Assembly: GCA_001899395.1 (NCBI GenBank) | Contig: MOYD01000024.1 | Span: 436-64,435, forward strand | Length of the DNA: 64,000 bases | Direction of reading: 5' to 3' | Source: Candidatus Gastranaerophilales bacterium Zag_111 | Lineage (GTDB): Bacteria > Cyanobacteriota > Vampirovibrionia > Gastranaerophilales > Gastranaerophilaceae | Shown here: one piece after another, positions 1-64,000 of the stretch | Position numbering within the stretch: position 1 is the stretch's first letter | Layout: the number at the start of each line of letters is the position of its first letter | Made by a program: the position numbers and the translations under genes | Notes under the pieces: generated by a model | The model's input: the letters and a program-made list of their open reading frames with translations, nothing else | Database searches by the model: none | Told to the model about the DNA's origin: nothing

Positions 1-9383: not shown

Positions 9384-9457
9384 TGGAAGGTCGTCTAAAG
9401 GTAGGACACGGGACTTTGACTCCTGCAATAATAGTTCGAGTCTATTTCTTCCAGCCA
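9384..9457 (+). tRNA. tRNA-Gln (anticodon UUG), CCA encoded
   Basis: Hand-folded cloverleaf: acceptor TGGAAGG/TCTTCCA, D GTCT/GGAC, anticodon stem CGGGA/TCCTG, loop CTTTGAC, T AATAG-TTCGAGT-CTATT. U1-A72 and G73 are typical of tRNA-Gln. Confidence 0.85.
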
Positions 9458-9485
9458 TTATACCCAATGAATAGGAGGATATACT

Positions 9486-9878
9486 ATGAAAATTTCAAGA
9501 CAAGAGATTGAAGATGTTGTTAAGCAGTATAAGCTCTCGGGTCAAAGTAAAATGCCAAGTGATGAAATTGTCTATAAGGCGGACCATGGATTTTACAAAT
9601 ATGAACTCTATAATCTTGATGGCGAGATTGCGGCATTTATCTTACCTCGACTCTATGAATATAGAAAGTCTTGTTCTCAATGGATTCCTTCTGATATTCT
9701 TGAGTCTTGTGATGGTAATGAAGCTGAAGCATATAAGAAATGGAAGAAAATTCTTAAGAAAATGATTGTAGCTTTTTATTATGTTGCAAAAGGCTCAACG
9801 TGTAGTGAAGAAGAGGACAAAAAAGTAGAAAAAGGACTTAGATTATTCTCAAAATATCTTACGTCCCTTTGGACTTAA
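9486..9878 (+). CDS. Hypothetical protein
   Basis: RBS AGGAGG. Intact 130-aa ORF. Confidence 0.6.
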   Translation: MKISRQEIEDVVKQYKLSGQSKMPSDEIVYKADHGFYKYELYNLDGEIAAFILPRLYEYRKSCSQWIPSDILESCDGNEAEAYKKWKKILKKMIVAFYYVAKGSTCSEEEDKKVEKGLRLFSKYLTSLWT

Positions 9879-9879
9879 A

Positions 9880-10138
9880 GATATAAATGCGTGTAGAGAT
9901 AGCACGAAGTAATCAATTAGATTGCGGCTTAATTGACGAATCGAAAGACGTAGCAGTTAAGTTTTCAGTATGAAGGTCTTAGCTCTGGGAAATAGTTGAG
10001 GTCGAAAGACGGGAGTAAAGATTGGACTGAAACGGGGTTGCCTGACGACCTGCGTAGCTCAACCGCTAGACAATAGAAACAGGCTTGGCTGCTTTGCGGC
10101 GACAGAGTTCTCCTATCTCACAAAGGGAGTTCTAATAT
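9880..10138 (+). other. ORF-less structured spacer (possible small RNA) upstream of tRNA-Asn
   Basis: No ORF. Repeated TCGAAAGACG hairpin motifs. GGTTG..CAACC stem. Confidence 0.25.
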
Positions 10139-10210
10139 TCTTCTTTAGCTCAGCGGCAGAGCACCCATCTGTTAAACGGGAGGTCGTTGGTTCGAGTCCA
10201 ACAAGAAGAA
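10139..10210 (+). tRNA. tRNA-Asn (anticodon GUU)
   Basis: Acceptor TCTTCTT/AAGAAGA, D GCTC/GAGC, anticodon loop CTGTTAA (one A-C mismatch in the stem), T GTTGG-TTCGAGT-CCAAC. Confidence 0.8.
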
Positions 10211-10216
10211 TTATAT

Positions 10217-10537
10217 GGGGTCGTATTAGGTTCGACAGCATAATGGAAAATATTAAGCAAGCAAACCTTTTAACAAGAAATTGCACTAGTAATTTTGCAA
10301 TGGCTGCCTAAGTGCAGCCCGTCAATTATAAGTTCCTGTTGCGGCTTATAAGTTGGCGTGGATTAGCAACAGAAAAACTCAGGACAATTGTAATGCGTCT
10401 TGTTTCACCTCCTAAATTACATGGCGGCTCAATAGTTTTGTTCATTTTGTAGAGCTACTATATTAAAATGAAATAAGCTTGTAGAAAGATATTGGAAGTT
10501 ATGTTGGACAGGAGTGCAATTCTCCTCGACTCCACCA
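10217..10537 (+). ncRNA. ssrA: tmRNA (SsrA)
   Basis: 5' GGGGTCGTATTAGGTTCGAC pairs with 3' CGACTCCACCA and includes the G3-U70 Ala identity pair. T-arm AGGAG-TGCAATT-CTCCT. Internal tag frame ..ANLLTRNCTSNFAMAA-TAA. Confidence 0.85.
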
Positions 10538-10564
10538 AGACAGAGGCAGTTAATTGCCTCATAT

Positions 10565-10638
10565 TCTCCGTAAGCTTTAAGGTGAAGCACCGACCTTTTA
10601 AGTCGGAGAAGAGAGATCGTTACTCTCACGGAGAACCA
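10565..10638 (+). tRNA. tRNA-Lys (anticodon UUU), CCA encoded
   Basis: Acceptor TCTCCGT/ACGGAGA, D GCTT/AAGC, anticodon stem CCGAC/GTCGG, loop CTTTTAA. The T-loop ATCGTTA is atypical. Confidence 0.7.
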
Positions 10639-10721
10639 TTTAGACACTCGCAGCCAATTTTATATTAATTTTATTTTGAAAATTATTACAAGTGTCTAGT
10701 CAATTAAAAAGGAGGTAGACA

Positions 10722-12032
10722 ATGGATTTCCGAAAACTAAAATCAATTGGCAATTGGGCAAATCTAAATAGTATAGATTACCAAACTTATATGGAATGTA
10801 TAAAGTTTAGGTTTCTAGAAATTAAAGAAATTTTCCCTGAAATTGATTGGGAGCTATTCAAAACCCATACTCTATCTGAAAGTTTTATTCCAGACAGAGC
10901 AAAGTATAAATATGCAGATAAATTTCTAACTGGTTTTGCTTTTGCAAAAGAAAAGTCTGCCGCCGAAGTTGAATTAATTAATCAAATTTTGTCTATTAGT
11001 ACTCTTGACTTTAGAGAATATGAGATTATAGGTTGGTTACATCAAAATTATTATAATCTTGATAAGAAAGACGTTGATAAGAAACGCCGAGAGGGTAAAG
11101 CTACAAATGAACAAAGTGAGCTAGAAAAGACTTCTCAGATTTTTACTCCTAAGTGGATTGTAGAATATTTAGTTCAGAATAGTTTAACTTATTATTCTAG
11201 AGAACTTATGGAAGATTATAGCCAAATACTAGATTATTGTGATTATTTTACTCCTAATGCTGTTGGGATTAAAGATAGTAATTCAATTAAAGTTCTTGAA
11301 CCTTGTTGCGGCTGTGGAATGTTTATAATTCAAATATTAGATTTCTTACAGCGTTTTATTGTAAAAGATATTCGCCGCATTTGGAATGAGAATATGATTG
11401 TCTATGCGGATTTAGATCCAAAAGTAATTGATGTTACAGATTTCATTTGCTATGTTTACAATCTTACAAGAAATTTTGATTATCAACCTCATGGATTCCT
11501 ATATCAAAATGAACTAGGATTTATGGATTGTGATTGTGAGATTTGTAAAGACAAGTATGACGTAATATTAACAAATCCTCCTTATGTTGGAAATAAGAAT
11601 CTTCCTAAAGAAACAAGAGAATATTTGAAAAAGAATCTGCCGCTTGGTAAAGCAGATTTATGCACGGCGGCCATGGAACAATCTATGAAGATTTTGAAAC
11701 CTAATGGAATGATCTCGATGGTAACATCCGATAGCTGGATGTTCTTGAGTAGTTTTGAAAAGCTAAGAGAAAAAATTATTGATGGTTATGATATTATTAC
11801 AATGGCTCATTTAGGTGCTGGTGCTTTTCAAAATGTTCAAGGTAGTGTTGTTAGAGCTACAGCTTTTGTTCTTCAAGAAGGCAGAATTGAGAACTTAAAT
11901 GGACATTATTTTAGACTAGTTGATTCAAAAAATAAGGAAAAAGATTTCTTTGTATGTCATTTCGATGATGTCAAATTTTTGACTTCTGAAGAGTTTTGTG
12001 ATATAATAAATATAGAAAAAGAAAAGAGGTGA
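10722..12032 (+). CDS. N6-adenine DNA methyltransferase (gamma-class, Eco57I/PglX-like)
   Basis: Motif I EPCCGCGMF, motif IV LTNPPYVG, upstream FTPKWIVEYL. Confidence 0.75.
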   Translation: MDFRKLKSIGNWANLNSIDYQTYMECIKFRFLEIKEIFPEIDWELFKTHTLSESFIPDRAKYKYADKFLTGFAFAKEKSAAEVELINQILSISTLDFREYEIIGWLHQNYYNLDKKDVDKKRREGKATNEQSELEKTSQIFTPKWIVEYLVQNSLTYYSRELMEDYSQILDYCDYFTPNAVGIKDSNSIKVLEPCCGCGMFIIQILDFLQRFIVKDIRRIWNENMIVYADLDPKVIDVTDFICYVYNLTRNFDYQPHGFLYQNELGFMDCDCEICKDKYDVILTNPPYVGNKNLPKETREYLKKNLPLGKADLCTAAMEQSMKILKPNGMISMVTSDSWMFLSSFEKLREKIIDGYDIITMAHLGAGAFQNVQGSVVRATAFVLQEGRIENLNGHYFRLVDSKNKEKDFFVCHFDDVKFLTSEEFCDIINIEKEKR

Positions 12033-13145
12033 GAAAGATATTAAGAGGATTTAAAACAAATATTTATCCAACAAAAGAGCAAGAAGATATTCTTTTTGCA
12101 TATTGTGAATACGCTCATAAAATGAGAAATTTTTTAGTAGAGAAATTCAAAGATAATCTACCTAAAGTGGGACCTTATGGAATTATTGGGTACAATGAGA
12201 AAAAATTATTAGAAGAATTTAGTGAGAGAGAAATTCCTAGAATTCCCTTACCGCATCTTTTATTAAAAGGAGTAATAAGAGGATATGCAACTTCCGTTAG
12301 AAAAACATATAAGAAGCTTGCACGCCCACCCAAATTTCACAAATATATTGCAAACAAACAGTCTTTTTATATTCCAAAAGATTATTCTATCATATCTAAT
12401 ACAATAGTTTTACCTCTCAAGAGAAACACTTGATCCAAAAATATCAAGAATTAAAGCTGAAAGAGTTTATCTTGAAAAATTTAGTATTACTCAAGTAAAA
12501 GAACCTAGATATACTTATCAAAATGGGAAATGGTATATTTCAGGTTGCTATGAGGATGGTATTACTCCACAAAAGAAAGAAACAACTTTTGTAGGTCTTG
12601 ATTGGGGGATTAAAAATTTTATGACAACCTCATAGGGGGAGTTGATAAATTATCCAGATAGTGTAATTAGAGAATATGAACGGATTAAAAAATTAATATC
12701 TATTAGAGATAAAAAAGATAAAGGTTCAAATAATTACCTAAAAATTGATAATAAAATAAATGAAGCTTGGGAAAGATTTGATAACTTAAAAAGAGATTTT
12801 ATTGAGCAGATTACAAATAAATTATGTAAAAATTATAATATTGCAGTTGAAGACTTAACTGATGCAAAAATATTAAAATCAACTAAAAATAGGAGACGTT
12901 TAAGACTTATAGCACCAAGATATCTTTTTATTGAAAAAGCAAAATGGAAATGTCAAAAATATGGTACGCAATTTGTTGAAGTTAATCCAGCATATACTTC
13001 TAGAACTTGCAGTAAATGTGGAAAAGTTAAAGAGAATCTATCATTACAAGATAGAATTTTTAAATGTGAATGTGGATTTGAATTAGACCGAGATATAAAT
13101 GCGGCAATTAATATTGCTGCAAGGGGAGCCTGTGAAGCCCTTTAA
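12029..13145 (+). CDS. tnpB: TnpB-like RNA-guided nuclease (IS200/IS605 OrfB family), frameshifted with one in-frame TAG, no TnpA
   Basis: GFKTNIYPTKEQ..PPKFHK. RuvC-I VGLDWGIKN, RuvC-II IAVEDL, zinc ribbon CSKCG..CECG, RuvC-III DRDINAAINIA. +1 frame change near 12425. TAG at 12633. Confidence 0.8.
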
Positions 13146-13290
13146 AACCACAACATGGTTAATCAAAATGATATCACAGCAAGCGGTAAGACGTTGGGAA
13201 GTAGACGAATAGGTACAGTCAGCGGTCCCTAAAACCGTGTGTTAAGGGTTCAAGTTTGGACCCAATAATAAGCGATTATTATTGAAAAGC
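13146..13290 (+). ncRNA. Candidate TnpB omega/reRNA scaffold
   Basis: GC-richer, ORF-less segment directly 3' of tnpB, where omega RNAs normally lie. No model was run. Confidence 0.3.
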
Positions 13291-13430
13291 TATTGAATTG
13301 CTGGAAACTTTACAAAGTAATCAGCAGCGAATTAATACGTTCAACGATTATTCTAATTGAAGTACAGCTTTGCTGGAAGCAATAGCCACCTCAAGCAGGT
13401 GATGATATAATCTATTTTATATTTATTCTA
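13290..13430 (+). ncRNA. Group-I-intron-like ribozyme core (compact or degenerate)
   Basis: ATTGCTGGAAA..AATCAGCAGCG..GTTCAACGATTATTCT..GAAGTA..GATGATATAATC parallels the cores of the 54730 and 55092 introns. The P7 pair is GATTA/TAATC instead of GACTA/TAGTC (compensatory change). Confidence 0.45.
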
Positions 13431-13471
13431 AATATAAAGCGAACCCCTTCTTCCCATCCAAAATGAAAATA

Positions 13472-13505
13472 GCCTCGTCATTTACAGACGGGGCTTATTT
13501 TTTAC
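13472..13505 (+). terminator. Rho-independent terminator
   Basis: GCCTCGTC-loop-GACGGGGC followed by TTATTTTTT. Confidence 0.75.
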
Positions 13506-13517
13506 TCTTATTAAAGT

Positions 13518-13546
13518 TTGACTTTTATAAAAATTTATGATATAAT
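13518..13546 (+). promoter_or_regulatory. Early promoter cassette
   Basis: TTGACT, 17 nt, TGATATAAT. Confidence 0.75.
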
Positions 13547-13588
13547 ATATATAGAAGGTAAGGGAAAGAGAACCGAAAGGAGTTTATT

Positions 13589-13945
13589 ATGAGTTACATG
13601 AGAAGTATAGATGGATGGGCAGACAATGTTTATGCTGAAAAATATAAAGCTATGGGATTGGACTTGTCCATTACAGTAAAAGATTTAATGAATATTTTTG
13701 ATGATTGGAATTTGGGTGTAGATGGAGTTAGCTTTTATAATGGCGATAGAAAAATATTCTCAAAGACGGTTAGAACAAATCATAAATGGAATGCTGAAAC
13801 AATGGATTGGGATACAGAAGAACCGATTCCATGGAAAGAATTGATTAAAACAGTAGATGAGAAGGATCTGAAAAAGAAGGTCTATAGAGCAGAAGAAGAT
13901 TGTTTTCCAGACGGAAGTAATTGGTTAAGCATTTACACCAATTGA
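13589..13945 (+). CDS. Hypothetical protein
   Basis: RBS AAAGGAG. Intact 118-aa ORF. Confidence 0.6.
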   Translation: MSYMRSIDGWADNVYAEKYKAMGLDLSITVKDLMNIFDDWNLGVDGVSFYNGDRKIFSKTVRTNHKWNAETMDWDTEEPIPWKELIKTVDEKDLKKKVYRAEEDCFPDGSNWLSIYTN

Positions 13946-13956
13946 AAGGAGATACT

Positions 13957-14133
13957 ATGAAACTCATAAAATCAATTCCTTATATACTTTGCTTCGCCGC
14001 CATTCTCTATATGGGTTTTTCCTATATTGATGTTGTAACTCATAATGAGCCAATGAGCGAACACTATGGAGAATATTCAGATTATAATTTCTTTGTCCTC
14101 TATACTGATTTGCTTGGTGATGCTAATGACTAA
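13957..14133 (+). CDS. Small membrane protein
   Basis: ATG after AAGGAG. One TM helix (ILCFAAILYMGF). Confidence 0.5.
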   Translation: MKLIKSIPYILCFAAILYMGFSYIDVVTHNEPMSEHYGEYSDYNFFVLYTDLLGDAND

Positions 14134-14539
14134 GAATTTACTGCGGCGGCTTGAAGTATTCTATGATGATATTGGGGATGAATGTCCCTATAGAACAAAA
14201 ACAGTAGCTTTTTTAATTAGACAAAATAAGATAATTGCTTTTGGCGTTAATTCATTTAAGACAGATCCAAAGCAAAGGAAATGGCAACGCAGATGTTACT
14301 ATAAAGAATATGATAATTATATTTACAATCGCCGCCACGCTGAAATTGATTGTATTGCAAGGACGCCGCATGATACTGATTTCTCAAAGTGTGAGATGGT
14401 AGTTCTTTCAAAAAAGAAAGATAATAGCTTTCGTCTTGCAAAACCTTGTCCAGCTTGTATGGCGGCGATTCAAAACAAGAAGATAAAAAGAATTTGGTTT
14501 TCGACATACGATAATGATGTTATTGAGAGGAGTTTATAA
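14126..14539 (+). CDS. Cytidine/dCMP deaminase-like zinc enzyme
   Basis: HAEIDCI and PCPACMAAI (HxE...PCxxC) zinc-deaminase signature. Confidence 0.65.
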   Translation: MTKNLLRRLEVFYDDIGDECPYRTKTVAFLIRQNKIIAFGVNSFKTDPKQRKWQRRCYYKEYDNYIYNRRHAEIDCIARTPHDTDFSKCEMVVLSKKKDNSFRLAKPCPACMAAIQNKKIKRIWFSTYDNDVIERSL

Positions 14540-14673
14540 TGGGAATAGTTTGGTTTCTTTGGGGATTGATTGTTGGTGCGCCGTTTGGTATTCTTATGAT
14601 TGCAATGTTAAGTGCAGGGCGGCAAGATGATGAAGCACATGGAAGATTAGAAGGAGATGAGAGTGAAGAATGA
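14539..14673 (+). CDS. Small membrane protein (44 aa)
   Basis: ATG overlaps the preceding stop. Hydrophobic N-terminus, acidic tail. Confidence 0.35.
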   Translation: MGIVWFLWGLIVGAPFGILMIAMLSAGRQDDEAHGRLEGDESEE

Positions 14674-14713
14674 TTTAGCTTTCAGCTTATAACGATTGAA
14701 AGGAGGTATCACG

Positions 14714-14830
14714 ATGCAAATTTTATGGTTTATTTTAGGAAGTCTTTTTGGTGCGTGCTTGGGAAAAATACTTGCACACGTATTTAATCAGCGAGATAAT
14801 AAAAAGCAAAGGAAGGAAGATAAAGAATGA
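14714..14830 (+). CDS. Small membrane protein (38 aa)
   Basis: RBS AAGGAGG. N-terminus similar to the 14539 peptide (WFILGSLFGA). Confidence 0.35.
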   Translation: MQILWFILGSLFGACLGKILAHVFNQRDNKKQRKEDKE

Positions 14831-15048
14831 TGTGGATGTTTCTTTTGGCGGCAGTATTGAATGTTGCTGTTGCAGTATTTATTTTTGAAGATTTTCTTCA
14901 GGACGAGCATTGGGGAACGAAGCTATTATCTTTATTCTTTTGCATTGTATTGTTACTAGGAGTTTTTTCGTTCCTAACTGAATTCAGTCAAAAATTGGCG
15001 GCGAAGCAATACACTTCTATTGAAATTTCTACTGATAGAGAAGTTTGA
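14827..15048 (+). CDS. Small membrane protein
   Basis: Two TM helices. Overlaps the previous stop. Confidence 0.45.
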   Translation: MMWMFLLAAVLNVAVAVFIFEDFLQDEHWGTKLLSLFFCIVLLLGVFSFLTEFSQKLAAKQYTSIEISTDREV

Positions 15049-15073
15049 CTTTTATAGAAAATTATGATATAAT
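15045..15073 (+). promoter_or_regulatory. Early promoter cassette
   Basis: TTGACT, 17 nt, TGATATAAT. Confidence 0.75.
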
Positions 15074-15121
15074 AAATATAGAAGATAAGGAAAAGAGCTT
15101 AAATTCTGAAAGGAGTTTACT

Positions 15122-15433
15122 ATGATTGAATTGAGAAATGATTGCGTTGGTTGCGAAACTTGTTACGGTTATTGCTCAAAGCGTGGTAATTATGAGGTTA
15201 TTATGTGTGATGATTGCGGCGAGGATGTCGAACGAGCAATTGTAATCAATGGTAAACAGTTTTGTGAGGAATGTGCAATTGAATACTTGCTTAATACTTA
15301 TGGCGATCGTATTACTTTTGAAATGTTAAAACAATATGATTGTGAGTGTGTTGAGGATTTTTCTTATTTGGAACTTGATACAATTGCAAATGCTCTTGGC
15401 GTTCAATATGAGATCGAGGAGGTTGGAGAATAA
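15122..15433 (+). CDS. Cys-rich zinc-finger protein
   Basis: CVGCETC, CDDCG and CEEC pairs. RBS AAAGGAG. Confidence 0.6.
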   Translation: MIELRNDCVGCETCYGYCSKRGNYEVIMCDDCGEDVERAIVINGKQFCEECAIEYLLNTYGDRITFEMLKQYDCECVEDFSYLELDTIANALGVQYEIEEVGE

Positions 15434-15717
15434 TGTATTTAATTACAAGCTGTGATTTTGCTTCTGGTGACGAAAGCTGTAGATTAACCGATTCTATTGA
15501 GTGGGCTTTTAGAATTTTTAGAGAAGAAACTGGTTCTATTTTTATTGATTTATTAGTTGATAATGACATGAAAACTAAAGAATCAATGACTGCATATTTT
15601 AGTGTCAATGGTGTAGAATACAGAGGAATCCCAGCTCCATCTGATAATATTAAAGAAATGTTTTTGTTAATAGATGGTTTATTTTCTGTTACGTTGAAAG
15701 AAATCGAGGTAGAATAA
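15433..15717 (+). CDS. Hypothetical protein
   Basis: RBS GAGGAGG. Intact ORF. Confidence 0.55.
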   Translation: MYLITSCDFASGDESCRLTDSIEWAFRIFREETGSIFIDLLVDNDMKTKESMTAYFSVNGVEYRGIPAPSDNIKEMFLLIDGLFSVTLKEIEVE

Positions 15718-15718
15718 T

Positions 15719-16165
15719 ATGGCATACTCAAGGCAATTGAAATTTGAAACTGAATTATTAAAAAAGTATGAGGATGGAGAAAGACTTTATGCAGCTCAAG
15801 TCTATGGGAAACTCTATCATGGATTCAATTGTATTCTTATGAGATTCGACAAAGAACCTTATCTGAATAATGATCTATATGAAGACACAGCAATAACAAT
15901 GCAAGGTTTAGAGGAATATAGTGAATTTGAAGGTACTCCAGTTGAAGAAGAAGTAACTTATATGACTAAGAAAATTAAAGTTCTAAACTTTGGCGGGCAG
16001 CGTTATCTCCAAAAGAAATTCGTTGATTACTTTAAGTTTGGAAGAAATTATCAAGTTAAGTTTTATGTTCCAAAAAATAACGCACCAATTCTATTATTTG
16101 ATACGAATAGTGCAATTCCAGATGGAATTATTGCTCAGTTTAAGCGGAGGGATCAGGATGAATAA
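15719..16165 (+). CDS. Hypothetical protein, paralog of 25264..25686
   Basis: Shared ILMRFD, KKFVDYF, P.L.FD and GII motifs. Confidence 0.6.
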   Translation: MAYSRQLKFETELLKKYEDGERLYAAQVYGKLYHGFNCILMRFDKEPYLNNDLYEDTAITMQGLEEYSEFEGTPVEEEVTYMTKKIKVLNFGGQRYLQKKFVDYFKFGRNYQVKFYVPKNNAPILLFDTNSAIPDGIIAQFKRRDQDE

Positions 16166-16451
16166 AGAAGATTTTGTTAGCTTTATGAATAGATTTATGG
16201 GAAAGCGAGAGGAAGTTGAAGAATTTTATCAAGATTTGGATCAGTGTTTTGGCGGCATTGATAGAGTGATTGAGAATTCTTATATGATGGAAGTTATTGA
16301 TCTGCTTGTACTAGTTCTTGATGATAAGAATGGGTGGCTCGATTGGTTCCTTTTTGAGCAAGATGGCAAATTCGGCGGCAAGTATTGGTGTGACGGACAG
16401 GAATGTGTGCTTTCGTCTTACGGAGAGCTATATGATATTATAAAGGCTTAA
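16158..16451 (+). CDS. Hypothetical protein
   Basis: ATG after GGAGGG. Intact ORF. Confidence 0.55.
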   Translation: MNKEDFVSFMNRFMGKREEVEEFYQDLDQCFGGIDRVIENSYMMEVIDLLVLVLDDKNGWLDWFLFEQDGKFGGKYWCDGQECVLSSYGELYDIIKA

Positions 16452-16455
16452 AAAC

Positions 16456-16484
16456 TTTACTTTCAAATAAAATTATGATATAAT
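16456..16484 (+). promoter_or_regulatory. Early promoter cassette
   Basis: TTTACT, 17 nt, TGATATAAT. Confidence 0.7.
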
Positions 16485-16529
16485 ATATATAGAAGGTAAG
16501 GAAAAGAGAACTTGTAAAGGAGCTTAAAT

Positions 16530-16916
16530 ATGTATAGAGTAGAAACTTTTGGAATATCTGATGACGGTCAAATGACGATGGGTAACACGATTTATGGATT
16601 TAAGACTTTGAGAGCTGTTTATGAATGTCTTCTCAATGAAACTGATATGTACACTCTTTACAATGATGATGCTGAGGAAGGCTACGATATCAACCTGCCA
16701 GGCATTGGCTATGTAAATGCAGCTACAATTGCAAAGCGGCTGTTTCCAGAAGAATATAATGCTTATTGTGATAAAATCTATACTGCTCTTGCAGAAGAAG
16801 CTCAATTATTCTTTAATGATTTTGCAGCCGATGAAATTCTTCAGGCTCAAGGTGAAGGATATTTGAATCGGTTTCCAAGTAGAAAAGGCGGCTTTGTAAT
16901 TTATCAGGAGGATTGA
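16530..16916 (+). CDS. Hypothetical protein
   Basis: RBS AAAGGAG. Intact ORF. Confidence 0.6.
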   Translation: MYRVETFGISDDGQMTMGNTIYGFKTLRAVYECLLNETDMYTLYNDDAEEGYDINLPGIGYVNAATIAKRLFPEEYNAYCDKIYTALAEEAQLFFNDFAADEILQAQGEGYLNRFPSRKGGFVIYQED

Positions 16917-16920
16917 ACAT

Positions 16921-17187
16921 ATGATAGGACGTATTATGGCATATTATGAAAATCCAGATAGTACTGTAGTAACAGGAGCAATTCTTCCAGTAACATATGA
17001 AAACAATTTCAAATCTGCTTGCGCCGCCACCTTGTTTAGATGGGGTGAAAGTGAAGCTCTGAAAGCCTTTGAGGATGAATATGGGCTTGAAGATGGCGAC
17101 TATGATTCTAGAGAATATGAAAAAGAGTTTAGAGATTATCAGTGTAGGAGTGAATGTTCCTATGAAGTGTTGGAGGATGGGACATGA
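16921..17187 (+). CDS. Hypothetical protein
   Basis: RBS CAGGAGG. Intact ORF. Confidence 0.55.
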   Translation: MIGRIMAYYENPDSTVVTGAILPVTYENNFKSACAATLFRWGESEALKAFEDEYGLEDGDYDSREYEKEFRDYQCRSECSYEVLEDGT

Positions 17188-17798
17188 GGGATTTAATTTA
17201 TCCAGCAATGGGTGCTAGTAATCATAGTAAAGAAGAGAGAGCGGAACTAGATTACTATGCTACTGATCCAATTGCAGTTAAAGAGCTACTAGAACTCCAT
17301 CCTGAGCTTGTAAATCCTGATTGGAAATACTTAGATTGTTGTGCTGGCGGCGGCGCAATTATGGATGCGTTTTATGAGATTACGGGGATTCAAATGAATG
17401 GAATTGATATTATGCCACGCCGCCAAGACATTATTGTTGATAGCTATATGAATGTTGATTGTAAAGATAAATACAATTGTATTATAACCAACTTTCCATA
17501 TGGCGAAGCAACAAAGTCCAATCCTGTTGGGTTTAGTGAGTTGTTGATTAAATTAATTGAAGATGTAAAGGACGGGGGCTATGTTTGCAGTTTTCAGAAA
17601 CTTCTTCAATTGGAATCAGCTAAACGCTATCAAAAGATTTATTCAAAGTATAAGCCACAATATGTTTATGTCTATGCTTCTCGCCGCAATTGTTATAAGA
17701 ATGGAGATACCGCTCAAAAGCAATCAGCGGTATGCTATACTTGGACAATTTTTCATAAAGGATATGGCGGCGAAACAATATTGAGATGGATTCCTTAA
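17184..17798 (+). CDS. DNA methyltransferase (amino-MTase, N6A or N4C)
   Basis: Motif I DCCAGGGAIMD, motif IV TNFPYG. Confidence 0.65.
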   Translation: MRDLIYPAMGASNHSKEERAELDYYATDPIAVKELLELHPELVNPDWKYLDCCAGGGAIMDAFYEITGIQMNGIDIMPRRQDIIVDSYMNVDCKDKYNCIITNFPYGEATKSNPVGFSELLIKLIEDVKDGGYVCSFQKLLQLESAKRYQKIYSKYKPQYVYVYASRRNCYKNGDTAQKQSAVCYTWTIFHKGYGGETILRWIP

Positions 17799-17817
17799 AT
17801 TTTATTGCTATAAAAAC

Positions 17818-17846
17818 TTTACTTCTATAGAAATTTATGATATAAT
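17818..17846 (+). promoter_or_regulatory. Early promoter cassette
   Basis: TTTACT, 17 nt, TGATATAAT. Confidence 0.7.
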
Positions 17847-17894
17847 ATATATAGAAGGTAAGGGAAAAGAACCAAATTCGAAAGGAGCTTAATT

Positions 17895-18236
17895 ATGAAT
17901 GGAGTAAGAGTTTCTTATGTAGCAAATGGACAGTTGATTGAAGAGGAATATCGTTATCTCGTTGACTTTCTTAATGACGTAGTTAAGGATGATTATGTTG
18001 ATGATACGATTGATGAAACTAATCCAGAAGTTGATGTTTGCGGTATGAAGTATTGTGCTTCTCGTGTACTGAAAGAGCTTGACCCAATTGCATACAGCAT
18101 GGTTCGTGATGATGTTATCAATATGATTGCCGAAGATATTGAGTATGAATTGAATCATTACAGTGATGTAGAAGAATTTGAAGGTTATAAAATTACGCCA
18201 ATTGATAGCGATTACGATGCTGATGAAGAGAATTGA
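17895..18236 (+). CDS. Acidic hypothetical protein, tandem paralog of 18248..18565
   Basis: Shared DDY.D..IDE....V.G..Y.AS.VLK..D..AY pattern. Confidence 0.6.
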   Translation: MNGVRVSYVANGQLIEEEYRYLVDFLNDVVKDDYVDDTIDETNPEVDVCGMKYCASRVLKELDPIAYSMVRDDVINMIAEDIEYELNHYSDVEEFEGYKITPIDSDYDADEEN

Positions 18237-18247
18237 GGAGGAATTTT

Positions 18248-18565
18248 ATGTATAAGGTAAGTTTTAAGATTAATGGAGAAGATTATGTTGAAGATTTTTC
18301 TTCAATTGAGGACATTGTAAATGATTTTGTTACTGAAGATTATATCGACAGTTGTATTGACGAAGTCTGTGACAGCATTGAAATGTTCGGGTTTGAATAT
18401 CTAGCATCAGTGGTTCTTAAGAGTGTTGATTCGGTGGCATATCGAGCTGTCTATGAGGAATATATCAAGGCAATTATTGATGATTTGAAGTATGAGATTA
18501 TCGAGGGAGAAATGAAAACTCCTATAGTTTTCCTTGATACGTATACAATTACGCCTATTGTCTAA
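18248..18565 (+). CDS. Acidic hypothetical protein (tandem paralog)
   Basis: ATG after GAGGAGG. See 17895. Confidence 0.6.
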   Translation: MYKVSFKINGEDYVEDFSSIEDIVNDFVTEDYIDSCIDEVCDSIEMFGFEYLASVVLKSVDSVAYRAVYEEYIKAIIDDLKYEIIEGEMKTPIVFLDTYTITPIV

Positions 18566-18579
18566 AGGAGTGATGCTCA

Positions 18580-18717
18580 GTGAAGTACATTAGAATTTTT
18601 GACAATTTGAAAGATGCAGAAATTTTTGCCGCTCAACACAATTCAAGAGCTGTTTTAAGATATGAGTGGGACGATATCTATGGACTTATTGAGCTATATG
18701 AGGTGCAGTTTACATAA
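18580..18717 (+). CDS. Hypothetical small protein (45 aa)
   Basis: GTG start after AAGGAG. Below the ORF-track cutoff. Confidence 0.35.
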   Translation: MKYIRIFDNLKDAEIFAAQHNSRAVLRYEWDDIYGLIELYEVQFT

Positions 18718-18959
18718 TGTTTAGAGTACTGATTTCTTATCCAGAAGAATATACAAGAGAATCATTAACAGTTCCTCTTGGACCATATGAAACTTTAGAA
18801 GAGTTCTTTGATGAGTATTTAAATGATCAAGCCTTTCCACAAGATAAAGAACTATTTATTGACAATACAAAATCAATGTTCAAAGAAGCTCTTAGAACAG
18901 GAAAATGGGTTGACATTCTTCCTGAAACTGAATATATATTTCGCTTTGTACGTACATGA
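18717..18959 (+). CDS. Hypothetical protein
   Basis: Intact 80-aa ORF coupled to the previous stop. Confidence 0.5.
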   Translation: MFRVLISYPEEYTRESLTVPLGPYETLEEFFDEYLNDQAFPQDKELFIDNTKSMFKEALRTGKWVDILPETEYIFRFVRT

Positions 18960-18972
18960 AAGGAGCGTTCAT

Positions 18973-19203
18973 ATGTTTATCAGAATTCAATTCAAAAATA
19001 AAGACCTTAAGTTTATTGGTAAGCTTTATGATTACAAGCTTACTGATGACGTTGCGCCGCCGCCAGTAGGTAGTATCATTCGTATGGAATATGACGATGG
19101 TACGGCGGCAGCTCATCACACGAGAGTTAAGGTTGTTGATGTGATTGATAGCTCTGATAAGGCATATGGACGCTCTGTTTGTTATACTATGGCGGCACTA
19201 TAA
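18973..19203 (+). CDS. Hypothetical protein
   Basis: ATG after AAAGGAG. Confidence 0.5.
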   Translation: MFIRIQFKNKDLKFIGKLYDYKLTDDVAPPPVGSIIRMEYDDGTAAAHHTRVKVVDVIDSSDKAYGRSVCYTMAAL

Positions 19204-19224
19204 AAATTGAATTGGGATAAAAAC

Positions 19225-19253
19225 TTTACTTCTATAGAAAATTATGATATAAT
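19225..19253 (+). promoter_or_regulatory. Early promoter cassette
   Basis: TTTACT, 17 nt, TGATATAAT. Confidence 0.7.
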
Positions 19254-19287
19254 ATATATAGAAACAAAGGGAAAGGAAGATTGATAA

Positions 19288-19758
19288 ATGACTAGAAAAG
19301 TGATATTCGACTTGGATGGCACCGTTTATGACCTCTATAATGTTGAGGACTGGCTAGGTAAAATTCAAAGAGAAGAAGCTGGAGTATTTACTGAAGGTGA
19401 TATTCTTTTTGAGCTTGACGAATTCTATTCTACAATTGAAGAAATGCTAATGAATGGAATTGAATTCGGTGTAATTACTTGGCTGCCTGCTGGAGCTTCA
19501 AAAGAATATGAGGAAGTCTGCCGCAAGGAGAAACTAGAATTTATTAACAAATATCTCCCCTTTGTAAGTGAAGTGTCAATTTGTTCCTATGGCATTCCTA
19601 AGCAAAACCTAATTAAAAAGCGGGCGGCGGCAATGTATTTGCTAGACGATAATAAGGATGTCTGTGAGATGTTCAATCAGGCAAAGAATTGTGTAGGGAT
19701 TAATGTTGAGGAAGGAAATCTTGTTCAAGTCCTGCGAAACCTAATGAAATTTGAATGA
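19288..19758 (+). CDS. HAD-superfamily phosphatase (nucleotidase-like)
   Basis: N-terminal FDLDGTVYD (DxDGT) motif. Confidence 0.6.
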   Translation: MTRKVIFDLDGTVYDLYNVEDWLGKIQREEAGVFTEGDILFELDEFYSTIEEMLMNGIEFGVITWLPAGASKEYEEVCRKEKLEFINKYLPFVSEVSICSYGIPKQNLIKKRAAAMYLLDDNKDVCEMFNQAKNCVGINVEEGNLVQVLRNLMKFE

Positions 19759-19768
19759 GAATAAAAAC

Positions 19769-19797
19769 TTTACTTTTATAAAAAATTATGTTATAAT
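19769..19797 (+). promoter_or_regulatory. Early promoter cassette
   Basis: TTTACT, 17 nt, TGTTATAAT. Confidence 0.7.
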
Positions 19798-19823
19798 AAA
19801 TATAGAAAGTGAGGGAAAGATAA

Positions 19824-20051
19824 ATGATCGAGGTACTAAATAATTCAAATGGACGCCTGATGTATTATGACACAGTTTATGACTTCATGAGGACAGGACT
19901 TGATAAGCAAGAATCGTTGCTAATTCGTAATCTGCTTATTGATATAGCTGAATACTTTGAGTATGAGCTTGAGCGGACTAGAGGTTCTGTAAGATTTTTC
20001 AACTATGAGATTACAGATAGCAGCGAATATAATGATGAGGTTTCTGACTGA
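19824..20051 (+). CDS. Hypothetical protein
   Basis: Intact 75-aa ORF after the promoter. Confidence 0.5.
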   Translation: MIEVLNNSNGRLMYYDTVYDFMRTGLDKQESLLIRNLLIDIAEYFEYELERTRGSVRFFNYEITDSSEYNDEVSD

Positions 20052-20063
20052 AAGGAGTTTATT

Positions 20064-20225
20064 ATGAAAACTTATACAAATCGTTTTACAACTCGCAAAG
20101 AAGCAGCCGCATTCGCAAAGCTTAACGATGCTAAGGTTGAACTGTGTCCAGCAGTTGGAACTAATAGAGATGGATTCTTTAAGTTTCAAGTGATTACTGA
20201 AGGCAAAGGAAAATTTCACGCATAA
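20064..20225 (+). CDS. Hypothetical small protein (53 aa)
   Basis: ATG after AAAGGAG. Confidence 0.4.
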   Translation: MKTYTNRFTTRKEAAAFAKLNDAKVELCPAVGTNRDGFFKFQVITEGKGKFHA

Positions 20226-20231
20226 AGAATC

Positions 20232-20260
20232 TTGACTTTTATAGAAATTTATGATATAAT
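20232..20260 (+). promoter_or_regulatory. Early promoter cassette
   Basis: TTGACT, 17 nt, TGATATAAT. Confidence 0.75.
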
Positions 20261-20302
20261 ATATATAGAAGGTAAGGGAAAGAGAGTTGAAAGGAGTTTA
20301 GA

Positions 20303-20419
20303 ATGGATTTTGAATTGATTGATTATCTTATGGATTGGATTGAGGCAATGCCTGAAACATTTGATCTTGAGAATTGTGAAACTTATCTCGATTATCTGCA
20401 ATTGAATGAACTTAACTGA
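20303..20419 (+). CDS. Hypothetical acidic peptide (38 aa)
   Basis: ATG after AAAGGAG. Confidence 0.3.
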   Translation: MDFELIDYLMDWIEAMPETFDLENCETYLDYLQLNELN

Positions 20420-20430
20420 GGAGGGGTATT

Positions 20431-20526
20431 ATGAATTTTGATATGAATGTTCAAGTTGAGGAATTCAGTCTTTGCGATTACTATGAGGAATATCTTGAAC
20501 TCCTCGCCGCAGCAGAAAGCGAATAA
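20431..20526 (+). CDS. Hypothetical acidic peptide (31 aa)
   Basis: ATG after GAGGAGGGG. Confidence 0.3.
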   Translation: MNFDMNVQVEEFSLCDYYEEYLELLAAAESE

Positions 20527-20547
20527 AAATTGTAGAGCAAAAGAAAT

Positions 20548-20576
20548 TTGACTTTAGATAAAAATTATGATATAAT
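20548..20576 (+). promoter_or_regulatory. Early promoter cassette
   Basis: TTGACT, 17 nt, TGATATAAT. Confidence 0.75.
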
Positions 20577-20666
20577 ATATATAGAGATGAGGGGAAAAGA
20601 CCTCATCTGAAAAACAAAAATCTAAAATGGTGCTTACTACCTAGTGTAAGAGAAAGAGAGTTTATT

Positions 20667-20996
20667 ATGACAAATCGTGAATTTTACAACGCTATTATCG
20701 AAGCTAATGTATCCGAAGAAATCACCTCTTATGCAACTGCTCAGATTGAAAAGCTGGATGAGTGTAATGCTCGCCGCCGCTCTAGCAAGTCGCCGAAGCA
20801 AATTGAGTCGCTGGAATTGGCAGAACGCATTTATGAAGCCTTGACTTCTGAGCCGAAGACTGCAAAGGAAATCGCAAGTGAATTTGAAGTAACTCAGCAG
20901 AAGGTATCCGCAGTAGTTAAACTGCTGGAAGATCGAGTAGTAGTTACTGAAGTTAAGAACGGCAATCGTCTGGTAAAGGCTTACTCAGTAGCCTAA
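20667..20996 (+). CDS. Putative winged-helix DNA-binding protein (paralog of 31886..32227)
   Basis: MTNREFY..EEITSYA..QIEKLDE..KTAKEIASEF..QKVSAVVKLL..EVKNGNRLV is shared with the minus-strand copy. Confidence 0.6.
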   Translation: MTNREFYNAIIEANVSEEITSYATAQIEKLDECNARRRSSKSPKQIESLELAERIYEALTSEPKTAKEIASEFEVTQQKVSAVVKLLEDRVVVTEVKNGNRLVKAYSVA

Positions 20997-21040
20997 AGGA
21001 CAAAAGGAAGTAAAGGTTAAAGTTTGAAAGGAGAAAATAA

Positions 21041-21385
21041 ATGAATACATATAGTTTGAGTGGAGATATGAGTATCACCAAGATCAAGGCTGCTGTTAAA
21101 GAAGAGATTATGGAACGTATTATGGCGGCTCTTGCGGAAGAATTCACAGAAGACTCTGTAGGAATGGTTCGAGGTTCTAAAAAGAATGAGATTGGAGCAG
21201 TAGTTACAACTGTTGAGGTTGATGGCGAAGATGTTCCGATGTGTGTGACAATCAATGTTTCGGCAAAGGAATTCACACCTCATGTAAGTCCAAAGGGCAA
21301 GCATTATGAGCCTTATGACTTCGCCGCAAGACGACAGGAATATGAGAATCATCAGAGAGAAAAGCAGTTGAATGCTAAGGCATAG
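21041..21385 (+). CDS. GEENV-family paralog, terminates at TAG
   Basis: RBS AAAGGAG. Family motifs present. Stop is TAG 21383-21385. Read-through would add 11 aa up to TAA 21419. Confidence 0.6.
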   Translation: MNTYSLSGDMSITKIKAAVKEEIMERIMAALAEEFTEDSVGMVRGSKKNEIGAVVTTVEVDGEDVPMCVTINVSAKEFTPHVSPKGKHYEPYDFAARRQEYENHQREKQLNAKA

Positions 21386-21436
21386 GGATTGGAAATATCA
21401 ACACTATAGTAGCGGTGGTAATAACCGCCGTGAAAC

Positions 21437-21511
21437 GCCGAATTAGTTCAATGGAAAGAACACGAACCTTCTAAGTTTGAAATCTTAGTTCGATTCTAAG
21501 ATTCGGTGCCA
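21437..21511 (+). tRNA. tRNA-Arg (anticodon UCU), CCA encoded
   Basis: Acceptor GCCGAAT/ATTCGGT, D GTTC/GAAC, anticodon stem CGAAC/GTTTG, loop CTTCTAA, T CTTAG-TTCGATT-CTAAG. Confidence 0.8.
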
Positions 21512-21562
21512 CCAATATCAATTAAATACTTACTTTCTTACTGAGGGAGTTAATCCCTCTAT

Positions 21563-21638
<76 letters not shown>

Positions 21639-21687
21639 GCATCGGTCTGTGATAAGACTGTTAATTGAGGGAGTTAATCCCTCAACT

Positions 21688-21761
21688 ACTCGTATAGCTC
21701 AATGGGAGAACAATCAGCTTATAACTGATAGACTCTGGATCGAAACCAGATACGAGTACCA
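21688..21761 (+). tRNA. tRNA-Ile (anticodon UAU), CCA encoded
   Basis: Acceptor ACTCGTA/TACGAGT, anticodon stem ATCAG/CTGAT, loop CTTATAA, T TCTGG-ATCGAAA-CCAGA. One D-stem mismatch. Confidence 0.7.
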
Positions 21762-21795
21762 ACATCCTCATTTTCATAATATTATCCTTTCTATA

Positions 21796-21827
21796 AGAGC
21801 GGCGGCAGTTGAGTCGCTGCTCTTTTT
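21796..21827 (+). terminator. Rho-independent terminator after the tRNA cluster
   Basis: AGAGCGGCGG-loop-TCGCTGCTCT followed by TTTTT. Confidence 0.65.
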
Positions 21828-21856
21828 ACGTATGGAGGTGAAATTTTAATCACAGC

Positions 21857-22027
21857 ATGGAATTTTTAGTTAGAAATAAAAATGGACAATTCTATTCAAA
21901 AGAAGGATGGGTTGAGTATGATAAGGCAGACATATTAAATACTAAATCGCCGCAAGATCAAGAAGTATTGAGAAAATACCTCGGCGGCGAGTATCAGATT
22001 GTAGAGAATATTGAGTATTATAGTTAA
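21857..22027 (+). CDS. Hypothetical small protein (56 aa)
   Basis: Intact ORF below the track cutoff. Confidence 0.4.
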   Translation: MEFLVRNKNGQFYSKEGWVEYDKADILNTKSPQDQEVLRKYLGGEYQIVENIEYYS

Positions 22028-22039
22028 GGAGGAATTTTA

Positions 22040-22450
22040 ATGTTACCTTTTGATAGAGCAACTTTTGGTAGGAAATGGGATTATGATGATAAGTGCTATG
22101 AGTGTTTTGCTCTTATTCCCAATCCAAAAGAAGAACGTTGTTGGATTATGATTTATAAAGAGGGCGGCTTTGACGAAATTGGAGTTGGAAAAGACTTTGA
22201 TCTAAATGGCTGTGCGTTTTGGGGAGATGATTATAGAGATTTAATGGGAGAAATTACTGATCTCTATTATGCAGTAGGCTTTGAAAATATGGCACAAGGT
22301 GAATTAATTTGGCATAGAGATAAATCAAAGGATGATACTAAATCTGTTGTTTCGCCGCCATCCCCAATAACCATTTCTGAGCAAAAGAAAAAAGTTAAAG
22401 TAAAAGTCCATAAGAAAACGGCGGCGGCGAAGCGAGGAGAAAAGAAATGA
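22040..22450 (+). CDS. Hypothetical protein with a Lys-rich tail
   Basis: RBS AAGGAGG. Confidence 0.6.
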   Translation: MLPFDRATFGRKWDYDDKCYECFALIPNPKEERCWIMIYKEGGFDEIGVGKDFDLNGCAFWGDDYRDLMGEITDLYYAVGFENMAQGELIWHRDKSKDDTKSVVSPPSPITISEQKKKVKVKVHKKTAAAKRGEKK

Positions 22451-23376
22451 AAGTTTTAAGTTTATTTGATGGGATTGCTTGTGGAGCCGTTGCACTAAAT
22501 AGAGTTGGAATTCCTATTGAAAAGTACGATGCTTTTGAAATTGATCAAAATGCAATTAAAGTTGCCACAAGCAACAATCCCTATATAGTAGAACACGGCG
22601 ATGTGTTCGATGCAGATTTTACTGAGTTCAGGGGGTATGATTTACTAATTGGCGGCTCACCTTGTACTTATTGGTCTTGTGTAAATCAGACTGGGAATAA
22701 AGAAATAACACCCGATAGGCAAGGCGGCAAGCTATTTATGGAATATGTTAGAGCATTGAAAGAATCTAGGTGTAAGTGGTTTCTCTATGAGAACAACTAT
22801 TCAATTGCTAGTAATATTAAAGACTTTATTAGTGAACAGCTCAGTGTTAAACCTGTGACGATTGATTCTGCTGGATTTTCAGCACAGTCAAGAAAGAGAT
22901 GCTATTGGACAAACATACCTGTAAAGGGATATTGGGTAGATAAGAAGACTGAACTAAGTAATGTAATAGGTAGAGAAGTTTTTGGGTGCGCCTTAAGAGG
23001 ACGAGATAATCCAGATGGAACAAGAACTCAGCATTTGGAAGTAAGAAGAGATAAGAAGTCCAATTGTATTACAACTGTTGGAAAAGATTGTATGTTTTGC
23101 CGCAAAGCAACAGAATTTGATAGAAGTAAAGAAAAAGAAATCTATGAAGTGTTTATGGGTAAAGTAGTTAATAAAGGATGCGAATATAAAGTTAGTTTAC
23201 CCGATGGAGATTATATTGTTGAACGTCCTACACCAGAAGAAACAGAACTATTACAAACTTTACCAGAGGGGTATACAAAAGAAATTAGTAAAACACAAAG
23301 ATACAAATGTATTGGTAATGGATGGATAGTAGATGTTATCGTTCATCTATTACAAAGGCTAAAAGAATTTTTATAA
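22447..23376 (+). CDS. DNA (cytosine-5) methyltransferase
   Basis: Motif I LFDGIACG, motif IV GGSPCTYWS, motif VI FLYENN, C-terminal CIGNGW. Confidence 0.8.
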   Translation: MKVLSLFDGIACGAVALNRVGIPIEKYDAFEIDQNAIKVATSNNPYIVEHGDVFDADFTEFRGYDLLIGGSPCTYWSCVNQTGNKEITPDRQGGKLFMEYVRALKESRCKWFLYENNYSIASNIKDFISEQLSVKPVTIDSAGFSAQSRKRCYWTNIPVKGYWVDKKTELSNVIGREVFGCALRGRDNPDGTRTQHLEVRRDKKSNCITTVGKDCMFCRKATEFDRSKEKEIYEVFMGKVVNKGCEYKVSLPDGDYIVERPTPEETELLQTLPEGYTKEISKTQRYKCIGNGWIVDVIVHLLQRLKEFL

Positions 23377-23438
23377 ATAAAATACTTCGCCGCCAAAGTA
23401 TAAAAGATTTTGGCGGCAATTTTTATAAAAGTATAGGC

Positions 23439-23467
23439 TTGCTTTTTCTAAAAAATTATGTTATAAT
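23439..23467 (+). promoter_or_regulatory. Early promoter cassette (weaker -35, TTGCTT)
   Basis: TTGCTT, 17 nt, TGTTATAAT. Confidence 0.6.
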
Positions 23468-23509
23468 ATATATAGAAGGTAAGGAAAGAACCGAAAAGGA
23501 GTTTTGATT

Positions 23510-23770
23510 ATGAGAGTTAGAGATGAGTTAATAGCTTTAATCAATTCAAAAGAATTTGAAGATGTTGTTCCTTATGGAAATAGTGTTTGTAGAATTAAAA
23601 TTGAAAACATAATGGCGGCGAATCAAATTACTGAATGGTACATGGATATACGCTTAGTTGACTGGAACGAGCTTTGGGACGAATTTGTAGTTTCAATTGT
23701 CTGGGTTGAAGATAAAACACTAGAACACATATTGAAATATCCAATTGAAATAAAAAATAAAGAAGATTAA
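23510..23770 (+). CDS. Hypothetical protein
   Basis: ATG after AAAGGAG. Confidence 0.55.
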   Translation: MRVRDELIALINSKEFEDVVPYGNSVCRIKIENIMAANQITEWYMDIRLVDWNELWDEFVVSIVWVEDKTLEHILKYPIEIKNKED

Positions 23771-23774
23771 AAAC

Positions 23775-23803
23775 TTTACTTTTATATAAAATTATGATAT
23801 AAT
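23775..23803 (+). promoter_or_regulatory. Early promoter cassette
   Basis: TTTACT, 17 nt, TGATATAAT. Confidence 0.7.
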
Positions 23804-23848
23804 ATATATAGAAGGTAAGGAAAGAACCCATTAGTGAAAGGAATTAAA

Positions 23849-25264
23849 ATGACTGTAAGAGAAGCTTTTCCGAATGAAACAATTTTCAAGTCAGCAAGCA
23901 CAAACAATCTAATGAATTTTTTGGATTTGCCGAACGATGTTAAAGTACATCTTGCACAGAAGTTTACAGATAGAAATGGTAAGTTAAACGCCTATGAATT
24001 AAGTCAATATGTTAAGCAAATGAGATTAAAGCCTGATGAGTGGAATATTAAATTATTGGAAGCCCGCCATACTAAGAAAGGTGTTATTAAGCTTCTGACA
24101 AAAGTAAAGATTCAGTTTGATTACGTAGATGATTTGATTTGTTTTCAATTGCCTGAGTATGGTTTTCCTACTAAGAAAGCACAAGAAGCTCAAGTTGATT
24201 GGAGCTTAATTTCTGATAATAAAGAGCATTTGTTAAATCCTGATGGTGCTTGGGGCGAAGTAACTCTTTGCTATGATTGCGGCATGATTCAGATGACAAA
24301 CTTTGAACCACTTTGTCCTTATACGTATAATGTTGATAAGTATAGAGAGGGAAGAAAGAAGTTTACAACTGAGGAATGGATTGACGTTCTGATTGATGGA
24401 TTGAATTTTAACTCGGCGGCCATGACAGAAGAACAGAAGCTTACTACACTACAGAGATTCTTGGGATTGGTTGAGAAAAGATTTAATACAGTTGAAATTA
24501 GTATTAAGGGCAGCGGCAAGTCTTATTGCTATTCTCAAATTTCTCCTTATAGTTGGTTGACATCTGGTACAGTATCTCGTGCAACTGCATTCTATAATAA
24601 TACAACTAAAAAGGTTGGTTACTTTGGTTCTGCTGATAATGTTGTTTGGGATGAGGTTCAGACATTAAAATTCCAGAATAGTGATGAGATGAATGGTGTA
24701 CTGAAGCCTTATCTTGAAAGTGGCGAGATTAGAATTGGTTCTTATTGCGGTGTTGCAGATGCTGGTTTGACATTGGTTGGTAATGCACCGAACTCGATAC
24801 TTGATCCAACAAAGTACAATATGTTTAAGACACTTAACAAGACCTTCCAAGAGTCAGCGATGCTGGACAGATTCCATCTATTAATTGATGGTGTCAAGAT
24901 AGGGCGTTTTACAGAAGATCGTAAGATGGAAGGCTGGGCATTGAGTTCAGAGTACTTGGCAGAAATCTTCCATTGTCTGAGATCAGAGTTTTACTACCAG
25001 CAGATTGTTGAGGACCTAATCGATGTTGAAGCTGGCGGCGACACAAGAAACCTGAATGCAATTAAAAAGACTGCAACAGCTCTGTTAAAACTTTTATTCC
25101 CTCATGCTACTTGCGCCGCCGACATTGATAAAGAGGAATTTGAATACTATTGTTTAAAGCCTGCAATCCATGGTAGACAGTTGGTATTGAATCAGTTGAG
25201 ATTCTTGGACAAGGAATATGATAATGTTAAAATGCCTGTTGTTAAAGTTAAGGAGGAAGCTTAA
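23849..25264 (+). CDS. BrxL-like AAA+ ATPase (BREX BrxL N-terminal and ATPase modules, no Lon-protease domain)
   Basis: FTTEEWIDVLIDGL, Walker A IKGSGKSY, Walker B VVWDEVQ, LDRFH, ATALLKLLFP are collinear with BrxL/TIGR02688 proteins as recalled from memory. Confidence 0.6.
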   Translation: MTVREAFPNETIFKSASTNNLMNFLDLPNDVKVHLAQKFTDRNGKLNAYELSQYVKQMRLKPDEWNIKLLEARHTKKGVIKLLTKVKIQFDYVDDLICFQLPEYGFPTKKAQEAQVDWSLISDNKEHLLNPDGAWGEVTLCYDCGMIQMTNFEPLCPYTYNVDKYREGRKKFTTEEWIDVLIDGLNFNSAAMTEEQKLTTLQRFLGLVEKRFNTVEISIKGSGKSYCYSQISPYSWLTSGTVSRATAFYNNTTKKVGYFGSADNVVWDEVQTLKFQNSDEMNGVLKPYLESGEIRIGSYCGVADAGLTLVGNAPNSILDPTKYNMFKTLNKTFQESAMLDRFHLLIDGVKIGRFTEDRKMEGWALSSEYLAEIFHCLRSEFYYQQIVEDLIDVEAGGDTRNLNAIKKTATALLKLLFPHATCAADIDKEEFEYYCLKPAIHGRQLVLNQLRFLDKEYDNVKMPVVKVKEEA

Positions 25265-25686
25265 TGAAAGATATTAAATTCCAAAGAGATTTAATTACTT
25301 ACTTGTCAAAAGGCGAACACTTAATTCAATCTGAAACTAAGGGGGCTATCTTTAGAGGAACAGACCAAATCTTAATGCGACTTGACAATTGCTATATCGA
25401 CTTAAGATATTTTGATGAGATTTATAGCTTCGCCGCAAAAAAGTATAATGAAGTAGTTAGTACCTATGAGAATGAACCTGTTAAAATTGGGCGGCGCAAG
25501 GTTACTATTGTTACTTTGAGAACAAGAGATAAAGAAGTTGGTGTTGATAAAAAGTTATTAGATTATTTTGAAGAACCTACTATGTTAGTTAAGAATGATA
25601 GTGAACCTGTGTTTGTTTTTGAGAATGGGGAACTGTGTGGTTTAATAATGCCGATTAAGCTTAAGAGCGCGTGGAGAGAAAAGTAA
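25264..25686 (+). CDS. Hypothetical protein, paralog of 15719..16165
   Basis: RBS AAGGAGG. Shared ILMRLD and KKLLDYF motifs. Confidence 0.6.
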   Translation: MKDIKFQRDLITYLSKGEHLIQSETKGAIFRGTDQILMRLDNCYIDLRYFDEIYSFAAKKYNEVVSTYENEPVKIGRRKVTIVTLRTRDKEVGVDKKLLDYFEEPTMLVKNDSEPVFVFENGELCGLIMPIKLKSAWREK

Positions 25687-25728
25687 ACATATATAAAATT
25701 TGGCGGCGAAGCAACGGAGGTAAGCAAT

Positions 25729-25953
25729 ATGAGAGAAATGTTGATTGGGGCAATTATTGAAGAAGCAATTAGAATTAACTGTATCTATGAGAACGTAAGT
25801 GTTGTATTAACTCTTACAAGAGAGAAAGAACTAATAATTGAACATCAAGTAGATGGAGAAAATGAGGAGTATTGGAAACAGTGGGTTATTAGTAGTAAGA
25901 ATAATGAGAAGTATTTGAATAGTGTTTTGGAAGAGCTAAAGGCGATTAGATAA
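25729..25953 (+). CDS. Hypothetical protein
   Basis: RBS ACGGAGG lies within a GGCGGCGAAGCAA motif copy. Confidence 0.5.
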   Translation: MREMLIGAIIEEAIRINCIYENVSVVLTLTREKELIIEHQVDGENEEYWKQWVISSKNNEKYLNSVLEELKAIR

Positions 25954-25960
25954 GAAAAAA

Positions 25961-25993
25961 AAGAGATTAGGCATTGTGTCTAATCTCTTTTCT
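25961..25993 (+). terminator. Terminator hairpin
   Basis: AAGAGATTAG-9nt-CTAATCTCTT followed by TTCT. Confidence 0.6.
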
Positions 25994-26008
25994 AAAGGAG
26001 GTATCCAA

Positions 26009-26395
26009 ATGGAATTCCAAGTAAATAATTTCAAAACCCTAAACGAGCAAAAGCAAGACCTAACCAAAAAGCTCTCTTCAATTCCTACAACCAGCGGCAT
26101 CTATCGTCTATACTTCCCCTGCGGCAAATCCTATATAGGTTCTGCGGCAAACCTACGTCAGAGAATTAGAACTCACCTAAACACAATCTATTTAGTACTA
26201 CGCTATGAACCAGACCTAGACTTTTATATTGCCAGTCATAAAGTTCCTAATTGGTGTGGTGAAGCCTTTAGAGATTTAACTAATTATGAACTGGGGGAGG
26301 TAGTAATTAGGTATAGGGAGATAGAGGATAAAGTAGAGAGAGATTTGGCGGCAAAAGATTTAATTAGGGAAGGGAAAAATTTATATAATAGGTGA
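26009..26395 (+). CDS. GIY-YIG nuclease-domain protein (second copy)
   Basis: SGIYRLYFPCGKSYIGSAANLRQRIRTH. ATG after AAGGAGG. Confidence 0.65.
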   Translation: MEFQVNNFKTLNEQKQDLTKKLSSIPTTSGIYRLYFPCGKSYIGSAANLRQRIRTHLNTIYLVLRYEPDLDFYIASHKVPNWCGEAFRDLTNYELGEVVIRYREIEDKVERDLAAKDLIREGKNLYNR

Positions 26396-26439
26396 GGAGA
26401 TTTTTTTGTTAGAAAAAATTTTTGAGTTTAACACGTTCT

Positions 26440-27020
26440 AAATGAATATGGGGAGTTATCTTTAATAAGTATAGAGAGGAACCCTAAGAAAGTGGTAAAA
26501 AGGGAGATGAGATAAGAGAATTGCGGTAAAGGAAGTAGAAAGAGGGAGTAGGAAATAGAATAGGGAAGTAATACTGCTGGGCTTGACGTTTGGCAGTATT
26601 ATTTTATTATATAGTAGAGAATTGATAGAGAGGATGGCGGCGAAAGAAGTAGGAGAGAAAAAGTAGAGAGAGAGGAGTAGGGAGAGAATTGACAAAAGGA
26701 AGAAAAATTTATTAATATATAAGAGGAGAATTTTGAGTAAATGTAAAGTAGAGTAGAAAATAGTTGAGTAGGGAGAGAAGAAAGAAGAGTAGAAACTTGA
26801 CTTTTAGAAGAAATTATAGTATAATATAAATAAAGAAGAGAGGAAGTAGGAGAGAGAGGAGGTAGGGAGAGGAGAGGAAGAAGAACAGAAGAATGAGGTA
26901 GAGAATAGAGAGAGGAGGACTTTGAGTAGAGAAGTGCTGAGAGGAGGAATAAGTACTGGATAAGAAGTAGGAAGAAGGAAGTAGAGGAATGAGAAAGGCA
27001 GAAGTAGTAGGAGAACTAGC
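26440..27020 (+). repeat. Purine-rich (A/G) tract studded with promoters and AGTAG/GGAG motifs
   Basis: Top strand is almost pure A/G over ~580 bp with many GAGTAGG, GGAGG and AGGAG words. No credible ORF on either strand. Confidence 0.8.
26797..26825 (+). promoter_or_regulatory. Promoter cassette inside the purine tract
   Basis: TTGACT, 17 nt, TAGTATAAT. Confidence 0.65.
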
Positions 27021-27022
27021 CC

Positions 27023-27050
27023 TTGACAATAGTTGGATTTATAGTATAAT
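27023..27050 (+). promoter_or_regulatory. Promoter cassette
   Basis: TTGACA, 16 nt, TAGTATAAT. Followed by an ORF-less ~130-nt unit. Confidence 0.65.
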
Positions 27051-27193
27051 ATATATAAAGGGGAGTGGAACCTAATGTAAAAATTTTTCGCCGTAATAGT
27101 TTTGCTACAGCTCGTTATTGTAGTAGCTGTAGCCTAGTTTTGTAATTGCTGAGTAACGCACTGTAGCGCTGTCAAGGAGTTGGCAGTGGAAAC

Positions 27194-27221
27194 TTGACTT
27201 TAGTAAAAATTATATTATAAT
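27194..27221 (+). promoter_or_regulatory. Promoter cassette
   Basis: TTGACT, 16 nt, TATAAT. Followed by an ORF-less unit homologous to the one after 27023. Confidence 0.65.
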
Positions 27222-27557
27222 ATATAAAGGGGAAAATAAAGCCTAATGTAAAAATTTTCGCCGCAATACTTCTACCACAGCTCCTTGCCGCAATAGCATA
27301 GCCTAATGTTATAACTTTTTAATGAGCTGAGCTGAGTAACGATCTGCAAAACCTGTCAAAAATTTGACAAAACGAAATAATTTTAGTACAAATTAAGAAT
27401 TTTTCGCCGCAATTTAATTCCAAAACGAATATAAAACGAGTAGAAACGATAAGAAAGTTGGAATTTTTTTGAATCCTAATAAAGAATCTGGAAAAATTTT
27501 GCCGTGAGATGTTCAATTTTTTAACTTTTCTTGTCAAATTTTTTCATTTCCTATAAT

Positions 27558-27793
27558 TTCCAGCTCCTTTTGTTAAAATTTTCCAGCTCCTATTACCAGC
27601 TCCAGCTCCAATAGGGCGTACTCTATTTCCAGCTCCTCTTTTTCCTACACTGCACCGCCGCAAAAATTTGACAGATACTTTTCTTGACAACGGGGTATAC
27701 ACTTCCAGCTCTAATAGGGGGTAAGCTCCAGCTCCTGTCAAATTTTTAACCAAACTTTTCCAGCTCCAATAGGGGTCAAACTTTTCCAGCTCC
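27558..27793. repeat. Iteron cluster, TTCCAGCTCC (about 9 copies)
   Basis: TTTCCAGCTCC or CCAGCTCC recurs every 12-75 bp. Confidence 0.85.
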
Positions 27794-27944
27794 TTCCAAT
27801 TGTAAGAGGGGTAGATCAAAAATTTCCCAGTCAAACTTTTACCACACTATCCCACATACTCTATCAAAACTTTCCTGTTCCTTTGCCAATATTTGCTTCG
27901 TCAATCTGTACAAAAACTCAGTTAAATTGTTGACACTATTCTAC

Positions 27945-27973
27945 TTGACAATTCTAAAAATTTATGTTATAAT
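27945..27973 (+). promoter_or_regulatory. Promoter cassette
   Basis: TTGACA, 17 nt, TGTTATAAT. Confidence 0.7.
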
Positions 27974-28008
27974 ATATATAGAGAGGAGGAGATAGAAAGG
28001 AATTCCTA

Positions 28009-28086
28009 ATGACTATGGCGGCGAAGCAATCAAACAATGGAAAGGAGTACTATGTCAAATGTTTGTTCTCTTGCCAGACATTGTAA
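28009..28086 (+). CDS. Hypothetical mini-protein (25 aa, MTMAAKQ...)
   Basis: Short ORF between a promoter and a terminator. Contains a GGCGGCGAAGCAA copy. Confidence 0.25.
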   Translation: MTMAAKQSNNGKEYYVKCLFSCQTL

Positions 28087-28111
28087 ACTGTTCATAAAAA
28101 GTTTACAATTT
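28081..28111 (+). terminator. Hairpin terminator (TTGTAAAC/GTTTACAA stem)
   Basis: TTGTAAAC-12nt-GTTTACAA followed by TTT. Confidence 0.5.
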
Positions 28112-28127
28112 CGAAAAAGAAAAACGC

Positions 28128-28156
28128 TTGACAAAAATAAAAAATTATGTTATAAT
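28128..28156 (+). promoter_or_regulatory. Promoter cassette
   Basis: TTGACA, 17 nt, TGTTATAAT. Confidence 0.7.
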
Positions 28157-28226
28157 ATATATAGAAGATGAGGGGAAGAGCAGTAGCGGATGCCCCAGTA
28201 AAGAACGCTACAGAATGGAGTATATT

Positions 28227-28616
28227 ATGAAAAACTATGATGCATCTGCTACAATGTCCGCAACCAAGAACGCAGTACGTGCAGATATTACCACTGCAAT
28301 GTTAGAATTCTTCCGCTCCTACTATGGTGAGGAGAACGTGTCAATTGTTGGTAATAATGAAATTGCTGTTGCCGCTGGTGAGAAAACTCTCTCAGATGGT
28401 ACTATTGGTGAAATCTGTGCAGTGGTAAAACCTGTAATTAAGGAATACGAATCTCGTACAACTGTAAAGGGTGAAGCTGTAGAACCTTACGAGCGCCTTA
28501 TTGAAGCAGATTCCTACCAAGAAGAGGTAGAGCAAAAGGCGGCAGAAAAGGCAGAAAAAGCTGCCGCAAAAGCAGCAAAGATTGCTAAGGCAAAAGCAGA
28601 CAAAACCAAAGAATAG
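28227..28616 (+). CDS. GEENV-family paralog with an Ala/Lys-rich tail, terminates at TAG
   Basis: YYGEENVSIVGNNEIAV..VKP..EPYERLIEAD..AEKAEKAAAKAAKIAKAKA. Stop is TAG 28614. Read-through would add 9 aa. Confidence 0.65.
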   Translation: MKNYDASATMSATKNAVRADITTAMLEFFRSYYGEENVSIVGNNEIAVAAGEKTLSDGTIGEICAVVKPVIKEYESRTTVKGEAVEPYERLIEADSYQEEVEQKAAEKAEKAAAKAAKIAKAKADKTKE

Positions 28617-28650
28617 AATTGGCAAGAGAGTAATAAATAGGAATAATGTG

Positions 28651-28678
28651 GCAGGGATATTTTCCCTGCTATTTTTTC
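28651..28678 (+). terminator. Rho-independent terminator
   Basis: GCAGGGA-loop-TCCCTGC followed by TATTTTTT. Confidence 0.75.
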
Positions 28679-28827
28679 AATTGCAGCTCCAAAAATTAAC
28701 TTTTTCCTTTGTTATTTCCTTGTAAATTCCCTATTGATTTCATTGAAATCACCTATCGCTAAAATTTTCTACGAATAAACATAAATGTGTCAAATTTTAG
28801 AACGCTCAGAATGCGTTTTTTCTCAGT

Positions 28828-29009
28828 GATTCGTGCCGGACAATGGCAAAGAAAAATTAGGTTTTTTTCTAAGGTAGGATTTGATAGGTGTGTCCTCTAA
28901 AAAATTCCTCCTCCTAAAGGAGATTCGTACCAGCCAGAACCAAGGAAAAATTAGGTTTTTTTACTAAGGTAGAATTTGGAACCAGCTCCCTCTAAAAAAT
29001 TCCACTCCT
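28828..29009. repeat. Two ~94-bp direct repeats
   Basis: GATTCGTRCC..GAAAAATTAGGTTTTTTTNCTAAGGTAGRATTTG..CTCTAAAAAATTCC at 28828 and 28922. Confidence 0.8.
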
Positions 29010-29066
29010 TTGAAAATTTGACAGATAATGGCGCGGCCGCAATTTAGCAGAGATAATGGGAGGAAT

Positions 29067-29196
29067 TTACAGCTCCTAAATGTGGGAGAGACAATAGGAA
29101 GAAAATGGTTTGGTAAAATTTACAGCTCCTAAATGGATGGGATTTCCAGCTCCTATTAATTGGTAAAATTTTCCAGCTCCAGCTCCTTCCAGCTCC
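29067..29196. repeat. Second iteron cluster (TTACAGCTCC / TTCCAGCTCC, about 6 copies)
   Basis: Same core as the 27558 cluster. Confidence 0.8.
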
Positions 29197-29227
29197 TGTA
29201 CAACTGGTAAATTTTACCAGTAGTTGG

Positions 29228-29272
29228 GAGTTAGTTAAGACTAACTAGAGGGAGTTAGTTAAGACTAACTAG
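29228..29272. repeat. Two tandem 24-bp units, each with the inverted repeat GTTAG-N6-CTAAC
   Basis: GAGTTAGTTAAGACTAACTAG occurs twice. Confidence 0.85.
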
Positions 29273-29440
29273 TGCCTAGACTCCGCCGCCCACCCCTCCC
29301 CTGCTGTCTTCGAGATTAATTATATTATACCATAGAGTCAAGCATTTGTCAATAGGCAGATTGCACAAAGATCGCGGCGTGTATTTGTATAGTTTGCACA
29401 AAACCTAGTAAACCTATAGGAATAGTAGGAATTTGGTCCG

Positions 29441-29565
29441 CGAGTTAGTCACCCCTAACTGTACGCCACAGAAGGACAGTTAGTCAATCCTAACTGTACG
29501 TCATTCGTGGACAGTTAGTCTCGTTTAACTGTACGCCGCAGAAGGACAGTTAGTCACCACTAACA
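29441..29565. repeat. 3.5 tandem 35-bp units carrying the AGTTAGTC-N-CTAACT operator-like palindrome
   Basis: CAGTTAGTCANNCCTAACTGTACGCC.CAGAAGGA repeated with a 35-bp period. Confidence 0.85.
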
Positions 29566-29706
29566 CATGAACACTTGAACATATATTCATATGAACAATT
29601 GAACATATGAACAACCATTCAAATGTTAGTTAGTCAATCCTAACTGAAATCCAAAAAATGGGTGACATTTCTGTCACCCGAATTGTTACGATTTTATGAA
29701 TATTTT

Positions 29707-29787
29707 TTAATCTTTAATCTGATAACCCTTTACAAGTCGATTGCCATTTTTTACTTCTGTTTCCGTCAAATTGCCATCTTTTACCAT
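29707..29787 (-). pseudogene. Remnant or mini-ORF matching the C-terminus of the winged-helix paralogs
   Basis: Encodes MVKDGNLTETEVKNGNRLVKGYQIKD (compare ..VEVKNGNRLINGYKIKE). Has its own promoter at 29828 and a GGGTGACA/TGTCACCC terminator. Confidence 0.4.
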
Positions 29788-29827
29788 TGTTTTCAAAATT
29801 GCCGTTTCCCTTTACCTTACATATATT

Positions 29828-29856
29828 ATTATATCAAATTTTTTGGGATTTGTCAA
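29828..29856 (-). promoter_or_regulatory. Promoter cassette (leftward)
   Basis: Reverse complement reads TTGACA, 17 nt, TATAAT. Confidence 0.65.
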
Positions 29857-29896
29857 GTAAACTTTTTATTAACCACCCACCCGCCCTATTCATATT

Positions 29897-30280
29897 TTAT
29901 TCACTTTTTGCTTTGGTAATTTTTGCCGCCTTTGCTCTTGCCTTTGCTTCTTTTTCCGCTTGCTTGCTTGCTTGCTCTTCTGCATAGATATCCGCTTCTG
30001 TCAGTCGTTCAAATGGTTCGTAGATTTTTCCCTTTGGTGTTACTCGTGTATCAAAGTCCTTTGCTACTGGTGCAGATGTAAAGCATACTTCTCCGCTTGT
30101 ACCGTCTGCAAGAGTTCTAAACCCTACACATACCGCAATTTCATTTGATCCCGTGATGCTTACATTTTCCTCCCCGTATTCCATGCAAGCGGCTTTGTAA
30201 AGCAATTCAAAGCCTATTTTTCTAACTTCGTTCTTTACTGCTGTAGCGGTCTTGAGTTCATCAAAATTTCTTGTATTCAT
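29897..30280 (-). CDS. GEENV-family paralog with an Ala/Lys-rich tail
   Basis: About 80% identical to 32383..32766. YGEENVSITGSNEIAV..APVAKDFD..PKGKIYEPFERLTEAD. Confidence 0.7.
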   Translation of the reverse strand: MNTRNFDELKTATAVKNEVRKIGFELLYKAACMEYGEENVSITGSNEIAVCVGFRTLADGTSGEVCFTSAPVAKDFDTRVTPKGKIYEPFERLTEADIYAEEQASKQAEKEAKARAKAAKITKAKSE

Positions 30281-30343
30281 AAATATCTACTTTCTAGGAA
30301 ACTTTTTTAGGGTGTTTCCTGTTTCCCTTTACCTTACTCTATT

Positions 30344-30372
30344 ATTATATCAAATTTTTTGGAGTTTGTCAA
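30344..30372 (-). promoter_or_regulatory. Promoter cassette (leftward)
   Basis: Reverse complement reads TTGACA, 17 nt, TATAAT. Confidence 0.7.
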
Positions 30373-30380
30373 GCTTTCAA

Positions 30381-30421
30381 TTGTAAACTTTTTATTAACC
30401 ACCCGCCCGCCCCGTTTACAA
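30381..30421 (-). terminator. Terminator/insulator-like hairpin with a G-tract loop
   Basis: TTGTAAAC..GTTTACAA stem. On the transcribed strand the loop reads GGGGCGGGCGGGTGG. Lies between a stop codon and the next promoter. Confidence 0.45.
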
Positions 30422-31111
30422 TTATTCTAAACTTTCTTCATACTTTTTTAACATTCTCCATGGTTGTTTTTGGTCAAATCGTGTTTCATTTTTTTTTAAT
30501 GCTTTTAGCAAAATCTGGTATTCTATCATAACATCTGCTAAGCCTGTATGTTCTTCTGTAAAGTCCATGTCACCAAATAGATATTTATATACCGTTTCGG
30601 CGTTTGTCTTGTAGTTTCCTTTTTCTGTAATAAACCCGTTAATTTTACACCATTCTAAATAATTTGGCGTGAGAAGTCTTGCGTATGTGATACCCGTCCA
30701 AATGTCACATATTTGAATTTCTAATTCATCATATAAACCACCTAAAAGCCGTTTCAATGCACTATTATCAAAAACTGCATTGTATGCAAACATTTTTTTG
30801 ACATTGTACCGCTGTAAAGACTTCTTAAAAACACGATAGAAACCATTGATAGTTATTTTCTGGTATTTTTTGCCGTTGTCCATCAAAATTTCTTGTATGT
30901 TCTTTTTTGTCATCATGCAAGCGACTTTCATTTCTGGAATTGCATTTTTTTCTAACACGTCAATCAAGTTTTCAAAAATGCACTCACAAAATGCAATCGA
31001 ACGCTTCTCGTAAATTCTATCGTTTCGATCTGCTACAATATAACCAATGTTATAAGGTCGCTTGTTACTCATTCCCTCAACGTCAAGAATAATAAATTTT
31101 TCTGTAAACAT
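30422..31111 (-). CDS. DEDD-family 3'-5' exonuclease (DnaQ/RNase T-like)
   Basis: ExoI FIILDVEG, ExoII AYNAVFDNSAL, ExoIII EEHTGLADV. Start placed at MFTEKF. Confidence 0.7.
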   Translation of the reverse strand: MFTEKFIILDVEGMSNKRPYNIGYIVADRNDRIYEKRSIAFCECIFENLIDVLEKNAIPEMKVACMMTKKNIQEILMDNGKKYQKITINGFYRVFKKSLQRYNVKKMFAYNAVFDNSALKRLLGGLYDELEIQICDIWTGITYARLLTPNYLEWCKINGFITEKGNYKTNAETVYKYLFGDMDFTEEHTGLADVMIEYQILLKALKKNETRFDQKQPWRMLKKYEESLE

Positions 31112-31209
31112 ATTTTTTCCTTTCTTACAAGCCCGTTTCAATTTCCTATTGTTTCCGCTTGTTTGAACACTCTTTTTTTCGGCGGTGTCTTTGCCCTTAG
31201 TACTCTTTA

Positions 31210-31238
31210 ATTATATCACATTTGATCGCCGTTGTCAA
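31210..31238 (-). promoter_or_regulatory. Promoter cassette (leftward)
   Basis: Reverse complement reads TTGACA, 17 nt, TATAAT. Confidence 0.65.
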
Positions 31239-31314
31239 TACCCTTGAGTATAAAAAGTTTTCAACAATTTAGATTGTTTTTTGTGCAATATGCACAAGTG
31301 GAAATTTTAAGAAT

Positions 31315-31382
31315 GTTTCACGTGAAACACTCATTTCTTGAGTAAATAGCGAGAATTTTTTAAGAAATGTTTCACGTGAAAC
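31315..31382. promoter_or_regulatory. Two copies of the 14-bp perfect palindrome GTTTCACGTGAAAC
   Basis: At 31315-31328 and 31369-31382. A third copy is at 35881-35894. TTGTGCAATATGCACAA palindrome at 31281. Confidence 0.7.
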
Positions 31383-31504
31383 ACTATTGAACAATTGAAC
31401 ATATATTCATATGAACAATTGAACATATGAACAATTGTTCAAGTGTTAGTTTATCCTAACTCCTACTAAACTAGTAGGAATTATAGGAGTTATTCAAGAA
31501 TAAC

Positions 31505-31675
31505 TCCATTTACAATTTATTCACATTTATTCATATTCTATCCATATTTTTATTTTTACAATTTATTCATATTTGTTCATAGTTTATCCATATTTTTGTG
31601 TTCACAATTTATCTACAATTGTTAATACTTTATTCATATTTTTCTATTAACAATTTATTCATAGTTAGTCTAGAC
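31505..31675. repeat. AT-rich tandem repeat (~45-bp unit, about 3.5 copies)
   Basis: ACAATTTATTCAT..TCCATATTTTT units. Confidence 0.7.
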
Positions 31676-31885
31676 TAACTCAACCTTTCACCCCCCCATT
31701 ATATTATACACCATTTAACTGAATTTGTCAATGGTCAAACTATACAAAAATTGGCGGCGAAAGAATAAAATTTTTGTGCAACTTGACGATGTCCGGTCAG
31801 AAGTTAGTCTAGACTAACTCCAAATCAAAAAAGAGTGGTAAAATTTACCACCCTCTTTGTTCATATTTGATTCACATTCAATTCA

Positions 31886-32227
31886 TTATTCTTTAATCTT
31901 GTATCCATTGATCAAACGATTTCCATTCTTTACCTCGACAATTTCAACCCGTCCATTTTTTGCCAACTGTTTCATAATTGCAGTAGTTTTTTGCGGTGTG
32001 ATGTTCTGAGTTTGTCCAATTTGTGAAGCCGTGTAAATGGTGTCTGTTTCCATTTGTTCAATAATTTGTTCACCGATTTTCAAATTTTCCTGTTGTGTCT
32101 TGCTTAACGTTGTACGCCGTTTTTCGTTGCGTTCGTCCAGTTTTTGGATCTGTTGCGATGCATACGCCGTGATTTCCTCGTTGATGTTTGTGTTCACAAT
32201 TACTTCAAAAAATTCACGATTTGTCAT
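31886..32227 (-). CDS. Putative winged-helix DNA-binding protein (paralog of 20667..20996)
   Basis: MTNREFF..EEITAYA..QIQKLDE..EVKNGNRLINGY. Confidence 0.65.
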   Translation of the reverse strand: MTNREFFEVIVNTNINEEITAYASQQIQKLDERNEKRRTTLSKTQQENLKIGEQIIEQMETDTIYTASQIGQTQNITPQKTTAIMKQLAKNGRVEIVEVKNGNRLINGYKIKE

Positions 32228-32291
32228 ATTATACCTACTTTCTAGAAATCGTTTTTAGGGTGATTTCTTATTCCCTTTACCTTACATATTT

Positions 32292-32320
32292 ATTATATCA
32301 TATTCTTTTCTATTTGTCAA
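32292..32320 (-). promoter_or_regulatory. Promoter cassette (leftward)
   Basis: Reverse complement reads TTGACA, 17 nt, TATAAT. Confidence 0.7.
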
Positions 32321-32340
32321 GCCTTTTATCTGATTTTTAT

Positions 32341-32381
32341 TTGTAAACTTTTTATTAACCACCCGCCCGCCCTGTTTACAA
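32341..32381 (-). terminator. Terminator/insulator-like hairpin with a G-tract loop (second copy)
   Basis: Near-identical to 30381..30421. Confidence 0.45.
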
Positions 32382-32382
32382 A

Positions 32383-32766
32383 TTATTCACTTTTTGCCTT
32401 GGCAATTTTTGCTTCTTTTGCTTTTGCTTTTGACTCCTTTTCTGCTTGTTTTGTCGCTTGATCTTCGGCGAAAATGTCTGCTTCGGTCAGTCGTTCAAAT
32501 GGTTCAAAAATTTTGCCTTTTGGTGTTACACGTCTATCAAAATTTTTTGCAACTGGTGCAGATGTAAAGCAAACTTCACCTTCTGTACCGTCTGAAAGTG
32601 TACGATAACCAATGCAAACAGCGACTTCATTAGAACCCGTGATTGAAACGTTTTCTTCGCCGTATTCCATGCAAGCGGCTTTATACAAGAGATTGAAGCC
32701 GATTTTTCTGACTTCGTTTTTTACTGCTGTAGCGGTCTTGAACTCGTCAAAATTTTTCATAGTCAT
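32383..32766 (-). CDS. GEENV-family paralog with an Ala/Lys-rich tail
   Basis: See 29897..30280. Confidence 0.7.
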   Translation of the reverse strand: MTMKNFDEFKTATAVKNEVRKIGFNLLYKAACMEYGEENVSITGSNEVAVCIGYRTLSDGTEGEVCFTSAPVAKNFDRRVTPKGKIFEPFERLTEADIFAEDQATKQAEKESKAKAKEAKIAKAKSE

Positions 32767-32830
32767 AAATACTCACTTTCTGAAAATCGTTTTTAGGGTG
32801 ATTTTCTTGTTCCTTTTACCTTACAATATT

Positions 32831-32859
32831 ATTATATCACATTTCGCCGCCGTTGTCAA
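32831..32859 (-). promoter_or_regulatory. Promoter cassette (leftward)
   Basis: Reverse complement reads TTGACA, 17 nt, TATAAT. Confidence 0.7.
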
Positions 32860-33001
32860 GCGATTTTTTGAAATTCGGCATATTGCACAAAATGTTTGAG
32901 TATGTTGAAAACTTTTGTGCAAGTTGCGCAAGGCGGCCGGACTTATGCAATTTATACAAAAATGAACGCTTAAATTTGAAAATATTTGTATAATTTGACG
33001 A

Positions 33002-33030
33002 TTGACATTCTTCTTCTTTTGTAGTATAAT
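33002..33030 (+). promoter_or_regulatory. Promoter cassette (rightward)
   Basis: TTGACA, 17 nt, TAGTATAAT. Only ~80 nt of ORF-less sequence before the next promoter. Confidence 0.65.
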
Positions 33031-33118
33031 ATATATAGAACGAAACGCAAGAGGAAAGCCAAGAGAACGGCATAAAACAAATTGGAAAGTAGTTCAAAAA
33101 ATGTTTACAAATAAATAC

Positions 33119-33147
33119 TTGACAAATGCTCTTGAATGTGATATAAT
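33119..33147 (+). promoter_or_regulatory. Promoter cassette
   Basis: TTGACA, 17 nt, TGATATAAT. Confidence 0.7.
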
Positions 33148-33197
33148 AAGAGTATAGAAAAGAGAAAGAAACTCTTAAAAACTAGAAAGGCAAAATT

Positions 33198-33506
33198 ATG
33201 AAAAACGTAAATTTGGAAATGGTAGAACTTAATGAAAAAGAACTTGACGCAATGAAGAAAGAACTTTTAACAATTGACGAAACACTTCAAGCAATTCAAG
33301 AACGCTTGACAACATCAGAATATAATGAAAGATGGTTTGAATATGCGGAAAAACTTTCACTTCAAATTATGGAAAAATACGGTGTAAAATATCCCTTGAT
33401 TATGGATGTTTCGGGATATGGTAACTATAATGCAATTGAAATTCTTTTCTTAAATGGTGAAAAAGGTTTTGACGGAATTCAAGTTGATTGCGGCGATATG
33501 GAATAA
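33198..33506 (+). CDS. Hypothetical protein
   Basis: Intact 102-aa ORF after the promoter. Confidence 0.55.
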   Translation: MKNVNLEMVELNEKELDAMKKELLTIDETLQAIQERLTTSEYNERWFEYAEKLSLQIMEKYGVKYPLIMDVSGYGNYNAIEILFLNGEKGFDGIQVDCGDME

Positions 33507-33524
33507 TAGAAAGGACTTGATAAA

Positions 33525-33677
33525 ATGAAAGCAATAAAAAATTTAATTTTTTTGGTTAGTATTTTGTTTATGGTTTGGATCGTTGCAAGTTTTATAAATG
33601 TAAATCTGCATAACCTGACAGATCAAAATTTTGCAACGTGGAATTTGTTCACAATGTTCACAAATTGTTTACAATAA
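33525..33677 (+). CDS. Small membrane protein (50 aa)
   Basis: One TM helix (LIFLVSILFMVWIVASF). Confidence 0.35.
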   Translation: MKAIKNLIFLVSILFMVWIVASFINVNLHNLTDQNFATWNLFTMFTNCLQ

Positions 33678-33693
33678 AAATTTTGGAAAGTAC

Positions 33694-33722
33694 TTGACAA
33701 CTGAAAAGAAATGTGTTATAAT
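33694..33722 (+). promoter_or_regulatory. Promoter cassette
   Basis: TTGACA, 17 nt, TGTTATAAT. Confidence 0.7.
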
Positions 33723-33778
33723 AAATACAGAAATTGAGGAGCGGAAAACCTCACTAAAACCGCAGAAAGGTTTATATT

Positions 33779-33991
33779 ATGACTGTTAGAAATATTTTAA
33801 GTATGTGTAAAAATGATATTGATTATCTCAATGTTACGGTTGTAAATTCTGAAGGCGAAAGAAGTGAAATTATGAGTTTCCCTTTACTTGAATACATCGG
33901 TACAGAATGGGCAAATCGTGAAGTAATTAGTTTTGAAATTAAAACTAATGAAGAATTAGATTTTACAGAAATTTATTTTGAAGTTAGATAA
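33779..33991 (+). CDS. Hypothetical protein
   Basis: Intact 70-aa ORF. Confidence 0.5.
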   Translation: MTVRNILSMCKNDIDYLNVTVVNSEGERSEIMSFPLLEYIGTEWANREVISFEIKTNEELDFTEIYFEVR

Positions 33992-34094
33992 AATATGAAC
34001 GGCTAGTAACTTTGGCAAAAGCTGGAGTGAACGCCTTGTGCATATTGTACAAATTGAGACGCTTAAATTTGAAAATGTTTGTGCAACTTTTATA

Positions 34095-34123
34095 TTGACA
34101 TTTGGTTTCTGTTGTGGTATAAT
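34095..34123 (+). promoter_or_regulatory. Promoter cassette
   Basis: TTGACA, 17 nt, TGGTATAAT. Confidence 0.7.
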
Positions 34124-34171
34124 AATTATAGAAGTTAAGGAAAAAACTTAAAAACCAGAAAGGCAAGTATT

Positions 34172-34387
34172 ATGTTAGTAAAAGAATTGATTAAAAAGCA
34201 GGAAGGCAAGTTTGATAGTTTGGAAATTATTAGACCAAATGGAGACGTCTATTTTACTATGGTGGTACCCTATGAAAGAAGCGATGCTTTTCAAGAGAAT
34301 AAAGACTTGAAAATTTTTAGTTATAGTTTTGTACCATTTGCAAGCGGTAACGGGTACAGATTGAGTATTAAAACAGAAAGAGTATAA
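34172..34387 (+). CDS. Hypothetical protein
   Basis: Intact 71-aa ORF. Confidence 0.5.
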   Translation: MLVKELIKKQEGKFDSLEIIRPNGDVYFTMVVPYERSDAFQENKDLKIFSYSFVPFASGNGYRLSIKTERV

Positions 34388-34856
34388 AACGGGTGCAAGA
34401 GAAATAAAAGTGAATAATAAAAGGGTTAGCGGGTGGGCGAAAATTTGAGAAAAGTTTTTCTGTTGAGACGGGTTCAGAAATTTTTCTAAAAGATTTTATA
34501 TATTACGGGTTTAGAAAAATTTTTGGGCTAAAGTTTTTAGATGTAAATAAATAATAAAATGAGCTAAAGTTTTTAAGAATAAAGCTATATTTCTAGCAAA
34601 GAGGTATCATATTTTCAAAGTGGTTCTTCTGCTTGATGGGGTGATAAAAATTTTTAGCAAAAGTTTTTCTAAAAAGTTAAAGAATAAAAATGAGCAAAAG
34701 TTTTATATAGATAGATATAATACAGTTTAATATATATACATATGTATATTGGAAATATGTCAAGATTTAGTATAGAGCAGGACAGCAGAAATTAACTGAA
34801 ACTTTGTTATAATTAAATAACTTCAATAGAATGAGCTGAAGTTTTAGCTCCAAAAT

Positions 34857-35001
34857 TATAGCTTCAATATAGCTCAAAATTATAGCTTCAATATAGCTCA
34901 AAACTATAGCTCAAAATTATAGCTTCAATATAGCTCAAAACTATAGCTCAAAACTATAGCTCAAAACTATAGCTCAAAACTATAGCTCAAAATTATAGCT
35001 T
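34857..35001. repeat. Tandem 12/13-bp iterons TATAGCTCAAAAY / TATAGCTTCAA (about 12 copies)
   Basis: Head-to-tail units with no spacers, flanked by AT-rich AAAGTTTTT tracts (34440-34720). Confidence 0.9.
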
Positions 35002-35026
35002 TAATTCTGTTGGACAGCGACAACAA

Positions 35027-35060
35027 CAGAAGAGCGATTTCACCTCCTACCGCTCTTCTG
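35027..35060 (-). terminator. Hairpin terminator downstream of the leftward 35229 gene
   Basis: CAGAAGAGCG-14nt-CGCTCTTCTG. Confidence 0.55.
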
Positions 35061-35070
35061 TTCTACTGTC

Positions 35071-35229
35071 TTATTTATTTTCTACCGTGATACCCTCAAT
35101 TTCAAGTGCTGCTTCGTTTGCCTGATCTCTATCGTCCCAAGCACCGTAGAACCAAAGTTCACCTTCAATTTCTCTTGCTACAATGTACTTTCTATTCTTT
35201 GCATATTCTGCCATGTTATTGATTTTCAT
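35071..35229 (-). CDS. Hypothetical small protein (52 aa)
   Basis: RBS AAAGGAAG. MKINNMAEYAKNRKYIVARE... Confidence 0.45.
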   Translation of the reverse strand: MKINNMAEYAKNRKYIVAREIEGELWFYGAWDDRDQANEAALEIEGITVENK

Positions 35230-35313
35230 ATTTCAATCTTCCTTTCATTATTGAAATTGAACCCGAACGGGATTTTTTCATCCCGTCCTTCCTGTTCAAT
35301 TTTCTTGGTGGTT

Positions 35314-35529
35314 TCATTCTGTCACTTCGTAGAATACTGTTGCATTCTCAAACTTAATTTGCCATTCTCTACCGTTTTCGTCCGTCCAATCGCCTGCTTG
35401 TGTATGTGGTACGTTGTCTTTCTGCTCGTATCTTCTGATTAGGCTTTCAAACGCTTCACCCTTGTTACCTCTCATTCGTTCAAGGGTTTCAATTGTACCT
35501 ACCTTTTCGACTCTCGTACAACTGTTCAA
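35314..35529 (-). CDS. Hypothetical protein
   Basis: 71-aa ORF. Start uncertain. Confidence 0.4.
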   Translation of the reverse strand: MNSCTRVEKVGTIETLERMRGNKGEAFESLIRRYEQKDNVPHTQAGDWTDENGREWQIKFENATVFYEVTE

Positions 35530-35750
35530 GAGTGCCTCTCGTTGCTTGTTATTTGGTCGGAATCTCCATTTACAGCGACCGCCTTTTTTGGTGCTGTCAC
35601 GGTCGCATTTTAGCGACGCTTGAAAAGCTTCATTGTCGTAGGTTGTAAAGCAAGCCCATATTTCACCCCCTTCTTGATGCCTATGATTAGGTTTTGCGTT
35701 GCGGTTGTTTTTCTGTATGCCATGAAGCTAGTCAACATTTTATTCATTTT

Positions 35751-35975
35751 TCAATCCTCCATGGTGTCCAGTCCGATGTAGCCGACTTCCAGACTCCAGC
35801 GACAGAAATCTTCTAAATTTTCCATAATTTCCCATTCGCTGTAGTTTTCAAGTGTATAGTTTCCGTACCGCTCAAGGGCTGTTTCACGTGAAACATTTTC
35901 GAGGTTGATGGCAACCGCATTAAAGCGGTGACTTGTAGCGTTTTCGATGGTTTCAATTGCATTGTAAACAGTCAT
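35751..35975 (-). CDS. Hypothetical acidic protein
   Basis: Intact 74-aa ORF downstream of the 36071 promoter. Confidence 0.5.
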   Translation of the reverse strand: MTVYNAIETIENATSHRFNAVAINLENVSRETALERYGNYTLENYSEWEIMENLEDFCRWSLEVGYIGLDTMED

Positions 35976-36070
35976 GATATAACCTTTCTACGCCGTTTGG
36001 CGTTTCACTGTTTGCCGGTGCGATAACCCTTATTTCGGAGAATGGTTTTTAACCCGTCCTTCTATATAAT

Positions 36071-36098
36071 ATTATACTCCTTTTTTTTAGTTTGTCAA
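36071..36098 (-). promoter_or_regulatory. Promoter cassette (leftward)
   Basis: Reverse complement reads TTGACA, 16 nt, TATAAT. Confidence 0.65.
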
Positions 36099-36267
36099 GG
36101 ATTTTTTCAAAAAAAAATACACAAACCTTTTCAACTTTACAAGCCTGTTTTTGTGCAAAATGACGAACGCCTATTTTCAACCATTTTCTGTCATCTGTTA
36201 ACATTTCAGTCATAATTTCTGGTGTCATGGTAAAATATGTCATCTGTTAACATTTCAGTCATAATTT

Positions 36268-37325
36268 GAACTTTTCAACTTTTCAACGTTGAAAACTTTT
36301 CAACTTTTCAACAATTCTGTTAAAAATTTAACAATCGCATTGCATCTGTTGAAAAGTTGAAAACTATGTTAAAAAGTTGAAAACTATGTTGAAAAGTTGA
36401 AATGTTGAAAGCTTTACATTCAATTGTTGAAAAGTTGAAAGCTTTACATTCAATTGTTGAAAAGTTGAAAACTATTAACACTCAACTGTTGAAAAGTTGA
36501 AACTGTTGAAAACTTTCAACAATCCTGTTAAAAATTTAACAATCGCATCCCACAAAAAGATTGAATTTATTCATAGTTTGTTCATAATTTGCTCCCCCAA
36601 TTGTGGAAAACTTTTAACTTTTCAACAATTAAACTTTTCCACTTTTCAACGTTAAAAATTTTCAACTCTTCAACTGTTGAATTGTTGAAAACTTTCCACA
36701 ATTTGTTGAAAACTTTCAACTTTTCAACAAGTTAGTTATGACTAACTCCTCGGCCCTTCCTCGGCAGAACATACGAAATTGTTGAAAAGTTGAAAACTAT
36801 GTTGAAACTGTTGAAAACTTTCAATTTTCCACTTTTCAACTGTTGAAAACTTATTCATAGTTTGTTCACAATTTCCTCGGCAATTGTTGAAAAGTTGAAA
36901 ACTATGTTGAAACTGTTGAAAACTTTCAACTTTTCAACAAGTTAGTCATGACTAACTCCCTGGCCCGCCACCCTTGAACAATTGAAATGTTGAAAAGTTG
37001 AAAACTTATTCATAGTTTGTTCACAATTTCCTCGGCAATTGTTGAAAAGTTGAAAAGTTGAGACGCAATTGTTGAAAAGTTGAAAACTCATTCATAAATC
37101 ATTCAATTTGTTAATAGTTTGTTCATAATTTCCTCGACAATTGTTGAAAACTATGTTGAAATGTTGAAAACTATTAACAATCTGAGTGTTGAAAAGTTGA
37201 AAACTATGTTGAAAAGTTGAGACGGACTGTTGAAAACTTTCAACAACGCACAGTTTTCAACAGTTGAAAAGTTGAAATGTTGAAAGTTTTCCACAAATTG
37301 TTGAAAGTTTTCAACTTTTCCACAG
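36268..37325. repeat. ~1.1-kb array of GTTGAAAA / TTTTCAAC octamers in both orientations
   Basis: Dozens of copies, often as GTTGAAAAGTTGAAAAC. Higher-order ~120-180-bp units. Interspersed AGTTAGT.ATGACTAACT palindromes at 36731 and 36941. Confidence 0.9.
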
Positions 37326-37491
37326 GGGGTGGAAAAATTTCTAATTTTGTTCATAATTTGTTCATAAAAAGGCCGTACCAACAAATCTTCAGAACTCATT
37401 TTTTAAATTTAAATATCAATCATTGGTACTAACAAATCTTCAGAACTCATTTTTAAATTTAAATATCAATTATCAGTACTAACAAATCTTC

Positions 37492-37851
37492 TTAAAAAAT
37501 CTCACTTACCCTATCATAATCTTCTCTATTTGCATATACTCCTAAAAATATTATTCCATTTATATTTTCCGTTAATTCTATTTTAGACATTTCCCATACA
37601 TTTACTTCTAAATCTAATTCTTCTGCTTCATCTATTGTTAATAAACTTACTTTTGATTCTACAATATCATCTTTATCATAGATTAGATATAAACATAGGT
37701 GAGTTATATTGTTTTCTCTTAACTTAGGCAAAAAATCTTTTAATTTAAGTCCATTTCTTTTTAAAAAATTATAATATTCCATATAATCTTCTATTCCTAT
37801 AAGTGATTGTCTTTTTATTCCATTTTCTGGTCCATAACCTAAAATTTCCAT
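37492..37851 (-). CDS. Hypothetical protein
   Basis: RBS AAGGAGG. Intact 119-aa ORF. Confidence 0.6.
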   Translation of the reverse strand: MEILGYGPENGIKRQSLIGIEDYMEYYNFLKRNGLKLKDFLPKLRENNITHLCLYLIYDKDDIVESKVSLLTIDEAEELDLEVNVWEMSKIELTENINGIIFLGVYANREDYDRVSEIF

Positions 37852-37972
37852 TGGTATTTCCTCCTTAATAGTTAGTAGTAGTTAGTAGTAGTAGTTATTA
37901 ATTAGTAGTTAGTAATTAATAACAATTAATAAAGAAAATAGAGAACTCTATTAATCTCTATTTTCTAATTAT

Positions 37973-38001
37973 ATTATACCATAAAATTTCTTTAAAGTCA
38001 A
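37973..38001 (-). promoter_or_regulatory. Promoter cassette (leftward), divergent with 38026
   Basis: Reverse complement reads TTGACT, 17 nt, TATAAT. Confidence 0.65.
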
Positions 38002-38025
38002 ATTTTTATTATTAAAATCGAAAAT

Positions 38026-38054
38026 TTGACTTCTTAAGAAAAATATGCTATAAT
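38026..38054 (+). promoter_or_regulatory. Promoter cassette (rightward) at the head of the late block
   Basis: TTGACT, 17 nt, TGCTATAAT. Followed by a ~300-nt ORF-less leader. Confidence 0.7.
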
Positions 38055-38362
38055 TATATTATAGAGAGAAATAAAGTAGTAAATAAGTATATAAACTATT
38101 ATATTTTAATAATAGAGAAAGCCGCGATAGCGGATTTCAAAAATTTTAATTGGTCGAGCGTTAGCTCAAACGATTACAAATTTTTAAGGGGAATCGAGCC
38201 AAAAGAAACGTATTAAGAGAACGGCGGCGAAGCATTGTATTTTGGAATTGTAGTTAGTAGTAGTAATATAATAGTTTATTACTTTTCTCTTGTTTGACAA
38301 TTGTAAAGGAGGTGATAGTAATATTTAAGTTGGATTTTACTATTGAATTATAGGAAGATAGA

Positions 38363-39535
38363 ATGGAGTTTTTAAAGAAAAATGTTGATTTAAAATCTTT
38401 GTCTCAAAAAGACCTAGAATTATGTACTAATTATGTACTCTATGGAAAAGACAAAGATGGTACTTCAATGGTTGATAAGAAGCTTATTTATATTAAATCT
38501 AAACATAATTCTTATTAGAGACAAGAACCTTTATCTCTAGAAGCTTTATTAGAAGATCCAAATTTTGAAGAATCGTAGTTAAAAGAACCCACTAATATTT
38601 ATAAAAAGATTAAACCTTCAATTGATAAGGAAAAAGTTAAAGATATTCCTGGCATGGTAGAGTTATGGGAAGAAATTGATAAGTTAGATTAGTTTATTTA
38701 GATTTAGGAAGGCAAAGTTAAACCAGAATCTCCTGTTAAAAAGGTTGATTCAAAAACCCTTTATACTCTAAAACACACACTAATAGATCTTCGCCGCCAA
38801 TAGTATATTTTGAAAGATTCTTAGTTCCCTGAGATTTAGCCGAGAAAAAACTATTCTTAGTTTTATTCTAACAGCGCCGATTATTAGGTTAATTACTAGG
38901 TTTTTCCTATTGGAGTTATGAAAGACGAACATGACATTAGATTTACAGAGCCTTGGAGAGATAATAGCAGTACGGCGGTGCGAAATATTGAGGAAGAAAT
39001 TAAGCAGTTGAATAAAGAAGGAAAATTTTATTTTAATTTCCTTGATAAGAATCACATTTATCAATTGTGTTTATATTATTATGAGGTTAAGGATTTAGCT
39101 AGAAAACATCCTGATTCGCTTTTAAACAACCTATTATTAACTCTTGATTTCTATATTGATAAAGCGCATTTAAGCCCGCAGCAAAGATTAATTCTTGAAG
39201 ATAAGAAACGTAGAATGAAGAATGAGGAAATTTCTATTCACTTGTTTGAAGAACTAGGCATACATCACTAGGAAAACTATATTAGTACTATTTGGAACAA
39301 AACTTGTAAGCTCGTGGCCGCTGCAGCAAATTTACACTATGATGAGTGGCTGGCGAGAAACTATGATAAAGCGTGGAAAATTTGTGGATGTTGCGGCAAA
39401 AAATTACTTAGGGACACTAGGAATTTTGTTAGAAAAAATAACTCATATGATGGGCTTACTTTAAGATGTAAATAGTGTGATAAAAAAAAAAGGTTAGGAA
39501 TACTAGATTTAGAGGACGGGGTTAAAAATAAGTGA
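38363..39535 (+). CDS. Putative late-gene regulator (sigma region-4-like HTH plus C-terminal zinc ribbon), 13 in-frame TAG
   Basis: One frame is open only with TAG read. LSPQQRLILEDKKRRMKNEEISIHLFEELGI resembles sigma region 4. CGCCGK..CKQCDK ribbon. TGA stop. Confidence 0.5.
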
Positions 39536-39729
39536 TTTTCTTTTGAGCTATTAGATACTATAGGCTTTATAATTATTGTTTTGCCGTAAAACTTTAATTT
39601 CAATTGAATTTCAATTGTTTATTCAATTGTTTCTTAAAATACAATTCTTCGCCGCCGTTCTTACAATGAATTTTGGCGGCAGAAAACGTATTAAGAAAAT
39701 GGCGGCGAAGCAACGAGGAGGACAGATAA

Positions 39730-39978
39730 ATGGAAAAACAATTAATGGAATGTTTTACACATTTCCAGCTTGTTGATCTAATCGGATTTGCAAATATACT
39801 CCAAGTTCCCGAAGAAGAAAATTTTGAAGATTACGTGGTTAATATAGTTGAGGCTTTTGATAAGAAACCTAGACGTATTAGAAAAGAACTTGTAAAGCTT
39901 GCAAAGCAAGTTAGAGACAACAACATAGAATATGATAAGGAGATGGCGGCGAAGAAATGTAACCCTGATAGTGAATAA
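39730..39978 (+). CDS. Hypothetical protein
   Basis: RBS GAGGAGG. 82 aa, no TAG. Confidence 0.55.
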   Translation: MEKQLMECFTHFQLVDLIGFANILQVPEEENFEDYVVNIVEAFDKKPRRIRKELVKLAKQVRDNNIEYDKEMAAKKCNPDSE

Positions 39979-40901
39979 TGGCGGCGAAGCAATGTTTACT
40001 ATGTAAAGAAGATAAGTCAATTGCCAATTACATATCGGTCAAGTCTAAACTCCTAAATGGTGTAATGCCTATTTGTCGCAAGTGTATTGCTAATACAATT
40101 GCAGAAGCAAAAGAGAGCGAACTTTGGAATACTGTTGACAAGCTCTGTCAATTGGCTGACGTACCTTTTATTCCCGAAGAATTTGAACGAATTTATAAAA
40201 CAAATGGTACTGATGCCTTTGGCGCCTATTGTTATATTTTTAGAGATAAACCTTATGATACTCTGGATTGGAAAATGTACAACGAGGTTTATTTGAGAAT
40301 TCAAGAGGAAGGACGAGTTGAGGACGCTCTGCCTGAAGTGAAAGCAGATAGAGAGAATAAACTTCGTTCTAAATGGGGCGCCGAATATGAGATTTCAGAT
40401 TTAGAGTATTTGGAAAATCTTTACCAAGGTATTGTTGCTACAAGCGGTGTAGTAGGTAGTTTGAATGAAGATCAAGTATTGAAAATCTGTAAAATCTCAC
40501 TTATTATTGAAGAAAAAATAAGAGCTGGCGTTGATTTTTCAAAAGACCTTAAAGGTTACGACGACTTGTGCAAGCTCGCAGGAGTTACAACCTAGTCGGT
40601 GAAGGACGGCAGTGAATTCAATTCTGCTGGTGAAATCTTCGCTTACCTAGAGAAATTAGGTTATAAAGTTAAGTACTATGATGGCGCAATTAATGATGAA
40701 GTAGATAAAACCATTAAAGATATACAATATTGGATAAGATATTTATATGTTAATGAGACTGGTGTTGCTTCTGAAATTCAAGAGCGCATTGAGGGACTTA
40801 AGACTGCTGATAAGCTTACTGGTGAAAATTTTGACTGGGGAGAATATCGGCAATATGTAGAAGGAATCGATGAAAATGAGGACTTTGAAATTGAAATTTG
40901 A
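39978..40901 (+). CDS. Putative small terminase subunit (assigned by position), 1 in-frame TAG
   Basis: ORFs 39978..40595 and 40599..40901 share a frame, joined by TAG 40593. N-terminal CxxC..CxxC. Immediately upstream of terL. Confidence 0.45.
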
Positions 40902-40910
40902 GGTGATAGT

Positions 40911-43310
40911 ATGATATTAATGCCCGAAGCTATCGCCGCCGCAACAACGAGATTATTCAAAACAAGAGGAAAAACATTTTATAGAAATGGAATTCAATTG
41001 GAAAAAGGTGCAGTAATTAATGAGAATAGAATAAGATATAATTTAGATTTGTATGAATATTATTTTGATTTATTCAGCCAATATCCAGATATATTTATTG
41101 AATTGATTACTCCAACTGATTCAAAATTTAAACTTAAATTTTTCTAGGTTATTTTTCTAAGAGCTTGTCTACGTTATGGTCGTGTATCAGCTACTATGCC
41201 CCGTGCGGCTGGCAAGTCTTTTATTTGTATTTTAGCACTTTATTTGATTTGTATTTTTAGACCTAGGTCACACGTCAAGAAGGGCGCACTTATATTGTGA
41301 AGTGTAAGTGAAAAGATTAATTAAAAGCTGGGAAATTCTAATACTATTGATACTCGTTGCGCCGCCGCAATTTACTTAAGGCATTTTCATTGTGCAAATG
41401 GCGGCGAAGAGTTGTGAAAACAGAAACAAATTAATAGTTGGCTCATGGTTAAATCCTAAAAGCTGTGATAATGAATAATCAGCACCAAAAAGATTAAAAG
41501 AATCTTGGTTCAACGACTATTCCCTTGAGGAAGTAGGTAATACCGAAAAATTAATCGTCTTAGTAATAAGAATTGATATAGTCTAAAAGCTTTTTATGTT
41601 CACCTGGTCGAAATCAGGGCGTTAAAATTGCAACAGAAAAAATTAAACAACTATTTAATATTTTTCCTTTGTTAAAAAATGAATTAGTGGGAAATGGTAA
41701 TTTTTCGAATGATTATGTTAAGTTGACATTTAGAAATGGCTCATTATTCGATGTAATGACGCCATTAAACTCCACTCGTGGTAATCGTGCTACGTGTGGT
41801 ATTATAGATGAACATCGTTAGATAGCGATGTAAAAACTGCCTAAATTGCGGGAACGCCCTTAGAGCTTTAATAACTAAACAATTATAGTGATATAATTGC
41901 GGCAAGGTATAACGGCTTTGGTATAGTAATATAATTAAAGATTGGGTAATCAAATGCAGCAAATCTTCTCTTGAGAAGAATGTTCAGAGACTATGTAGTA
42001 AGACTTCGGTCTGAAAAAGGCAGCATATTTTTATATGATGATATAGTCCAATCCCTAAATAAATATGTCGAAAGACAGGGTTCTAAATGGATCACAACGC
42101 AGACGATATCAATGAGATCATTCTGCCTTTACTCAACGTTGACCGCCCTATGGTCAATGGAGACATAAATGAGAATGAACCTCAACAGGTTCAATTCTGG
42201 ATTTCGTCAGCGGGAGATAAAAATACATATAGTTATGATAAGACAATTGAATTATTTGAACAATAGATAATCTAGCCAAGTAAAGTGTTTTGCTTTGGAA
42301 TGGATTATAGAATTCCAATTATTTCAGGATTATTAACACCAGCATACTTGAATGAAATTAAATTGTCACCGACCTTTAATGAAATAAGCTTTGCAAAAGA
42401 ATATATGTCCCGATTTACTGGTGGCTCACAAGATGCTTGGTTTGATTTCGAGAAACTGGATTAGAATAGAACATTGATTAATCCTGAGACTCATGAGAAC
42501 CTTAAACCTGGCATCAACGCATACTATGTCATTTCAGTGGATGTGGCTCGCATAGGATGTTAGACGGTTGCCACTGTACTCAAGGTATTTCCTGATATAG
42601 AAAATGGATATAGAATTAATTTGGTAAACATATACGTACTCGGTAAAACGGAAGAGGAAAAAATCTTTGACAGATAGGTTGCAGAGCTTAAGTACTTGAT
42701 AGAGCAATTCAACCCTAAGGTCGTGATCATAGATATAAATGGCATCGGAATTTCCTTTGCAGATGCAATGATTAAAGAGACTTTTGACGAAAAATTTCAA
42801 GTAATGCGCCCAGCTTACGGCTTTAATAATAGAGAGGAATATTTACCTCTACAACCTCGTGGCTGTGAGAAGATTCTTTATGGAATTAAAGCAAATGCGC
42901 AACTTAATAGCGATATGCACTCTGCTTTATATTCAAAAGTCTATTCTGGCAAGCTTAAATTTTTAATTTCAGAAAGTGATGCAAAAGTTAAACTTCTTGC
43001 AACTAAAAAAGGGCAAAGAATGAGTCCTGAGGATAAGAATAAACGCCTATTACCTCATGAAATTACCTCTATTTTAATTAATGAAATTATGAATTTAAAA
43101 CTCAAGCCAACAGGCAATGCAAATCAGATTGCTGTTGAACAAATTAATGAACGGACATTAAAAGACAAGTTCTCTGCACTGGAGATGGGGATTTATTGGA
43201 TAGTACAAGAGGAAAACACTTTAATGTCTCGCCGCCGCAATAGAGGTTTAGGTGGTAAAAAAAGAACCTTAGTATTTTCCGGTAGAGGAGGTGGAGGTGA
43301 TAAAAGATGA
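40911..43310 (+). CDS. terL: Terminase large subunit, three exons (40911..41275, 41599..41818, 42090..43310), 6 in-frame TAG
   Basis: Walker A MPRAAGKS (exon 1), Walker B GIIDEH (exon 2), nuclease-domain-like exon 3. Frames are restored exactly by the two predicted introns. Confidence 0.8.
41276..41598 (+). ncRNA. Group I self-splicing intron (terL intron 1, ORF-less)
   Basis: Core GTTCAACGACTATTCCC..GGAAGTAGG..GATATAGTC is like the T4 td intron. Predicted P1 ACGT/GTGT and P10 TTCAC/GTGAA. Terminal G at 41598 (41589 is an alternative). Confidence 0.7.
41819..42089 (+). ncRNA. Group I self-splicing intron (terL intron 2, ORF-less)
   Basis: 7-bp P1 ACATCGT/GCGATGT with U-G at the splice site. 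Core GTTCAGAGACTATGTAG..GATGATATAGTCC is like the Tetrahymena P7 region. Terminal G at 42089. Confidence 0.75.
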
Positions 43311-44893
43311 CAAAAGATAAAAACGAAATGTCAACAGAAGAACTTCTTAAATTTCAGCGAATTGAAACTTTTAAAAATGAAATTAAATCAATGATAGCAA
43401 CGAGTAAAGAAGCTCTCGTAAAAACAGACAATCGTGAAGCAAAAAATCGCTATCGCTGCCACTATACAAAGGAAGATATTAGAGATATTGTAGCAGAGGG
43501 AGATGCTGTTGCTCGTGCGGAATTATCAAAATATTTCTTTTCTATAAGCGGACTTTATAAAAGAATTGTTTTGCACTATGCAACTTTCTTAACTTATTCT
43601 TGGCTTCTTGTCCCTCATATTAAAAATTAGCTGAAGGACAAGTTAGATGATAAAAAGAATATGAAAGTTTACTACGATGCCGCCGATTTTGCATCGAATT
43701 TTGATATTGAAAGAAAATGTTCTTTATTTGCAAAGGATGTTTTAGTTCAAGGCGGCTGTTATGGAATTATACATGATAATGGGGACAATATTGTAATACA
43801 AGATTTGCCTTTTGAATATTGTCGTAGCAGATTTAAGAATTCACAAGATGTTGATATTGTTGAGTTTGATATGCGATTTTTTGATTCAATATCAGACGCA
43901 GATCTTCGTGCCCAAATTTTAAAAACATATCCAAAATGTGTTCAAAAAGGATATACTAGTTTTAAGAGTGGCCGAGCATCTAGTCCTTGGATTTATTTAC
44001 CAGCAGAAATTGGAATTTACTTCACATTATTTGAGGAACGTCCTTTCTTTTTGGACTTAATTCCTTTAATTGACGATTTAGAGGATTATAAGCAAATTGA
44101 TAAGGATAGGAATTTACTTTCCCTAAAGCGAATTTTAACTCAGAAAGTTCCAACTGATGGAATGAATCTTGTCTTTGAGCCTGAAGAAGCGGCTGAAATG
44201 CATGAAGGTGTTCTTGAAATGCTCGCTAACAATCCTGATGTTGATGTCGTTACTTCATATAATGATATTGACCTTTTGGATTTAAGTAGTGATGCAGATG
44301 AGACAACTGAAGTTACAGATGCGCAACAACTAATTTACGATTCTGCGGGCGTATCAAAAGAACTTTTTAGTGCTACAACTGATACAGGTCTTACTTATAG
44401 CTTAAATAACGACCTGTCAATGATGATGGTCCTAGGACAAAGATTTTCAAATTTTTTCACAGCATTGATTAATAATAAATTTGCTACAAGAAAATTAAAG
44501 TTTAAATTACTAATTTTACCAATTAGTTTTTATAATAAAGATGATTACACTTCTAAGGCTAAGGATTTGGCGGCGTTTGGATATAGCTTCTTAACGCCTA
44601 TTCTATCAACTGGTATTGACCAAACTAACTTAGCTGACCTTAAGACTCTTGAAAATGAAGTCTTGAATTTGGACGAAGTATTAACTCCTTTACAATCTGC
44701 ATATACACAATCTGGTAAAACTAATGCAGTAACTGCTGCGGCGGCGAAGTCAGCGGAGGAATCAACAGAGGAGAAGGATACAGAGGAATCTGAAGAAAAG
44801 ACTGAAGAAGAATCTAAGGAAGAAGAATCAAAGGATAATGGAGGTGAAGATGAAAATGGAGAACAAGATAACGGATCAAATGCTAAATCTTGA
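43307..44893 (+). CDS. Portal protein (by position and size), 1 in-frame TAG, acidic C-terminal tail
   Basis: ORFs 43307..43630 and 43661..44893 share a frame, joined via TAG 43628. 528 aa. Directly after terL. Confidence 0.6.
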
Positions 44894-46325
44894 CGTAACA
44901 GTTTACGGCGCACAGGAAAGGCTTACTGAAACTCTCTCTAAATCTCGTGTACGAATTTTTTATAAGGGTCTTAATCGCAATCGTACATTTATATCAGAGA
45001 GCTTTGCCGCAGAACTGATTAGTTCACTCCCATATGCTCCTATCAAAGGAATTTTTGATAAGGATACAATGGACTATGAAGATCACGGCGAATTGAACTC
45101 AGATGGGAGGATTTACGGTATTATTCCTGAAAATCCAAACTTTAGATGGGAACGCTTCACCGACCTAGATGGTGTTGAAAGAGAATATGCTTGCGCCGAT
45201 GTTATTCTTTTTACTGCTCTCTATCCCGAAGCAAATCTAATTAGCGGCAAGTCTCAATCAATGGAGATTCACCGCAGTGGTTTGACGGGAGAATGGAAGA
45301 TATGTTAGGAGGATTAGATGCCTTATTACGAATTCCTTCATGGACATTTGTTAGGATTGCAAGTGCTTGGTGAGGAAACTGAGCCATGTTTTGAGGGCGC
45401 CGCCTTCTATTCATTAGTTCAGAGTACTGAGGAACTACTCCACTACATTAAAAATTCTGTTGAAAAGGGAGATGAGATTAAGGCAATGGATAAGAATGTT
45501 TTCAAATTGGCAGACGACCATAAAGTTGGTCTTTTATATGACGCTATTAATACTAGTGAAACTGACTGCAATATTATTGTTGATGTTCACTGTGAATATG
45601 TCGTTTATTTTGATACTACTGAGCAAACTTTTAAGCGGGCTGATTACACGTTCGATTCTGAGAAAGATAGTGTTGCTATTACCACTACAGAATCTTGCAT
45701 TATGGAATTCGCTTCTACTGAAAAATCAGAAGTTGAAGTTGAAGATACTTTTGCCGCTGAAGTTGAAGCTCTTAAAGCTGAAAATGAGTCTCTAAAGGCT
45801 CAACTCGAAGCTTTTGCAAAGTCAGATGAAAAGAAAGAGGATGACGAGGAGTCTGAAGAAGATGAATCAAAGCCTGAAGAGAAAGAAGATGAAGACGATG
45901 CAGAAGATAAGAAGAAAGAAGCTGAAAAAGAAAAGAATGCTCTAATTCAGTCTTATGAGGAAAAAATTTCTGAAAAAGATGCTGAAATTAGTAGATTGAA
46001 TCAACTTAACAGCGACATTACTAATGAAAAAACTCAGCTAGAGGAATTCAAGAAGTCAGTTGATACTGATAAGAAACTTGCAATCCTCGAAGAGTTTGCA
46101 AGTTATCTAACTGAAGAACAGTCTAATTCCTATAAGGAAAAAATGGACGACTTTACAGTTGAGAACTTTAAGAAAGAAGTTTGCACTGCTGCATATGATG
46201 CTGATCCCTCAATGTTTAGCAAGAAGGATTCAGACGATTTGGTTTACAAGATTACAGAAGATAAAACCAATGAAACAGGTGCATTGAAACTTTTAAATAA
46301 ACATAGAAAAGGAGGGAATAAGTAA
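44850..46325 (+). CDS. Scaffolding-like protein (globular N-domain plus acidic coiled coil), 2 in-frame TAG
   Basis: ORFs 44838..45308 and 45318..46325 share a frame (TAG 45306, 45315). The EAL-rich heptad and EDE-rich region is typical of scaffolds. Confidence 0.55.
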
Positions 46326-47005
46326 TGGGTATTAAATTTAACCGCGCACTTTATAAGTCTGGTAAGACCGCAAAAGTCGGCAAGTATGGTCAGATTGAAC
46401 CAAACCAGACTTGGTTTAACCGTGCAGGTATGGTTGAAGCACAGTGCAAGCTTGATCCAGAAAAGTTTGCTGCTTCTGAATCTGAAGCTGCTACTATCTC
46501 TGCTGACGGTCTAATCGTAGCACAGAATGGTGCTTTTCTAATGGTTGATAAGGCTAATCGTACAGTTACAATTCCTAATGCGGATATGAGTGCTTATGGT
46601 TATCCAATGGGTATTAACTATTCAACCGAAAAAATTTATGATCAGTATGCTCCTATGAGACGTACATTCTGCTTAACAACTGAGGATTGGTTGCCTCGTA
46701 TTGGTTATGTTGAGCCAGGTATGAGAATTACTACCAATACTGTTCAGTGGGATGAAACTACTTATGCAGATTATACATCTACTGATGATTCTTTTGACTT
46801 CTACACTGAAATCAAGGAAACTCTAGAAGCTGGCACTACTGAACCAATTTATGCAGTAGTAACTGACGATTCTGATGGTGAACTAGTAATTGGTGCAGAT
46901 CCTGCTAATGCAATTGGCAATGTATATGCGCAGCTAGTTAAGGCTTATACTAATGCTGATAGAACGTGTTCATTCATGTTCCAGATTATCAACAAGCCTG
47001 AATAA
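46325..47005 (+). CDS. Head protein candidate (decoration or minor capsid), no TAG
   Basis: 226-aa ORF between the scaffold and the major capsid candidate. Confidence 0.4.
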   Translation: MGIKFNRALYKSGKTAKVGKYGQIEPNQTWFNRAGMVEAQCKLDPEKFAASESEAATISADGLIVAQNGAFLMVDKANRTVTIPNADMSAYGYPMGINYSTEKIYDQYAPMRRTFCLTTEDWLPRIGYVEPGMRITTNTVQWDETTYADYTSTDDSFDFYTEIKETLEAGTTEPIYAVVTDDSDGELVIGADPANAIGNVYAQLVKAYTNADRTCSFMFQIINKPE

Positions 47006-47032
47006 TTTTAAAAAGGAGAGGTGAAAAATACA

Positions 47033-48154
47033 ATGGATAAAAATGCAATCCGCGATTTATACGTACACGCATTTAAGGGAACTTCCCCAGACGTGACAAA
47101 GTTTTCTAACACAGACGTTAAGGAAACTCTAAAAGATGAAATTCATGCTATCGCACATGATTATAATTCCTATCGTAGAAATAAGCTCGACCTTTTTGAA
47201 ATTCTTCAGGAAGCTTATGACGATATTATTCCAGATTATGTTGGTTCTTTCGTTGGTTCATTTGCTGAAATTAAAACAGTAGCAAATGGTCAGAAGGCAT
47301 CCTTCATTCGTAAGCGTGGCCGCCGTCGTGCAAAGACATTCATTACTGAAGTAGGTCTTTCAGGCGTTTATGAGAGCTTTAGACTAGATGTTGATACATT
47401 CGAAGTATCTGCTAAGGCTATCGGTGGCGCAGCTTACATTGACTTTGAGCGTTATCTAACTGGTGACGAAGATATTACTGAGTCTACTAACCTATTGCTC
47501 GAAGGCTTGGAAGAAGCAATCTATCGTGAAATTCTAAAGGCTTTGCTTGCTACGGTTAATTCCGCAGATATGCCTGCTGCTAATATGTTCGATGTAACAT
47601 CTTTCGATGCTGAACTAATGGCAAAGGCTTGCACTATTGCTAAGTCTTATGGCGGCGGCTCTGCTGTAATCTTCGCTACACCTGAGTTCGTAGCTAAGAT
47701 GGGTCCAGATGCAATTGGTATGCCAGTATATGGTCCTTATGCACTAACAGCAAATCCAACCGCTGGTTCTGCTGCTGGTTATGCAACTCCTGTATATAGT
47801 CCTAAGGACATTCAGGATATTGCCGCAACTGGTTATATTACTACATTCCGTGGTACTCCAATTGTTCAGTTGCCACAGTCCTTCGTTGATGAAGATAACG
47901 ATACTTATCAAGTACCTCCTTCAATCGCTTATGTATTCCCGACTGGTCAGGAAAAGATTGTTAAGGTAGTATTTGAAGGTCCAACTCAGATTGATGATTG
48001 GCAGCACCGTGATCGTAGCTTCGAGGTTGAAGTATATAAGAAAGTCGGTGTAGCAATTCTGTCTACAAACAACTGGTGTATTTATAGAAACCGCGAGCTT
48101 GAAACTACAGAATATGCTATTCAAGATGAATTTAAGGAAATTCTCGATATCTGA
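47033..48154 (+). CDS. Major capsid protein candidate, no TAG
   Basis: 373 aa, follows the scaffold, followed by a strong terminator. Assigned by position and size only. Confidence 0.55.
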   Translation: MDKNAIRDLYVHAFKGTSPDVTKFSNTDVKETLKDEIHAIAHDYNSYRRNKLDLFEILQEAYDDIIPDYVGSFVGSFAEIKTVANGQKASFIRKRGRRRAKTFITEVGLSGVYESFRLDVDTFEVSAKAIGGAAYIDFERYLTGDEDITESTNLLLEGLEEAIYREILKALLATVNSADMPAANMFDVTSFDAELMAKACTIAKSYGGGSAVIFATPEFVAKMGPDAIGMPVYGPYALTANPTAGSAAGYATPVYSPKDIQDIAATGYITTFRGTPIVQLPQSFVDEDNDTYQVPPSIAYVFPTGQEKIVKVVFEGPTQIDDWQHRDRSFEVEVYKKVGVAILSTNNWCIYRNRELETTEYAIQDEFKEILDI

Positions 48155-48181
48155 GGGAATTGATTAATTTAATAAATTAAG

Positions 48182-48219
48182 GGCGGTGAGTGAGTTCTGC
48201 TCACTTGCCGCCATTTTAT
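48182..48219 (+). terminator. Strong rho-independent terminator after the capsid gene
   Basis: 13-bp stem GGCGGTGAGTGAG/CTCACTTGCCGCC followed by ATTTTATT. Confidence 0.75.
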
Positions 48220-48244
48220 TAAACGAGTTAAAGGAGGAATTACA

Positions 48245-48781
48245 TTGTCAGATAGACTAGTTAAAATAAAGAGTACAGCAAATAGTACAGTCGCAGTTTC
48301 AGATCCTAATCTTAATATTCGTAGAATTTGGACAGCGAGAGGAATGGAACACGCTATTCCTTTTGATACGGTTGAGCAACTATTGTGGTCAACGGGCTTT
48401 AGAAATATGTTAGAGAGCGGCACACTTTATATTGATAATATGCAAGACAAGATTGATTTAGGTCTTGAGCCACAAGGTACAACAGAACCAACTAATTATA
48501 AGGTTCTTAATAATTCTCAAATGTTGACGCTGTTAAAGATTAGAACTCCTGAAGAGTTTGAAAAAGAAATTAAAACTTATCCAATTGAACAGATTAATAT
48601 TCTAATTCAATATGCTGTTGCGAATGAAATTGCAGAACCTCAAAAGGTAGCAATTTTGAAAGAAATTACTGGCAAAGATATTGTAAAATTAATTGCTCGT
48701 AAGCACGAAATGGCAGAAGCGGATAAGATTCAAAAAGAGAAAGAAGCTGCATATGCTCGTGAGGATGGGCGCAGAGTCTAA
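48245..48781 (+). CDS. Hypothetical late protein
   Basis: TTG start after AGGAGG. 178 aa, no TAG. Confidence 0.55.
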   Translation: MSDRLVKIKSTANSTVAVSDPNLNIRRIWTARGMEHAIPFDTVEQLLWSTGFRNMLESGTLYIDNMQDKIDLGLEPQGTTEPTNYKVLNNSQMLTLLKIRTPEEFEKEIKTYPIEQINILIQYAVANEIAEPQKVAILKEITGKDIVKLIARKHEMAEADKIQKEKEAAYAREDGRRV

Positions 48782-48795
48782 GAGAGGTGAAGCAG

Positions 48796-49272
48796 ATGGT
48801 TCGCTTAATGGATGTTTATGATGCCTTTCTTGCAAAAGTTAATGAAGACGATTGGTCACGTTGTTACTCAAAAGAGGACTTAGACTGGTTTCTAAAAGAT
48901 TGGCGGGCGTTCTTAAATTCTGCACTTCCTTATTTTAGATTCCCACGGTGTAGTTTAGAAATTGATGAGAAAAATCAACGTTTCATAGATGATAAAATGA
49001 GCCAAGATGAAATTCAAGTTCTTGCAGTTTTTATGAAATAGGAATGGTTAAAAAGAACAGTTGATAGTTGGGAAAATATTAAAACACAATATGATGAATC
49101 TGATTTTTCTTAGGCAAATCTACTTAGCAATTTCATGGACTTAAAAGATTAGGTCACGGAAGAAGCAAGAAAAGTAGAAGCTATATACTACCGCTCAATT
49201 GAAAAACAGCCTTTTAAGTATCGCCGATTGGCAGGAGGTGGCGGGAAACGTGACAGAAGAATACGCCGCTAA
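48796..49272 (+). CDS. Head-tail connector/adaptor candidate, 3 in-frame TAG
   Basis: ORF 48787..49041 continues in frame through TAGs at 49039, 49111 and 49150 to TAA 49270. Confidence 0.45.
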
Positions 49273-49528
49273 ACGCCGTGAGATATTAAAAAATCGGCTT
49301 TATGGACTTCTTTGTGAGAAGGAAAAAGATGGAACATGGGAAGAATTCCTTGATAATATTCTTATAGACTTGTATAAGTTTAATGGCGAGAAAGATGAGA
49401 TTTATAAATATCAATTGTTGATTAATAAACTTAATGCTTGCCGCTATTTATCTTATAAGTTCTATAGAAAGAACATTTTTGAATGTATGAATATGGTAGA
49501 CGAGATGAGCGCCGATGAGTTATTTTGA
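49250..49528 (+). CDS. Hypothetical late protein
   Basis: GTG start after GGAGG (start uncertain; the ORF is open from 49199). Confidence 0.45.
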   Translation: MTEEYAAKRREILKNRLYGLLCEKEKDGTWEEFLDNILIDLYKFNGEKDEIYKYQLLINKLNACRYLSYKFYRKNIFECMNMVDEMSADELF

Positions 49529-50243
49529 AGATGTTTATTTAAAGAGAATGAATAAGGATGGAACCACGATTCAAGAGAGAGCCAAAACAAGGAAGGAGCA
49601 TGAATTTGACGAACCCTTTTTAAAAAAGACCAAATATCAAGGTTTGATTTATTAGATTGATGATTCGACGGCGAACATTGTATGTTCATTATAGCCGAAC
49701 AAATGGAATGAGGATTAGATGCTATCTAATATACTCGTTTCTACAAAAGCTAATAAACTTAATACTGGTGATATTTTACATATATATTAGAAAGTAAAAG
49801 ACAATGAGCAAGATAAACAATGGCTTATTGTCTATGTGGATGATGATATAACACATGGATACCAGGGCTATAAAGCAATTTGTTTAGATGAAACAATGAA
49901 CTATACAGATGAATATGGACAAACGTTAGAATTAGTACCTGTAAAATTTGTAAGTGCTACTGCTACTTTTGTTCAAGATAAATTTTCATCTTATGGCAGT
50001 GTTTCATATAGAGAGCCAAAAGCCGATAGAAAAATGATAACCAAAGATTTTGATTTCTTAAAGAAAGGAATTTACTTTGATTATAAGAACAGAGGATGGG
50101 AGATTGTCGGTTTTGATAATGTAAGCATTGATGGAGTCGCTTATGTTTCAATTTCCGAAAAGCTAGTAACAGAACCTGAGCCTAATACCTCAGAGAATAT
50201 ACTAGTGGGAGAAGATGAGAATTTCTTCTTGAATAATAGATGA
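49515..50243 (+). CDS. Hypothetical structural protein, 4 in-frame TAG
   Basis: ATG 49515. The frame runs into ORF 49836..50243 with only TAG interruptions. Confidence 0.55.
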
Positions 50244-50256
50244 GAGGTGGCGGCAG

Positions 50257-50754
50257 TTGGAATCAATAGTTAATTATGGTCAAGAGATTGGACCAAACTT
50301 AATTAAAATTTGTAAGAAGCTATTAAATAATTAGAATTTATGTAAATTATTAGTAAACACGGACTTAGATCCAATAAATCCAAAATTACATTAGGATATT
50401 GAAGATCCCATGACGTTGTTCGGAACGAACATACGAGTTATACCTCTAGTTACTAATGATGATGAGACGACAACGAGCAAATTAGTTCTAATTTTTGCTG
50501 ATGGCTCGCCTTCAGATAATTATAGTAACGAAAACTTAAGTTTACTAATTTATATCTATTCGCCGTTTAAGGAATGGCAGATTACTGGTGATTAGCTTCG
50601 ACCTTTTGCTATTATGTCAGAAATCCGAAAGAGCTTATAGGATAAACGAATTAATGGACTTGGAGAAATCAGATACGAGGGGTTTGATATTTCATCATTA
50701 ACTGACCAAATGGGCAGTTACTTAATGAGGTTTCGTATCAATGCTTTCAGCTAA
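50257..50754 (+). CDS. Hypothetical structural protein, 4 in-frame TAG
   Basis: TTG start 6 nt after GAGGTGG. Same frame as ORF 50410..50595. TAA stop at 50752. Confidence 0.5.
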
Positions 50755-51490
50755 TTAGATTGCTGTGGTAAAAGAACAAGCTTATGCTGGATATCCATCG
50801 AAGTTTAGAAATATTTGCTATGTTAAGCCTTGTTTAATGAGTGAGTTCTTATAGATGGGTAGTGATGAATATAATTCACGGCTTGGTTTGTTATTACTAA
50901 CTGAAGACGAAATTGCTAAAATAGTGAAAACAAAAACAGGATAGAATGTTCCCCTTGAAGAGATCCATGTGTTATCATATTTACTTTAGAGTGCGAATGC
51001 AAGCAATGCATTTTTATTGGAACTCTAGAAGGCTTTTTCTACATTCATAACAGAAGATGTACTGTTGTTACCAAAAATTAATTCGGTGTTGGTCGGTCCG
51101 ATGTCGGAAAAGCGATTGATTACGGAGGAAAACTTTGGCGACTTCTAGACGATTCTGAGAATTCAAAACAGGAAGGAAGTTCCTGAACCACCTCCCGAAA
51201 ACGAGTCAGCAGTTGCTAGAAAAATGAGGTTATTACGTGAGTAGCGTGATGCTGTAAAGAGAAAGCAACAGTAGAAGGAAGGTAAAGGTTAGGATTTGGT
51301 TGATTTGTTAGAAATCGCCGAGACTTTTGGTGTTGATTATAAATAGAAATCAATTTATGCCTTCTATGGATTAATTAGGCGGCATTAGTTGAAAGAAAAA
51401 TGGGATTAGGATATTATGATGATGTGTGCTGGCGCAGATTCTAAGAAACTAAAACCGAAATATTGGGCAGAAGATCCCGATAAAACTTGA
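50741..51490 (+). CDS. Hypothetical late protein, 12 in-frame TAG in 249 codons
   Basis: Frame is open from ATG 50741 to TGA 51488 with only TAG interruptions. The translation looks protein-like (..EDEIAKIVKTKTG..PEPPPENES..). Confidence 0.5.
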
Positions 51491-51516
51491 AAATTTAATA
51501 AAGGAGGTTGATGATT

Positions 51517-54500
51517 ATGGCACAAAACCTTTTTGAAAAATACGGCATTAAGGAAGTTGCTGATGTGTGGCTTTCTCGTATTGAACGGAAAGAAGAAACT
51601 TATGAATCTCAAAGAAAGATTCCTGTATCTTCTATTCTAAAAAGCGCATTGACCTTAGAGACTGTTTATCCTCTTGATACAGATGGTAAGGGTGCAGATG
51701 AGGGCTATGAAGCTTATGTGTTTAAGGATGCCGATGTGCTGACTCATTATAATTATGATTGTGATGATGAAGTTACGGTTATTGGTAAGGGTTATGTTCT
51801 TGATGTTCCAGGCGAGGAACCAGAAGCTCAAACTGATGCTGATACTGGTGAAGTAATTAGTGATTATCCTACTAAAGCTGAAAGCTATTATTCAGACTCA
51901 GATGCTTTTACAGAAGCTTATACCAATAGTATTTTGACAATTAATTCTGCTTATGATAAAAATTCATTAAGAAATATTCTTTCTTCTGTTAAAGCTTACT
52001 TAGCTGGTACAGATTATGAAATCAGTGAAGTTACAATTTCAGATGTTACGATTTCTAATAGTTATAATACTTCTAGTACTTTAGATGGTAATGCTAGTGT
52101 AGATGGATCAACTTTAATTACTTATGTATCATATCTAAAGTCCGCATATAGTGATGCTACAACTTTAGACACTCAGGGGAATGAAGTTTCTTATCCCCCA
52201 GAAATCTATTTTACGGTTGCAAAATCTGATGCTTACAACTGGGTAGCAGTAAGAGCTGCTATTGCAGAGTATCTATTATCTATTGACGCAAGCGAAGGTT
52301 ATGGTATCGATATTGATGAAACGGACGTTTATGGAATTTATACTGTTCCTAAATCTACAACTGAAGAATCTACTTCTACAGCCCTGACAACTGTTGATGT
52401 TTCAGCTATTAATATTGATTTTACCTATACAGACGGCGATGGTAATTCAATTAGTGTGAATTTGTCATATAGTGATGAAGAATATCTATCGGTTGCTTTG
52501 CCTACAAGTGTTGTAGAATATTTGACTGGTGCATCAGCTACTGAACCTGATGCAGAAGATGTTGTTGCGGCACTAGAAATTCTTTATAATACAGATGGTG
52601 TTACAGTAACTCCTGAGGATGTGACAGATTCAGAAAATTAGACACTTTCAGAAGATTACGAAGATGGCGATGAACTATCGATTGATTTTTCATATATAGA
52701 AGGCTTTAATTATACTATCGTTCCTATGGATGATGATAGCTATGAAAGTGGTACTTTTATCCTTACTATCGTTCTATATCCGATTTATAGCTTTAATTAT
52801 GAGATTGTTTTTGCGTCTGCCGAAGAAGCTCTTACGGGTATTTTTGATGTAACTACTGAATCACCTGATAACGCAACTGGAAATACAGGTCATTACGTAA
52901 CCGATCCAGATTATGCAGATCAAGGTACTCATGAATTCACCTATGCAGAACAAGTTTGCTTAATCTTTGCAAAAGCACAGAATCTAATTACTAAACGTGG
53001 TACTCGTTATCAGTTTACCGATGCAAACACCACCTTTAGTGACATTGAATTCAGTGATGAATTTGCAGCGGCACCTAACTCTTCAGAAAGAGTTGTGGTT
53101 GCTGGTTTAGCAGATAAAATTTCTGAAAATCTATATGATTTGGATGAAATTAATGAATACATTAAAACTCAACTAACTGATACAATTGATGCGAAAGCTT
53201 ATGATATTGTATATACCGATTATGCAGAGCTTGTTGTTGAGGATGAGATGGGTTACTATTTACCACAGCAACTTGGTACTTACAATAGAACAACTAAGAA
53301 AATGGAATTCTTTGGTGATGGCGGCTATACTGCATATGCAACTGCACTAAAGGGTGTAGATATTGGTATTAGTACGGCAGTTAGTACTTGGGGTAATGAT
53401 AAGCATTATAGTATTAATGACGCAATTGACGCTTTGAAGCAAGAAAAACGAGTTATCGATGGCGAAGTTGATCTTGGTACTGTTGGATTTGAAAGAATCT
53501 TTGGCGGCTACAAGGTACTTGGTGCTGATGATGGCGAGAAAGAAAAAGCTGGTCTACCATTCAATGATGGACAGGGCGTTTATGGATACGAAGTTAATGG
53601 CGAAGCAGTAACAAGTGTAATTGATGATTCTGCTGTATATAGCGGTTATCCTCTTGATTCTGTACTAGAAGCAATTGCATCTATGGAATCTCAGATTGAG
53701 GGGGCGCACTTACGTGTTAATAATGACTTCTTAATTCAGTCCAATAGAGCAATTTACGTTGATGCAGCATCTGCTTCTACATCTGCGCGCGCTCATATTT
53801 ACTTGCTAAGAAATATCAATGCTAAGAAACTTACATCTGATTCTGCTGGTATTTTCGAATTCTATGATAAGAAGGGCAATAAGCTTCATTATCAAGATAG
53901 AATCTTTGCTGGCACAGAATATCTAGCACTTGTTACCATTGGTCAGTCTGGTCTAATCTTTGTTGTTGAAAGACACGGAACAAAGAATATTGATAAGATC
54001 GCTTGGATGGTAAGTGACGGTGGCTTCTTAACAAATAAACAAGCTGAGAAGATTGTTGCTAATGGTCTAATCCATACAGTAGATGTTACAGTATGTGACG
54101 AATCCTTTGATGCAACTTGCACAGTAGGTTCTATCAAGATTCGTAAGACCAAGAAGAGCGTTCTTCACTATGTTCCAGTTCTTTATTTAGATACTCTTAA
54201 GGTTAGTACAATTGAGCAAGCCGCTGAAACAGTAGATGCTACTGGTGGTCGTGGCAATGCTAAACTAATTACTTGGGACTTCAGTAAAGAAATCACACTA
54301 TCTATTGAAGATGCATTATTTACACCAGCATCTATGGCTGCTATTTGGGGCGGCGAACATGGTGATGTTAAGAATGGCGTTAAGGATACACATCACATTG
54401 ATAGAATGGAAAAGATCACTGCTAAGAGAAGCTTCATTGTACCAGCAGGTAATAGCCTAGGTACTCCTACTGAAGGCGATATTACTGCTCAGGCTGTTTA

Positions 54501-55565
54501 CTATGATCCTCAGACAATGGAACCATTCCAAGATGGTACTCCAATTGCAGAGGGCGAAGTGATTTATAAGTTTACACGTTCTGTAGCTTATGATGATAAT
54601 AGTATTGGTAATACAATTGAAATTTCTGCGGAGAAATTCCCTGGTACTTATCGTGTAGTAGGCGAGACTTATGTACGTGATAAGAAGACTGGTGAAGATC
54701 AGAGATTCCAGTTCGTTATTCCAGAGGCTAAACATTTGGTCGCTTAAGTGGAAACATTTAAGGCAATAATTAATTAATTGCTGGGAAAACTTAGGTCAAA
54801 TAAACCACAACGCAGTCAGGAATGGCATTCGTGAAGGTTTGAAAATTATTTGATAGTAGAGTTAATCAGCAGCGCGGCGACAGCAATCGCAACGTTCAAC
54901 GACTATTCCGAGAGGAAGTAGAGGTTAAGTAATCTCGAAATATTAAATACCTGAAAAGGTAAAGATATAGTCTTATCATTTGCGGTGACGCAAAGTTCTA
55001 GACAAAGTAATACGAATACTTTGAAAAAATAAATGAAAATGTCAGCAGAAGATACATCCATTACGCTTGAAGCGGATGGAGATCCAGTCGTAAACAGTAA
55101 AATCAAATGCGACTGTAAAATTGCTTAATTGCTGGGAACTCCTTAGAGCTAATAAAACTACAACATAATCTGAAAAGATAAGTGTGAATGTTAAAAATTT
55201 ATTAGATTGGACAATCAGCAGCGTAGTACCTTAAAGGGTAAACGTTCAACGACTATTCCGTAAGGAAGTAGAAGTTAAATAACTTCGATGTGACAATTAC
55301 TGAAAAGTAAAGATATAGTCTGAACTTCTATTGAAAGATAGAGATATAACAAAATTGGTTTGACTTTACAATGGATGTCCTTCGTCCAGACGATGGCGTA
55401 ATGATGAAGTTCATTCAGTTTGATACAGTAGAAAACGAAGAAGAGAACGATGGTTCTACAATGGTTAAGGATACTGAAAACCTCAACCTACTTGACGATG
55501 CAGAAATGTATAAGATTAGTAGTGATACAGAGGAAGACCTAGCTATTGGTGCTACTGAATATTAA
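51517..55565 (+). CDS. Structural paralog 1 (1158 aa), exons 51517..54729, 55036..55091, 55358..55565, 1 in-frame TAG
   Basis: N-terminal MAQNLFEKYGIKEVADV plus VLYLDTLKVST..LITWDFSKEITLSIEDAL. C-terminal GETYVRDKKTGEDQRFQF..ITLEADGDP..GVMMKF is restored only after removing two introns. Confidence 0.7.
54730..55035 (+). ncRNA. Group I intron (paralog-1 intron 1, ORF-less)
   Basis: Core TTGCTGGGAAAA..AATCAGCAGCG..GTTCAACGACTATTCCG..GGAAGTAG..GATATAGTC. Starts AAACA like intron 2. Boundaries come from frame and paralog alignment. P1 is weak, so allow a few nt of error. Confidence 0.65.
55092..55357 (+). ncRNA. Group I intron (paralog-1 intron 2, ORF-less)
   Basis: P1 CAGTCGT/GCGACTG with U-G at the splice site. 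P10 GTTTGA/TCAAAT. Same core as intron 1. Terminal G at 55357. Frame restored. Confidence 0.8.
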
Positions 55566-55668
55566 TAGATATAAAATAAGGTAAAATGGTAAGTTGCAGC
55601 CATTGGCGATCTAATGGTCCAATGGCTGCTTTTACTTATCATAATTAAATACGGAGGTGAATGGAATA

Positions 55669-57837
55669 ATGAATTTATTTGATCAATATGGTATTAAAGA
55701 AGTCGCTGACGTAACAATCTATAGTATTCATAAGAAAGAAGATGGTAGCGGCGAAACATATTATATGCCAGCCTTGTATCTTGATACTTTAAAAGTTACT
55801 ACAACTGAAAAGACTGCTGAAAATACTTGGGCACAGGGCGGCCTAGGCAATTCTCGTTTGATTTCTTGGGATTATTCAAAGGAAATTAATATGACTCTTG
55901 AAGATGCTCTTTGTACTCCTGCTTCACTTGGTCTATGCTGGGGCGGCGTATTGAGTTCTGATTGGAAAGATGCGCAAGTTAATCACCAGTATGGAATTAC
56001 TGATAGTGGTTGTGGCACTGAAAGAATTTCAAGAATGGAAAAATGCTTCTATCCTAGAAATGATATGGCAAATGCTACTGTTAGTTCTTTACTCCCTCGT
56101 GATGGAAAAGAAGACATTGCAGAAGATTGGAATGGCGATTTAGCTTACTTAACTCGTTCTTCTGTTCTTGATGGTACAGTAGTAAAAGGTTTTGGTTATG
56201 TAGATAGTCATCCTTATAAATGGCATTTAGAGATTGAAACTGCTGTTAAGTCTGTGGCTGTAGTTCCAGATAGATTCTATTCTACTCTTGGAAAAGGATA
56301 TCCGATTAAGAAATTCCAGACTGTAGGGATTAATCAGCCCTCAGAGTCTTTTAAATATGAGATAATTTATAGACGTGGTGCAGATAACTATCCTTTTGAA
56401 GCTCCAAAAGCTAAAATTATTTATAATAGACAAGCAGCAGAAGAAGGAGAAAAAACCTTAGCCTGCTGGGATCAACTTGAAGCAATTTCTATGTTAGATG
56501 ATATGGTAACATATCCTTTCTTAAAGATCAGGGTTTGTCTTGACGGTTCAATTAAAGCATATCTTGGTACTGAATCTGTTGATTGGGATTTGGAACGTAC
56601 CATTGACGAAACTGTAGCTGATGCTGATAAATACTGGGTAGAAAATCCATATATTAATACTGAGCAATTTAGATATATTGATATGTGGGAACGATTTGAT
56701 AGCATTAATGCTCTTTCTTATTATTTAATTACTAAATATGAGGAGAATATTTATTCTATTGGTCCGAAAGATATTAAACCAGGTATCCCATTAAATACAT
56801 ATACTGGAATTACCTATTATACCGTACCATCAGGCAGTTATAGTTTTGTAATAAAAGAAGGACAGGTTGTTAATATAGAAGTGTATGATTATGGTACTGA
56901 TTCAGATACAATGGATGAAACAACAGCAAATGATGTTATTAATAAAGTTCCTGAAGATTTAACAGTTACCTTCACGTTGACAGAAGATTTGAATGTTCCA
57001 GCGAACAGTGAGAAAGAAGCTATATATATTGCATTTTTGTATGCATATGGTGCCGTAGATATTGAGAGCGTAACTGATGATTCTAATATTACTTATTATA
57101 CGATTACTAAAAACTCTAGTGCAGATAACTGCGTAGTAGATAGTACATCTGAAGAAGTGACTTACAATGTTGGCGTTTTATCTGTTTAGTTTAATGAGAT
57201 TGATAGTAGTAGCATTACAACCACGGGTGTCACACAAACAAACGTTAGAGCAGGTGACGCGCATGTTGGATTAGGCGACCCAAGCAATCCTACAAATGGT
57301 GTAGTTGGCTTAGATTATGACTTAACAGATTCAAACCTCGCTATTGATAGTGGAACCTGTGTTCCGTGTTGTAAGAAAGCTAATTTAAGTCGTGCAATTT
57401 GGGCATATGTAAATCCTAGAACAATGTCTCCTTATGATGATGATTATTGGTTCCATCAAGGTGAGCCATATCTTAAGAAATCACTATCATTAAGTGCTAA
57501 GAATTCTAAGCTCAAAGCTCAGAAAATTGTTGTCAACACTGGAGAGTTCCCTGGCATGTATAAGATTGTAGGTGAGACTTATATTAGATCTCGTGAAACA
57601 GGTGAGGATGAACGTGTTCAACTATCATTCCCATTATGTAAAATTAAGTCTGACCAAACACTAACGCTTGAAGCAGATGGTGACCCAACAACCTTTAATC
57701 TAGATGTTGAAGTTGCTGTGCCGCCAAATGGTGTTGCAATGGAAATTACATTTTACGATGTTGAAAAGGAAATGACTTCAAGTTGCAATGGTAGTAGAGT
57801 TGAAAAGGATGGTTCAACACGAGTAAGTGCGCAGTAA
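55669..57837 (+). CDS. Structural paralog 2 (722 aa), 1 in-frame TAG
   Basis: MNLFDQYGIKEVADV.. and ..GETYIRSRETGEDERVQ..LEADGDPTTF. ORFs 55657..57189 and 57424..57837 share a frame. Confidence 0.7.
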
Positions 57838-57852
57838 GGGAGGTGACGTTAG

Positions 57853-64000: not shown

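Follow-up and report, generated by a model that had tools for sequence, protein, structure and literature searches.

A phage-borne tmRNA gene lacking pseudoknot PK1 in a TAG-recoded tailed phage genome

The window analysed here, by which we mean the whole 64-kb stretch of DNA, carries a one-piece tmRNA (ssrA) gene of 321 nt (10217–10537, + strand). It is probably a genuine phage-borne ssrA gene, accessory to a large uncultivated tailed phage that has recoded TAG, and its likely contribution is extra ribosome rescue. The match to Rfam RF00023 is full length (94.3 bits, E = 1.9e-35, aligned over model positions 1–374 of 374), reaches twice the gathering score of 47, and has exactly the boundaries, 10217–10537 (+), that an earlier note had assigned to the gene after reading the letters alone. 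The claim in that note of a one-piece tmRNA is borne out by this match together with a readable G3·U70 pair, T-arm, CCA and tag; the tag ending NFAMAA-TAA and the position between tRNA-Asn and tRNA-Lys were likewise confirmed. The description of the gene as complete holds for the span of the model and for pseudoknots PK2–PK4, but not for PK1, which is absent. ARAGORN with its default parameters made no call here, and with relaxed ones it gave only a wrong model of 10217–10537 as a permuted tmRNA; of the two programs named as checks in the earlier note, the covariance model thus found the gene and ARAGORN did not.

The tRNA-like domain, the missing pseudoknot and the tag

The acceptor stem pairs GGGGUCG (10217–10223) with CGACUCC (10527–10533) and includes G10219·U10531, the G3·U70 alanine identity pair of tmRNA. 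Its 3′ strand, which is placed by both the sequence and the Rfam match, continues into the discriminator A and encoded CCA (ACCA, 10534–10537), so that the whole 3′ element occupies 10527–10537. The T-arm, AGGAG-UGCAAUU-CUCCU (10510–10526), stacks on the acceptor stem in a domain that has no anticodon arm; it consists of a 5-bp stem and a 7-nt loop in which position 55 is G, as against U in the Rfam consensus. This G55 loop could have been taken for a rare phage-specific oddity, since it occurred in 0/27 of a first sample, but a pattern scan found many genuine bacterial tmRNAs that share it, spread widely over Caulobacteraceae, Patescibacteria and cyanobacteria as well as gut Bacillota, whose tmRNAs include the same UGC/G55 type, and that interpretation was rejected. 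The 5′ strand of helix 2 (10236–10262) consists of H2a (10236–10244), a GGAA internal loop, H2b (10249–10254) and H2d (GCAAGC, 10257–10262), and pairs with a 3′ strand at 10477–10506 located by the variant alignment, giving 21 pairs in H2a, H2b and H2d together. The H2d of Escherichia coli is GCAUGC/GCAUGU, and that of the phage tmRNA, GCAAGC/GCUUGU, has a like layout.

Where PK1 would be expected, the phage RNA has a single-stranded linker of 13 nt, AAACCUUUUAACA (10263–10275, +), as indicated by the Rfam alignment, the alignment with bacterial tmRNAs and folding. The region is represented by 4 nt against a consensus of 26 in the Rfam alignment, and by a gap of ~38 nt when the phage RNA is aligned with bacterial tmRNAs; the linker itself forms a weak hairpin only (z = −0.54) and has no stable fold. 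Its 3′ end is UAACA, which contains the frame-setting U-5 A-4 motif. PK1 is the most conserved tmRNA pseudoknot. It is typical of tmRNAs rather than strictly defining, with natural and engineered exceptions known: the tmRNAs of Oenococcus oeni and of a Pavlova plastid are without helix 4 (PMC1168896), and E. coli tmRNA retains tagging when PK1 is swapped for a hairpin or for single-stranded RNA (PMC4236655). Like these forms, the phage tmRNA runs from helix 2d to the tag without a PK1, but it differs in that both PK1 helices are lost and only 13 nt are left. Tagging by the phage RNA is predicted by analogy. With PK1 missing and a distance of only 13 nt from H2d to the resume codon, messenger function is therefore not guaranteed.

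The remaining three pseudoknots can all be drawn downstream of helix 5, with stems of 6–13 bp. PK2 (10320–10372, +), read from the sequence, is built on a 13-bp hairpin (10320–10332/10345–10358) whose loop CUGUUGC (10336–10342) pairs with GCAACAG (10366–10372). In PK3 (10380–10421, +) the stem CAGGAC/GUCUUG (10380–10385/10397–10402) encloses the loop UGUAAU (10389–10394), which pairs with AUUACA (10416–10421). PK4 (10426–10472, +), also read directly, has a stem at 10426–10434/10448–10456 and a loop UUCAUUU (10441–10447) that pairs with AAAUGAA (10466–10472). The earlier note had held that missing pseudoknots would count against the gene; PK2–PK4 were found and PK1 was not.

The tag frame, AGA AAU UGC ACU AGU AAU UUU GCA AUG GCU GCC UAA (10276–10311, +), would append the peptide (A)RNCTSNFAMAA, with AGA as the probable resume codon. 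Its stop, UAA (10309–10311), sits at the canonical position inside the loop of the helix 5 hairpin, GGCUGC-CUAAGU-GCAGCC (10302–10319, +), a helix seen in the sequence, in the variants and in folding (z = −2.63 for the tag and helix 5 segment). The resume frame of tmRNAs is set by the A-4/U-5 rule (PMC2481249), which UAACA|AGA obeys, and the same spacing is found in UAACU|GGA of one bacterial tmRNA (L243) and UAAAC|GCN of three others (L023, L164, L181). The frame is also identical in the three closest variants, X1–X3, and aligns codon for codon with the Clostridia-type tag of L023, AKNRTNNFAMAA. The resume codon suggested here encodes Arg, where an Ala or Gly codon is usual. Two other resume sites were considered and rejected. 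GCA at 10283, suggested by the Rfam alignment, opens a frame that crosses helix 5 and PK2 and stops 20 codons on with no tag-like end, and UAGUA|AUU at 10292 is in a frame mismatched to the stop in the helix 5 loop.

The earlier note had regarded the tag as unusual and possibly as a phage-specific degron, which the distribution of such endings does not support. Among the 120 matches to N(Y/F)AMAA-stop listed from species-representative genomes, at least 93 have tmRNA end motifs and most are from Bacteroidota, with some from Clostridia, and all of those checked with Rfam (7/7) are tmRNAs. AMAA tags are therefore ordinary in these two groups, and the reading of AMAA as an unusual degron was rejected. 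Given how common the ending is, the codon-for-codon match to the Clostridia-type tag and the presence of both AMAA and a UGC T-loop in the Clostridiales tmRNA L164, the phage tag is not phage-specific but mimics a host-type tag.

This likeness extends to the rest of the molecule. Like the one-piece tmRNAs of gut Bacillota (L164, Clostridiales SIG413; L243, uncultured Bacilli from rabbit gut; L023, Eubacteriales MGBC119074), the phage tmRNA has G3·U70, ACCA, a long helix 2, PK2–PK4 and a tag frame that follows a UAA at positions −5 to −3, stops in the helix 5 loop and encodes an A-x-A-A ending; the acceptor stem and T-stem of L243 are identical to those of the phage. It differs from bacterial tmRNAs in being phage-encoded, in the absence of PK1, in its probable AGA (Arg) resume codon, in having no adjacent smpB that we could find, and in its length of 321 nt, as against 322–450 nt in 52 one-piece bacterial tmRNAs measured.

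Conservation among relatives and RNA abundance

Comparison of the gene with X1–X3, three related metagenome sequences ~95% identical to 10217–10537, supports the structure described above. The 87 modelled base pairs are kept across the four sequences except for one terminal PK2 pair in X3, and standard pairs occupy 318/318 pair cells, as against 38–45% in slid controls. All acceptor-stem pairs (7/7) are kept, with U5-A becoming U5·G in X2 and X3, as are all 21 pairs of helix 2, and in helix 5 the change C10318U retains a G·U pair. In PK2 all lettered cells are paired; the pair lost in X3 is the terminal C10336-G10372 (G>U), in a cell set aside by the aligner. Four base pairs are altered on both sides among X1–X3, and compensatory changes are seen both in PK3 and in the T-stem. 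Thus, in PK3, G10383-C10399 becomes A-U and A10384-U10398 becomes G-C, while two more one-sided changes are pairing-neutral; matched substitutions and insertions have reshaped the T-stem in X2 and X3, where the loop still starts with UGC; and three one-sided changes in PK4 preserve pairing. The 5′ 96 nt, in which the linker and the tag lie together with the 5′ strands of the acceptor stem and helix 2, contain only 1 of the 29 variable sites (p = 4.5e-4), showing that constraint is stronger on the tag half than on the rest of the tmRNA.

These observations bear on two readings in which the RNA would not act as a rescuing tmRNA. One is that it is a decoy or inhibitor, which would be charged and would bind SmpB and ribosomes without translation of a tag, and so compete with the host tmRNA. 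The absence of PK1 and the linker of just 13 nt would suit such a role, and there is a precedent in mycobacteriophage DS6A, whose tmRNA-like RNA has no CDS and inhibits host tmRNA, as cited in PMC11915505. The DS6A RNA, as described there, likewise belongs to the tmRNA family in a reduced form carried by a phage, but it is without a tag frame, whereas the present gene has a conserved tag frame and three pseudoknots. The retention of the frame, of the stop in the helix 5 loop and of the U-5/A-4 motif, the strong conservation of the tag half, and the maintenance by compensatory change of PK2–PK4, for which a pure tRNA-like decoy would have no need, all argue against a decoy, as does the replaceability of PK1 in E. 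coli by single-stranded RNA (PMC4236655), and we consider this reading improbable.

The other is that the gene is a recently captured passenger, decaying and without function for the phage. Its patchy presence among relatives and its reduced architecture are consistent with this, as is the model score of 94 bits, which exceeds that of only one among 24 bacterial tmRNAs scored (90.6–182 bits). However, stem substitutions in three relatives keep pairing at all but one terminal pair, four of the changes being two-sided, the tag half is the more constrained, and the RNA of a relative appears to be abundant. No bacterial tmRNA was found with close similarity outside the final ~70 nt of the phage tmRNA, from which it follows that the capture was not recent. 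A decaying passenger is thus highly improbable.

This apparent abundance was seen in an RNA-Seq run from bat gut (X25), where a relative's tmRNA is present at ~120x, as against 0–6x over neighbouring coding DNA, as judged by assembler contig word depth in this one run. The relative is ~95% identical to the present tmRNA and belongs to another phage; its contig ends at 10483, with the RNA ends unmapped. Several of its variants, at 10249, 10427 and 10450, are incompatible with modelled pairs unless other changes, which are not seen, make up for them.

The tmRNA is an accessory gene that is dispensable within the phage lineage. The close relative X4 has another sequence and no tmRNA at this position. 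A query with the neighbouring RNA ligase retrieved 17 related loci of more distant relatives (protein identity ~41–53%), and the 12 that were scanned contain no tmRNA; at one locus, L131, the tRNA-Lys is kept and the tmRNA is absent. Among GenBank phages, blastn with 9300–10700 matched tRNA-Asn only, leaving the tmRNA unmatched, and megablast with 43–63 kb gave only short intron-like matches. IMG/VR had no match to the exact 3′-end pattern, the exact 5′ pattern or two neighbouring proteins, and the exact 5′ pattern was not found in species-representative genomes. An exact-protein look-up of the neighbouring methyltransferase returned no record; its homologues are generic PglX-like proteins and provide no clade marker.

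Temperate phages that integrate in the host ssrA carry its 3′ end, and the gene might accordingly be an attachment-site remnant. Such remnants may exist among viral contigs, since 115 of 120 with the 3′-end pattern had no detectable one-piece 5′ partner, which fits fragments or permuted genes. The present gene is full length, from G1 to CCA, and the reading as an attP fragment was therefore dropped as effectively refuted. Its sequence, moreover, is not near that of any bacterial tmRNA, and no integrase was found with Pfam or PHROGs in a scan that covered + strand ORFs from 85 aa upwards. An attachment-site origin has next to no likelihood.

An early stable-RNA cluster and the recoding of TAG

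The tmRNA lies in a cluster of stable RNA genes on the + strand, 5 nt downstream of tRNA-Asn(GUU) (10138–10211), which is absent in X1–X3 and X25, and 27 nt upstream of tRNA-Lys(UUU) (10565–10638). The cluster also contains tRNA-Gln(UUG) (9384–9457), which is not a suppressor. A candidate sigma-70-type promoter (TTGACT-17 nt-TG-TATAAT, 8811–8839, +) with 11/12 consensus matches, assigned by this consensus match, precedes the cluster, and no terminator-like site was detected between 8800 and 10800. The non-coding stretch immediately 5′ of tRNA-Asn and the tmRNA (9895–10134, +) has a depth of 126x in X25, on a par with the tmRNA, and may represent either a leader or a stable RNA in its own right. 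It has no Rfam match and folds no better than shuffled sequence (z = −0.78). Further unannotated RNAs of the early block are highly abundant in the X25 RNA run, and a Rfam search of 2100–10230 at permissive E-values gave no match for them.

The genome is that of a TAG-recoded tailed phage. Phage origin, as the earlier note had it, is evident from the portal, large-terminase-like gene, virion structural paralogues and endolysin in the window. The reassignment of a stop codon is also upheld: with TAG read as sense, stop-to-stop ORFs of 300 aa or more add up to 9,215 aa, as against 5,466 aa otherwise, and profile matches span many in-frame TAGs, among them 14 in a sigma-like gene, 5 in a large-terminase-like gene and 12 in a phrog_4051 gene. 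In the portal, the conserved N-terminal 107 residues are upstream of an in-frame TAG at 43628, and the only TAG at which homologues were compared lies where the alignment is variable and has indels. We have assumed from the literature on such phages that TAG is read as Gln (code 15). Of the 34 early-region ORFs that reach 100 aa in the standard code, 21 stop at TAA, 12 at TGA and 1 at TAG, so that TAG is avoided as a terminator, and the tmRNA is located in a TAG-free early block. ARAGORN, relaxed settings included, detected no suppressor tRNA (anticodon CUA) in the 64-kb window, which comes from a contig of 67,969 bp and covers a minor part of the genome, given that related contigs reach ~194 kb; no amber-suppressor tRNA was found in the fetched stretches of relatives.

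The earlier note had linked the tmRNA to recoding as an adaptive part of it. In that model, as spelled out here, the onset of suppressor tRNA activity or a block of RF1 would cause read-through, to their 3′ ends, of those host and early mRNAs that end in UAG; ribosomes would pile up, and the tmRNA would clear them and have the products destroyed. The genome is indeed TAG-recoded, and the premise that UAG stalling calls for tmRNA is sound in principle: E. coli without RF1 resolves ribosomes at UAG partly by tmRNA tagging, and the propagation of phages and plasmids is affected (PMC6207430). Among the papers listed by a literature search, no title or abstract ties phage tmRNAs to recoding, so the idea has apparently not been tried before. 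However, X4 and the 12 relative loci have no tmRNA, L131 keeps its tRNA-Lys without one, and phage tmRNAs occur across many phage groups in a survey that is silent on recoding (PMC9004378), so that a specific tie to recoding is not supported. Nor does the timing proposed in the earlier note, late in infection, agree with the place of the gene, which is not with the late genes but in a TAG-free early block downstream of a near-consensus sigma-70-type promoter. The host-like tag and the failure to find a suppressor tRNA, release factor or SmpB in the window (the last two, and aminoacyl-tRNA synthetases, being absent among its + strand ORFs) weigh in the same direction. The locus itself offers no evidence for a link to recoding; we regard the hypothesis as reasonable and unrefuted, and as improbable for this gene.

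A more elaborate form would make the tmRNA a module of the recoding strategy, early and stable, that absorbs run-off ribosomes after amber suppression or RF1 inhibition and marks read-through products, with the PK1-less form and the Arg resume codon as phage-specific adaptation. We consider this improbable.

The neighbourhood suggests another source of stalling. Within 8 kb of the tmRNA, besides tRNA-Gln, tRNA-Asn and tRNA-Lys, are a DUF2828/TROVE+VWA (Ro/TROVE-like) protein (2526–3998), a GIY-YIG nuclease (5518–5826) and an RNA_lig_T4_1 (Rnl1-type) RNA ligase (5965–7011), and in relatives KTI12/AAA_33+HD-domain genes and a Thg1-like gene adjoin the ligase. The KTI12/AAA_33+HD combination presumably resembles polynucleotide kinase-phosphatase. 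The tmRNA could therefore belong to an RNA-damage or counter-defence island, providing rescue after abortive-infection nucleases have cut tRNAs and mRNAs, and the high abundance in X25 of several unannotated RNAs of the block fits this idea. The argument is nevertheless one of guilt by association, and relatives with the ligase island are without a tmRNA, so we view it as a tentative possibility that is on balance unlikely. It is compatible with an accessory rescue gene and would name the main source of stalling.

Predicted function and significance

Taken as an accessory rescue gene, the tmRNA would act as follows. In a host that probably belongs to the gut Bacillota, the tmRNA would be transcribed within the early-region cluster of tRNA-Gln, an unclassified RNA, tRNA-Asn, tmRNA and tRNA-Lys, and excised by host tRNA-processing enzymes. 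Host AlaRS would presumably add alanine by recognition of G3·U70, and host SmpB, if the phage RNA uses it, would together with EF-Tu bring the charged RNA to ribosomes that have stalled because an mRNA is broken or has no stop codon. Translation would then resume at AGA (10276), a step that presumes tagging without PK1, append (A)RNCTSNFAMAA and terminate at UAA (10309), and the ribosome would be recycled. The host-type C-terminal A-M-A-A should direct the product to host proteases such as ClpXP, if the tag acts as a degron here. The net effect would be added ribosome-rescue capacity in the infected cell, with a presumed benefit to the phage. Such capacity may be useful under any stalling stress, including host shut-off, cleavage of mRNAs and tRNAs by defence nucleases and possibly TAG read-through.

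Cluster C mycobacteriophages encode tmRNAs. Phage tmRNAs more generally are an established class, reported from huge phages (Al-Shayeb 2020, PMC7162821) and from the OM43 phage Melnitz and pelagiphages (Buchholz 2022, PMC9004378), the latter survey finding them in many phage groups, at ~2.3% of isolate genomes, with no mention of recoding. According to these sources, their proposed roles are upkeep of the hijacked translation machinery or protein tagging. Like the present gene, the tmRNAs in these reports are complete ssrA genes on lytic-type genomes among phage tRNA genes. They were detected by ARAGORN, which misses the present gene, and the descriptions available do not present them as PK1-less or as coming from a TAG-recoded genome; the Melnitz tmRNA is two-piece, with a glutamine riboswitch, unlike the one-piece gene described here.

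The gene is thus a well-supported example, from an uncultivated TAG-recoded gut phage clade, of a class that is known but whose benefit to phages has not been established. That ARAGORN misses a gene which the Rfam covariance model finds easily has consequences for such surveys: as those cited relied on ARAGORN (PMC7162821, PMC9004378), published frequencies of phage tmRNAs are probably underestimates, and if the tmRNA were indeed a module of recoding, PK1-less tmRNAs of this kind could be systematically under-counted in recoded phages. A natural tmRNA that is without PK1 while its other parts are under purifying selection agrees with the dispensability of PK1 seen in mutational studies, and could serve as a scaffold that is both natural and minimal. 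The resemblance of its tag, T-loop and acceptor stem to those of host tmRNAs is, in addition, a clue to a Bacillota host and may be useful for host prediction.

Identity and structure of the tmRNA gene

The Rfam tmRNA model RF00023 matches window positions 10217–10537 on the + strand with 94.3 bits (gathering score 47, E = 1.9e-35) over its first to last model position, the same coordinates that the earlier note had proposed by reading the sequence. The features listed there are all legible: the acceptor stem (GGGGUCG/CGACUCC), whose G3·U70 pair is G10219·U10531, the discriminator A and encoded CCA (10534–10537), the T-arm with a 5-bp stem and 7-nt loop (10510–10526) and the tag frame ending AAU UUU GCA AUG GCU GCC UAA. 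The UAA (10309–10311) lies in the loop of the hairpin GGCUGC/GCAGCC, the usual site of tmRNA stop codons. As described, the gene is flanked by tRNA-Asn(GUU) (10138–10211) and tRNA-Lys(UUU) (10565–10638), both called by ARAGORN; the T-loop of tRNA-Lys (AUCGUUA) is non-canonical, and at 49 bits this tRNA scores lowest of those in the window. The same program reported no tmRNA; relaxed thresholds gave only a wrong 'permuted' tmRNA model that borrows tRNA-Asn and reads the same tag frame.

A full secondary-structure model was built in window coordinates, comprising H1 (10217–10223/10527–10533), H2a (10236–10244/10498–10506), H2b (10249–10254/10488–10493), H2d (GCAAGC/GCUUGU, 10257–10262/10477–10482), H5 (10302–10307/10314–10319) and the T-arm (10510–10514/10522–10526). 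Three pseudoknots could be drawn: PK2 (10320–10332/10345–10358 and 10336–10342/10366–10372), PK3 (10380–10385/10397–10402 and 10389–10394/10416–10421) and PK4 (10426–10434/10448–10456 and 10441–10447/10466–10472). PK1, which is nearly universal among natural tmRNAs, is absent, only 13 nt (AAACCUUUUAACA) separating H2d from the tag. Its place holds 4 nt in the RF00023 alignment versus 26 in the consensus and is a gap of ∼38 nt in alignments with bacterial tmRNAs, and the predicted fold of the linker region (−4.5 kcal/mol) is no more stable than that of shuffled sequence (z = −0.54). The RNA measures 321 nt, below the 322–450 nt spanned by all 52 one-piece bacterial tmRNAs whose length could be measured. 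One PK1 helix is missing in Oenococcus oeni and in one plastid (PMC1168896), and replacing E. coli PK1 with a hairpin or single-stranded RNA leaves tagging undiminished (PMC4236655). The gene belongs to the tmRNA family, and its description as a complete one-piece tmRNA holds for every defining feature of sequence and structure tested except PK1, itself typical of tmRNAs and not strictly defining.

The tag frame is fixed because the stop codon sits in the H5 loop. Read this way, UAACA|AGA has U at −5 and A at −4, corresponding to the frame-setting nucleotides of E. coli, of which A86 is dominant (PMC2481249), and the spacing matches that of fetched Bacillota tmRNAs (UAACU|GGA in L243; UAAAC|GCN in L023, L164 and L181). 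The tag is therefore likely to be (A)RNCTSNFAMAA, with AGA as the putative resume codon. Its codons align one to one with those of AKNRTNNFAMAA, the tag of L023, an uncultured Eubacteriales MAG. Two other resume sites were rejected, GCA at 10283 (from the RF00023 alignment) and a UAG-containing site resuming at 10292; in both, the frame crosses H5 and PK2 and a tag-like end is absent.

Conservation and RNA abundance

Relatives ∼5% diverged are present in four public runs of one study, and contigs of three (X1–X3) cover the tmRNA; the three variants were rebuilt from listed differences. In the resulting four-sequence alignment, every one of the 318 pair cells that represent the 87 modelled pairs is a standard pair; sliding partners by 1–3 columns reduces this to 38–45%. 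Four pairs change on both sides, two in the PK3 stem (G10383–C10399 to A–U; A10384–U10398 to G–C) and two in the T-stem, where X2 and X3 carry paired insertions that rebuild it, and ten more change on one side via G·U. Covariation support from these four related sequences is modest, with all changes but one concordant, the exception being the terminal PK2 pair in X3, a cell set aside by the aligner. The T-stem (10510–10526) of X2 and X3 seemingly has 6 bp, not 5, which would make a 13-bp acceptor/T stack. Only 1 of 29 variable sites falls in the first 96 nt, containing the acceptor 5′ strand, H2 5′ strand, linker and tag (Fisher p = 4.5e-4), so constraint is strongest in the coding half.

In a bat gut metagenome RNA-Seq run (X25), contigs of a relative reach ∼120x word depth over 10213–10483 and 126x over 9895–10083 versus 0–6x over surrounding coding DNA of the same phage, a pattern that fits an abundant stable RNA better than DNA carry-over, the depth being assembler-derived from one run, with RNA ends unmapped and the contig ending at 10483. 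Variants of this contig at 10249, 10427 and 10450 would break modelled pairs unless compensated by further changes. Gene-free stretches within 8815–9383, 9895–10134 and ∼2365–2518 are also abundant in this run (457x near 8963–9060, 55x at 9053–9272, 66x at 2365–2518). An Rfam search of these, permissive E-values included, matched no family, and they may be new phage non-coding RNAs. The 2365–2518 piece lies directly upstream of a Ro/TROVE-like gene; bacterial Y RNAs are usually located just upstream of Ro genes.

Covariation, RNA abundance and full length conflict with a decaying gene and with an attP fragment, neither of which fits. By analogy with phage DS6A the RNA could act as a decoy, which is less likely given that the tag half is conserved and the pseudoknots are maintained.

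Origin, distribution and genomic setting

The AMAA ending had been taken as unusual and possibly phage-specific. When species-representative genomes were scanned for N(Y/F)AMAA-stop, at least 120 matches emerged; of the 120 listed, at least 93 carry tmRNA end motifs, and all seven loci tested with Rfam are tmRNAs; those listed are mostly from Bacteroidota (GESNYAMAA, GENNFAMAA and similar), with two Clostridia-type. The ending is therefore ordinary. A UGC (versus UUC) T-loop was likewise discarded as a peculiarity: although none of 27 tmRNAs in a small sample had it, a pattern scan showed that several bacterial groups commonly do, including gut Bacillota tmRNAs scoring 90–182 bits. L164, a Clostridiales tmRNA, has both the UGC loop and an AMAA tag, as in the phage RNA, and L243, from an uncultured rabbit-gut Bacilli, has identical acceptor and T-stems. 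No similarity past the last ∼70 nt of the tmRNA was found in the bacterial or viral sequences searched. Judged by these comparisons, the gene looks Bacillota-derived or Bacillota-adapted and is not a recent capture.

In X4, a close relative, 161 other letters replace tRNA-Asn and the tmRNA; X1–X3 and X25 have the tmRNA and lack tRNA-Asn. Twelve more relative loci, reached via their RNA ligase (46–52% identical), contain tRNAs and, over distances of up to 10 kb from the ligase, no tmRNA; in L131, tRNA-Lys is retained downstream of the ligase and the tmRNA is absent. This patchy presence implies that the gene is accessory and recently mobile, belonging to a tRNA cluster of variable content. On L001, a 174-kb related phage contig, two tRNA genes flank a 'drum' RNA (RF02958, 49.9 bits; 19349–19453).

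The window is from a tailed phage (contig 67,969 bp), with a portal (43307–44893), a large-terminase-like gene, five paralogous virion structural proteins, an endolysin and a sigma-like factor. Hundreds of portal relatives (64–77% identity) occur on metagenome contigs up to ∼194 kb; searches of GenBank phages and IMG/VR returned no close relative. The claimed reassignment of TAG to sense is borne out: the summed length of long ORFs nearly doubles on read-through, profile matches span genes with 5–14 in-frame TAGs, and 107 conserved N-terminal portal residues lie upstream of an in-frame TAG. Stop-to-stop ORFs of the first 26.4 kb contain 12 TAGs per 6,323 codons, versus 44 per 2,119 and 46 per 5,825 in the two later blocks, and only 1 of 34 early ORFs terminates in TAG.

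Several other features were observed. A Peptidase_C1 (papain-family) domain covers two adjacent same-frame ORFs (1339–2139) split by an in-frame TAA (1729–1731), with in-frame TAGs at 1405 and 1492; a pseudogene is possible, as is read-through of the TAA. Directly downstream of the methyltransferase adjoining the tmRNA cluster lies a TnpB/Cas12f-like ORF (12279–13145; OrfB_IS605 and TNB domains) whose stop-to-stop frame includes two in-frame TAGs; this mobile-element gene thus seems to have adapted to the recoding. The five structural paralogues (phrog_2729, 51502–64000), most with several in-frame TAGs, share an N-terminus MN(L/I)F..YGIKEVADV and a C-terminal GETY.R...TG.DQR around highly divergent middles. 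Two tandem group I introns (54720–54995, Rfam 69.3 bits; 55052–55343, 66.0 bits) flank a mini-exon of ∼56 nt and start at the 3′ end of the 1081-codon structural gene 51502–54747; Lactococcus phage AM1-type genomes and Yersinia phage phiR1-37 contain short stretches of similarity. The ORF-poor block at ∼29200–37500 is dense in tandem and iterated repeats (TAGCTCAAAACTA x12 at 34845–35000; TGTTGAAAAGTTGAAAACTA-type iterons at 36.2–37.3 kb; AT-rich 46-nt repeats at 31508–31661), which explain its low coding density in any genetic code; the block probably serves as a replication origin or in regulation.

Proposed function in the infected cell

The cluster of stable-RNA genes that contains the tmRNA belongs to the TAG-poor early block. 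A near-consensus sigma-70-type candidate promoter (8811–8839, by consensus match) is ∼1.4 kb upstream of the tmRNA, with no terminator-like site found in between. Three neighbours less than 8 kb away, an Rnl1-type RNA ligase, a GIY-YIG nuclease and a DUF2828/TROVE+VWA (Ro-like) protein, together form an RNA-repair-like island (2526–7011); a counter-defence or RNA-damage role is suggested on the basis of these neighbours only. Relatives carry ligase-adjacent KTI12/AAA_33+HD and Thg1-like proteins (L001, L004, L133–L135), and a LAGLIDADG-type ORF interrupts the Ro-like gene in L133 and L134.

ARAGORN, relaxed settings included, found no suppressor tRNA in the 64-kb window, and + strand ORFs of at least 85 aa include no SmpB, release factor, aminoacyl-tRNA synthetase or integrase. 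A recoding-specific role, which the earlier note raised as a possibility, is mechanistically reasonable since UAG without RF1 feeds tmRNA in E. coli (PMC6207430). Such a role gains no support here, and we consider it improbable that the tmRNA is an adaptive part of the recoding strategy: the gene is dispensable within the lineage and located in the early block, the tag is host-like, and phage tmRNAs have been reported from many phage groups, in surveys silent on recoding (PMC9004378; PMC7162821).

Phage-encoded tmRNAs are an already established class; new here is one particular example, lacking PK1, from an uncultivated TAG-recoded clade and invisible to ARAGORN. We favor, with reasonable though not high confidence, a functional tmRNA that would be served by host AlaRS, SmpB and EF-Tu and would append a host-type degradation tag, so that the infected cell may gain ribosome-rescue capacity.

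Follow-up and report, generated by a model that had tools for sequence, protein, structure and literature searches.

The brxL locus

The gene described here, brxL, encodes a homolog of the BREX protein BrxL and is followed by two short ORFs, of 140 and 74 aa (Table 1). It lies in a stretch of 64,000 nucleotides (the window) that is a fragment of a phage, and the phage-borne location proposed for it in an earlier, sequence-only reading is confirmed by portal and virion-protein PHROGs (one virion protein, of 673 aa, being the largest ORF of the window), a GH25 lysin, six tRNAs and IMG/VR relatives of 140-186 kb. An alternative in-frame GTG start at 23834 would lengthen the product to 476 aa. The start layout given in the table recurs at the related viral locus L123, where GAAAGGA is followed by ATG.

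Table 1. Features of the brxL locus, in coordinates of the window
Feature	Position	Strand	Remarks
brxL coding sequence	23849..25264	+	471 aa plus stop; ATG 23849, TAA 25262-25264
Shine-Dalgarno-like AAAGGAA	23837..23843	+	5 nt before ATG 23849; read from the sequence
Promoter of the brxL cassette	23775..23814	+	-35 TTTACT 23775-23780, 17-nt spacer, extended -10 TGATATAAT
-10 hexamer of the brxL promoter	23798-23803	+	Promoter scan 10/12, with TG extension
Phage-wide 20-nt motif TGnTATAATATATATAGAAG	23795-23814	+	Embeds the brxL promoter
BrxL N-terminal region	23864..24274	+	Residues 6-142; HTH-like helical part, then OB-fold-like beta region
MCM-like AAA+ ATPase domain and lid	24290..25231	+	Residues 148-461
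Walker A GSGKS (K224, S225)	24509..24523	+	Aligns with GTGKS (K234) of 8EMC
Walker B D268-E269	24650..24655	+	E269 corresponds to E280 of Acinetobacter BrxL; both residues invariant
Putative sensor-1 asparagine N312 (LVGN)	24782..24784	+	Invariant in both clades
D340-R341-F342 with putative arginine finger	24866..24874	+	Aligns with FDRFH of 8EMC
140-aa ORF	25264..25686	+	ATG overlaps the brxL stop (TAATG); strong AAGGAGG upstream
brxL module common to related strains	23768..25991	+	Promoter, brxL, 140-aa ORF, 74-aa ORF

The gene had been credited with its own promoter, and the sequence supports this (TTTACT, 17 nt and TGATATAAT at 23775-23803). The 20-nt motif has 22 copies in the window against 0.1 expected, most by far on the + strand and between 5.4 and 38 kb of the window, and in L123 the brxL cassette is flanked by promoters of the same type. 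Related-strain contigs from two sequencing runs (X1 and X2), which are fragmentary and were used for the cassette breakpoints only, match from 23767 or 23768 to 25991, where they pass into sequence that is unrelated.

The 140-aa ORF has no Pfam or PHROG match. Its earlier description as a member of a paralog family is weakly true, as it has one paralog in the window (15719-16165; 25% identity, E 6e-6). A homolog was found only at locus L009, and the ORF is not conserved as a neighbour of brxL in other lineages.

Family assignment and conserved residues

Homology to BrxL, as claimed in the sequence-only reading, has been borne out by profile searches (Pfam, NCBIfam and PADLOC), phmmer and Foldseek. 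That reading had named the lack of any BrxL profile match as the outcome that would tell against it; the BrxL_ATPase profile PF13337 matches residues 148-461 at 2.9e-91 (306 bits; profile positions 2-311 of 313), and the BrxL_N profile PF20442 matches residues 6-142 at 7.4e-12 (45.8 bits, the cutoff being 28.2; profile positions 2-132 of 132). TIGR02688 matches end to end with 336.6 bits, above its equivalog cutoff of 329.3 by a narrow margin, as expected for a divergent clade. The PADLOC model for short BrxL, PDLC02505, matches at 1.4e-138 (positions 8-479 of 482), and phmmer against the PDB finds 8EMC at 1.1e-36.

The AF2 model of the phage BrxL has a pLDDT of 91.2 and a pTM of 0.90, with helices up to about residue 73 and strands at 79-154; our naming of the N-terminal domains follows PMC12839542. 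A Foldseek search with this model aligns 8EMC and 8EMH over 462-498 columns with TMq 0.78-0.87 (0.84-0.87 for the best chains); E-values are about 1e-34 to 1e-36, except for the weakest of the 24 chains, at 1.5e-29. After BrxL, the next matches are MCM2-7 and archaeal MCM (E about 1e-10).

All the motifs quoted in the sequence-only reading are present: FTTEEWIDVL at residues 172-181, GSGKS at 221-225, WDEV at 267-270 and LDRFH at 339-343. In the Walker A motif K224 is invariant; S225 is likewise so in A1, and at least 90% of the 57 sequences of the phage clade have it. The glycine before the lysine varies between G, A and S within the phage clade; A/S variation at this glycine is also found in MCM proteins. 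At the Walker B glutamate, the mutation E280Q in Acinetobacter BrxL abolishes both ATPase activity and restriction. N312 would be the sensor-1 residue by AAA+ convention, and D340-R341-F342, invariant in A1 and the phage clade, may hold the arginine finger by analogy with the corresponding MCM motif, SRFD. R400 is invariant as well. L129, the counterpart of the ring-interface residue L134, and K254, that of the pore residue R265, are conserved, and from these interface and pore residues we predict an ATP-dependent hexameric ring on dsDNA whose ATPase would be stimulated by DNA.

Comparison with known BrxL types and MCM helicases

The sequence-only reading described a protein lacking the Lon-like domain. 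The domain is indeed absent: the protein ends 10 residues past the ATPase domain, and the long-BrxL model TIGR02653 gives 186.6 bits against a cutoff of 628.25, with only positions 68-455 of 675 aligned. This is not a truncation, however, but the normal architecture of BREX type 4, for which the short form is standard according to TIGR02688, PDLC02505, the BrxP-BrxC-PglZ-BrxL operon of the Methanosphaera sp. ISO3-F5 plasmid pNP174 (BrxL of 472 aa) and PMC12839542, where the same short architecture is described for BREX type 4 BrxL. In some sources short BrxLs are labelled 'ATP-dependent Lon protease'.

The BREX type 4 BrxLs have the same length and domain order as the phage protein (BrxL_N followed by MCM-like AAA+), likewise without a C-terminal extension, and are 34-41% identical to it; at 98 alignment positions one and the same residue predominates in both the phage clade and the BREX-4 clade, at 90% or more in each. 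Unlike them, the phage gene is never beside PglZ, BrxC or BrxP and forms a solitary early cassette. Relative to BREX-4, the phage clade varies more at the N-terminal tip (residues ~10-35) and less in the OB region, a differing profile that suggests constraints unlike those within a BREX complex.

The BREX type 1 BrxL (TIGR02653; the Acinetobacter protein of 8EMC and 8EMH) matches in its N-terminal and ATPase fold at ~24% identity, and E280, L134 and R265 of the Acinetobacter protein all have counterparts in the phage BrxL. What the phage protein does not have is the 200-residue Lon-like C-terminal domain of type 1, through which two rings are linked tail to tail and which apparently keeps the ATPase in check (PMC10164562).

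With MCM helicases, including the Bacillus cereus prophage MCM-primase BcMCM, the phage BrxL has in common an MCM-type AAA+ core and an OB-like N-terminal region, at 10-14% identity and a TM of ~0.4. It has no primase fusion or primase neighbour and, unlike MCM replicative helicases, is dispensable in a natural variant. We know of no BrxL that has helicase activity.

An orphan gene in a phage genome

The HMMs for BrxP (PAPS reductase), the ATPase BrxC and PglZ (the last built from 67 BREX-4 loci) find no match in the window among ORFs of at least 45 aa, and none in 27 phage-clade loci or 79 further viral loci. The cellular relatives, 74 in number and at most 41% identical, have brxL directly after PglZ in 64 cases and BrxP, BrxC and PglZ together in 53. 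No neighbour of brxL is conserved across lineages, and the flanking families differ between sublineages. One candidate partner was rejected: the 271-aa genes that follow brxL in L123 and in a further viral lineage, L186, are unrelated, that of L186 being ThyX. Annotation of the neighbours with Pfam and PHROGs yielded almost nothing informative, most of them having no database match.

No primase, polymerase or other replication gene appears among the window ORFs scanned against Pfam and PHROGs or in the small set of neighbour families scanned at related loci. These loci were covered as 10-kb flanks of brxL, and the replication module lies outside the window and the flanks. The same early-promoter region of the window does contain two orphan DNA methyltransferases (N6 and C5), a T4 Rnl1-like RNA ligase, tRNAs and a tmRNA, which may be a counter-defence setting for brxL. 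The phage also encodes a dCMP deaminase.

A megablast search found no near-identical DNA among cultured or deposited phages. Protein matches in the deposited-phage collection are either long type 1 BrxLs or BREX operons mislabelled as phage; the 'Bacteriophage sp.' record MT835511 holds what is apparently a whole BREX-4 operon, BrxP-BrxC-PglZ-BrxL, and a second record of that name, MT835963, is also matched. A short BrxL match in a virus should not be taken as a BREX system. We consider it almost certain that the gene of this window is a genuine orphan BrxL of the type 4 style.

Phylogeny and selection

The phage brxL clade is monophyletic in 100 of 100 NJ bootstraps. Its members, from uncultivated phages in gut and rumen samples, are orphan genes only, on viral contigs of 140-193 kb, and orphan brxL is found on at least 27 independent viral contigs. 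In 83 of 100 bootstraps the clade is nested in the short-BrxL radiation, flanked on either side by branches of the BREX-4 type; this suggests that it was captured from a BREX-4-like defence operon. The earlier proposal that the gene is related to the ancestor of BrxL finds no support in this nesting. A first NJ tree had placed the phage clade as sister to all BREX-4 sequences, a position that bootstrapping failed to uphold.

The phage clade forms an old, deep branch, 37-41% identical to cellular BREX-4 BrxLs, and so was not copied recently from any host gene; compatibility of phage BrxL with host BREX partners would thus be hypothetical. Many of the BREX-4 loci that we found come from gut or rumen Clostridia, and the metagenome bins of the phage contigs belong to the same Clostridia groups. 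A link to BREX-4-bearing Clostridia as hosts is possible, binning being weak evidence.

Purifying selection on the gene is strong, and every catalytic residue is intact. Its dN/dS of 0.006-0.13 is among the lowest of the genes shared by the same contig pairs, and BrxL is 65% identical between contigs whose portal proteins are 71-73% identical.

An accessory cassette

Two viral loci that are 95-97% identical, L141 and L123, differ in that L141 lacks exactly the 3.4-kb brxL cassette. The loss is clean and lies between two copies of the repeated promoter. This pair comes from a scan anchored on the RNA ligase, in which the remaining brxL-negative loci had diverged too far to be compared at the nucleotide level; in a portal-anchored comparison two of three brxL-negative contigs end before the expected position of brxL. 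The clean loss from so similar a phage indicates that brxL is very likely an accessory gene and not an essential replicative helicase. Together with the lack of replication genes nearby, it also disfavours an essential part in replication or DNA loading, the two roles suggested in the sequence-only reading.

Possible functions of the phage BrxL

Our leading hypothesis, to which we assign a probability of roughly 0.35, is that an active but uncoupled phage BrxL competes with the BrxL of a host BREX type 4 system. The gene would be transcribed early by the host RNA polymerase from its extended -10 promoter, and the product, with ATP, would assemble into a ring around dsDNA as the solved BrxL does and would turn over ATP. 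In hosts with BREX type 4, restriction would require host BrxL loaded on unmodified DNA. Phage BrxL, made early and in excess, could replace the host protein on DNA, at the loader or in mixed rings, and, being uncoupled from the effector proteins of the host, would cause restriction to fail. ATP hydrolysis may have been kept to let the rings come off the DNA of the phage itself. Only tentatively would we propose that large gut phages disarm phosphorothioate-based BREX type 4 with a captured, still-active BrxL motor.

A dominant-negative decoy had been suggested before. A classical dominant-negative would need no intact ATPase, which would count against a decoy; as all catalytic residues are invariant, such a decoy must be 'active but uncoupled' rather than dead. 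A precedent for the competitor model is given by orphan viral cas homologs acting as anti-CRISPRs (bioRxiv 10.1101/2023.06.24.545427). These, too, are solitary viral homologs of a subunit of host defence; they sit in accessory regions, and their phylogeny fits capture from the system in question. Unlike those inhibitors, phage BrxL keeps its full catalytic equipment, and inhibition by it is hypothetical. A second precedent is the titration of McrBC rings by McrBS, discussed in PMC9009780. Poisoning of Salmonella BREX by an N-terminal BrxL fragment had been considered as support for a decoy and was dropped, since the effects reported are those of a C-terminal fragment (PMC9009780). In the literature that we searched the BREX inhibitors are Ocr, T3 SAMase and OrbA, none of them a homolog of a BREX protein. 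Two further viral lineages, L186 and L196, have orphan short BrxLs in other contexts, an observation that counts against the competitor model, as do the altered conservation profile of the phage clade, its distance from cellular BREX-4 BrxLs and the scarcity of BREX-4.

It is possible, though we rather doubt it, that the captured ring serves as an accessory motor of DNA metabolism, acting on the phage's own DNA with a gain in fitness and without being indispensable. Such a motor would aid origin melting, fork progression, recombination or the clearance of bound proteins, and would resemble the non-essential helicases of large phages. The MCM-like fold and motifs, the invariance of the ATPase residues and the pore-loop lysine, an OB/DNA-binding region more conserved than in BREX-4 proteins, and the strongly purifying selection all fit this role, for which no partner gene is needed, and a precedent exists in the co-option of MCM-family helicases by a prophage of Bacillus cereus (PMC2715239). 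The long vertical retention of brxL fits too: since it is kept about as faithfully as the portal gene while BREX-4 is uncommon overall (457 taxa; PMC12839542), a general function fits better. Against this stand the clean absence of brxL from a 95-97% identical phage and its position, which is not beside a polymerase or primase but in a group of small early cassettes that includes methyltransferases and RNA-repair genes. In addition, the solved BrxL encircles duplex DNA, and the structural paper, so far as it was searched, does not contain the phrase 'helicase activity'.

An offensive role is unlikely. In this case phage BrxL would load on foreign duplex DNA, be it that of the host chromosome or that of superinfecting phages or plasmids, and block its replication, the phage's own DNA being spared by modifications or timing. 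BrxL is the restriction-specific component of BREX and is thought to block replication (PMC10164562, PMC9009780); the phage enzyme is intact, its early expression is probable from the promoter, the N6 and C5 DNA methyltransferases and the dCMP deaminase could mark phage DNA, and brxL is accessory, as exclusion genes usually are. Yet BrxL depends on BrxC, PglZ and PglX in the BREX systems studied, phage brxL is not accompanied by any discrimination module, and a methyltransferase adjoins it in this window only and not in other lineages. Moreover, carried defences have most often been reported from prophages, and the contigs, at 182-186 kb, resemble the genomes of free phages instead.

That the gene is an artefact or remnant, either a mis-assembled or mis-binned piece of a BREX-4 operon, of which MT835511 shows that mislabelling as phage does occur, or a decaying leftover of a phage-carried BREX, is refuted by the portal, virion proteins, lysin and phage-wide promoter class around it, by the number of independent viral contigs, by the missing partner fragments and by the dN/dS values, which exclude decay.

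Implications

BrxL has so far been studied only within six-gene systems. A phage BrxL that has long functioned alone shows the motor to be useful even when PglZ, BrxC and a modification enzyme are all missing. A natural knock-out, catalytic residues that do not vary and a structural model of high confidence are at hand for this protein.

The phage BrxL may be a part stolen from a host defence and now used by the phage. If it does act against BREX, it would be the first anti-BREX protein homologous to a BREX subunit, and as an inhibitor it would extend the principle of a stolen defence part used as counter-defence from CRISPR to BREX. If instead it serves DNA metabolism or exclusion, it would show what the BrxL ring alone does to DNA. 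A natural stand-alone BrxL, if that is what this is, would make the part that BrxL plays in BREX accessible to experiment.

Identity and setting of the phage BrxL

The protein encoded by brxL belongs to the BrxL family but to no BREX system. The four BrxL motifs quoted in the sequence-only reading are all found (residues 172-181, 221-225, 267-270 and 339-343), and the homology it had proposed is borne out by HMM search, with matches to the Pfam models BrxL_ATPase (2.9e-91) and BrxL_N (7.4e-12), to the PADLOC BrxL model (482 positions, 1.4e-138) and, end to end, to NCBIfam TIGR02688, whose curated cutoff of 329.3 bits is narrowly exceeded at 336.6 bits. The only solved structures reached by sequence search were those of BrxL itself (8EMC/8EMH). 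An AlphaFold2 model using 57 relatives as input (pLDDT 91.2, pTM 0.90) superposes on solved BrxL chains along its entire length with a TMq of 0.84-0.87. MCM helicases are its second-best structural matches, and no close match was found among catalogued viral protein structures. Starting instead at an in-frame GTG (23834) would lengthen the protein by five residues.

The window derives from a phage: it encodes portal and other virion-protein families and a GH25 lysin, as well as a tmRNA-like gene and six tRNAs. Large Enterococcus and Bacillus phages have distantly related portals. Purpose-built HMMs for the BREX type 4 (BREX-4) proteins BrxP, BrxC and PglZ had no match among ORFs of at least 45 aa across all 64 kb. 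Close relatives, at 52-68% identity and every one about 470 aa long, come from three sets of contigs: one with lengths reaching 193 kb, one of IMG/VR viral contigs (140-186 kb) and one of 105-184 kb contigs binned with MAGs of Ruminococcus, Oscillospiraceae and other Clostridia. The gene is solitary in 27/27 loci examined, with small unannotated neighbours that vary by sublineage. Across 1.84 billion representatives, the phage clade forms one cluster at 50% clustering; the nearest neighbour of that cluster, at 43% identity, is also an orphan in a phage-like setting (viral-type contig L196, 5303-11431). We found no mention of a phage-encoded BrxL in the literature searched, and a solitary, conserved yet dispensable phage-borne BrxL appears to be undescribed so far.

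Several other short BrxL loci were observed. The 43%-identity orphan has a split small PAPS reductase 4 kb away, and a divergent orphan (29% identity; viral-type contig L186, 8810-14744) lies directly 3' of a kinase-phosphatase-RNA ligase fusion and is followed by ThyX and ClpP. Another conserved operon with a short BrxL, of different make-up, is found in rumen MAGs of Ruminococcus and Oscillospiraceae (L044, 1657-13058; also L024, L026, L031, L040 and L053). In it, an Hsp70-like protein, a coiled-coil protein, three unknown proteins and a classical AAA ATPase precede BrxL in that order, and a protein with a C-terminal DUF421/YetF domain follows it. This operon, without PglZ, BrxC or BrxP, may be an undescribed BrxL-containing system. 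GenBank MT835511 (‘Bacteriophage sp.’, ‘unverified’; locus L003, 8365-21485) holds an apparently complete BREX-4 operon in the order 975-aa protein, BrxP, BrxC, PglZ, BrxL, and is either a mobile element bearing BREX-4 or a bacterial record.

Short architecture and origin

The sequence-only reading was right that the Lon-like domain is absent, as the long-BrxL model TIGR02653 aligns only up to position 455/675; it is nothing unusual, since short-BrxL models are matched completely. Judged from these profiles, the absence is an ordinary, ancestral trait and not a truncation. The best plasmid match, a 472-aa BrxL from Methanosphaera, closes a textbook type 4 operon (PAPS-reductase BrxP, BrxC, ‘BREX-4 PglZ’, BrxL). 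A scan with one genome per species retrieved 74 cellular relatives at no more than 41% identity; PglZ directly precedes BrxL in 64 of these, and BrxP, BrxC and PglZ occur together in 53.

With type 1 BrxL as root, the phage clade comes out as monophyletic in 100/100 neighbour-joining bootstraps and as sister to the bacterial BREX-4 crown in 83/100, with one archaeal BREX-4 BrxL and a cyanobacterial variant diverging earlier. This nesting speaks against the suggestion that the phage protein is related to the ancestor of BrxL. It is consistent with an ancestral phage having captured a BREX-4-type gene, in a method open to long-branch effects. The phage and BREX-4 clades are alike in depth (mean identities 0.62 and 0.64), the phage clade having a more conserved OB-like region and a more variable N-terminal tip. 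Three contigs with a portal close to that of the window share 71-73% identity in the portal, 65% in BrxL and 34% in the RNA ligase, so brxL has probably long travelled with this phage lineage.

A modular, dispensable cassette

That brxL has its own promoter, as first read, agrees with the sequence-based prediction (TTTACT, 17-nt spacer, TGATATAAT), which belongs to a repeated 20-nt extended -10 motif, TGnTATAATATATATAGAAG. The motif has 22 sites in the window against 0.1 expected, spanning 5477-37981 (for example 13538, 16476, 17838, 20252, 23459, 23795 and 28148); nearly all are on the + strand, each upstream of one to three small genes. In distant relatives, a related motif borders cassettes and is the recombination site for cassette loss. 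Two sister IMG/VR contigs, ...159127 (L141) and ...149637 (L123), run collinear at 95-97% nucleotide identity to either side of a segment missing from L141; the loss amounts to exactly 3.4 kb and takes in brxL and the two following genes. The L141 junction combines into one hybrid the two promoter copies bordering the segment in L123. In the window lineage, contigs of related strains have 23768-25991 in common, a segment made up of the promoter, brxL and two small ORFs, and diverge abruptly at both of its ends.

The gene is accessory and modular. Because the segment is cleanly absent from L141 and bounded by strain breakpoints, an essential replicative helicase, one form of the replication ATPase suggested earlier, is unlikely; a fitness-enhancing helper is possible.

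Further along, 26400-28100 is ORF-poor, with several perfect or near-perfect TTGACA-17-TATAAT promoters, and 26680-27347 is uncovered in related strains. The small GIY-YIG-like ORF, which starts barely inside the divergence boundary, may be a homing-endonuclease-type element. Members of the five-member family lie within 10 kb of brxL in 22/28 related loci.

Features of the window, with coordinates and supporting matches
Feature	Position	Strand	Details
brxL	23849-25264	+	ORF, 471 codons; ATG start preceded by AAAGGAA
tmRNA-like gene	10217-10537	+	Rfam RF00023, 94.3 bits, full-length model
Two group I introns	54720-54995, 55052-55343	+	Rfam RF00028, 69 and 66 bits
TnpB/Cas12f-like protein, C-terminal fragment	12642-13145	+	PF07282 1.5e-24, PF01385 1.7e-8
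T4 Rnl1-like RNA ligase and tRNA-Lys(UUU), Gln, Asn, Arg, Met, Ile(UAU)	5965-7011, 9384-10638, 21437-21761		
GIY-YIG-like ORF	25976-26395	+	PF01541, 23.8 bits (cutoff 22.6); third gene past brxL
Five-member protein family, ~115-160 aa	7488-7895, 21041-21385, 28128-28616 (+); 29897-30280, 32383-32766 (-)	+ and -	No database match

The tmRNA-like gene is placed between tRNA-Asn and tRNA-Lys and has no ARAGORN call. The introns sit between ORFs 52726-54747 and 55657-57189, which look like one structural gene split by introns because both match virion structural family phrog_2729; both belong to a 10-member paralog family across 52.7-63.9 kb. The TnpB/Cas12f-like fragment lies a short way past the N6-adenine methyltransferase gene (10722-12032). 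A T4 Rnl1-like ligase with such a tRNA set is of the kind able to offset host anticodon nucleases; the ligase is 3-7 kb upstream of brxL in several relatives.

Catalytic competence and possible functions

Neither the phage clade nor the BREX-4 proteins vary at Walker A K224, Walker B D268/E269, N312, R400 or the DRF arginine R341. The ring-interface leucine L129 and the pore-loop basic residue K254, equivalent to L134 and R265 of Acinetobacter BrxL, are conserved in both. Walker A S225 is invariant in alignment A1, and its conservation among the 57 aligned phage sequences is at least 90%. At 98 positions, one and the same residue reaches a frequency of at least 90% in both clades; clade-specific positions are few. 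E269 is equivalent to E280 of Acinetobacter BrxL, where E280Q abolishes ATPase activity and restriction. Pairwise dN/dS within the phage clade (0.006-0.13) is at or near the lowest among genes common to the same contig pairs; these values, with the lack of BREX partner ORFs in HMM searches, rule out an assembly artefact or decaying remnant. By its residues, the phage BrxL looks like an active enzyme.

That brxL is an orphan, under constraint and dispensable is established, as are its identity and architecture. We infer that the host polymerase transcribes brxL early, and that BrxL rings assemble on duplex DNA in an ATP-dependent manner and turn over ATP. Among three readings of its role, we rank first, at a probability of roughly one in three, a competitor of host BREX-4 BrxL: an active but uncoupled protein that would displace the host BrxL. 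Retained hydrolysis would keep a locked ring, like that of E280Q, from staying on the phage's own DNA. We favour this reading because of the apparent BREX-4-type origin, the strain-variable early cassette beside orphan methyltransferases, RNA ligase and tRNAs, the many BREX-4 loci retrieved from gut and rumen Clostridia, and the precedent of viral cas homologs that act as anti-CRISPRs (bioRxiv 10.1101/2023.06.24.545427).

BREX-4 is uncommon overall (PMC12839542), and portal-like long retention despite this rarity counts against a competitor. So do the unvarying catalytic site, the divergence from cellular BrxLs (37-41% identity) and the changed conservation profile of the phage clade. The same four points favour, to an equal degree, an accessory replication or recombination motor, which we hold to be almost as probable as the competitor. 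That the protein serves as an exclusion or host-shutoff weapon seems improbable. As a competitor or otherwise, the solitary phage BrxL offers a testable route into BrxL function.

Follow-up and report, generated by a model that had tools for sequence, protein, structure and literature searches.

The packaging and structural block of this gut phage opens with a gene that is crowded with in-frame TAG codons, and this raises the question of what its product does and whether its unusual codon content could hold back the late programme until TAG is suppressed. An original prediction, made from the letters of the window alone (the window being the whole stretch of 64,000 nucleotides analysed here), had described the gene as a sigma/HTH-like regulator that might act as a translational gate. 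We examined the gene's frame, its decoding, its protein family, its promoter and its neighborhood in the window and in related phages.

The first cistron of the late block is dense in TAG

The frame at 38363-39535 (+) comprises 390 sense codons, and 13 of these are TAG, the same count that had first drawn attention to the gene. Numbered from the ATG at 38363, they are codons 52, 72, 110, 113, 115, 147, 154, 159, 166, 175, 179, 303, and 371. The frame contains no internal TAA or TGA and is terminated by TGA. On the 5′ side of the ATG it remains open and reads IFKLDFTIELQEDR, which matches the N-termini of homologs (MKFKLDFSIETSQDR), and a Shine-Dalgarno sequence, AAGGAGGTGA, is found at 38306-38315 (+). 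From this match and the placement of the Shine-Dalgarno sequence, we judge that translation probably begins at ~38321, on a non-ATG codon (either ATA or GTA), and that 38363 is an internal ATG. The probable full gene (38321-39535, +) takes in a 14th TAG, at 38351, and its first TAG is codon 11; with the ATG as start, the first TAG is codon 52.

TAG occurs at 34 per 1,000 codons in this gene versus 7.4 per 1,000 in the 17 other late genes (binomial p = 3.5e-6). Likewise, 14 of its 21 glutamine codons are written TAG, compared with 50 of 227 in the other late genes (Fisher p = 4.4e-5). Among window ORFs of at least 150 aa only 50741-51490 is denser, and the earlier ranking of the gene among the most TAG-dense is therefore accurate. 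The denser ORF is a mid-operon gene, and its counterpart in G001, a complete relative of 186 kb, is also among the densest in TAG there. Within the gene at the head of the block, 11 of the codons cluster between codons 52 and 179 (38516-38899, +), a weakly conserved region that runs from a disordered N-terminal segment through a helical hairpin into a linker and that includes the two segments of lowest pLDDT in the structural model (residues 47-53 and 161-163).

TAG is likely decoded as glutamine by a split suppressor tRNA

Alignment with homologs that use the standard code indicates that TAG is read as glutamine. The column at TAG codon 147 (38801-38803, +) is glutamine in 34 of 34 such homologs, and that at codon 303 is glutamine in 12 and serine in 18. 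The alignment at codon 147 supplies the main evidence for this decoding. From 2 to 26 kb, most long ORFs are free of TAG and three contain one or two; from 38.3 kb on, most late ORFs contain it. The early region also encodes an amber-suppressor tRNA(CUA) (13195-13465, +), whose T-loop is split by a group I intron at ~13241-13437 (match of 62 bits); removal of the intron in silico gives a cloverleaf that starts at 13195 and bears a CTA anticodon. ARAGORN missed this gene in the window and offered no credible suppressor candidate, whether run with its defaults or with looser settings that permitted introns. The complete relatives each possess two intact tRNA(CUA) genes. The window phage thus has TAG at a conserved glutamine, its own tRNA(CUA), and TAG-poor early genes alongside TAG-bearing late genes, the features of a code-15-like phage.

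Because the first TAG is codon 11 (or 52), standard decoding would give only a short peptide, and the original prediction was right that full-length protein requires suppression. Its synthesis would need the phage's own tRNA(CUA), itself first spliced from its group I intron, and the yield would follow roughly the 14th power of the per-codon suppression efficiency; the protein would therefore accumulate only once suppression is efficient.

Published TAG-to-Gln recoded phages have early genes in the standard code, late structural genes with in-frame TAG, and a tRNA(CUA) of their own, and the phage studied here is like them in each respect. In the published work, a few families were preferentially recoded (lysis, tail, a homing endonuclease), and recoding was proposed to time late expression. 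Two differences stand out: a group I intron interrupts the suppressor tRNA gene of the phage studied here, and its recoding-rich gene is a putative regulator that heads the late operon.

The gene encodes a probable DNA-binding protein of a large phage family

The ORF is a real gene, conserved among the large SPbeta-like phages of Bacillota. It matches the profile of PHROG 5767 at E = 3.3e-17 (residues 13-376 against profile positions 74-393 of 393), full-length homologs were counted at 425 and 2571, and the family has >2500 members; in SPbeta-like phages of Enterococcus, Clostridioides, Staphylococcus, Brevibacillus, and Geobacillus it stands where SPbeta has its late RNA polymerase, YonO. AF2 models reached a pLDDT of 87.9 for the whole protein and 94.1 for a 133-residue helical domain. 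Over its ~400 aa, the protein is predicted to begin with a short helical part, which leads into a long helical hairpin; a variable linker then connects the hairpin to a seven-helix domain with a helix-turn-helix (HTH), and a Cys4 zinc ribbon closes the chain.

The C-terminal zinc ribbon (39374-39496, +), which the original prediction had assigned on weak motif similarity, is well supported. Its four cysteines, C341, C344, C369, and C372, form two CxxC pairs and are invariant in 88 sequences, with strands predicted at residues 338-369. All that Foldseek recovered from BFVD were zinc-ribbon fragments, among them PhnA and Stc1, and uncharacterised homologs from phages; a PHROGs scan matched the ribbon to Lar, endonuclease VII, and HNH.

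A probable LuxR/GerE-like HTH occupies residues 272-312 (39176-39298, +). Its recognition helix, ENYISTIWNK, is almost invariant, and TAG codon 303 immediately precedes it. The segment resembles the LuxR/FixJ/GerE HTH, as in Bacillus subtilis DesR (PDB 4LDZ), in the register L-S/T-x-x-(E/Q)-x-x-(I/V)-L ... N-K/E-E-I-A/S ... recognition helix and in three consecutive predicted helices with the correct spacing. A PDB profile search recovered the DesR GerE domain in the exact LuxR register, and an hhalign comparison with a GerE profile reached 31.6% across 31 columns (P = 5e-4); these matches are weak and all below significance (E = 0.084 for DesR). In the homolog from phiCD211, the UPF0122 HTH was matched at E = 0.0013. 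The protein differs from LuxR/FixJ/GerE proteins in having an insertion before the recognition helix and no receiver domain, and in that its motif is embedded in the larger seven-helix domain and followed by the zinc ribbon. Pfam GerE was absent among the matches listed for the 88 members, and searches of Pfam, NCBIfam, and PDB sequences with the single protein, the 88 members, and profiles returned no significant match. Foldseek against the PDB also returned nothing significant (best E = 0.78 for the whole model and 1.3 for the domain model). Depositors have labelled homologs "hypothetical protein," "luxR family protein," and "response regulator." The product is most likely a sequence-specific DNA-binding protein.

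A single early-type host promoter serves the late block

The divergent promoter pair that had been noted at 37973 and 38026 is real. Both the rightward promoter (38026-38054, +), which serves the TAG-rich gene, and the leftward one (37973-38001, -) are of the sigmaA type, TTGACT-17-TATAAT with a TG extension, and each matches 11 of 12 consensus positions. We found 25 promoters of the form TTGAC(A/T)-17-TATAAT, against 1.2 expected, 22 of them TG-extended. All 25 lie within 2.1-38.0 kb; the last is that of the TAG-rich gene, the other 24 being spread over 2-38 kb, and it is the sole member of the TTGAC(T/A)-17-TATAAT family that serves the 26-kb late block (38.1-64 kb). The same promoter is kept upstream of most homologs, ~50-90 nt from the gene in relatives. 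Here the ORF-less leader (38055-38320, +) is far longer: it spans ~266 nt if translation begins at 38321 and 308 nt if it begins at the 38363 ATG, in line with the ~300 nt first reported. Its predicted structure is modestly better than that of shuffled sequence (z = -2.4), and an Rfam search of the leader found no family.

Repeats surround the gene on both sides. A 29-nt repeat, AAACGTATTAAGAGAACGGCGGCGAAGCA, which includes the phage-wide motif GGCGGCGAAGCA, has its first copy at 38206-38234 (+). The 194-nt gap 3′ of the gene holds three tandem TTCAATTG repeats with the palindromic CAATTG (39596-39633, +), and an inverted repeat, CTTCGCCGCC...GGCGGCGAAG, together with the second copy of the 29-nt repeat, lies at 39647-39712 (+), just 5′ of the ribosome-binding site of the next gene. 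A search for a late-specific promoter motif upstream of late genes found none. We rejected three candidates: ACGTATTAAGA, with only 2 copies, a chance level; GGCGGCGAAGCA, with 35 hits versus 1.2 expected but distributed across early and late regions; and TTCAATTG, with 43 hits versus 6.6 expected but phage-wide. Near the relatives' homologs of the TAG-rich gene, GGCGGCGAAGCA is rare, and most relatives have no intergenic gap 3′ of the gene that could house an alternative promoter.

The gene occupies the position of yonO

Downstream of the TAG-rich gene lies a gene for an 82-aa protein (39730-39978, +), homologs of which directly follow or overlap the TAG-rich homolog in most relatives. It is followed by the gene for a YonG-like protein (PHROG 3314; 39978-40901, +) and then by a split large terminase gene and a portal gene. 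The late module is collinear with yonG-yonA of SPbeta, in the order YonG, terminase, portal, YonD, YonC, YonB; these assignments come from PHROG matches in the window and from Pfam YonG_N, YonD_N, and YonB, which were matched downstream in close relatives. Taking the next ORF as the first downstream one of at least 60 aa on the same strand, we found that it begins within 30 nt of the gene's stop in 53 of 67 relatives and is therefore co-transcribed from the same sigmaA promoter. It follows that the next gene does not need the protein for initiation.

In Sundance and phiCD211 the homolog is directly 5′ of an HU-like gene, where SPbeta has yonO 5′ of yonN. In SPbeta, a Bacillus phage, late transcription is carried out by YonO, a single-chain RNA polymerase (Forrest et al. 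2017, PMC5467207). The two genes thus share a slot at the head of the late cluster, 5′ of the HU-like gene and the yonK-yonG-yonF module, and across 65 phage records their families are mutually exclusive: 25 carry the PHROG 5767 family, 40 carry YonO, and none carries both. Neither YonO nor a host-type sigma factor turned up in tblastn searches of the window, the assembly, and the complete relative. As yonO lies outside the operon that it transcribes, it is presumably expressed by the host polymerase. The likeness is one of position, however: YonO is an 839-aa polymerase, whereas the protein described here is ~400 aa long, has an HTH and a zinc ribbon, lacks any catalytic motif, and is related to YonO neither in sequence nor in fold. 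At most, it could redirect or modify the host polymerase.

Late activators and antiterminators encoded just upstream of packaging genes are familiar from Gram-positive siphoviruses (RinA, ArpU, LtrC) and from lambda (Q). Lambda Q has a DNA-binding region and a zinc finger, and its strong constitutive sigma-70-type promoter is followed by a very long late operon. The TAG-rich gene is like them in its position immediately 5′ of the terminase region and in its small DNA-binding modules, and like lambda Q also in the strong sigma-70-type promoter that leads into a very long late operon. Unlike them, it lies downstream of its promoter, inside the operon. ArpU, RinA, and Q families were absent from the best 25 of 72 Pfam families and the best 25 of 39 NCBIfam families matched by the 88 members at E<=1.

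A possible regulator of late transcription, and alternatives

The explanation that we find best is that of a DNA-binding protein that most likely controls transcription of the late operon, depends on TAG suppression for its synthesis, and plays a YonO-like role; our confidence in it is evenly balanced. Under this proposal, host sigmaA RNA polymerase in its unmodified form would transcribe the gene from a consensus promoter of the phage's early type. The protein would then control the long late operon, whether by activation, by processive antitermination, or as an autoregulator, and would take over the part played in SPbeta by the YonO RNA polymerase. We infer that it binds DNA, acts in late transcription, and may owe its TAG density to selection as a timer; a translational gate or timer is plausible and fits the data. 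The delay of late phage genes by recoded stop codons is an already published idea. The novelty here is that recoding is concentrated in the gene of a putative DNA-binding regulator that opens the late operon and lies behind an early-type host promoter. If the protein controls late transcription, the code change would act upstream of the transcriptional switch and not just on lysis and structural proteins. The proposal also gives a testable role to a large uncharacterised family in the YonO slot and bears on what drives late transcription in SPbeta-like phages that lack YonO.

A bolder version extends to those phages in general. In it, the protein would make host RNA polymerase transcribe the ~26-kb late operon, by activation or processive antitermination, and in TAG-recoded lineages the gene would serve as an ultrasensitive translational timer: with early transcription from the sigmaA promoter and a 14th-power yield, the late programme would fire only after the suppressor tRNA has been spliced and outcompetes release factor 1. 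This would couple the genetic-code switch to a transcriptional switch, and we regard it as rather doubtful.

Other accounts of the gene must be set against the regulatory one. It is very unlikely to encode a true alternative sigma factor that takes the place of sigmaA on the host core RNA polymerase and steers the enzyme to late promoters. PHROG 5767 does carry the label "sigma factor," the gene heads the late block, and no other sigma or RNA polymerase gene was found in the window or the complete relative. Sigma-70 membership was nevertheless rejected: at E<=1, 0 of the 88 members had a sigma model (Sigma70_r2, Sigma70_r4, or any other) among the Pfam and NCBIfam matches listed, and the query protein alone likewise matched none. 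In hhalign, the domain alignment scored 0.4% when compared with a Sigma70_r4 profile derived from 14 sigma factors of the host clade, versus 92% for a GerE-versus-r4 control. No sigma chain appeared among the top 50 Foldseek PDB hits of either the whole or the domain model, both of them confident, and the sigma-like fold implied by the original label was thus not found among these hits. Late genes showed no alternative promoter motif on their upstream side, and in most relatives there is no room for one. With no sigma-70 signal in Pfam, NCBIfam, PDB, Foldseek, or hhalign searches, the label traces back solely to the PHROG name and is without independent support; of the original sigma/HTH assignment, the HTH stands as probable and the sigma part falls. 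An unlikely but less remote alternative is a DNA-binding component of packaging or of a related process, engaged for example in pac-site recognition or as a partner of the small terminase. The operon that the gene opens runs straight into the YonG-like, large terminase, and portal genes, and a helical hairpin that could oligomerise, joined to a DNA-binding domain, is loosely like small terminases. Yet YonG, whose gene overlaps that of the large terminase in SPbeta, is by gene order the better small-terminase candidate; Sundance and phiCD211 have HU-like, PhoH, YonK, and YonJ-like genes between the gene and the terminase; and SPbeta packages its DNA with YonO in that position and no homolog of the family.

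The TAG codons themselves admit two further readings. In one, which we consider quite improbable, the product is irrelevant and the codons act through nonsense polarity: unsuppressed ribosomes would leave after 10-51 codons, the naked 1.1-kb mRNA would be terminated by Rho or degraded, and the late operon would stay silent until suppression sets in. This would suit a gene that opens a block served by one sigmaA promoter, with downstream genes that adjoin it in most relatives and with a first TAG that comes very early among many. However, the RNA of the gene has more G (18.5%) than C (12%) and is therefore a poor Rho substrate, Rho is weak in many Bacillota, and standard-code relatives share the layout without TAG. 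The other, neutral drift, is a serious possibility that in our estimate falls somewhat short of an even chance. It holds that TAG, once a suppressor tRNA is present, gathers by mutational routes such as CAG to TAG or AAG/GAG to TAG where glutamine is tolerated in weakly constrained, modestly expressed genes, and that this gene is one more late gene in need of suppression, with no regulatory meaning. In agreement with drift, 12 of the 14 TAG codons are at variable positions, where homologs have K, N, S, E, D, or I; conservation is lower in TAG columns than in random ones (0.41 versus an average of 0.53, p = 0.04); and TAG positions are mostly lineage-specific and unshared among 28 recoded relatives. 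The clustering of 11 of the 13 codons around the least confident parts of the model points the same way, as do the still denser 50741-51490, a gene with no gate position, its G001 counterpart, and the highly conserved TerL, portal, and capsid genes, which are TAG-poor as constraint predicts. About half of the family uses the standard code, and of 67 non-redundant homolog genes 34 contain at most one TAG; the function of the gene is therefore independent of recoding. In ~40% of recoded relatives its TAG density is no higher than that of its neighbors. Drift accounts less readily for the recurrence of the enrichment, with ~13 recoded lineages in which the gene is denser than its neighbors versus ~4 in which it is not, or for the fact that the 56%-identical homolog in G001 ties for the top TAG density among 100 ORFs. 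It is also at odds with the presence of TAG at two conserved glutamines, 147 and 303, the latter just before the recognition helix. One relative has 24 TAG codons in the homologous gene.

Reading frame and TAG density of the gene heading the late block

As the original prediction had counted, the open reading frame at 38363–39535 (+) contains exactly 13 TAG in 390 codons; it lacks internal TAA or TGA and ends in TGA. Reading this region with the standard code yields only fragments, the longest of 117 aa. The open frame extends 5′ of 38363, and its translation there, IFKLDFTIELQEDR, agrees with the N-terminal consensus of homologs, MKFKLDFSIETSQDR. Together with a Shine-Dalgarno sequence (AAGGAGGTGA, 38306–38315, +) 5 nt ahead of an in-frame ATA at 38321, this indicates that the gene probably starts near 38321 at a non-ATG codon, which would add a 14th TAG at 38351. 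With standard decoding, translation would halt 10 codons after the 38321 start or 51 codons after the ATG.

The gene carries 34 TAG per 1000 codons, against 7.4 in the 17 other late genes (p = 3.5e-6), and TAG accounts for 14/21 of its Gln codons versus 50/227 across those 17 (p = 4.4e-5). Its description as one of the most TAG-dense genes is borne out: among ORFs of ≥150 aa, only 50741–51490 exceeds it. In the complete 186-kb relative G001, the homolog shares first place in TAG density among 100 ORFs, and the homologous gene of another relative, G003 (178.7 kb), contains 24 TAG. The window's densest real gene for TAG, 50741–51490 (12 TAG in 249 codons; PHROG 4051), lies just 5′ of a 1079-aa gene; a 249-aa ORF at the matching place in G001 shares the top TAG density of that genome.

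TAG encodes glutamine, and the window carries an intron-split suppressor tRNA gene

We compared 67 non-redundant homologous genes from public viral contigs, of which 34 have 0–1 TAG (standard code) and 28 have 4–24. Window TAG147 lies opposite Gln in 34/34 standard-code homologs. At TAG303, 12 of these have Gln and 18 have Ser, and 12 other recoded relatives also have TAG; the remaining 12 window TAG fall at variable alignment positions. The match at TAG147 is the main evidence that TAG is read as Gln in this phage.

Ordinary tRNA searches of the window and assembly found no suppressor tRNA. A group I intron is located at 13241–13437 (62 bits), and its removal in silico produces a cloverleaf tRNA starting at 13195 with a CTA anticodon, the intron sitting in the T-loop. 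The intron-split amber-suppressor tRNA(CUA) gene spans 13195–13465. Each of two complete relatives, of 186 and 179 kb, has two intact tRNA(CUA) genes in its tRNA clusters. The anticodon loop of the window tRNA is CC-CTA-AA, with C before the anticodon instead of the usual U, and the gene is followed by a terminator-like hairpin and a TTGACT promoter. In the tRNA regions of G003, ARAGORN detected no tRNA(CUA); a single truncated tRNA match at 134993–135049 could represent a further suppressor that is split or unusual. The tRNA clusters of both the window phage and G001 include a tmRNA gene (10138–10638 and 24.2–25.3 kb, respectively), which in G001 adjoins the two tRNA(CUA) genes.

An early-type promoter serves the TAG-rich gene

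The window contains 25 near-perfect TTGAC(A/T)-17-TATAAT promoters (22 TG-extended; 1.2 expected), all within 2.1–38.0 kb (2144–38054), and none in the 26-kb late block (38.1–64 kb). The divergent pair proposed directly 5′ of the gene is present at 38.0 kb; its member at 38026 (+), the last on that strand, serves the gene and shares its extended consensus with early-cassette promoters. Most relatives, recoded or not, keep an equivalent promoter 50–90 nt 5′ of the homolog. These features point to transcription by unmodified host polymerase alongside the early genes as most likely. In 53/67 relatives the next same-strand ORF (≥60 aa) starts ≤30 nt past the homolog's stop; the first downstream genes (the homolog of the window's 82-aa gene, then YonG and terminase) are therefore co-transcribed with the TAG-rich gene, and their initiation is independent of its product. 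The window is atypical compared with its relatives, with a 266-nt leader and a repeat-bearing 194-nt gap 3′ of the gene.

The TTGACT promoter class spans 2.1–26.8 kb plus the divergent pair, and the TTGACA class occupies 27.9–34.1 kb on both strands with its own conserved flanks, such as "gtaaggtaaaggga" on the 3′ side. The 194-nt gap holds a tandem array of TTCAATTG at 39596–39633, with three copies spaced ~12 nt apart, each with the palindrome CAATTG at its core; this 8-mer is over-represented phage-wide (43 versus 6.6 expected).

The product resembles a helix-turn-helix protein rather than a sigma factor

The protein matches PHROG 5767 ("sigma factor") over its full length (E = 3e-17) and has 425 close and >2500 more distant full-length relatives. 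AlphaFold confidence (pLDDT) is 87.9 overall and 94.1 for residues 205–337. The predicted layout begins with a short N-terminal helical part and a long helical hairpin (98–154), which a poorly conserved linker joins to a seven-helix domain (209–330) and a beta-rich C-terminus (338–378). There, C341, C344, C369, and C372 are invariant across 88 sequences, and matches to zinc-ribbon segments corroborate a Cys4 assignment; the zinc ribbon originally proposed is thus upheld as a Cys4 ribbon.

Of the "sigma/HTH-like regulator" reading, the HTH half gained weak but repeated support. Helices 272–282, 287–298, and 304–330 resemble a LuxR/GerE-type helix-turn-helix, with a nearly invariant recognition helix (ENYISTIWNK). 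The DesR GerE domain matches weakly (E = 0.084) in exact register, hhalign against the GerE profile is likewise weak (31.6%), and the phiCD211 homolog matches a UPF0122 HTH (E = 0.0013). Depositors have named homologs "luxR family protein" or "response regulator." The sigma half failed every available test and was rejected: 0/88 family members matched Pfam or NCBIfam sigma models at E ≤ 1, hhalign against Sigma70_r4 gave 0.4% (GerE-versus-r4 control, 92%), and Foldseek against the PDB gave no sigma chain among the top 50 hits of either model (best E = 0.78). The "sigma factor" annotations of phage records derive from the PHROG label, which we find here to be without support.

Genomic position and a complementary relationship with YonO

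Downstream, the 82-aa gene is followed by a YonG-like gene, the split gene for the large terminase, a portal gene, and YonD-, YonC-, and YonB-like genes, the order of the SPbeta yonG–yonA module. Homologs of the TAG-rich gene occur in SPbeta-like phages, namely Enterococcus phages EF1 and VRE9, Brevibacillus phage Sundance, C. difficile phage phiCD211, a Staphylococcus SPbeta-like phage, Mammaliicoccus phages, and Geobacillus virus E3. In Sundance and phiCD211 the homolog is directly 5′ of an HU-like gene, a slot occupied in SPbeta by yonO, which encodes the late-gene RNA polymerase (PMC5467207). Across the phage collection, PHROG 5767 was found in 25 records and YonO in 40, with none shared; neither YonO nor a recognizable sigma-70 gene was found in one complete relative or in the window's assembly. 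This mutual exclusion makes the best, albeit indirect, case that the protein has a part in late transcription, and the complementarity with YonO, positional and phyletic, is new.

The large terminase (40911–43310) appears to be in at least three ORF pieces (40911–41300, 41573–41833, and 42087–43310); relatives have a GIY-YIG gene at this location, which points to introns or to the insertion of a homing-endonuclease gene.

A translational gate versus neutral accumulation of TAG

Recoding as a means of delaying late genes is a published general model (Borges et al.); its concentration in a putative regulator at the head of the late operon, and the early-type promoter of that gene, are new. Early transcription by host polymerase is what would make a translational block meaningful. 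With 14 TAG, yield would scale approximately with suppression efficiency to the 14th power, creating a steep threshold. The proposed gate on the late programme is consistent with the significant TAG enrichment in the window, its recurrence in most recoded lineages, and the TAG-rich homologs of G001 and G003. However, TAG positions are mostly unshared and fall in less conserved columns (0.41 versus 0.53, p = 0.04), the mid-operon gene 50741–51490 is denser, ~40% of recoded relatives have no TAG excess in the homolog, and half of the PHROG 5767 family has 0–1 TAG. The gate thus still faces a strong rival explanation, in which TAG built up neutrally in a gene under weak constraint.

Other phage-wide motifs and contigs

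A GC-rich 12-mer, GGCGGCGAAGCA, has 35 window sites (≤2 mismatches; 1.2 expected), including 13990, 14997, 25702, 28017, 38223, 39701, and 39980, mainly on the coding strand and commonly 15–35 nt 5′ of a ribosome-binding site and start codon. Its GCCGCC complement sometimes lies 5′, such that a hairpin could form. The YonG-like gene begins with one copy (ATGGCGGCGAAGCAA), and the motif is rare in relatives' flanks. In the 32-kb assembly contig C47, long-ORF coverage rises from 0.58 to 0.88 once TAG is read as sense, which indicates a second TAG-recoded phage contig in the same bin. Contigs C16, C25, and C4 have low GC content and the GGCGGCGAAG motif, and may be further pieces of the window phage.

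Follow-up and report, generated by a model that had tools for sequence, protein, structure and literature searches.

Two ORF-less group I introns in the TAG-containing large terminase gene of a phage on a contig binned with Candidatus Gastranaerophilales bacterium Zag_111

The window analysed here, that is the whole stretch of 64,000 nucleotides, comprises bases 436-64435 of the 68-kb contig C24 (G+C 34%), which is binned in an assembly of 2.2 Mb and 65 contigs. At positions 40911-43310 of its plus strand lies terL, the large terminase gene of an uncultured gut phage, in three exons parted by two ORF-less group I introns; its immediate downstream neighbour is a portal gene (phrog_2739, E 2.4e-66). 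Under the standard code this interval is broken into many short frames; when TAG is taken as a sense codon, the short frames fuse into three long pieces in differing frames. The main features, together with a tRNA gene which enters the argument below, are as follows.

40911..41275, plus strand: terL exon 1, amino acids 1-121 plus 2 nt (ORF, translation under TAG=Q)
41276..41589, plus strand: intron 1, ORF-less group I intron of 314 nt (RF00028, R1 model, colinearity)
41590..41818, plus strand: terL exon 2, 229 nt (colinear with the relative L005 and other TerL proteins)
41819..42089, plus strand: intron 2, ORF-less group I intron of 271 nt (RF00028, R1, same-site homology)
42090..43310, plus strand: terL exon 3, 407 codons with stop TGA, the nuclease half (PHROG terminase matches)
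13195..13460 (about), plus strand: CTA-anticodon tRNA split by a group I intron (RF00028 62.1 bits; ARAGORN after intron removal)

Joining the exons 40911-41275, 41590-41818 and 42090-43310 gives a TerL of 604 amino acids, which shows colinear similarity to large terminases over its full length and has both Walker A and Walker B as well as the C-terminal nuclease half. In tblastn searches the uninterrupted TerL of Geobacillus virus E3 matches it in a single piece (residues 48-571, 40.3% identity, E 1e-114), and at least 80% of the query is covered in 111 of the 130 matching phage records. No Pfam model matches the spliced protein; PHROGs and tblastn were used instead, and the PHROG matches phrog_2, phrog_9 and phrog_5909 are terminase families. 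Exon 1 includes PRAAGKS, a motif like Walker A, and a single in-frame TAG (41145-41147), exon 2 starts with C-TTT-TTA-TGT (..V FLC SPGRNQ) and ends in Walker B GIIDE-HR, and K102/S103 and E193 are conserved columns in the TerL alignment with the homologues. As a preliminary description of this DNA had it, the two introns differ in sequence and lie near these motifs, namely 18 codons past the Walker A lysine and two codons past the Walker B DE. A second, intact TerL, which was also considered there, was looked for across the 2.2-Mb assembly and none was found, the copy here being the sole one. That terL is never spliced, and is either a pseudogene or gives TerL as three separate polypeptides, is scarcely credible to us: standard-code gene calling would give terL fragments, but ribozyme cores occupy both gaps exactly, exon 1 ends and exon 2 starts in mid-codon, at the homologous residues the internal exons are not preceded by a start codon that has a ribosome-binding site, the assembly is without any other TerL, and terL genes of relatives have a like architecture at other sites.

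The 3' end of intron 1 had been placed at 41598, which turned out to be 9 nt too far. Splicing at 41598/41599 would give RPRSHV/SPGRNQ (slashes mark junctions), where the residues FLC are lost and a 3-residue gap opens against all homologues, while the junction 41275/41590 gives RPRSHVFLCSPGRNQ, gapless against the corresponding stretch of L005, a relative which is uninterrupted at both terL intron sites (RPGSHQFMCSPGKQQ and GILDEYRDHKAEDINEI). In an enumeration of all 716 in-frame, stop-free splice pairs within 41250-41300 and 41560-41611, scored against three homologues, the pair 41275/41589 reaches 221, one point or less below the top, and within the top-scoring gapless group it alone combines a U ahead of the 5' site with a G that closes the intron, whereas the pair ending at 41598 scores 162 and ranks 331st. 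Moreover the RF00028 alignment of intron 1 stops at 41589 and not at 41598. Use of the latter site, alone or alternatively, would yield a TerL without FLC, and in its favour 41598 is also a G and the frame is kept; against the three residues found in every aligned homologue, the rank among the splice combinations and the end of the RF00028 alignment, we regard it as very improbable. The terminal base (omega G) of intron 1 is G 41589. Since none of 14 terL relatives carries an intron at this site (empty in 14/14), the predicted ends of intron 1 are set by protein colinearity alone. The energy of P10 was dropped as a means of choosing the 3' site, as the values are -3.3 versus -3.5 kcal/mol and decoy exon 8-mers pair as well in 18%. 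For intron 2 the earlier boundaries 41819-42089 hold, considering the RF00028 score of 45.1 bits, a 7-bp P1, the same-site relatives described below, and a junction GIIDEHR/DHNADD which is gapless against every homologue; its omega G is G 42089. On the DNA level the expected exon junction of intron 1 is CACGT/CTTTTTATGT, and the expected junction-spanning peptides of TerL are HVFLCSPGR and IIDEHRDHNADDINEIILPLLNVDR.

Both introns have the group I core of P3, P4-P6, P7 and P8 with J6/7 and J8/7, all core helices being placed by cmscan, and the pairings of P3, P7 and P8 were read directly from the letters. In both the last U of the exon is paired to a guide G in P1 and the intron closes with a terminal G, as previously claimed and, for intron 1, at the corrected end; the U-G pair likewise claimed for both 5' splice sites sits in a 7-bp helix in intron 2, while in intron 1 the U and the G are present in a weak helix of 4 bp. 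The RF00028 gathering score of 50 bits is reached by neither. For intron 1 the score is 14.2 bits, at E 2.2 in a search of 4227 families, with P3, P4, P6, P7, P7.1/7.2 and P8 placed by the alignment; intron 2 has 45.1 bits, E being 1.2e-9 for a 2.6-kb search and 2.9e-8 for the whole window. In fact an Rfam scan of the whole window at the gathering threshold missed both terL introns, and by its speed filters it missed the 62-bit intron at 13241 too. The proposal that terL holds two ORF-less group I introns is borne out by the cores, the three pieces and the covariance models, with the qualification that the RF00028 scores stay below 50.

This qualification concerns the model. Among accepted phage relatives, RF00028 gives 17.4 bits for the intron of LMLPA3, 36.6 for CB457P1 and 45.9 for VRE9_1, and no hit at E<=1 for D-1873; since such bona fide introns also fall below 50 bits, the gathering threshold is insensitive for these intron classes. 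Known members of the families of both terL introns score from under 10 to 75 bits, and thus the low Rfam score of intron 1 reflects the model and not the intron. A covariance model, R1, was built from the P4-to-P7 stretch of 26 diverse phage introns with intron 1 left out; RNAalifold predicted 40 pairs on this alignment, with compensatory changes in 30 of them. The best R1 match across the 64-kb window is intron 1 (41324-41519, 106.9 bits, E about 5e-22 by a rough calibration), it covers the full model length, and just one pair is marked non-standard. R1 also recovers the four other introns of the window at 77, 58.7, 39.8 (intron 2) and 36 bits, and beyond these five nothing was found in the window below E 0.2. 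The covariance-model check suggested earlier has therefore a split outcome with RF00028, 45.1 bits for intron 2 and 14.2 for intron 1, and a strong one for intron 1 with R1. The elements of intron 1, as read from the sequence, are the following.

41287-41304, plus strand: P2
41315-41321 with 41550-41556, plus strand: P3
41324-41519, plus strand: P4-P6 domain (also matched by R1)
41515-41519 with 41579-41583, plus strand: P7
41520-41544, plus strand: P7.1/P7.2
41558-41571, plus strand: P8
41360..41406, plus strand: intron 1-specific GC-rich hairpin, 8-bp GCCGCCGC/GCGGCGGC-type stem, -16.8 kcal/mol

Intron 1 is a member of a second family of introns, widespread in phages, with a td-like core, P7.1/P7.2 and a tetraloop/receptor P5 extension. 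In blastn against deposited phages its P5-extension region matches a feature of Clostridium phage D-1873 that is annotated 'Group I catalytic intron', with further matches in c-st, Staphylococcus PT1-4 and Listeria phage contigs, and a conserved 15-mer of the extension, ATGGTTAAATCCTAA, is found in more than 102 viral contigs. These relatives have the same P4-P6 architecture; they differ in that they sit in other host genes, their P5b-like arm is shorter and a P9 hairpin is present, whereas in intron 1 no P9 hairpin was found and UAAAAG alone follows P7. In place of the shorter arm stands the hairpin at 41360-41406, an insert of 43 nt versus 21 model positions, in which the genome-wide 11-mer CGCCGCCGCAA occurs once. 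The phage T4 td intron with I-TevI is of subgroup IA2. Intron 1 resembles it in the td-type J6/7-P7 UCAACGACUA..GAUAUAGUC and in the two small P7.1/P7.2 hairpins between P7 and P3', and differs in being ORF-less, in lacking P9 and in a P5 extension that is long and includes, besides a GAAA tetraloop, the hairpin CAUGG..CCUAA of receptor-like type; its placement in this subgroup is putative.

The terminal helices of intron 1 are weak. P1 is very short, GGCG at 41283-41286 pairing with exon CGU and intron C1 (3 exon bp plus 1), and U 41275 stands opposite G 41284 in this 4-bp helix. By energy, no pairing that takes in the splice-site U came out stronger; exon UCACA with intron UGUGA was rejected as P1, as it leaves this U three bases outside the helix. 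The candidate P10, exon-2 CUUUUU with intron AAGAAG, is 6 bp long, A/U-rich and of -3.3 kcal/mol. The minimum free energy fold of the intron with flanks is not better than that of shuffles (z -1.14), a measure which is uninformative for a multi-domain ribozyme. From the short P1, the weak P10 and the absent P9, the RF00028 score of just 14.2 bits and the lineage-specific 43-nt insert in the P5 extension one might argue that intron 2 splices normally while intron 1 is decaying or cofactor-dependent, self-splices inefficiently, and leaves TerL output limited or dependent on a helper protein. We consider this unlikely, considering that P4-P6 fits R1 almost perfectly, that the sequence shows P3, P7, P7.1/7.2 and P8 undamaged, that terL is essential and present here in its sole copy, and that conserved residues are kept in both exons flanking the intron.

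Intron 2 can be compared with introns at the same site. Its elements are listed below.

41825-41831, plus strand: guide sequence
41837-41841 with 42019-42023, plus strand: P3
41989-41993 with 42044-42048, plus strand: P7
42024-42037, plus strand: P8
42053-42080, plus strand: P9

P1 is formed by exon ACAUCGU and GCGAUGU at intron bases 7-13, 7 bp with U.G at the splice site and -8.9 kcal/mol. An extra hairpin lies between P7 and P3', and its DNA relatives end annotated nrdD/DNA polymerase frames of the cultured phages Enterocloster CB457P1, Enterococcus VRE9_1 and Listeria LMLPA3 or are situated within the RNA polymerase beta genes of AR9 and PhiPA3; with this hairpin and such phage relatives, the previous label 'Tetrahymena-like' does not fit. 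When seven introns of the family are aligned, 25 of the 38 predicted P4-P6 pairs are kept via two-sided changes. P4 of intron 2 has a 3-nt AAA bulge, which need not be a defect since the LMLPA3 DNA-polymerase intron is bulged at the matching place by 8 nt.

Fourteen terL relatives were compared, of about 65% TerL identity, from IMG/VR, ENA/JGI metagenomes and one MAG; in the viral, metagenome and genome collections searched none is above about 65%, and accordingly the comparison includes no intron-less allele of the same species. The site of intron 2 is polymorphic. In nine of the fourteen it is empty and reads ..CGN/GACCAC, against ..CGT/intron/GATCAC here, and in the other five (L009, L010, L012, L013 and L017) a 1103-nt insert occupies exactly the same phosphodiester, after CGT of ..DE-x-R and before GAY-CAC (for example IMGVR_UViG_3300045988_167104 and ENA OPEV01000003, from uncultured human-gut phages). 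The site of intron 1 is polymorphic solely as ours against the fourteen empty ones. The insert shares with intron 2 a homologous core (73.6% identity over 110 nt in L009/L010) and the P1 design, an 8-bp P1 being formed there from the guide sequence GCGGUAUU located immediately before P3. The two differ in that the relatives' intron has inside the P1 loop a 282-aa GIY-YIG ORF (PF01541, 34.3 bits) for an endonuclease of the I-TevI class and ends in A, while intron 2, with 271 nt and no ORF, has a P1 loop of 6 nt and ends in G. By this comparison intron 2 is the endonuclease-free form of a mobile intron.

No sense-strand ORF of at least 50 aa was found in either terL intron, the sole ORF listed being a 45-aa minus-strand frame in intron 1. 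As neither encodes an endonuclease of its own, neither can home by itself, and intron 2 could spread by recombination or by the endonuclease of a co-infecting relative. The free-standing GIY-YIG genes which had been suggested to act in trans do exist, at 5518-5826 (102 aa, PF01541 43 bits) and at 25976-26395 (139 aa, 23.8 bits). Their similarity to the 282-aa enzyme of the relatives' intron, 33% and 24% over 55 aa, is confined to the catalytic motif; we rejected them as the missing intron endonucleases, and the suggested action in trans is left unsupported.

The claim that removing the introns restores one frame needs a further condition. Under the standard code six in-frame TAGs remain in the spliced terL, at 41145 and, in exon 3, at 42264, 42273, 42462, 42561 and 42675; the frame is restored if TAG is sense. 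In the alignment with three homologues the TAG at 41145 falls in the invariant Gln column Q79 and that at 42675 in the invariant Q391, and TAG in terL is probably read as Gln. This agrees with code 15, which is marked by TAG at conserved Gln positions together with a CTA-anticodon tRNA. On the unedited sequence of window and bin ARAGORN finds no CTA tRNA. RF00028 matches 13241-13437 with 62.1 bits when this stretch is searched alone, and with the intron at about 13250-13437 deleted ARAGORN calls a CTA-anticodon tRNA at about 13195-13460; by this call a decoder for the terL TAGs is encoded nearby, and it is likely the tRNA that decodes them. GenBank files the TerL relative Phass-1 under 'Caudoviricetes code 15 clade', and TAG->Gln with suppressor tRNAs has been described for it (PMC10607447).

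Altogether we favour, with a probability of roughly 0.85, a terL that is spliced of two introns and whose TAGs are read by the phage's own CTA tRNA, intron 2 being an endonuclease-less mobile form and intron 1 a member of the second family. The terL precursor RNA would carry the introns 41276-41589 and 41819-42089, each folding a P3-P8 catalytic core; exogenous guanosine would attack on the 3' side of U 41275 and of U 41818, the exon ends so released would in turn attack on the 3' side of G 41589 and of G 42089, and ligation would join CACGU to CUUUUU and CAUCGU to GAUCAC. From the mature mRNA the 604-aa large terminase would then be made, with the six TAGs read, probably as Gln, by the CTA-anticodon tRNA. 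The anatomy, the family membership of the introns, the colinearity and the empty-site alleles are seen in the DNA itself, and from its letters we infer the actual splicing and the amino acid at TAG. Beyond this one may imagine a splicing gate of several levels on late-gene expression, as the amber-suppressor tRNA, terL (twice) and a tail-tube gene (twice) would all need splicing. If so, TAG-containing late genes would be translated only once the intron of the suppressor tRNA is removed, and splicing efficiency would serve as a checkpoint of timing or host state, the introns not being neutral passengers. We hold such a gate to be quite improbable.

Introns in terL are already known in phages, and their combination with recoding is a new instance. 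In the Enterococcus phages EF1/EF5 (MF001358) terL lies in three pieces with an ORF annotated 'HNH homing endonuclease # Phage intron', and the TerL of EF1 is a 35%-identical homologue of ours. The passage of PMC6409932 that cites Kwan 2005 and Gu 2013 describes introns in terL of Twort-like staphylococcal phages. In all these cases a Bacillota-type phage has its large terminase gene divided among several exons; in the Twort-like phages and EF1/EF5, however, the introns carry HNH genes and their hosts follow the standard code, whereas ours are ORF-less and combined with TAG suppression. A preprint about phages with recoding has a single mention of group I introns, and in the phAss-1 paper on recoded gut phages (PMC10607447) introns are not mentioned. 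In this clade the annotation of terL needs jointly TAG as sense, two introns, and the recognition of one intron which the Rfam model nearly misses; otherwise this key marker of phage taxonomy would come out in at least five fragments.

That one intron exists at a given site both with and without an ORF is a textbook pattern, and the endonuclease-carrying and endonuclease-free forms seen here side by side fit the known gain-and-loss cycle of homing introns. The same pattern occurs in the relatives at three further sites of terL (residues 62/63, 349/350 and about 417), and with six differing insertion sites in one gut-phage clade, this is one more case in line with terL as an intron hot spot.

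Besides the terL introns, the window holds further group I introns in a tRNA gene and in a virion structural gene, as well as free-standing genes of the GIY-YIG family, as listed here.

13195-13460: amber-suppressor tRNA gene (anticodon CTA), interrupted by a group I intron
from 51508: interrupted virion structural gene (phrog_2729)
54720-55357: two further group I introns at the 3' end of this structural gene (RF00028, 69.3 and 66 bits)
5518-5826: short free-standing GIY-YIG gene (102 aa)
25976-26395: short free-standing GIY-YIG gene (139 aa)

The intron of the suppressor tRNA matches RF00028, the Rfam group I model, with 62.1 bits at 13241-13437, and it is detected only when the stretch 13195-13460 is searched by itself; neither the CTA tRNA nor its intron was found by ARAGORN and the whole-window Rfam scans. 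For the structural gene, comparison with a paralogue at 55657-57837 identifies two coding pieces as exons, KMSAEDTSITLEADGDP at about 55040-55087 and FDFTMDVLRPDDGV.., which starts at 55359; the cmscan coordinates are therefore not the true ends of the introns, and the last base of the second intron is probably G 55357. Both short GIY-YIG genes are without an obvious DNA-binding domain.

Outside the window, a search of the assembly bin with R1, the covariance model built from phage introns, gave seven additional group I intron cores on contigs C47, C4 and C16, four of them on C47 inside 9 kb (16386-25282). The long-ORF coverage of C47 rises from 0.47 to 0.89 once TAG is read as sense, and this contig probably comes either from the same phage, as a further part of its genome, or from a second recoded one. 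The total intron load of the phage may be about a dozen.

In the clade of fourteen related gut phages (L005-L018), terL is interrupted at four sites, making five insertion sites in total once that of intron 1 is added.

after residue 62: 14 of 14 phages
after residue 198: 5 of 14
after residue 349: 5 of 14
at about residue 417: 6 of 14

Short and long forms of the insert occur at each of these sites except 198; in one such pair the inserts are 316 nt and 1204 nt, the latter encoding a 311-aa zinc-finger ORF (PF14311). Five of these phages have an intron with a GIY-YIG ORF at the terL codon that intron 2 occupies (1898-3000 in L009 and L017; 3406-4508 in L010, L012 and L013). The 3' boundary of this intron reads ..GAGGGTATTTTATA|GACCAC, so that the terminal base is A instead of the near-universal G; taking the G three codons upstream as the 3' end would add YFI in frame.

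Finally, the 11-mer CGCCGCCGCAA occurs 14 times in the window at up to one mismatch, against 0.06 expected.

40934, 41360, 43230, 58979: exact copies (ten more with one mismatch)

Three of the exact copies fall in the terL locus, one of these within the extra hairpin of intron 1.

Follow-up and report, generated by a model that had tools for sequence, protein, structure and literature searches.

Two group I introns, probably acquired separately, flank a 56-nt micro-exon in a predicted phage tail tube gene

The introns in the td, nrdB and sunY genes of phage T4 are well-known mobile group I introns. They have IA2-type ribozymes, with an open reading frame (ORF) for a GIY-YIG endonuclease (I-TevI, I-TevII) located in a peripheral loop, and they home into conserved sequences. 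There is a single intron per gene, in genes of nucleotide metabolism. Variants with and without the ORF are found for introns of this type across related phages.

Several group I introns can also be located close together in one gene. The orf142 gene of Staphylococcus phage Twort contains three, with an exon of 23 nt between introns 2 and 3, and it shows exon skipping (Landthaler & Shub 1999, as summarized in PMC10136302 and PMC11878797). In the 23S rRNA gene of Coxiella burnetii, two group I introns are separated by an exon of 34 nt (Hicks et al. 2011, as summarized in PMC10136302). The polymerase and terminase genes of the Bastillevirinae have two to three group I introns each, with small internal exons, and exon skipping was found there by cDNA sequencing; the introns of that survey are only in DNA- or nucleotide-metabolism genes and terminase genes, with none in tail genes (PMC11878797). 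In the TGA-recoded 'Agate' gut phages, an intron endonuclease is recoded (bioRxiv 10.1101/2021.08.26.457843).

The locus described here, in a stretch of DNA of 64,000 nucleotides (the window), is a clean natural case of two group I introns around one micro-exon, together with a comparative series from related phages. The two ribozymes, in the first of five tandem tail tube paralogs, were very probably acquired separately, each through endonuclease-borne homing, and the endonucleases would since have been lost.

The interrupted gene is paralog 1 of the five, which are members of the YomU-type tail tube protein family (Table 1). By sequence comparison, its product belongs to the YomU_Tube family (PF27173). 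It matches phrog_2729 (E = 2.5e-33), its orthologues carry the precomputed annotation PF27173, and its tblastn matches include Bacillus phage records labelled tail tube or major tail protein. A profile of the family finds the solved tail tube proteins 8k98 and 9jgh among PDB sequences (E = 2e-8). This search was used instead of an AlphaFold model of the orthologue P0010, which was too poor (mean pLDDT of 59). These matches agree with the preliminary description of the region, which had called the gene structural. The phage reads TAG as a sense codon for glutamine, and the one in-frame TAG in exon 1 (52642-52644) is decoded in this way; the last codon of this exon is GCU (Ala). The relatives of this phage come from gut samples. 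Elsewhere in the window, the terminase gene apparently contains two introns as well.

Table 1. Positions of the exons, the introns and their ribozyme segments, and the downstream paralogs, numbered along the window.
Feature	Position	Strand	Evidence or remarks
Exon 1 of tail tube paralog 1	51508..54729	+	TAG-readthrough translation; tblastn colinearity with orthologues
Group I intron 1, 306 nt, without ORF	54730..55035	+	Rfam 69.3 bits, motifs, P2 covariation
Intron 1 guide sequence GGUC(GCU)	54738-54744	+	
Intron 1 P2 hairpin	54743-54762	+	Covariation with the site-1 introns of L035 and L219
Intron 1 P4 region AAUUGCUGGGAA	54776-54787	+	
Intron 1 J6/7-P7 GUUCAACGACUA	54894-54905	+	
Intron 1 P8	54949-54960	+	
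Intron 1 J8/7-P7' AAGAUAUAGUCU	54962-54973	+	
Intron 1 P9	54979-54994	+	
Intron 1 extra 3' hairpin	55003-55023	+	
Intron 1 terminal G	55035	+	
Micro-exon 2, 56 nt	55036..55091	+	Encodes KMSAEDTSITLEADGDPV and two bases of the Val codon completed in exon 3
Group I intron 2, 266 nt, without ORF, without P2	55092..55357	+	Rfam 66.0 bits, motifs, P1/P10 covariation
Intron 2 P10 partner UCAAAU	55103-55108	+	Pairs with GUUUGA 55358-55363, 6 bp
Intron 2 guide sequence GCGACUG	55109-55115	+	P1 with CAGUCGU 55085-55091
Intron 2 P4 region	55127-55138	+	
Intron 2 J6/7-P7	55244-55255	+	
Intron 2 P8	55299-55308	+	
Intron 2 J8/7-P7'	55310-55321	+	
Intron 2 P9	55327-55342	+	
Intron 2 terminal G	55357	+	
Exon 3	55358..55565	+	G completes the Val codon, then FDFTMDVLRPDDGVMMKF...IGATEY; TAA 55563-55565
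Four more tandem tail tube paralogs	55669..64000	+	nhmmer scan with intron profile
Coordinates of the downstream paralogs	55669-57837, 57853-59976, 59990-62173, about 62190 to beyond 64000	+	

The entire window was searched on both strands with the Rfam group I model RF00028 (gathering score 50), the covariance-model search that had been proposed earlier, and both elements score above this threshold. The match to intron 1 spans residues 54720-54995 (E = 1.7e-15) and that to intron 2 spans residues 55052-55343 (E = 1.6e-14), and the model is covered in full (1-253) in both cases. On the basis of sequence, the two elements are genuine group I introns, predicted to be self-splicing. A plus-strand ORF, as for an endonuclease gene, was sought in both introns of the window and is absent.

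The 5' exons end in U (54729 and 55091), and both introns start with AAACA and end with G. P1 of intron 1 is short, with GGCU paired to GGUC, plus AAA with UUU; the four exon base pairs are followed by a mismatch, which is typical for its lineage. The wobble pair at its splice site is U54729·G54738, and P10 has 6 base pairs, between AAAUGU (55037-55042) and ACAUUU (54732-54737). The TAA codon that ends the unspliced ORF (54745-54747) sits within P2. P1 and P10 of intron 2 are exactly as had been claimed for them, with the U55091·G55109 wobble at the splice site. The micro-exon has a double role, with residues 55037-55042 in P10 of intron 1 and residues 55085-55091 in P1 of intron 2. As these two segments do not overlap, either splicing order would be possible, and each intron would select its own 5' exon via its own guide, GGUC.. 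in intron 1 and GCGACUG in intron 2.

Judged by eye from hairpins like P7.1/P7.2, the two introns look similar to the phage IA2 type. In the minimum-free-energy folds, both have two hairpins between P7 and the 3' strand of P3, namely UUCCGNNNGGAA, followed by AGGUU...AAUCU or AAGUU...AACUU. The core segments are 72-80% identical to those of introns in Staphylococcus, Enterococcus, Bacillus, Lactococcus, Aeromonas and Yersinia phages. The two introns do not form a twintron: they are in tandem, with 56 nt of orthologue-conserved coding exon between them.

Joining 54729 to 55036 and 55091 to 55358 gives a single frame that runs from ...QRFQFVIPEA through KMSAEDTSITLEADGDPV into VFDFTMDVLRPDDGVMMKF..., and the junction peptides predicted for the spliced protein are ...VIPEAKMSAEDTSITLEADGDPVVFDFTMDVLR.... 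The protein with the exon included has about 1159 residues and is the sole in-frame product. Compared with 35 orthologous loci that have no introns, the spliced protein is colinear, ungapped and contiguous over query residues 1-330. Moreover, the database proteins P0001 and P0069 run uninterrupted across both junction positions, and the orthologues read ...AKMS..ITLEADG[DE]PVVF... without interruption. The frame is restored by intron removal, as the preliminary description had it, and the ORF continues past TAA 54745 via predicted splicing. The intron coordinates given there, and the 56-nt exon between them, are borne out by the RF00028 scores, by this colinearity and by the covariation between guides and exons (see below).

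A 3' splice site for intron 1 at G55041 would be in frame (...EASAED...), but it is ruled out by the colinearity of the orthologues, which keep ...AKM[ST]..., and P10 fits 55035. The proposal that the ORF ends at TAA 54745, with the 64-aa ORF at 55371-55565 as a separate gene, did not hold: this ORF is the tail of exon 3, which is contiguous in the 35 orthologous loci, and an exact record look-up of it gave no match. The protein P0027 (ending ...PQAKL) was taken as a truncation at site 1, the position of intron 1, but its end is actually a read-through TAG codon.

The micro-exon had been placed in the most conserved motif of the gene. TLEADGDP is the top block of the C-terminal half, but in the tube protein overall it ranks third, after GIKEVADV and LDTLKVST. 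The homologous sites in the four downstream paralogs are all intron-free, as had been observed. On the other hand, the suggestion that they are homing targets finds little support: they are poor targets. The introns in the window have no endonuclease gene, and the paralogs have mismatches at the -1 base. At site 2, the position of intron 2, this base is C instead of U in all four paralogs, and at site 1 it is not U in three of the four. A profile from nine aligned introns was run with nhmmer over the flanks retrieved for about 48 related contigs, and it found no intron in any paralog. The TAG codons that were said to lie right at these sites are only near them and are sense codons for glutamine: in paralogs 3 and 4 they precede site 1 by 30 nt, and in paralog 5 the codon precedes site 2 by about 20 nt.

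Both introns are expected to splice, but their close spacing raises the question of exon skipping. Earlier, skipping was thought to delete the ADGDP motif. The joint of 54729 to 55358 instead reads GCU GUU UGA and would lead to truncation, since the 56 nt do not make up whole codons and their loss shifts the frame. Some joins of this kind, as in Twort orf142, could tune the amount of full-length paralog 1 or produce a truncated form. We consider such regulated alternative splicing possible but rather doubtful. Exon skipping is also reported for a gene of phage SIOphi (PMC11878797), both introns have identical P7 strands, and a hybrid P3 of five A/U base pairs is possible. However, the product would be out of frame and the guides are exon-specific: against the end of exon 1, the intron 2 guide forms pairs at just 2 of 7 positions. 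Exon inclusion was found to be favoured where splice-site recognition is differentiated (PMC10136302). In addition, the summaries of the Twort work describe its introns 2 and 3 as highly similar, while the pair in the window is just about 63-65% identical.

It is improbable that the spacing of the micro-exon is itself used functionally, with intron 1 giving the 5' splice site and intron 2 the 3' splice site in some transcripts. A hybrid ribozyme or stepwise mis-splicing would then give a frameshifted mRNA ending in ...IPEAV-stop. If true, the intron pair would be a ribozyme regulator of the dose of the full-length, heavily decorated paralog 1 in a five-paralog tail.

Other phages have introns at identical positions. 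At site 1, they are present in one related contig (L035) and in one distant lineage (L219-L224), and at site 2 in 12 other contigs, with seven distinct introns. Across these seven, P1 is 100% paired and has compensatory double changes in 4 of 7 pairs, which follow the wobble (synonymous) positions of the exon, while P10 is 95% paired with one compensatory change. The observed covariation score for site 2 was reached in 0 of 500 shuffles. The U·G pair at the splice site is invariant in the seven site-2 and three site-1 introns. The P2 hairpin at site 1 is 100% paired, with compensatory changes in 4 of 8 pairs.

Some of these introns carry an ORF, namely those of L035 at site 1 (961 nt) and of L038 (938 nt) and L042/L043 (1005 nt) at site 2. 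The ORFs are of the GIY-YIG/NUMOD type and are placed in the P6 loop, with matches to the PHROG families 'homing endonuclease' and 'homing endonuclease with GIY-YIG motif' and to Pfam NUMOD1. The endonucleases are 57% identical within site 2 and 39% between sites, and those of L035 and L042 contain in-frame reassigned TAG codons. Near-identical introns can differ by the presence of the ORF (L038/L039, 99% identity; L042/L044, 98%).

Both introns occur together only in the window, and no second double-intron contig was found in the collections searched. This does not point to mutual exclusion, as frequencies of about 1/48 and 12/48 lead to only about 0.25 double carriers expected in 48 contigs. 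The pattern GGCTAAACAN{1,8}TTTGGTCGCTTAA, used on metagenomes, had a design flaw: there are no spacer bases in the window itself, and sequences of the window type were thereby excluded. That scan returned the L035 contig again and one chance match in GC-rich DNA. Scans of viral and genome contigs with GGCTAAACATTTGGNCGC gave chance matches only, and the pattern ATTCCNNNGGCTAAACA was dropped as too loose.

The preliminary description regarded the two introns as closely related twins. They do have AAACA and the core in common, but each is closer to the introns that occupy its site in other phages. Their full-length identity is about 63-65% in multi-intron alignments, and the mean column identity is 77% in a two-sequence alignment. 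Intron 2 is 70-77% identical to the site-2 introns elsewhere, and intron 1 is 65-67% identical to that of L035. The architecture is also different, with P2 and an extra 3' hairpin in intron 1 and neither in intron 2, and the guide sequences and P9 differ as well. In a crude average-linkage clustering, the introns sort by insertion site and not by genome, which suggests that they were gained independently, with no local duplication. Intron 1 is placed in a site-1 lineage chiefly by its insertion site, by the P2 in common and by a similar 3' end, and the identity values add to this weakly.

It is therefore very unlikely that reverse splicing or ectopic transposition carried a copy of one intron to a similar site 56 nt away, from UCCAGAGGCU to UCCAGUCGU or the reverse. 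The identical P4, P7 and J8/7 core segments, the common AAACA start and the UCCAG within both 5' exon contexts would fit such a copy. The identities and the clusters follow the site, however, the covarying P2 of intron 1 is common only to other site-1 introns, and each site is occupied alone in other genomes.

In the separate-acquisition reading, both introns would descend from mobile introns that homed to their own site in the conserved motif through a GIY-YIG/NUMOD endonuclease encoded within the intron, and the endonuclease genes would later have been lost from both copies in the window. We infer homing as the route of arrival, and the loss of the genes, from the endonuclease-bearing relatives at both sites.

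The intron 1 P1 is weak, the endonuclease genes are gone from both introns and there are four intact paralogs downstream, and these features would also be expected of decaying elements that do not splice. Paralog 1 would then end at TAA 54745, followed by an unrelated small ORF or remnant at 55371-55565, and the other four paralogs would supply the tube function. This reading has a very low probability. The three exons have kept an open frame and align colinearly with the orthologues (about 80-87% nucleotide identity), both cores are above the curated threshold with every conserved junction segment intact, and the guide sequences match their own exons. Moreover, the guide changes that track the exon in relatives require selection for splicing.

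Also very unlikely is an assembly chimera of an intron-1-only and an intron-2-only strain, joined through a common 56-nt exon short enough for bridging in a de Bruijn graph and fitting the absence of the double arrangement from every other contig found, since exons 1 and 3 have the same nearest relatives (L001 and L007) at similar divergence, with thus no switch of relatedness across the micro-exon, all three exons are in frame, and site-1 introns are rare (about 1/48 orthologous contigs), which makes the co-occurrence of two such strains unlikely.

In a further reading, likewise improbable, the YomU-type tube genes of gut phages would be a hotspot with three separate homing sites, after GIKEVAD, P.A and ADGDPx, and in-frame TAG codons would hold the endonucleases back until late infection. 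In L035 and L042, these codons would delay endonuclease translation until the code switch of the phage.

The comparative series consists of 35 intronless contigs, alleles with an intron at site 1 only or at site 2 only, introns that have or lack the endonuclease, and guides that track synonymous exon changes. It opens the homing cycle (gain, endonuclease loss and intron loss) to tests in uncultured gut phages, and it also allows tests of co-conversion between sites 56 nt apart and of exon skipping by tandem ribozymes. Standard gene callers cut the tube gene short, to ...EAKHLVA followed by a stop and an orphan 64-aa ORF, and the neighbouring genes are fragmented by in-frame TAG codons. Annotation pipelines for gut phages must therefore handle both introns and recoding. 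The knowledge of how group I introns work is unchanged by this locus.

Like the window, the Coxiella 23S rRNA gene, as summarized, has non-identical group I introns around a very short exon in a highly conserved sequence. In comparison, its host gene is a bacterial rRNA gene, the introns fall into subgroups IB2 and IA3, and splicing has no reading frame to preserve. Compared to phage T4, the window has two introns in one structural gene, and both copies are without the ORF. The Bastillevirinae share with this phage the multi-intron gene and the small internal exon, and the two apparent introns of the window terminase are a further likeness, whereas the introns described here sit in a tail gene. 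As in the 'Agate' phages, the intron endonuclease ORFs of the relatives L035 and L042 have in-frame reassigned stops, here TAG. The reassignment is to Gln and not TGA to Trp, however, the gene is a late structural and not an early one, and the window introns themselves have no endonuclease ORF.

The closest likeness is to Twort orf142, as far as the summaries describe it. The tube family is different (Twort is a myovirus, and the window gene is of the YomU type), and there are two introns instead of three and an exon of 56 instead of 23 nt. Moreover, the introns of the window are about 63-65% identical with clearly different guides, TAG encodes Gln, and the locus is known from sequence alone. 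In both cases, however, several introns of the IA2 type, or resembling it, are located close together in a phage tail tube gene, with a micro-exon between related introns, and both 23 and 56 leave a remainder of 2 on division by 3, so that skipping shifts the frame. Because the Twort tail tube gene already has three introns and a 23-nt exon, an intron pair around a micro-exon is not unprecedented.

The intron pair in paralog 1 is real, and both its delimitation and its core interpretation in the preliminary description are correct. When the whole 64-kb window is scanned with the Rfam covariance models, the group I intron family (RF00028) matches twice: at 54720-54995 with 69.3 bits (E 1.7e-15) and at 55052-55343 with 66.0 bits (E 1.6e-14). 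Each covers the full model and lies above the curated threshold of 50 bits. The intron boundaries are visible directly in the sequence (see table). The three exons together read as a single frame, ...QRFQFVIPEA/KMSAEDTSITLEADGDPV/VFDFTMDVLRPDDGVMMKFIQFD...IGATEY followed by a stop (slashes mark junctions), which is colinear with uninterrupted orthologues. The fold of the 658-nt intron region is more stable than those of shuffled sequences (z = -4.6), and the local hairpins of both introns are recovered in it. Neither of the two introns contains an ORF.

Features of the intron pair in the window and of introns at the same sites in other contigs (L-numbers)
Feature	Location	Strand	Length	Detail
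Exon 1 end	54729	+		reads ...GAGGCU
Intron 1 (site 1)	54730-55035	+	306 nt	AAACA... to ...AAAUG
Exon 2 (micro-exon)	55036-55091	+	56 nt	flanked by both introns
Intron 2 (site 2)	55092-55357	+	266 nt	AAACA... to ...AAUUG
Exon 3 start	55358	+		reads GUUUGAC
Intron 1 P2 hairpin	54743-54762		8 bp	GAAA loop
Intron 1 P10	55037-55042 / 54732-54737			AAAUGU / ACAUUU
Intron 1 extra hairpin, 3' of P9	55003-55023		7 bp
Intron 2 P1 (site-2 P1, window)	55085-55091 / 55109-55115			exon CAGUCGU, guide GCGACUG
Intron 2 P10	55358-55363 / 55103-55108			GUUUGA / UCAAAU
Site-2 P1, L037				exon CCGCGGU, guide GCCGCGG
Site-2 P1, L040				exon CAGUGGU, guide GCCACUG
Site-2 P1, L042				exon CAACGGU, guide GCUGUUG
Site-2 P1, L039				exon CAACCGU, guide GCGGUUG
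Site-2 P1, L045				exon CGAGCGU, guide GCGCUCG
Site-2 P1, L048				exon CAGCGGU, guide GCCGCUG
Other site-2 carriers	L037, L040, L041, L042, L043, L044, L038, L039, L045, L048, L074, L086
Long site-1 intron	L035		961 nt	ORF in P6 loop
Long site-2 intron	L038		938 nt	ORF in P6 loop
Long site-2 intron	L042/L043		1005 nt	ORF in P6 loop

The junctions are fixed by relatives that lack the introns. The spliced C-terminus has matches at 44 loci in IMG/VR; in 35 of them the homologous 330 residues are uninterrupted, with zero length change at either junction. The database proteins P0001 (83% identical) and P0069 (92% identical over the overlap) are likewise continuous over both junctions (...IPEAKMS..ITLEADG[DE]PVVF.F.MDVLRP...). 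An in-frame alternative 3' splice site at G55041 would delete a conserved Lys-Met, and therefore position 55035 is correct. The other reading, in which the ORF stops at TAA 54745 and 55371-55565 is an independent gene, is refuted by the orthologues and database proteins, which read through; this TAA is located within the P2 hairpin of intron 1.

When TAG is read as sense, the window from 51.5 kb onwards consists of five tandem paralogs. They have in common an N-terminal block (NLFxxYGIKEVADV) and a C-terminal block (FPGxYxxVGETY...TGxDQRxQ...L[EQ]ADGDP), separated by long unrelated insertions of 400-830 aa per paralog (51508-64000, + strand). In comparison, typical family members have ~258 aa. 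The intron-bearing paralog 1 has ~1159 aa after predicted splicing, with the GIKEVADV block ~830 aa upstream of the remaining tube module. The family matches phrog_2729 ('virion structural protein'), and the matched genes in large Bacillus, Lactococcus and Brevibacillus siphophages are annotated as tail tube or major tail protein. Orthologues carry the precomputed domain PF27173 (YomU_Tube), and a profile search matches the solved tail tube proteins 8k98 and 9jgh at E 2e-8. TAG stands at positions occupied by Gln in other paralogs, as in KTGKD-TAG-RFQ compared to KTGEDQRFQ.

In-frame TAG at Gln positions is frequent from ~26 kb to 64000 (up to 14 per ORF) and nearly absent in the first 25 kb, a distribution that fits recoding of TAG to Gln in the late genes. 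A suppressor tRNA with anticodon CUA is not found in the window by ARAGORN; the tRNA-Gln(UUG) at 9384-9457 is a normal one. tRNA genes lie on both sides of a full-length tmRNA gene at 10217-10537 (+; Rfam 94.3 bits), in otherwise phage surroundings.

The P1 and P10 helices proposed earlier for intron 2 are both located, with a U.G pair at the splice site; P2 is absent. In intron 1, P1 is short (GGCU/AAA with UUUGGUC, followed by a mismatch). The claim of a common core also holds, as the P4, J6/7-P7 (GUUCAACGACUA) and J8/7-P7' (AAGAUAUAGUCU) segments are identical between the two introns. Between P7 and the 3' strand of P3, both have a pair of small hairpins which, by inspection, resemble those of the phage IA2 subgroup. 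The micro-exon provides the P10 segment for intron 1 and the P1 segment for intron 2 without overlap. The guide of intron 2 pairs with the end of exon 1 at only 2 of 7 positions, and the guide of each intron is, as judged from predicted pairing, specific to its own exon. As a result, no splicing order is predicted to be imposed, and cross-recognition is not favoured.

Introns are found at exactly site 2 in 12 other contigs, representing 7 distinct sequences. The exon bases of their P1 are mostly codon wobble positions, and the intron guide changes along with them (see table). In an alignment assembled from fixed-register segments of these introns, P1 is 100% paired in the 7 distinct sequences, with four of the seven pairs changed on both sides and the U.G pair invariant, and P10 is 95% paired. 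The observed covariation score is reached by none of 500 shuffles, and pairing falls to 30-44% when the partner strand is slid. At site 1, an intron occupies the identical position in the human-gut contig L035 (recovered again as L156 and L217). The same holds for L219-L224 (Rfam 77.1 bits), a lineage that is more distant and whose tube gene has a single module. The site-1 P2 hairpin is 100% paired, with compensatory changes in 4 of its 8 pairs. These patterns suggest that the intron structures are under selection.

Local duplication of one intron is very unlikely as the origin of the pair. In full-length alignments, intron 2 has 70-77% identity to site-2 introns elsewhere and 63-65% to intron 1, and the closest relative of intron 1 is the site-1 intron of L035 (65-67%). 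Average-linkage clustering places all site-2 introns together and the three site-1 introns together, with an intron from a third site outside both, and among the aligned introns P2 is found at site 1 only. The comparisons indicate that the two are independently acquired mobile introns.

The ORFs in the P6 loops of the long introns each have a GIY...YIG motif and match PHROG 'homing endonuclease' and 'homing endonuclease with GIY-YIG motif' as well as Pfam NUMOD1. Identity is 57% between the two site-2 enzymes, compared to 39% between these and the site-1 enzyme. L038/L039 and L042/L044 are 98-99% identical outside the ORF; these pairs with and without it capture endonuclease gain or loss directly. 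The ORFs contain three in-frame TAG codons in L035 (5040-6000), eight in L042 (4995-5999) and zero in L038. The L035 and L042 endonucleases appear to use the reassigned codon of the phage, and would thereby be translated only in the recoded phase of the infection. The window also has a free-standing 102-aa ORF (5518-5826, +) with a GIY...YVGQ motif and weak similarity to the L035 enzyme (tblastn E 3e-5), which may encode a stand-alone GIY-YIG domain protein.

L001 and L007, the closest relatives of the window (~80-87% nucleotide identity), carry neither intron. We infer that the introns arrived by homing; the most economical history would be separate homing into site 1 and site 2, after which the endonuclease gene would have been lost in the lineage of the window. 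L001 and L007 are nearest on either side of the micro-exon. An assembly chimera bridged through the 56-nt exon is improbable, and nothing points to one. Of the ~48 orthologous contigs, 35 are without an intron, 12 carry only the site-2 intron, 1 carries only the site-1 intron, and not one carries both. No further site-1 introns turn up in pattern scans (one with a poorly designed pattern) of viral, metagenome and genome collections. Because site-1 introns are rare, only ~0.25 double carriers are expected, and their absence elsewhere therefore says little on incompatibility of the introns.

The micro-exon had been placed in the most conserved motif of the gene. Among 27 de-duplicated sequences aligned for the family, its TLEADGDP is the best-conserved block of the C-terminal half and third overall, behind GIKEVADV and LDTLKVST. 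GIKEVAD/V is itself a group I intron site (to be referred to as site 0) in other lineages. The site-0 intron of L219 (2686-3003; Rfam 86.7 bits) has no ORF and lies ~600 nt upstream of a site-1 intron, and that of L225 (about 650-1500) is accompanied by an HNH_3/NUMOD endonuclease gene. The database proteins P0042, P0065 and P0083 (start MVTFYK...) are gene calls truncated by the site-0 intron. The conserved motifs of the tube family are thus recurrent intron targets.

The suggestion that the other paralogs are homing targets is not borne out: the window introns have no endonuclease gene, and the flanking sequences are divergent. Position -1 of site 2 is C rather than U in all four other paralogs (..ACAAC/, ..GUUAC/, ..ACGAC/), and position -1 of site 1 is U only in paralog 2. 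When all fetched loci are scanned with an intron profile, none of the paralogs within the flanks shows an intron. The TAG codons described as lying right at these sites are Gln codons further upstream: in paralogs 3 and 4 they precede site 1 by 30 nt, and in paralog 5 the TAG precedes site 2 by ~20 nt.

The terminase large-subunit gene of the window also appears to be interrupted by two group I introns, with approximate boundaries 41290-41580 and 41822-42080 (+). Rfam gives 45.1 bits (E 1e-9) for 41767-42070, below the threshold of 50, and our own intron profile matches 41459-41587 and 41822-42053. The conceptually joined protein (...PRAAGKS...RPRSHV/FLCSPG...GIIDEHR/MDHNAD...) is colinear with phrog_15503 over both junctions and matches phrog_2, terminase large subunit. 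A further match to this profile (E 2e-11), at 3857-4128 (-) of L119, an unrelated viral contig fetched through a loose DNA pattern, is probably another phage group I intron.

Exon skipping had been expected to delete the ADGDP motif. As 56 leaves a remainder of 2 on division by 3, the predicted 54729/55358 product (...GAG GCU GUU UGA) is a truncated one, with the last 86 residues gone, and not an in-frame deletion of the motif. In engineered tandem Tetrahymena introns, a 24-nt exon is skipped unless the splice-site recognition elements are made different (PMC10136302). By this logic, the different guides of the window introns lead us to predict mainly inclusion of the micro-exon. Functional skipping or a hybrid ribozyme is improbable.

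No paper on introns in YomU-type tube genes of gut phages was found, which is not proof of absence. Multi-intron genes are common in Bastillevirinae, where a survey places them only in DNA-metabolism and terminase genes (PMC11878797), in contrast to the tail tube gene here. Intron endonucleases with recoded stop codons are known from TGA-recoded gut phages (bioRxiv 10.1101/2021.08.26.457843), and the ORFs of L035 and L042 are their TAG counterpart. Group I introns in tandem with a micro-exon between them are clearly known from earlier cases. One is Twort orf142, a gene identified later as encoding a tail tube protein: of its three introns, two highly similar IA2 introns enclose a 23-nt exon for which skipping is observed. 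In the 23S rRNA gene of Coxiella, the exon between the two introns is 34 nt long, and it is skipped as well (PMC10136302, PMC11878797, PMC3073962). The window adds a case with a 56-nt exon, and the value of the locus lies in its comparative series and its consequences for annotation rather than in a new mechanism.
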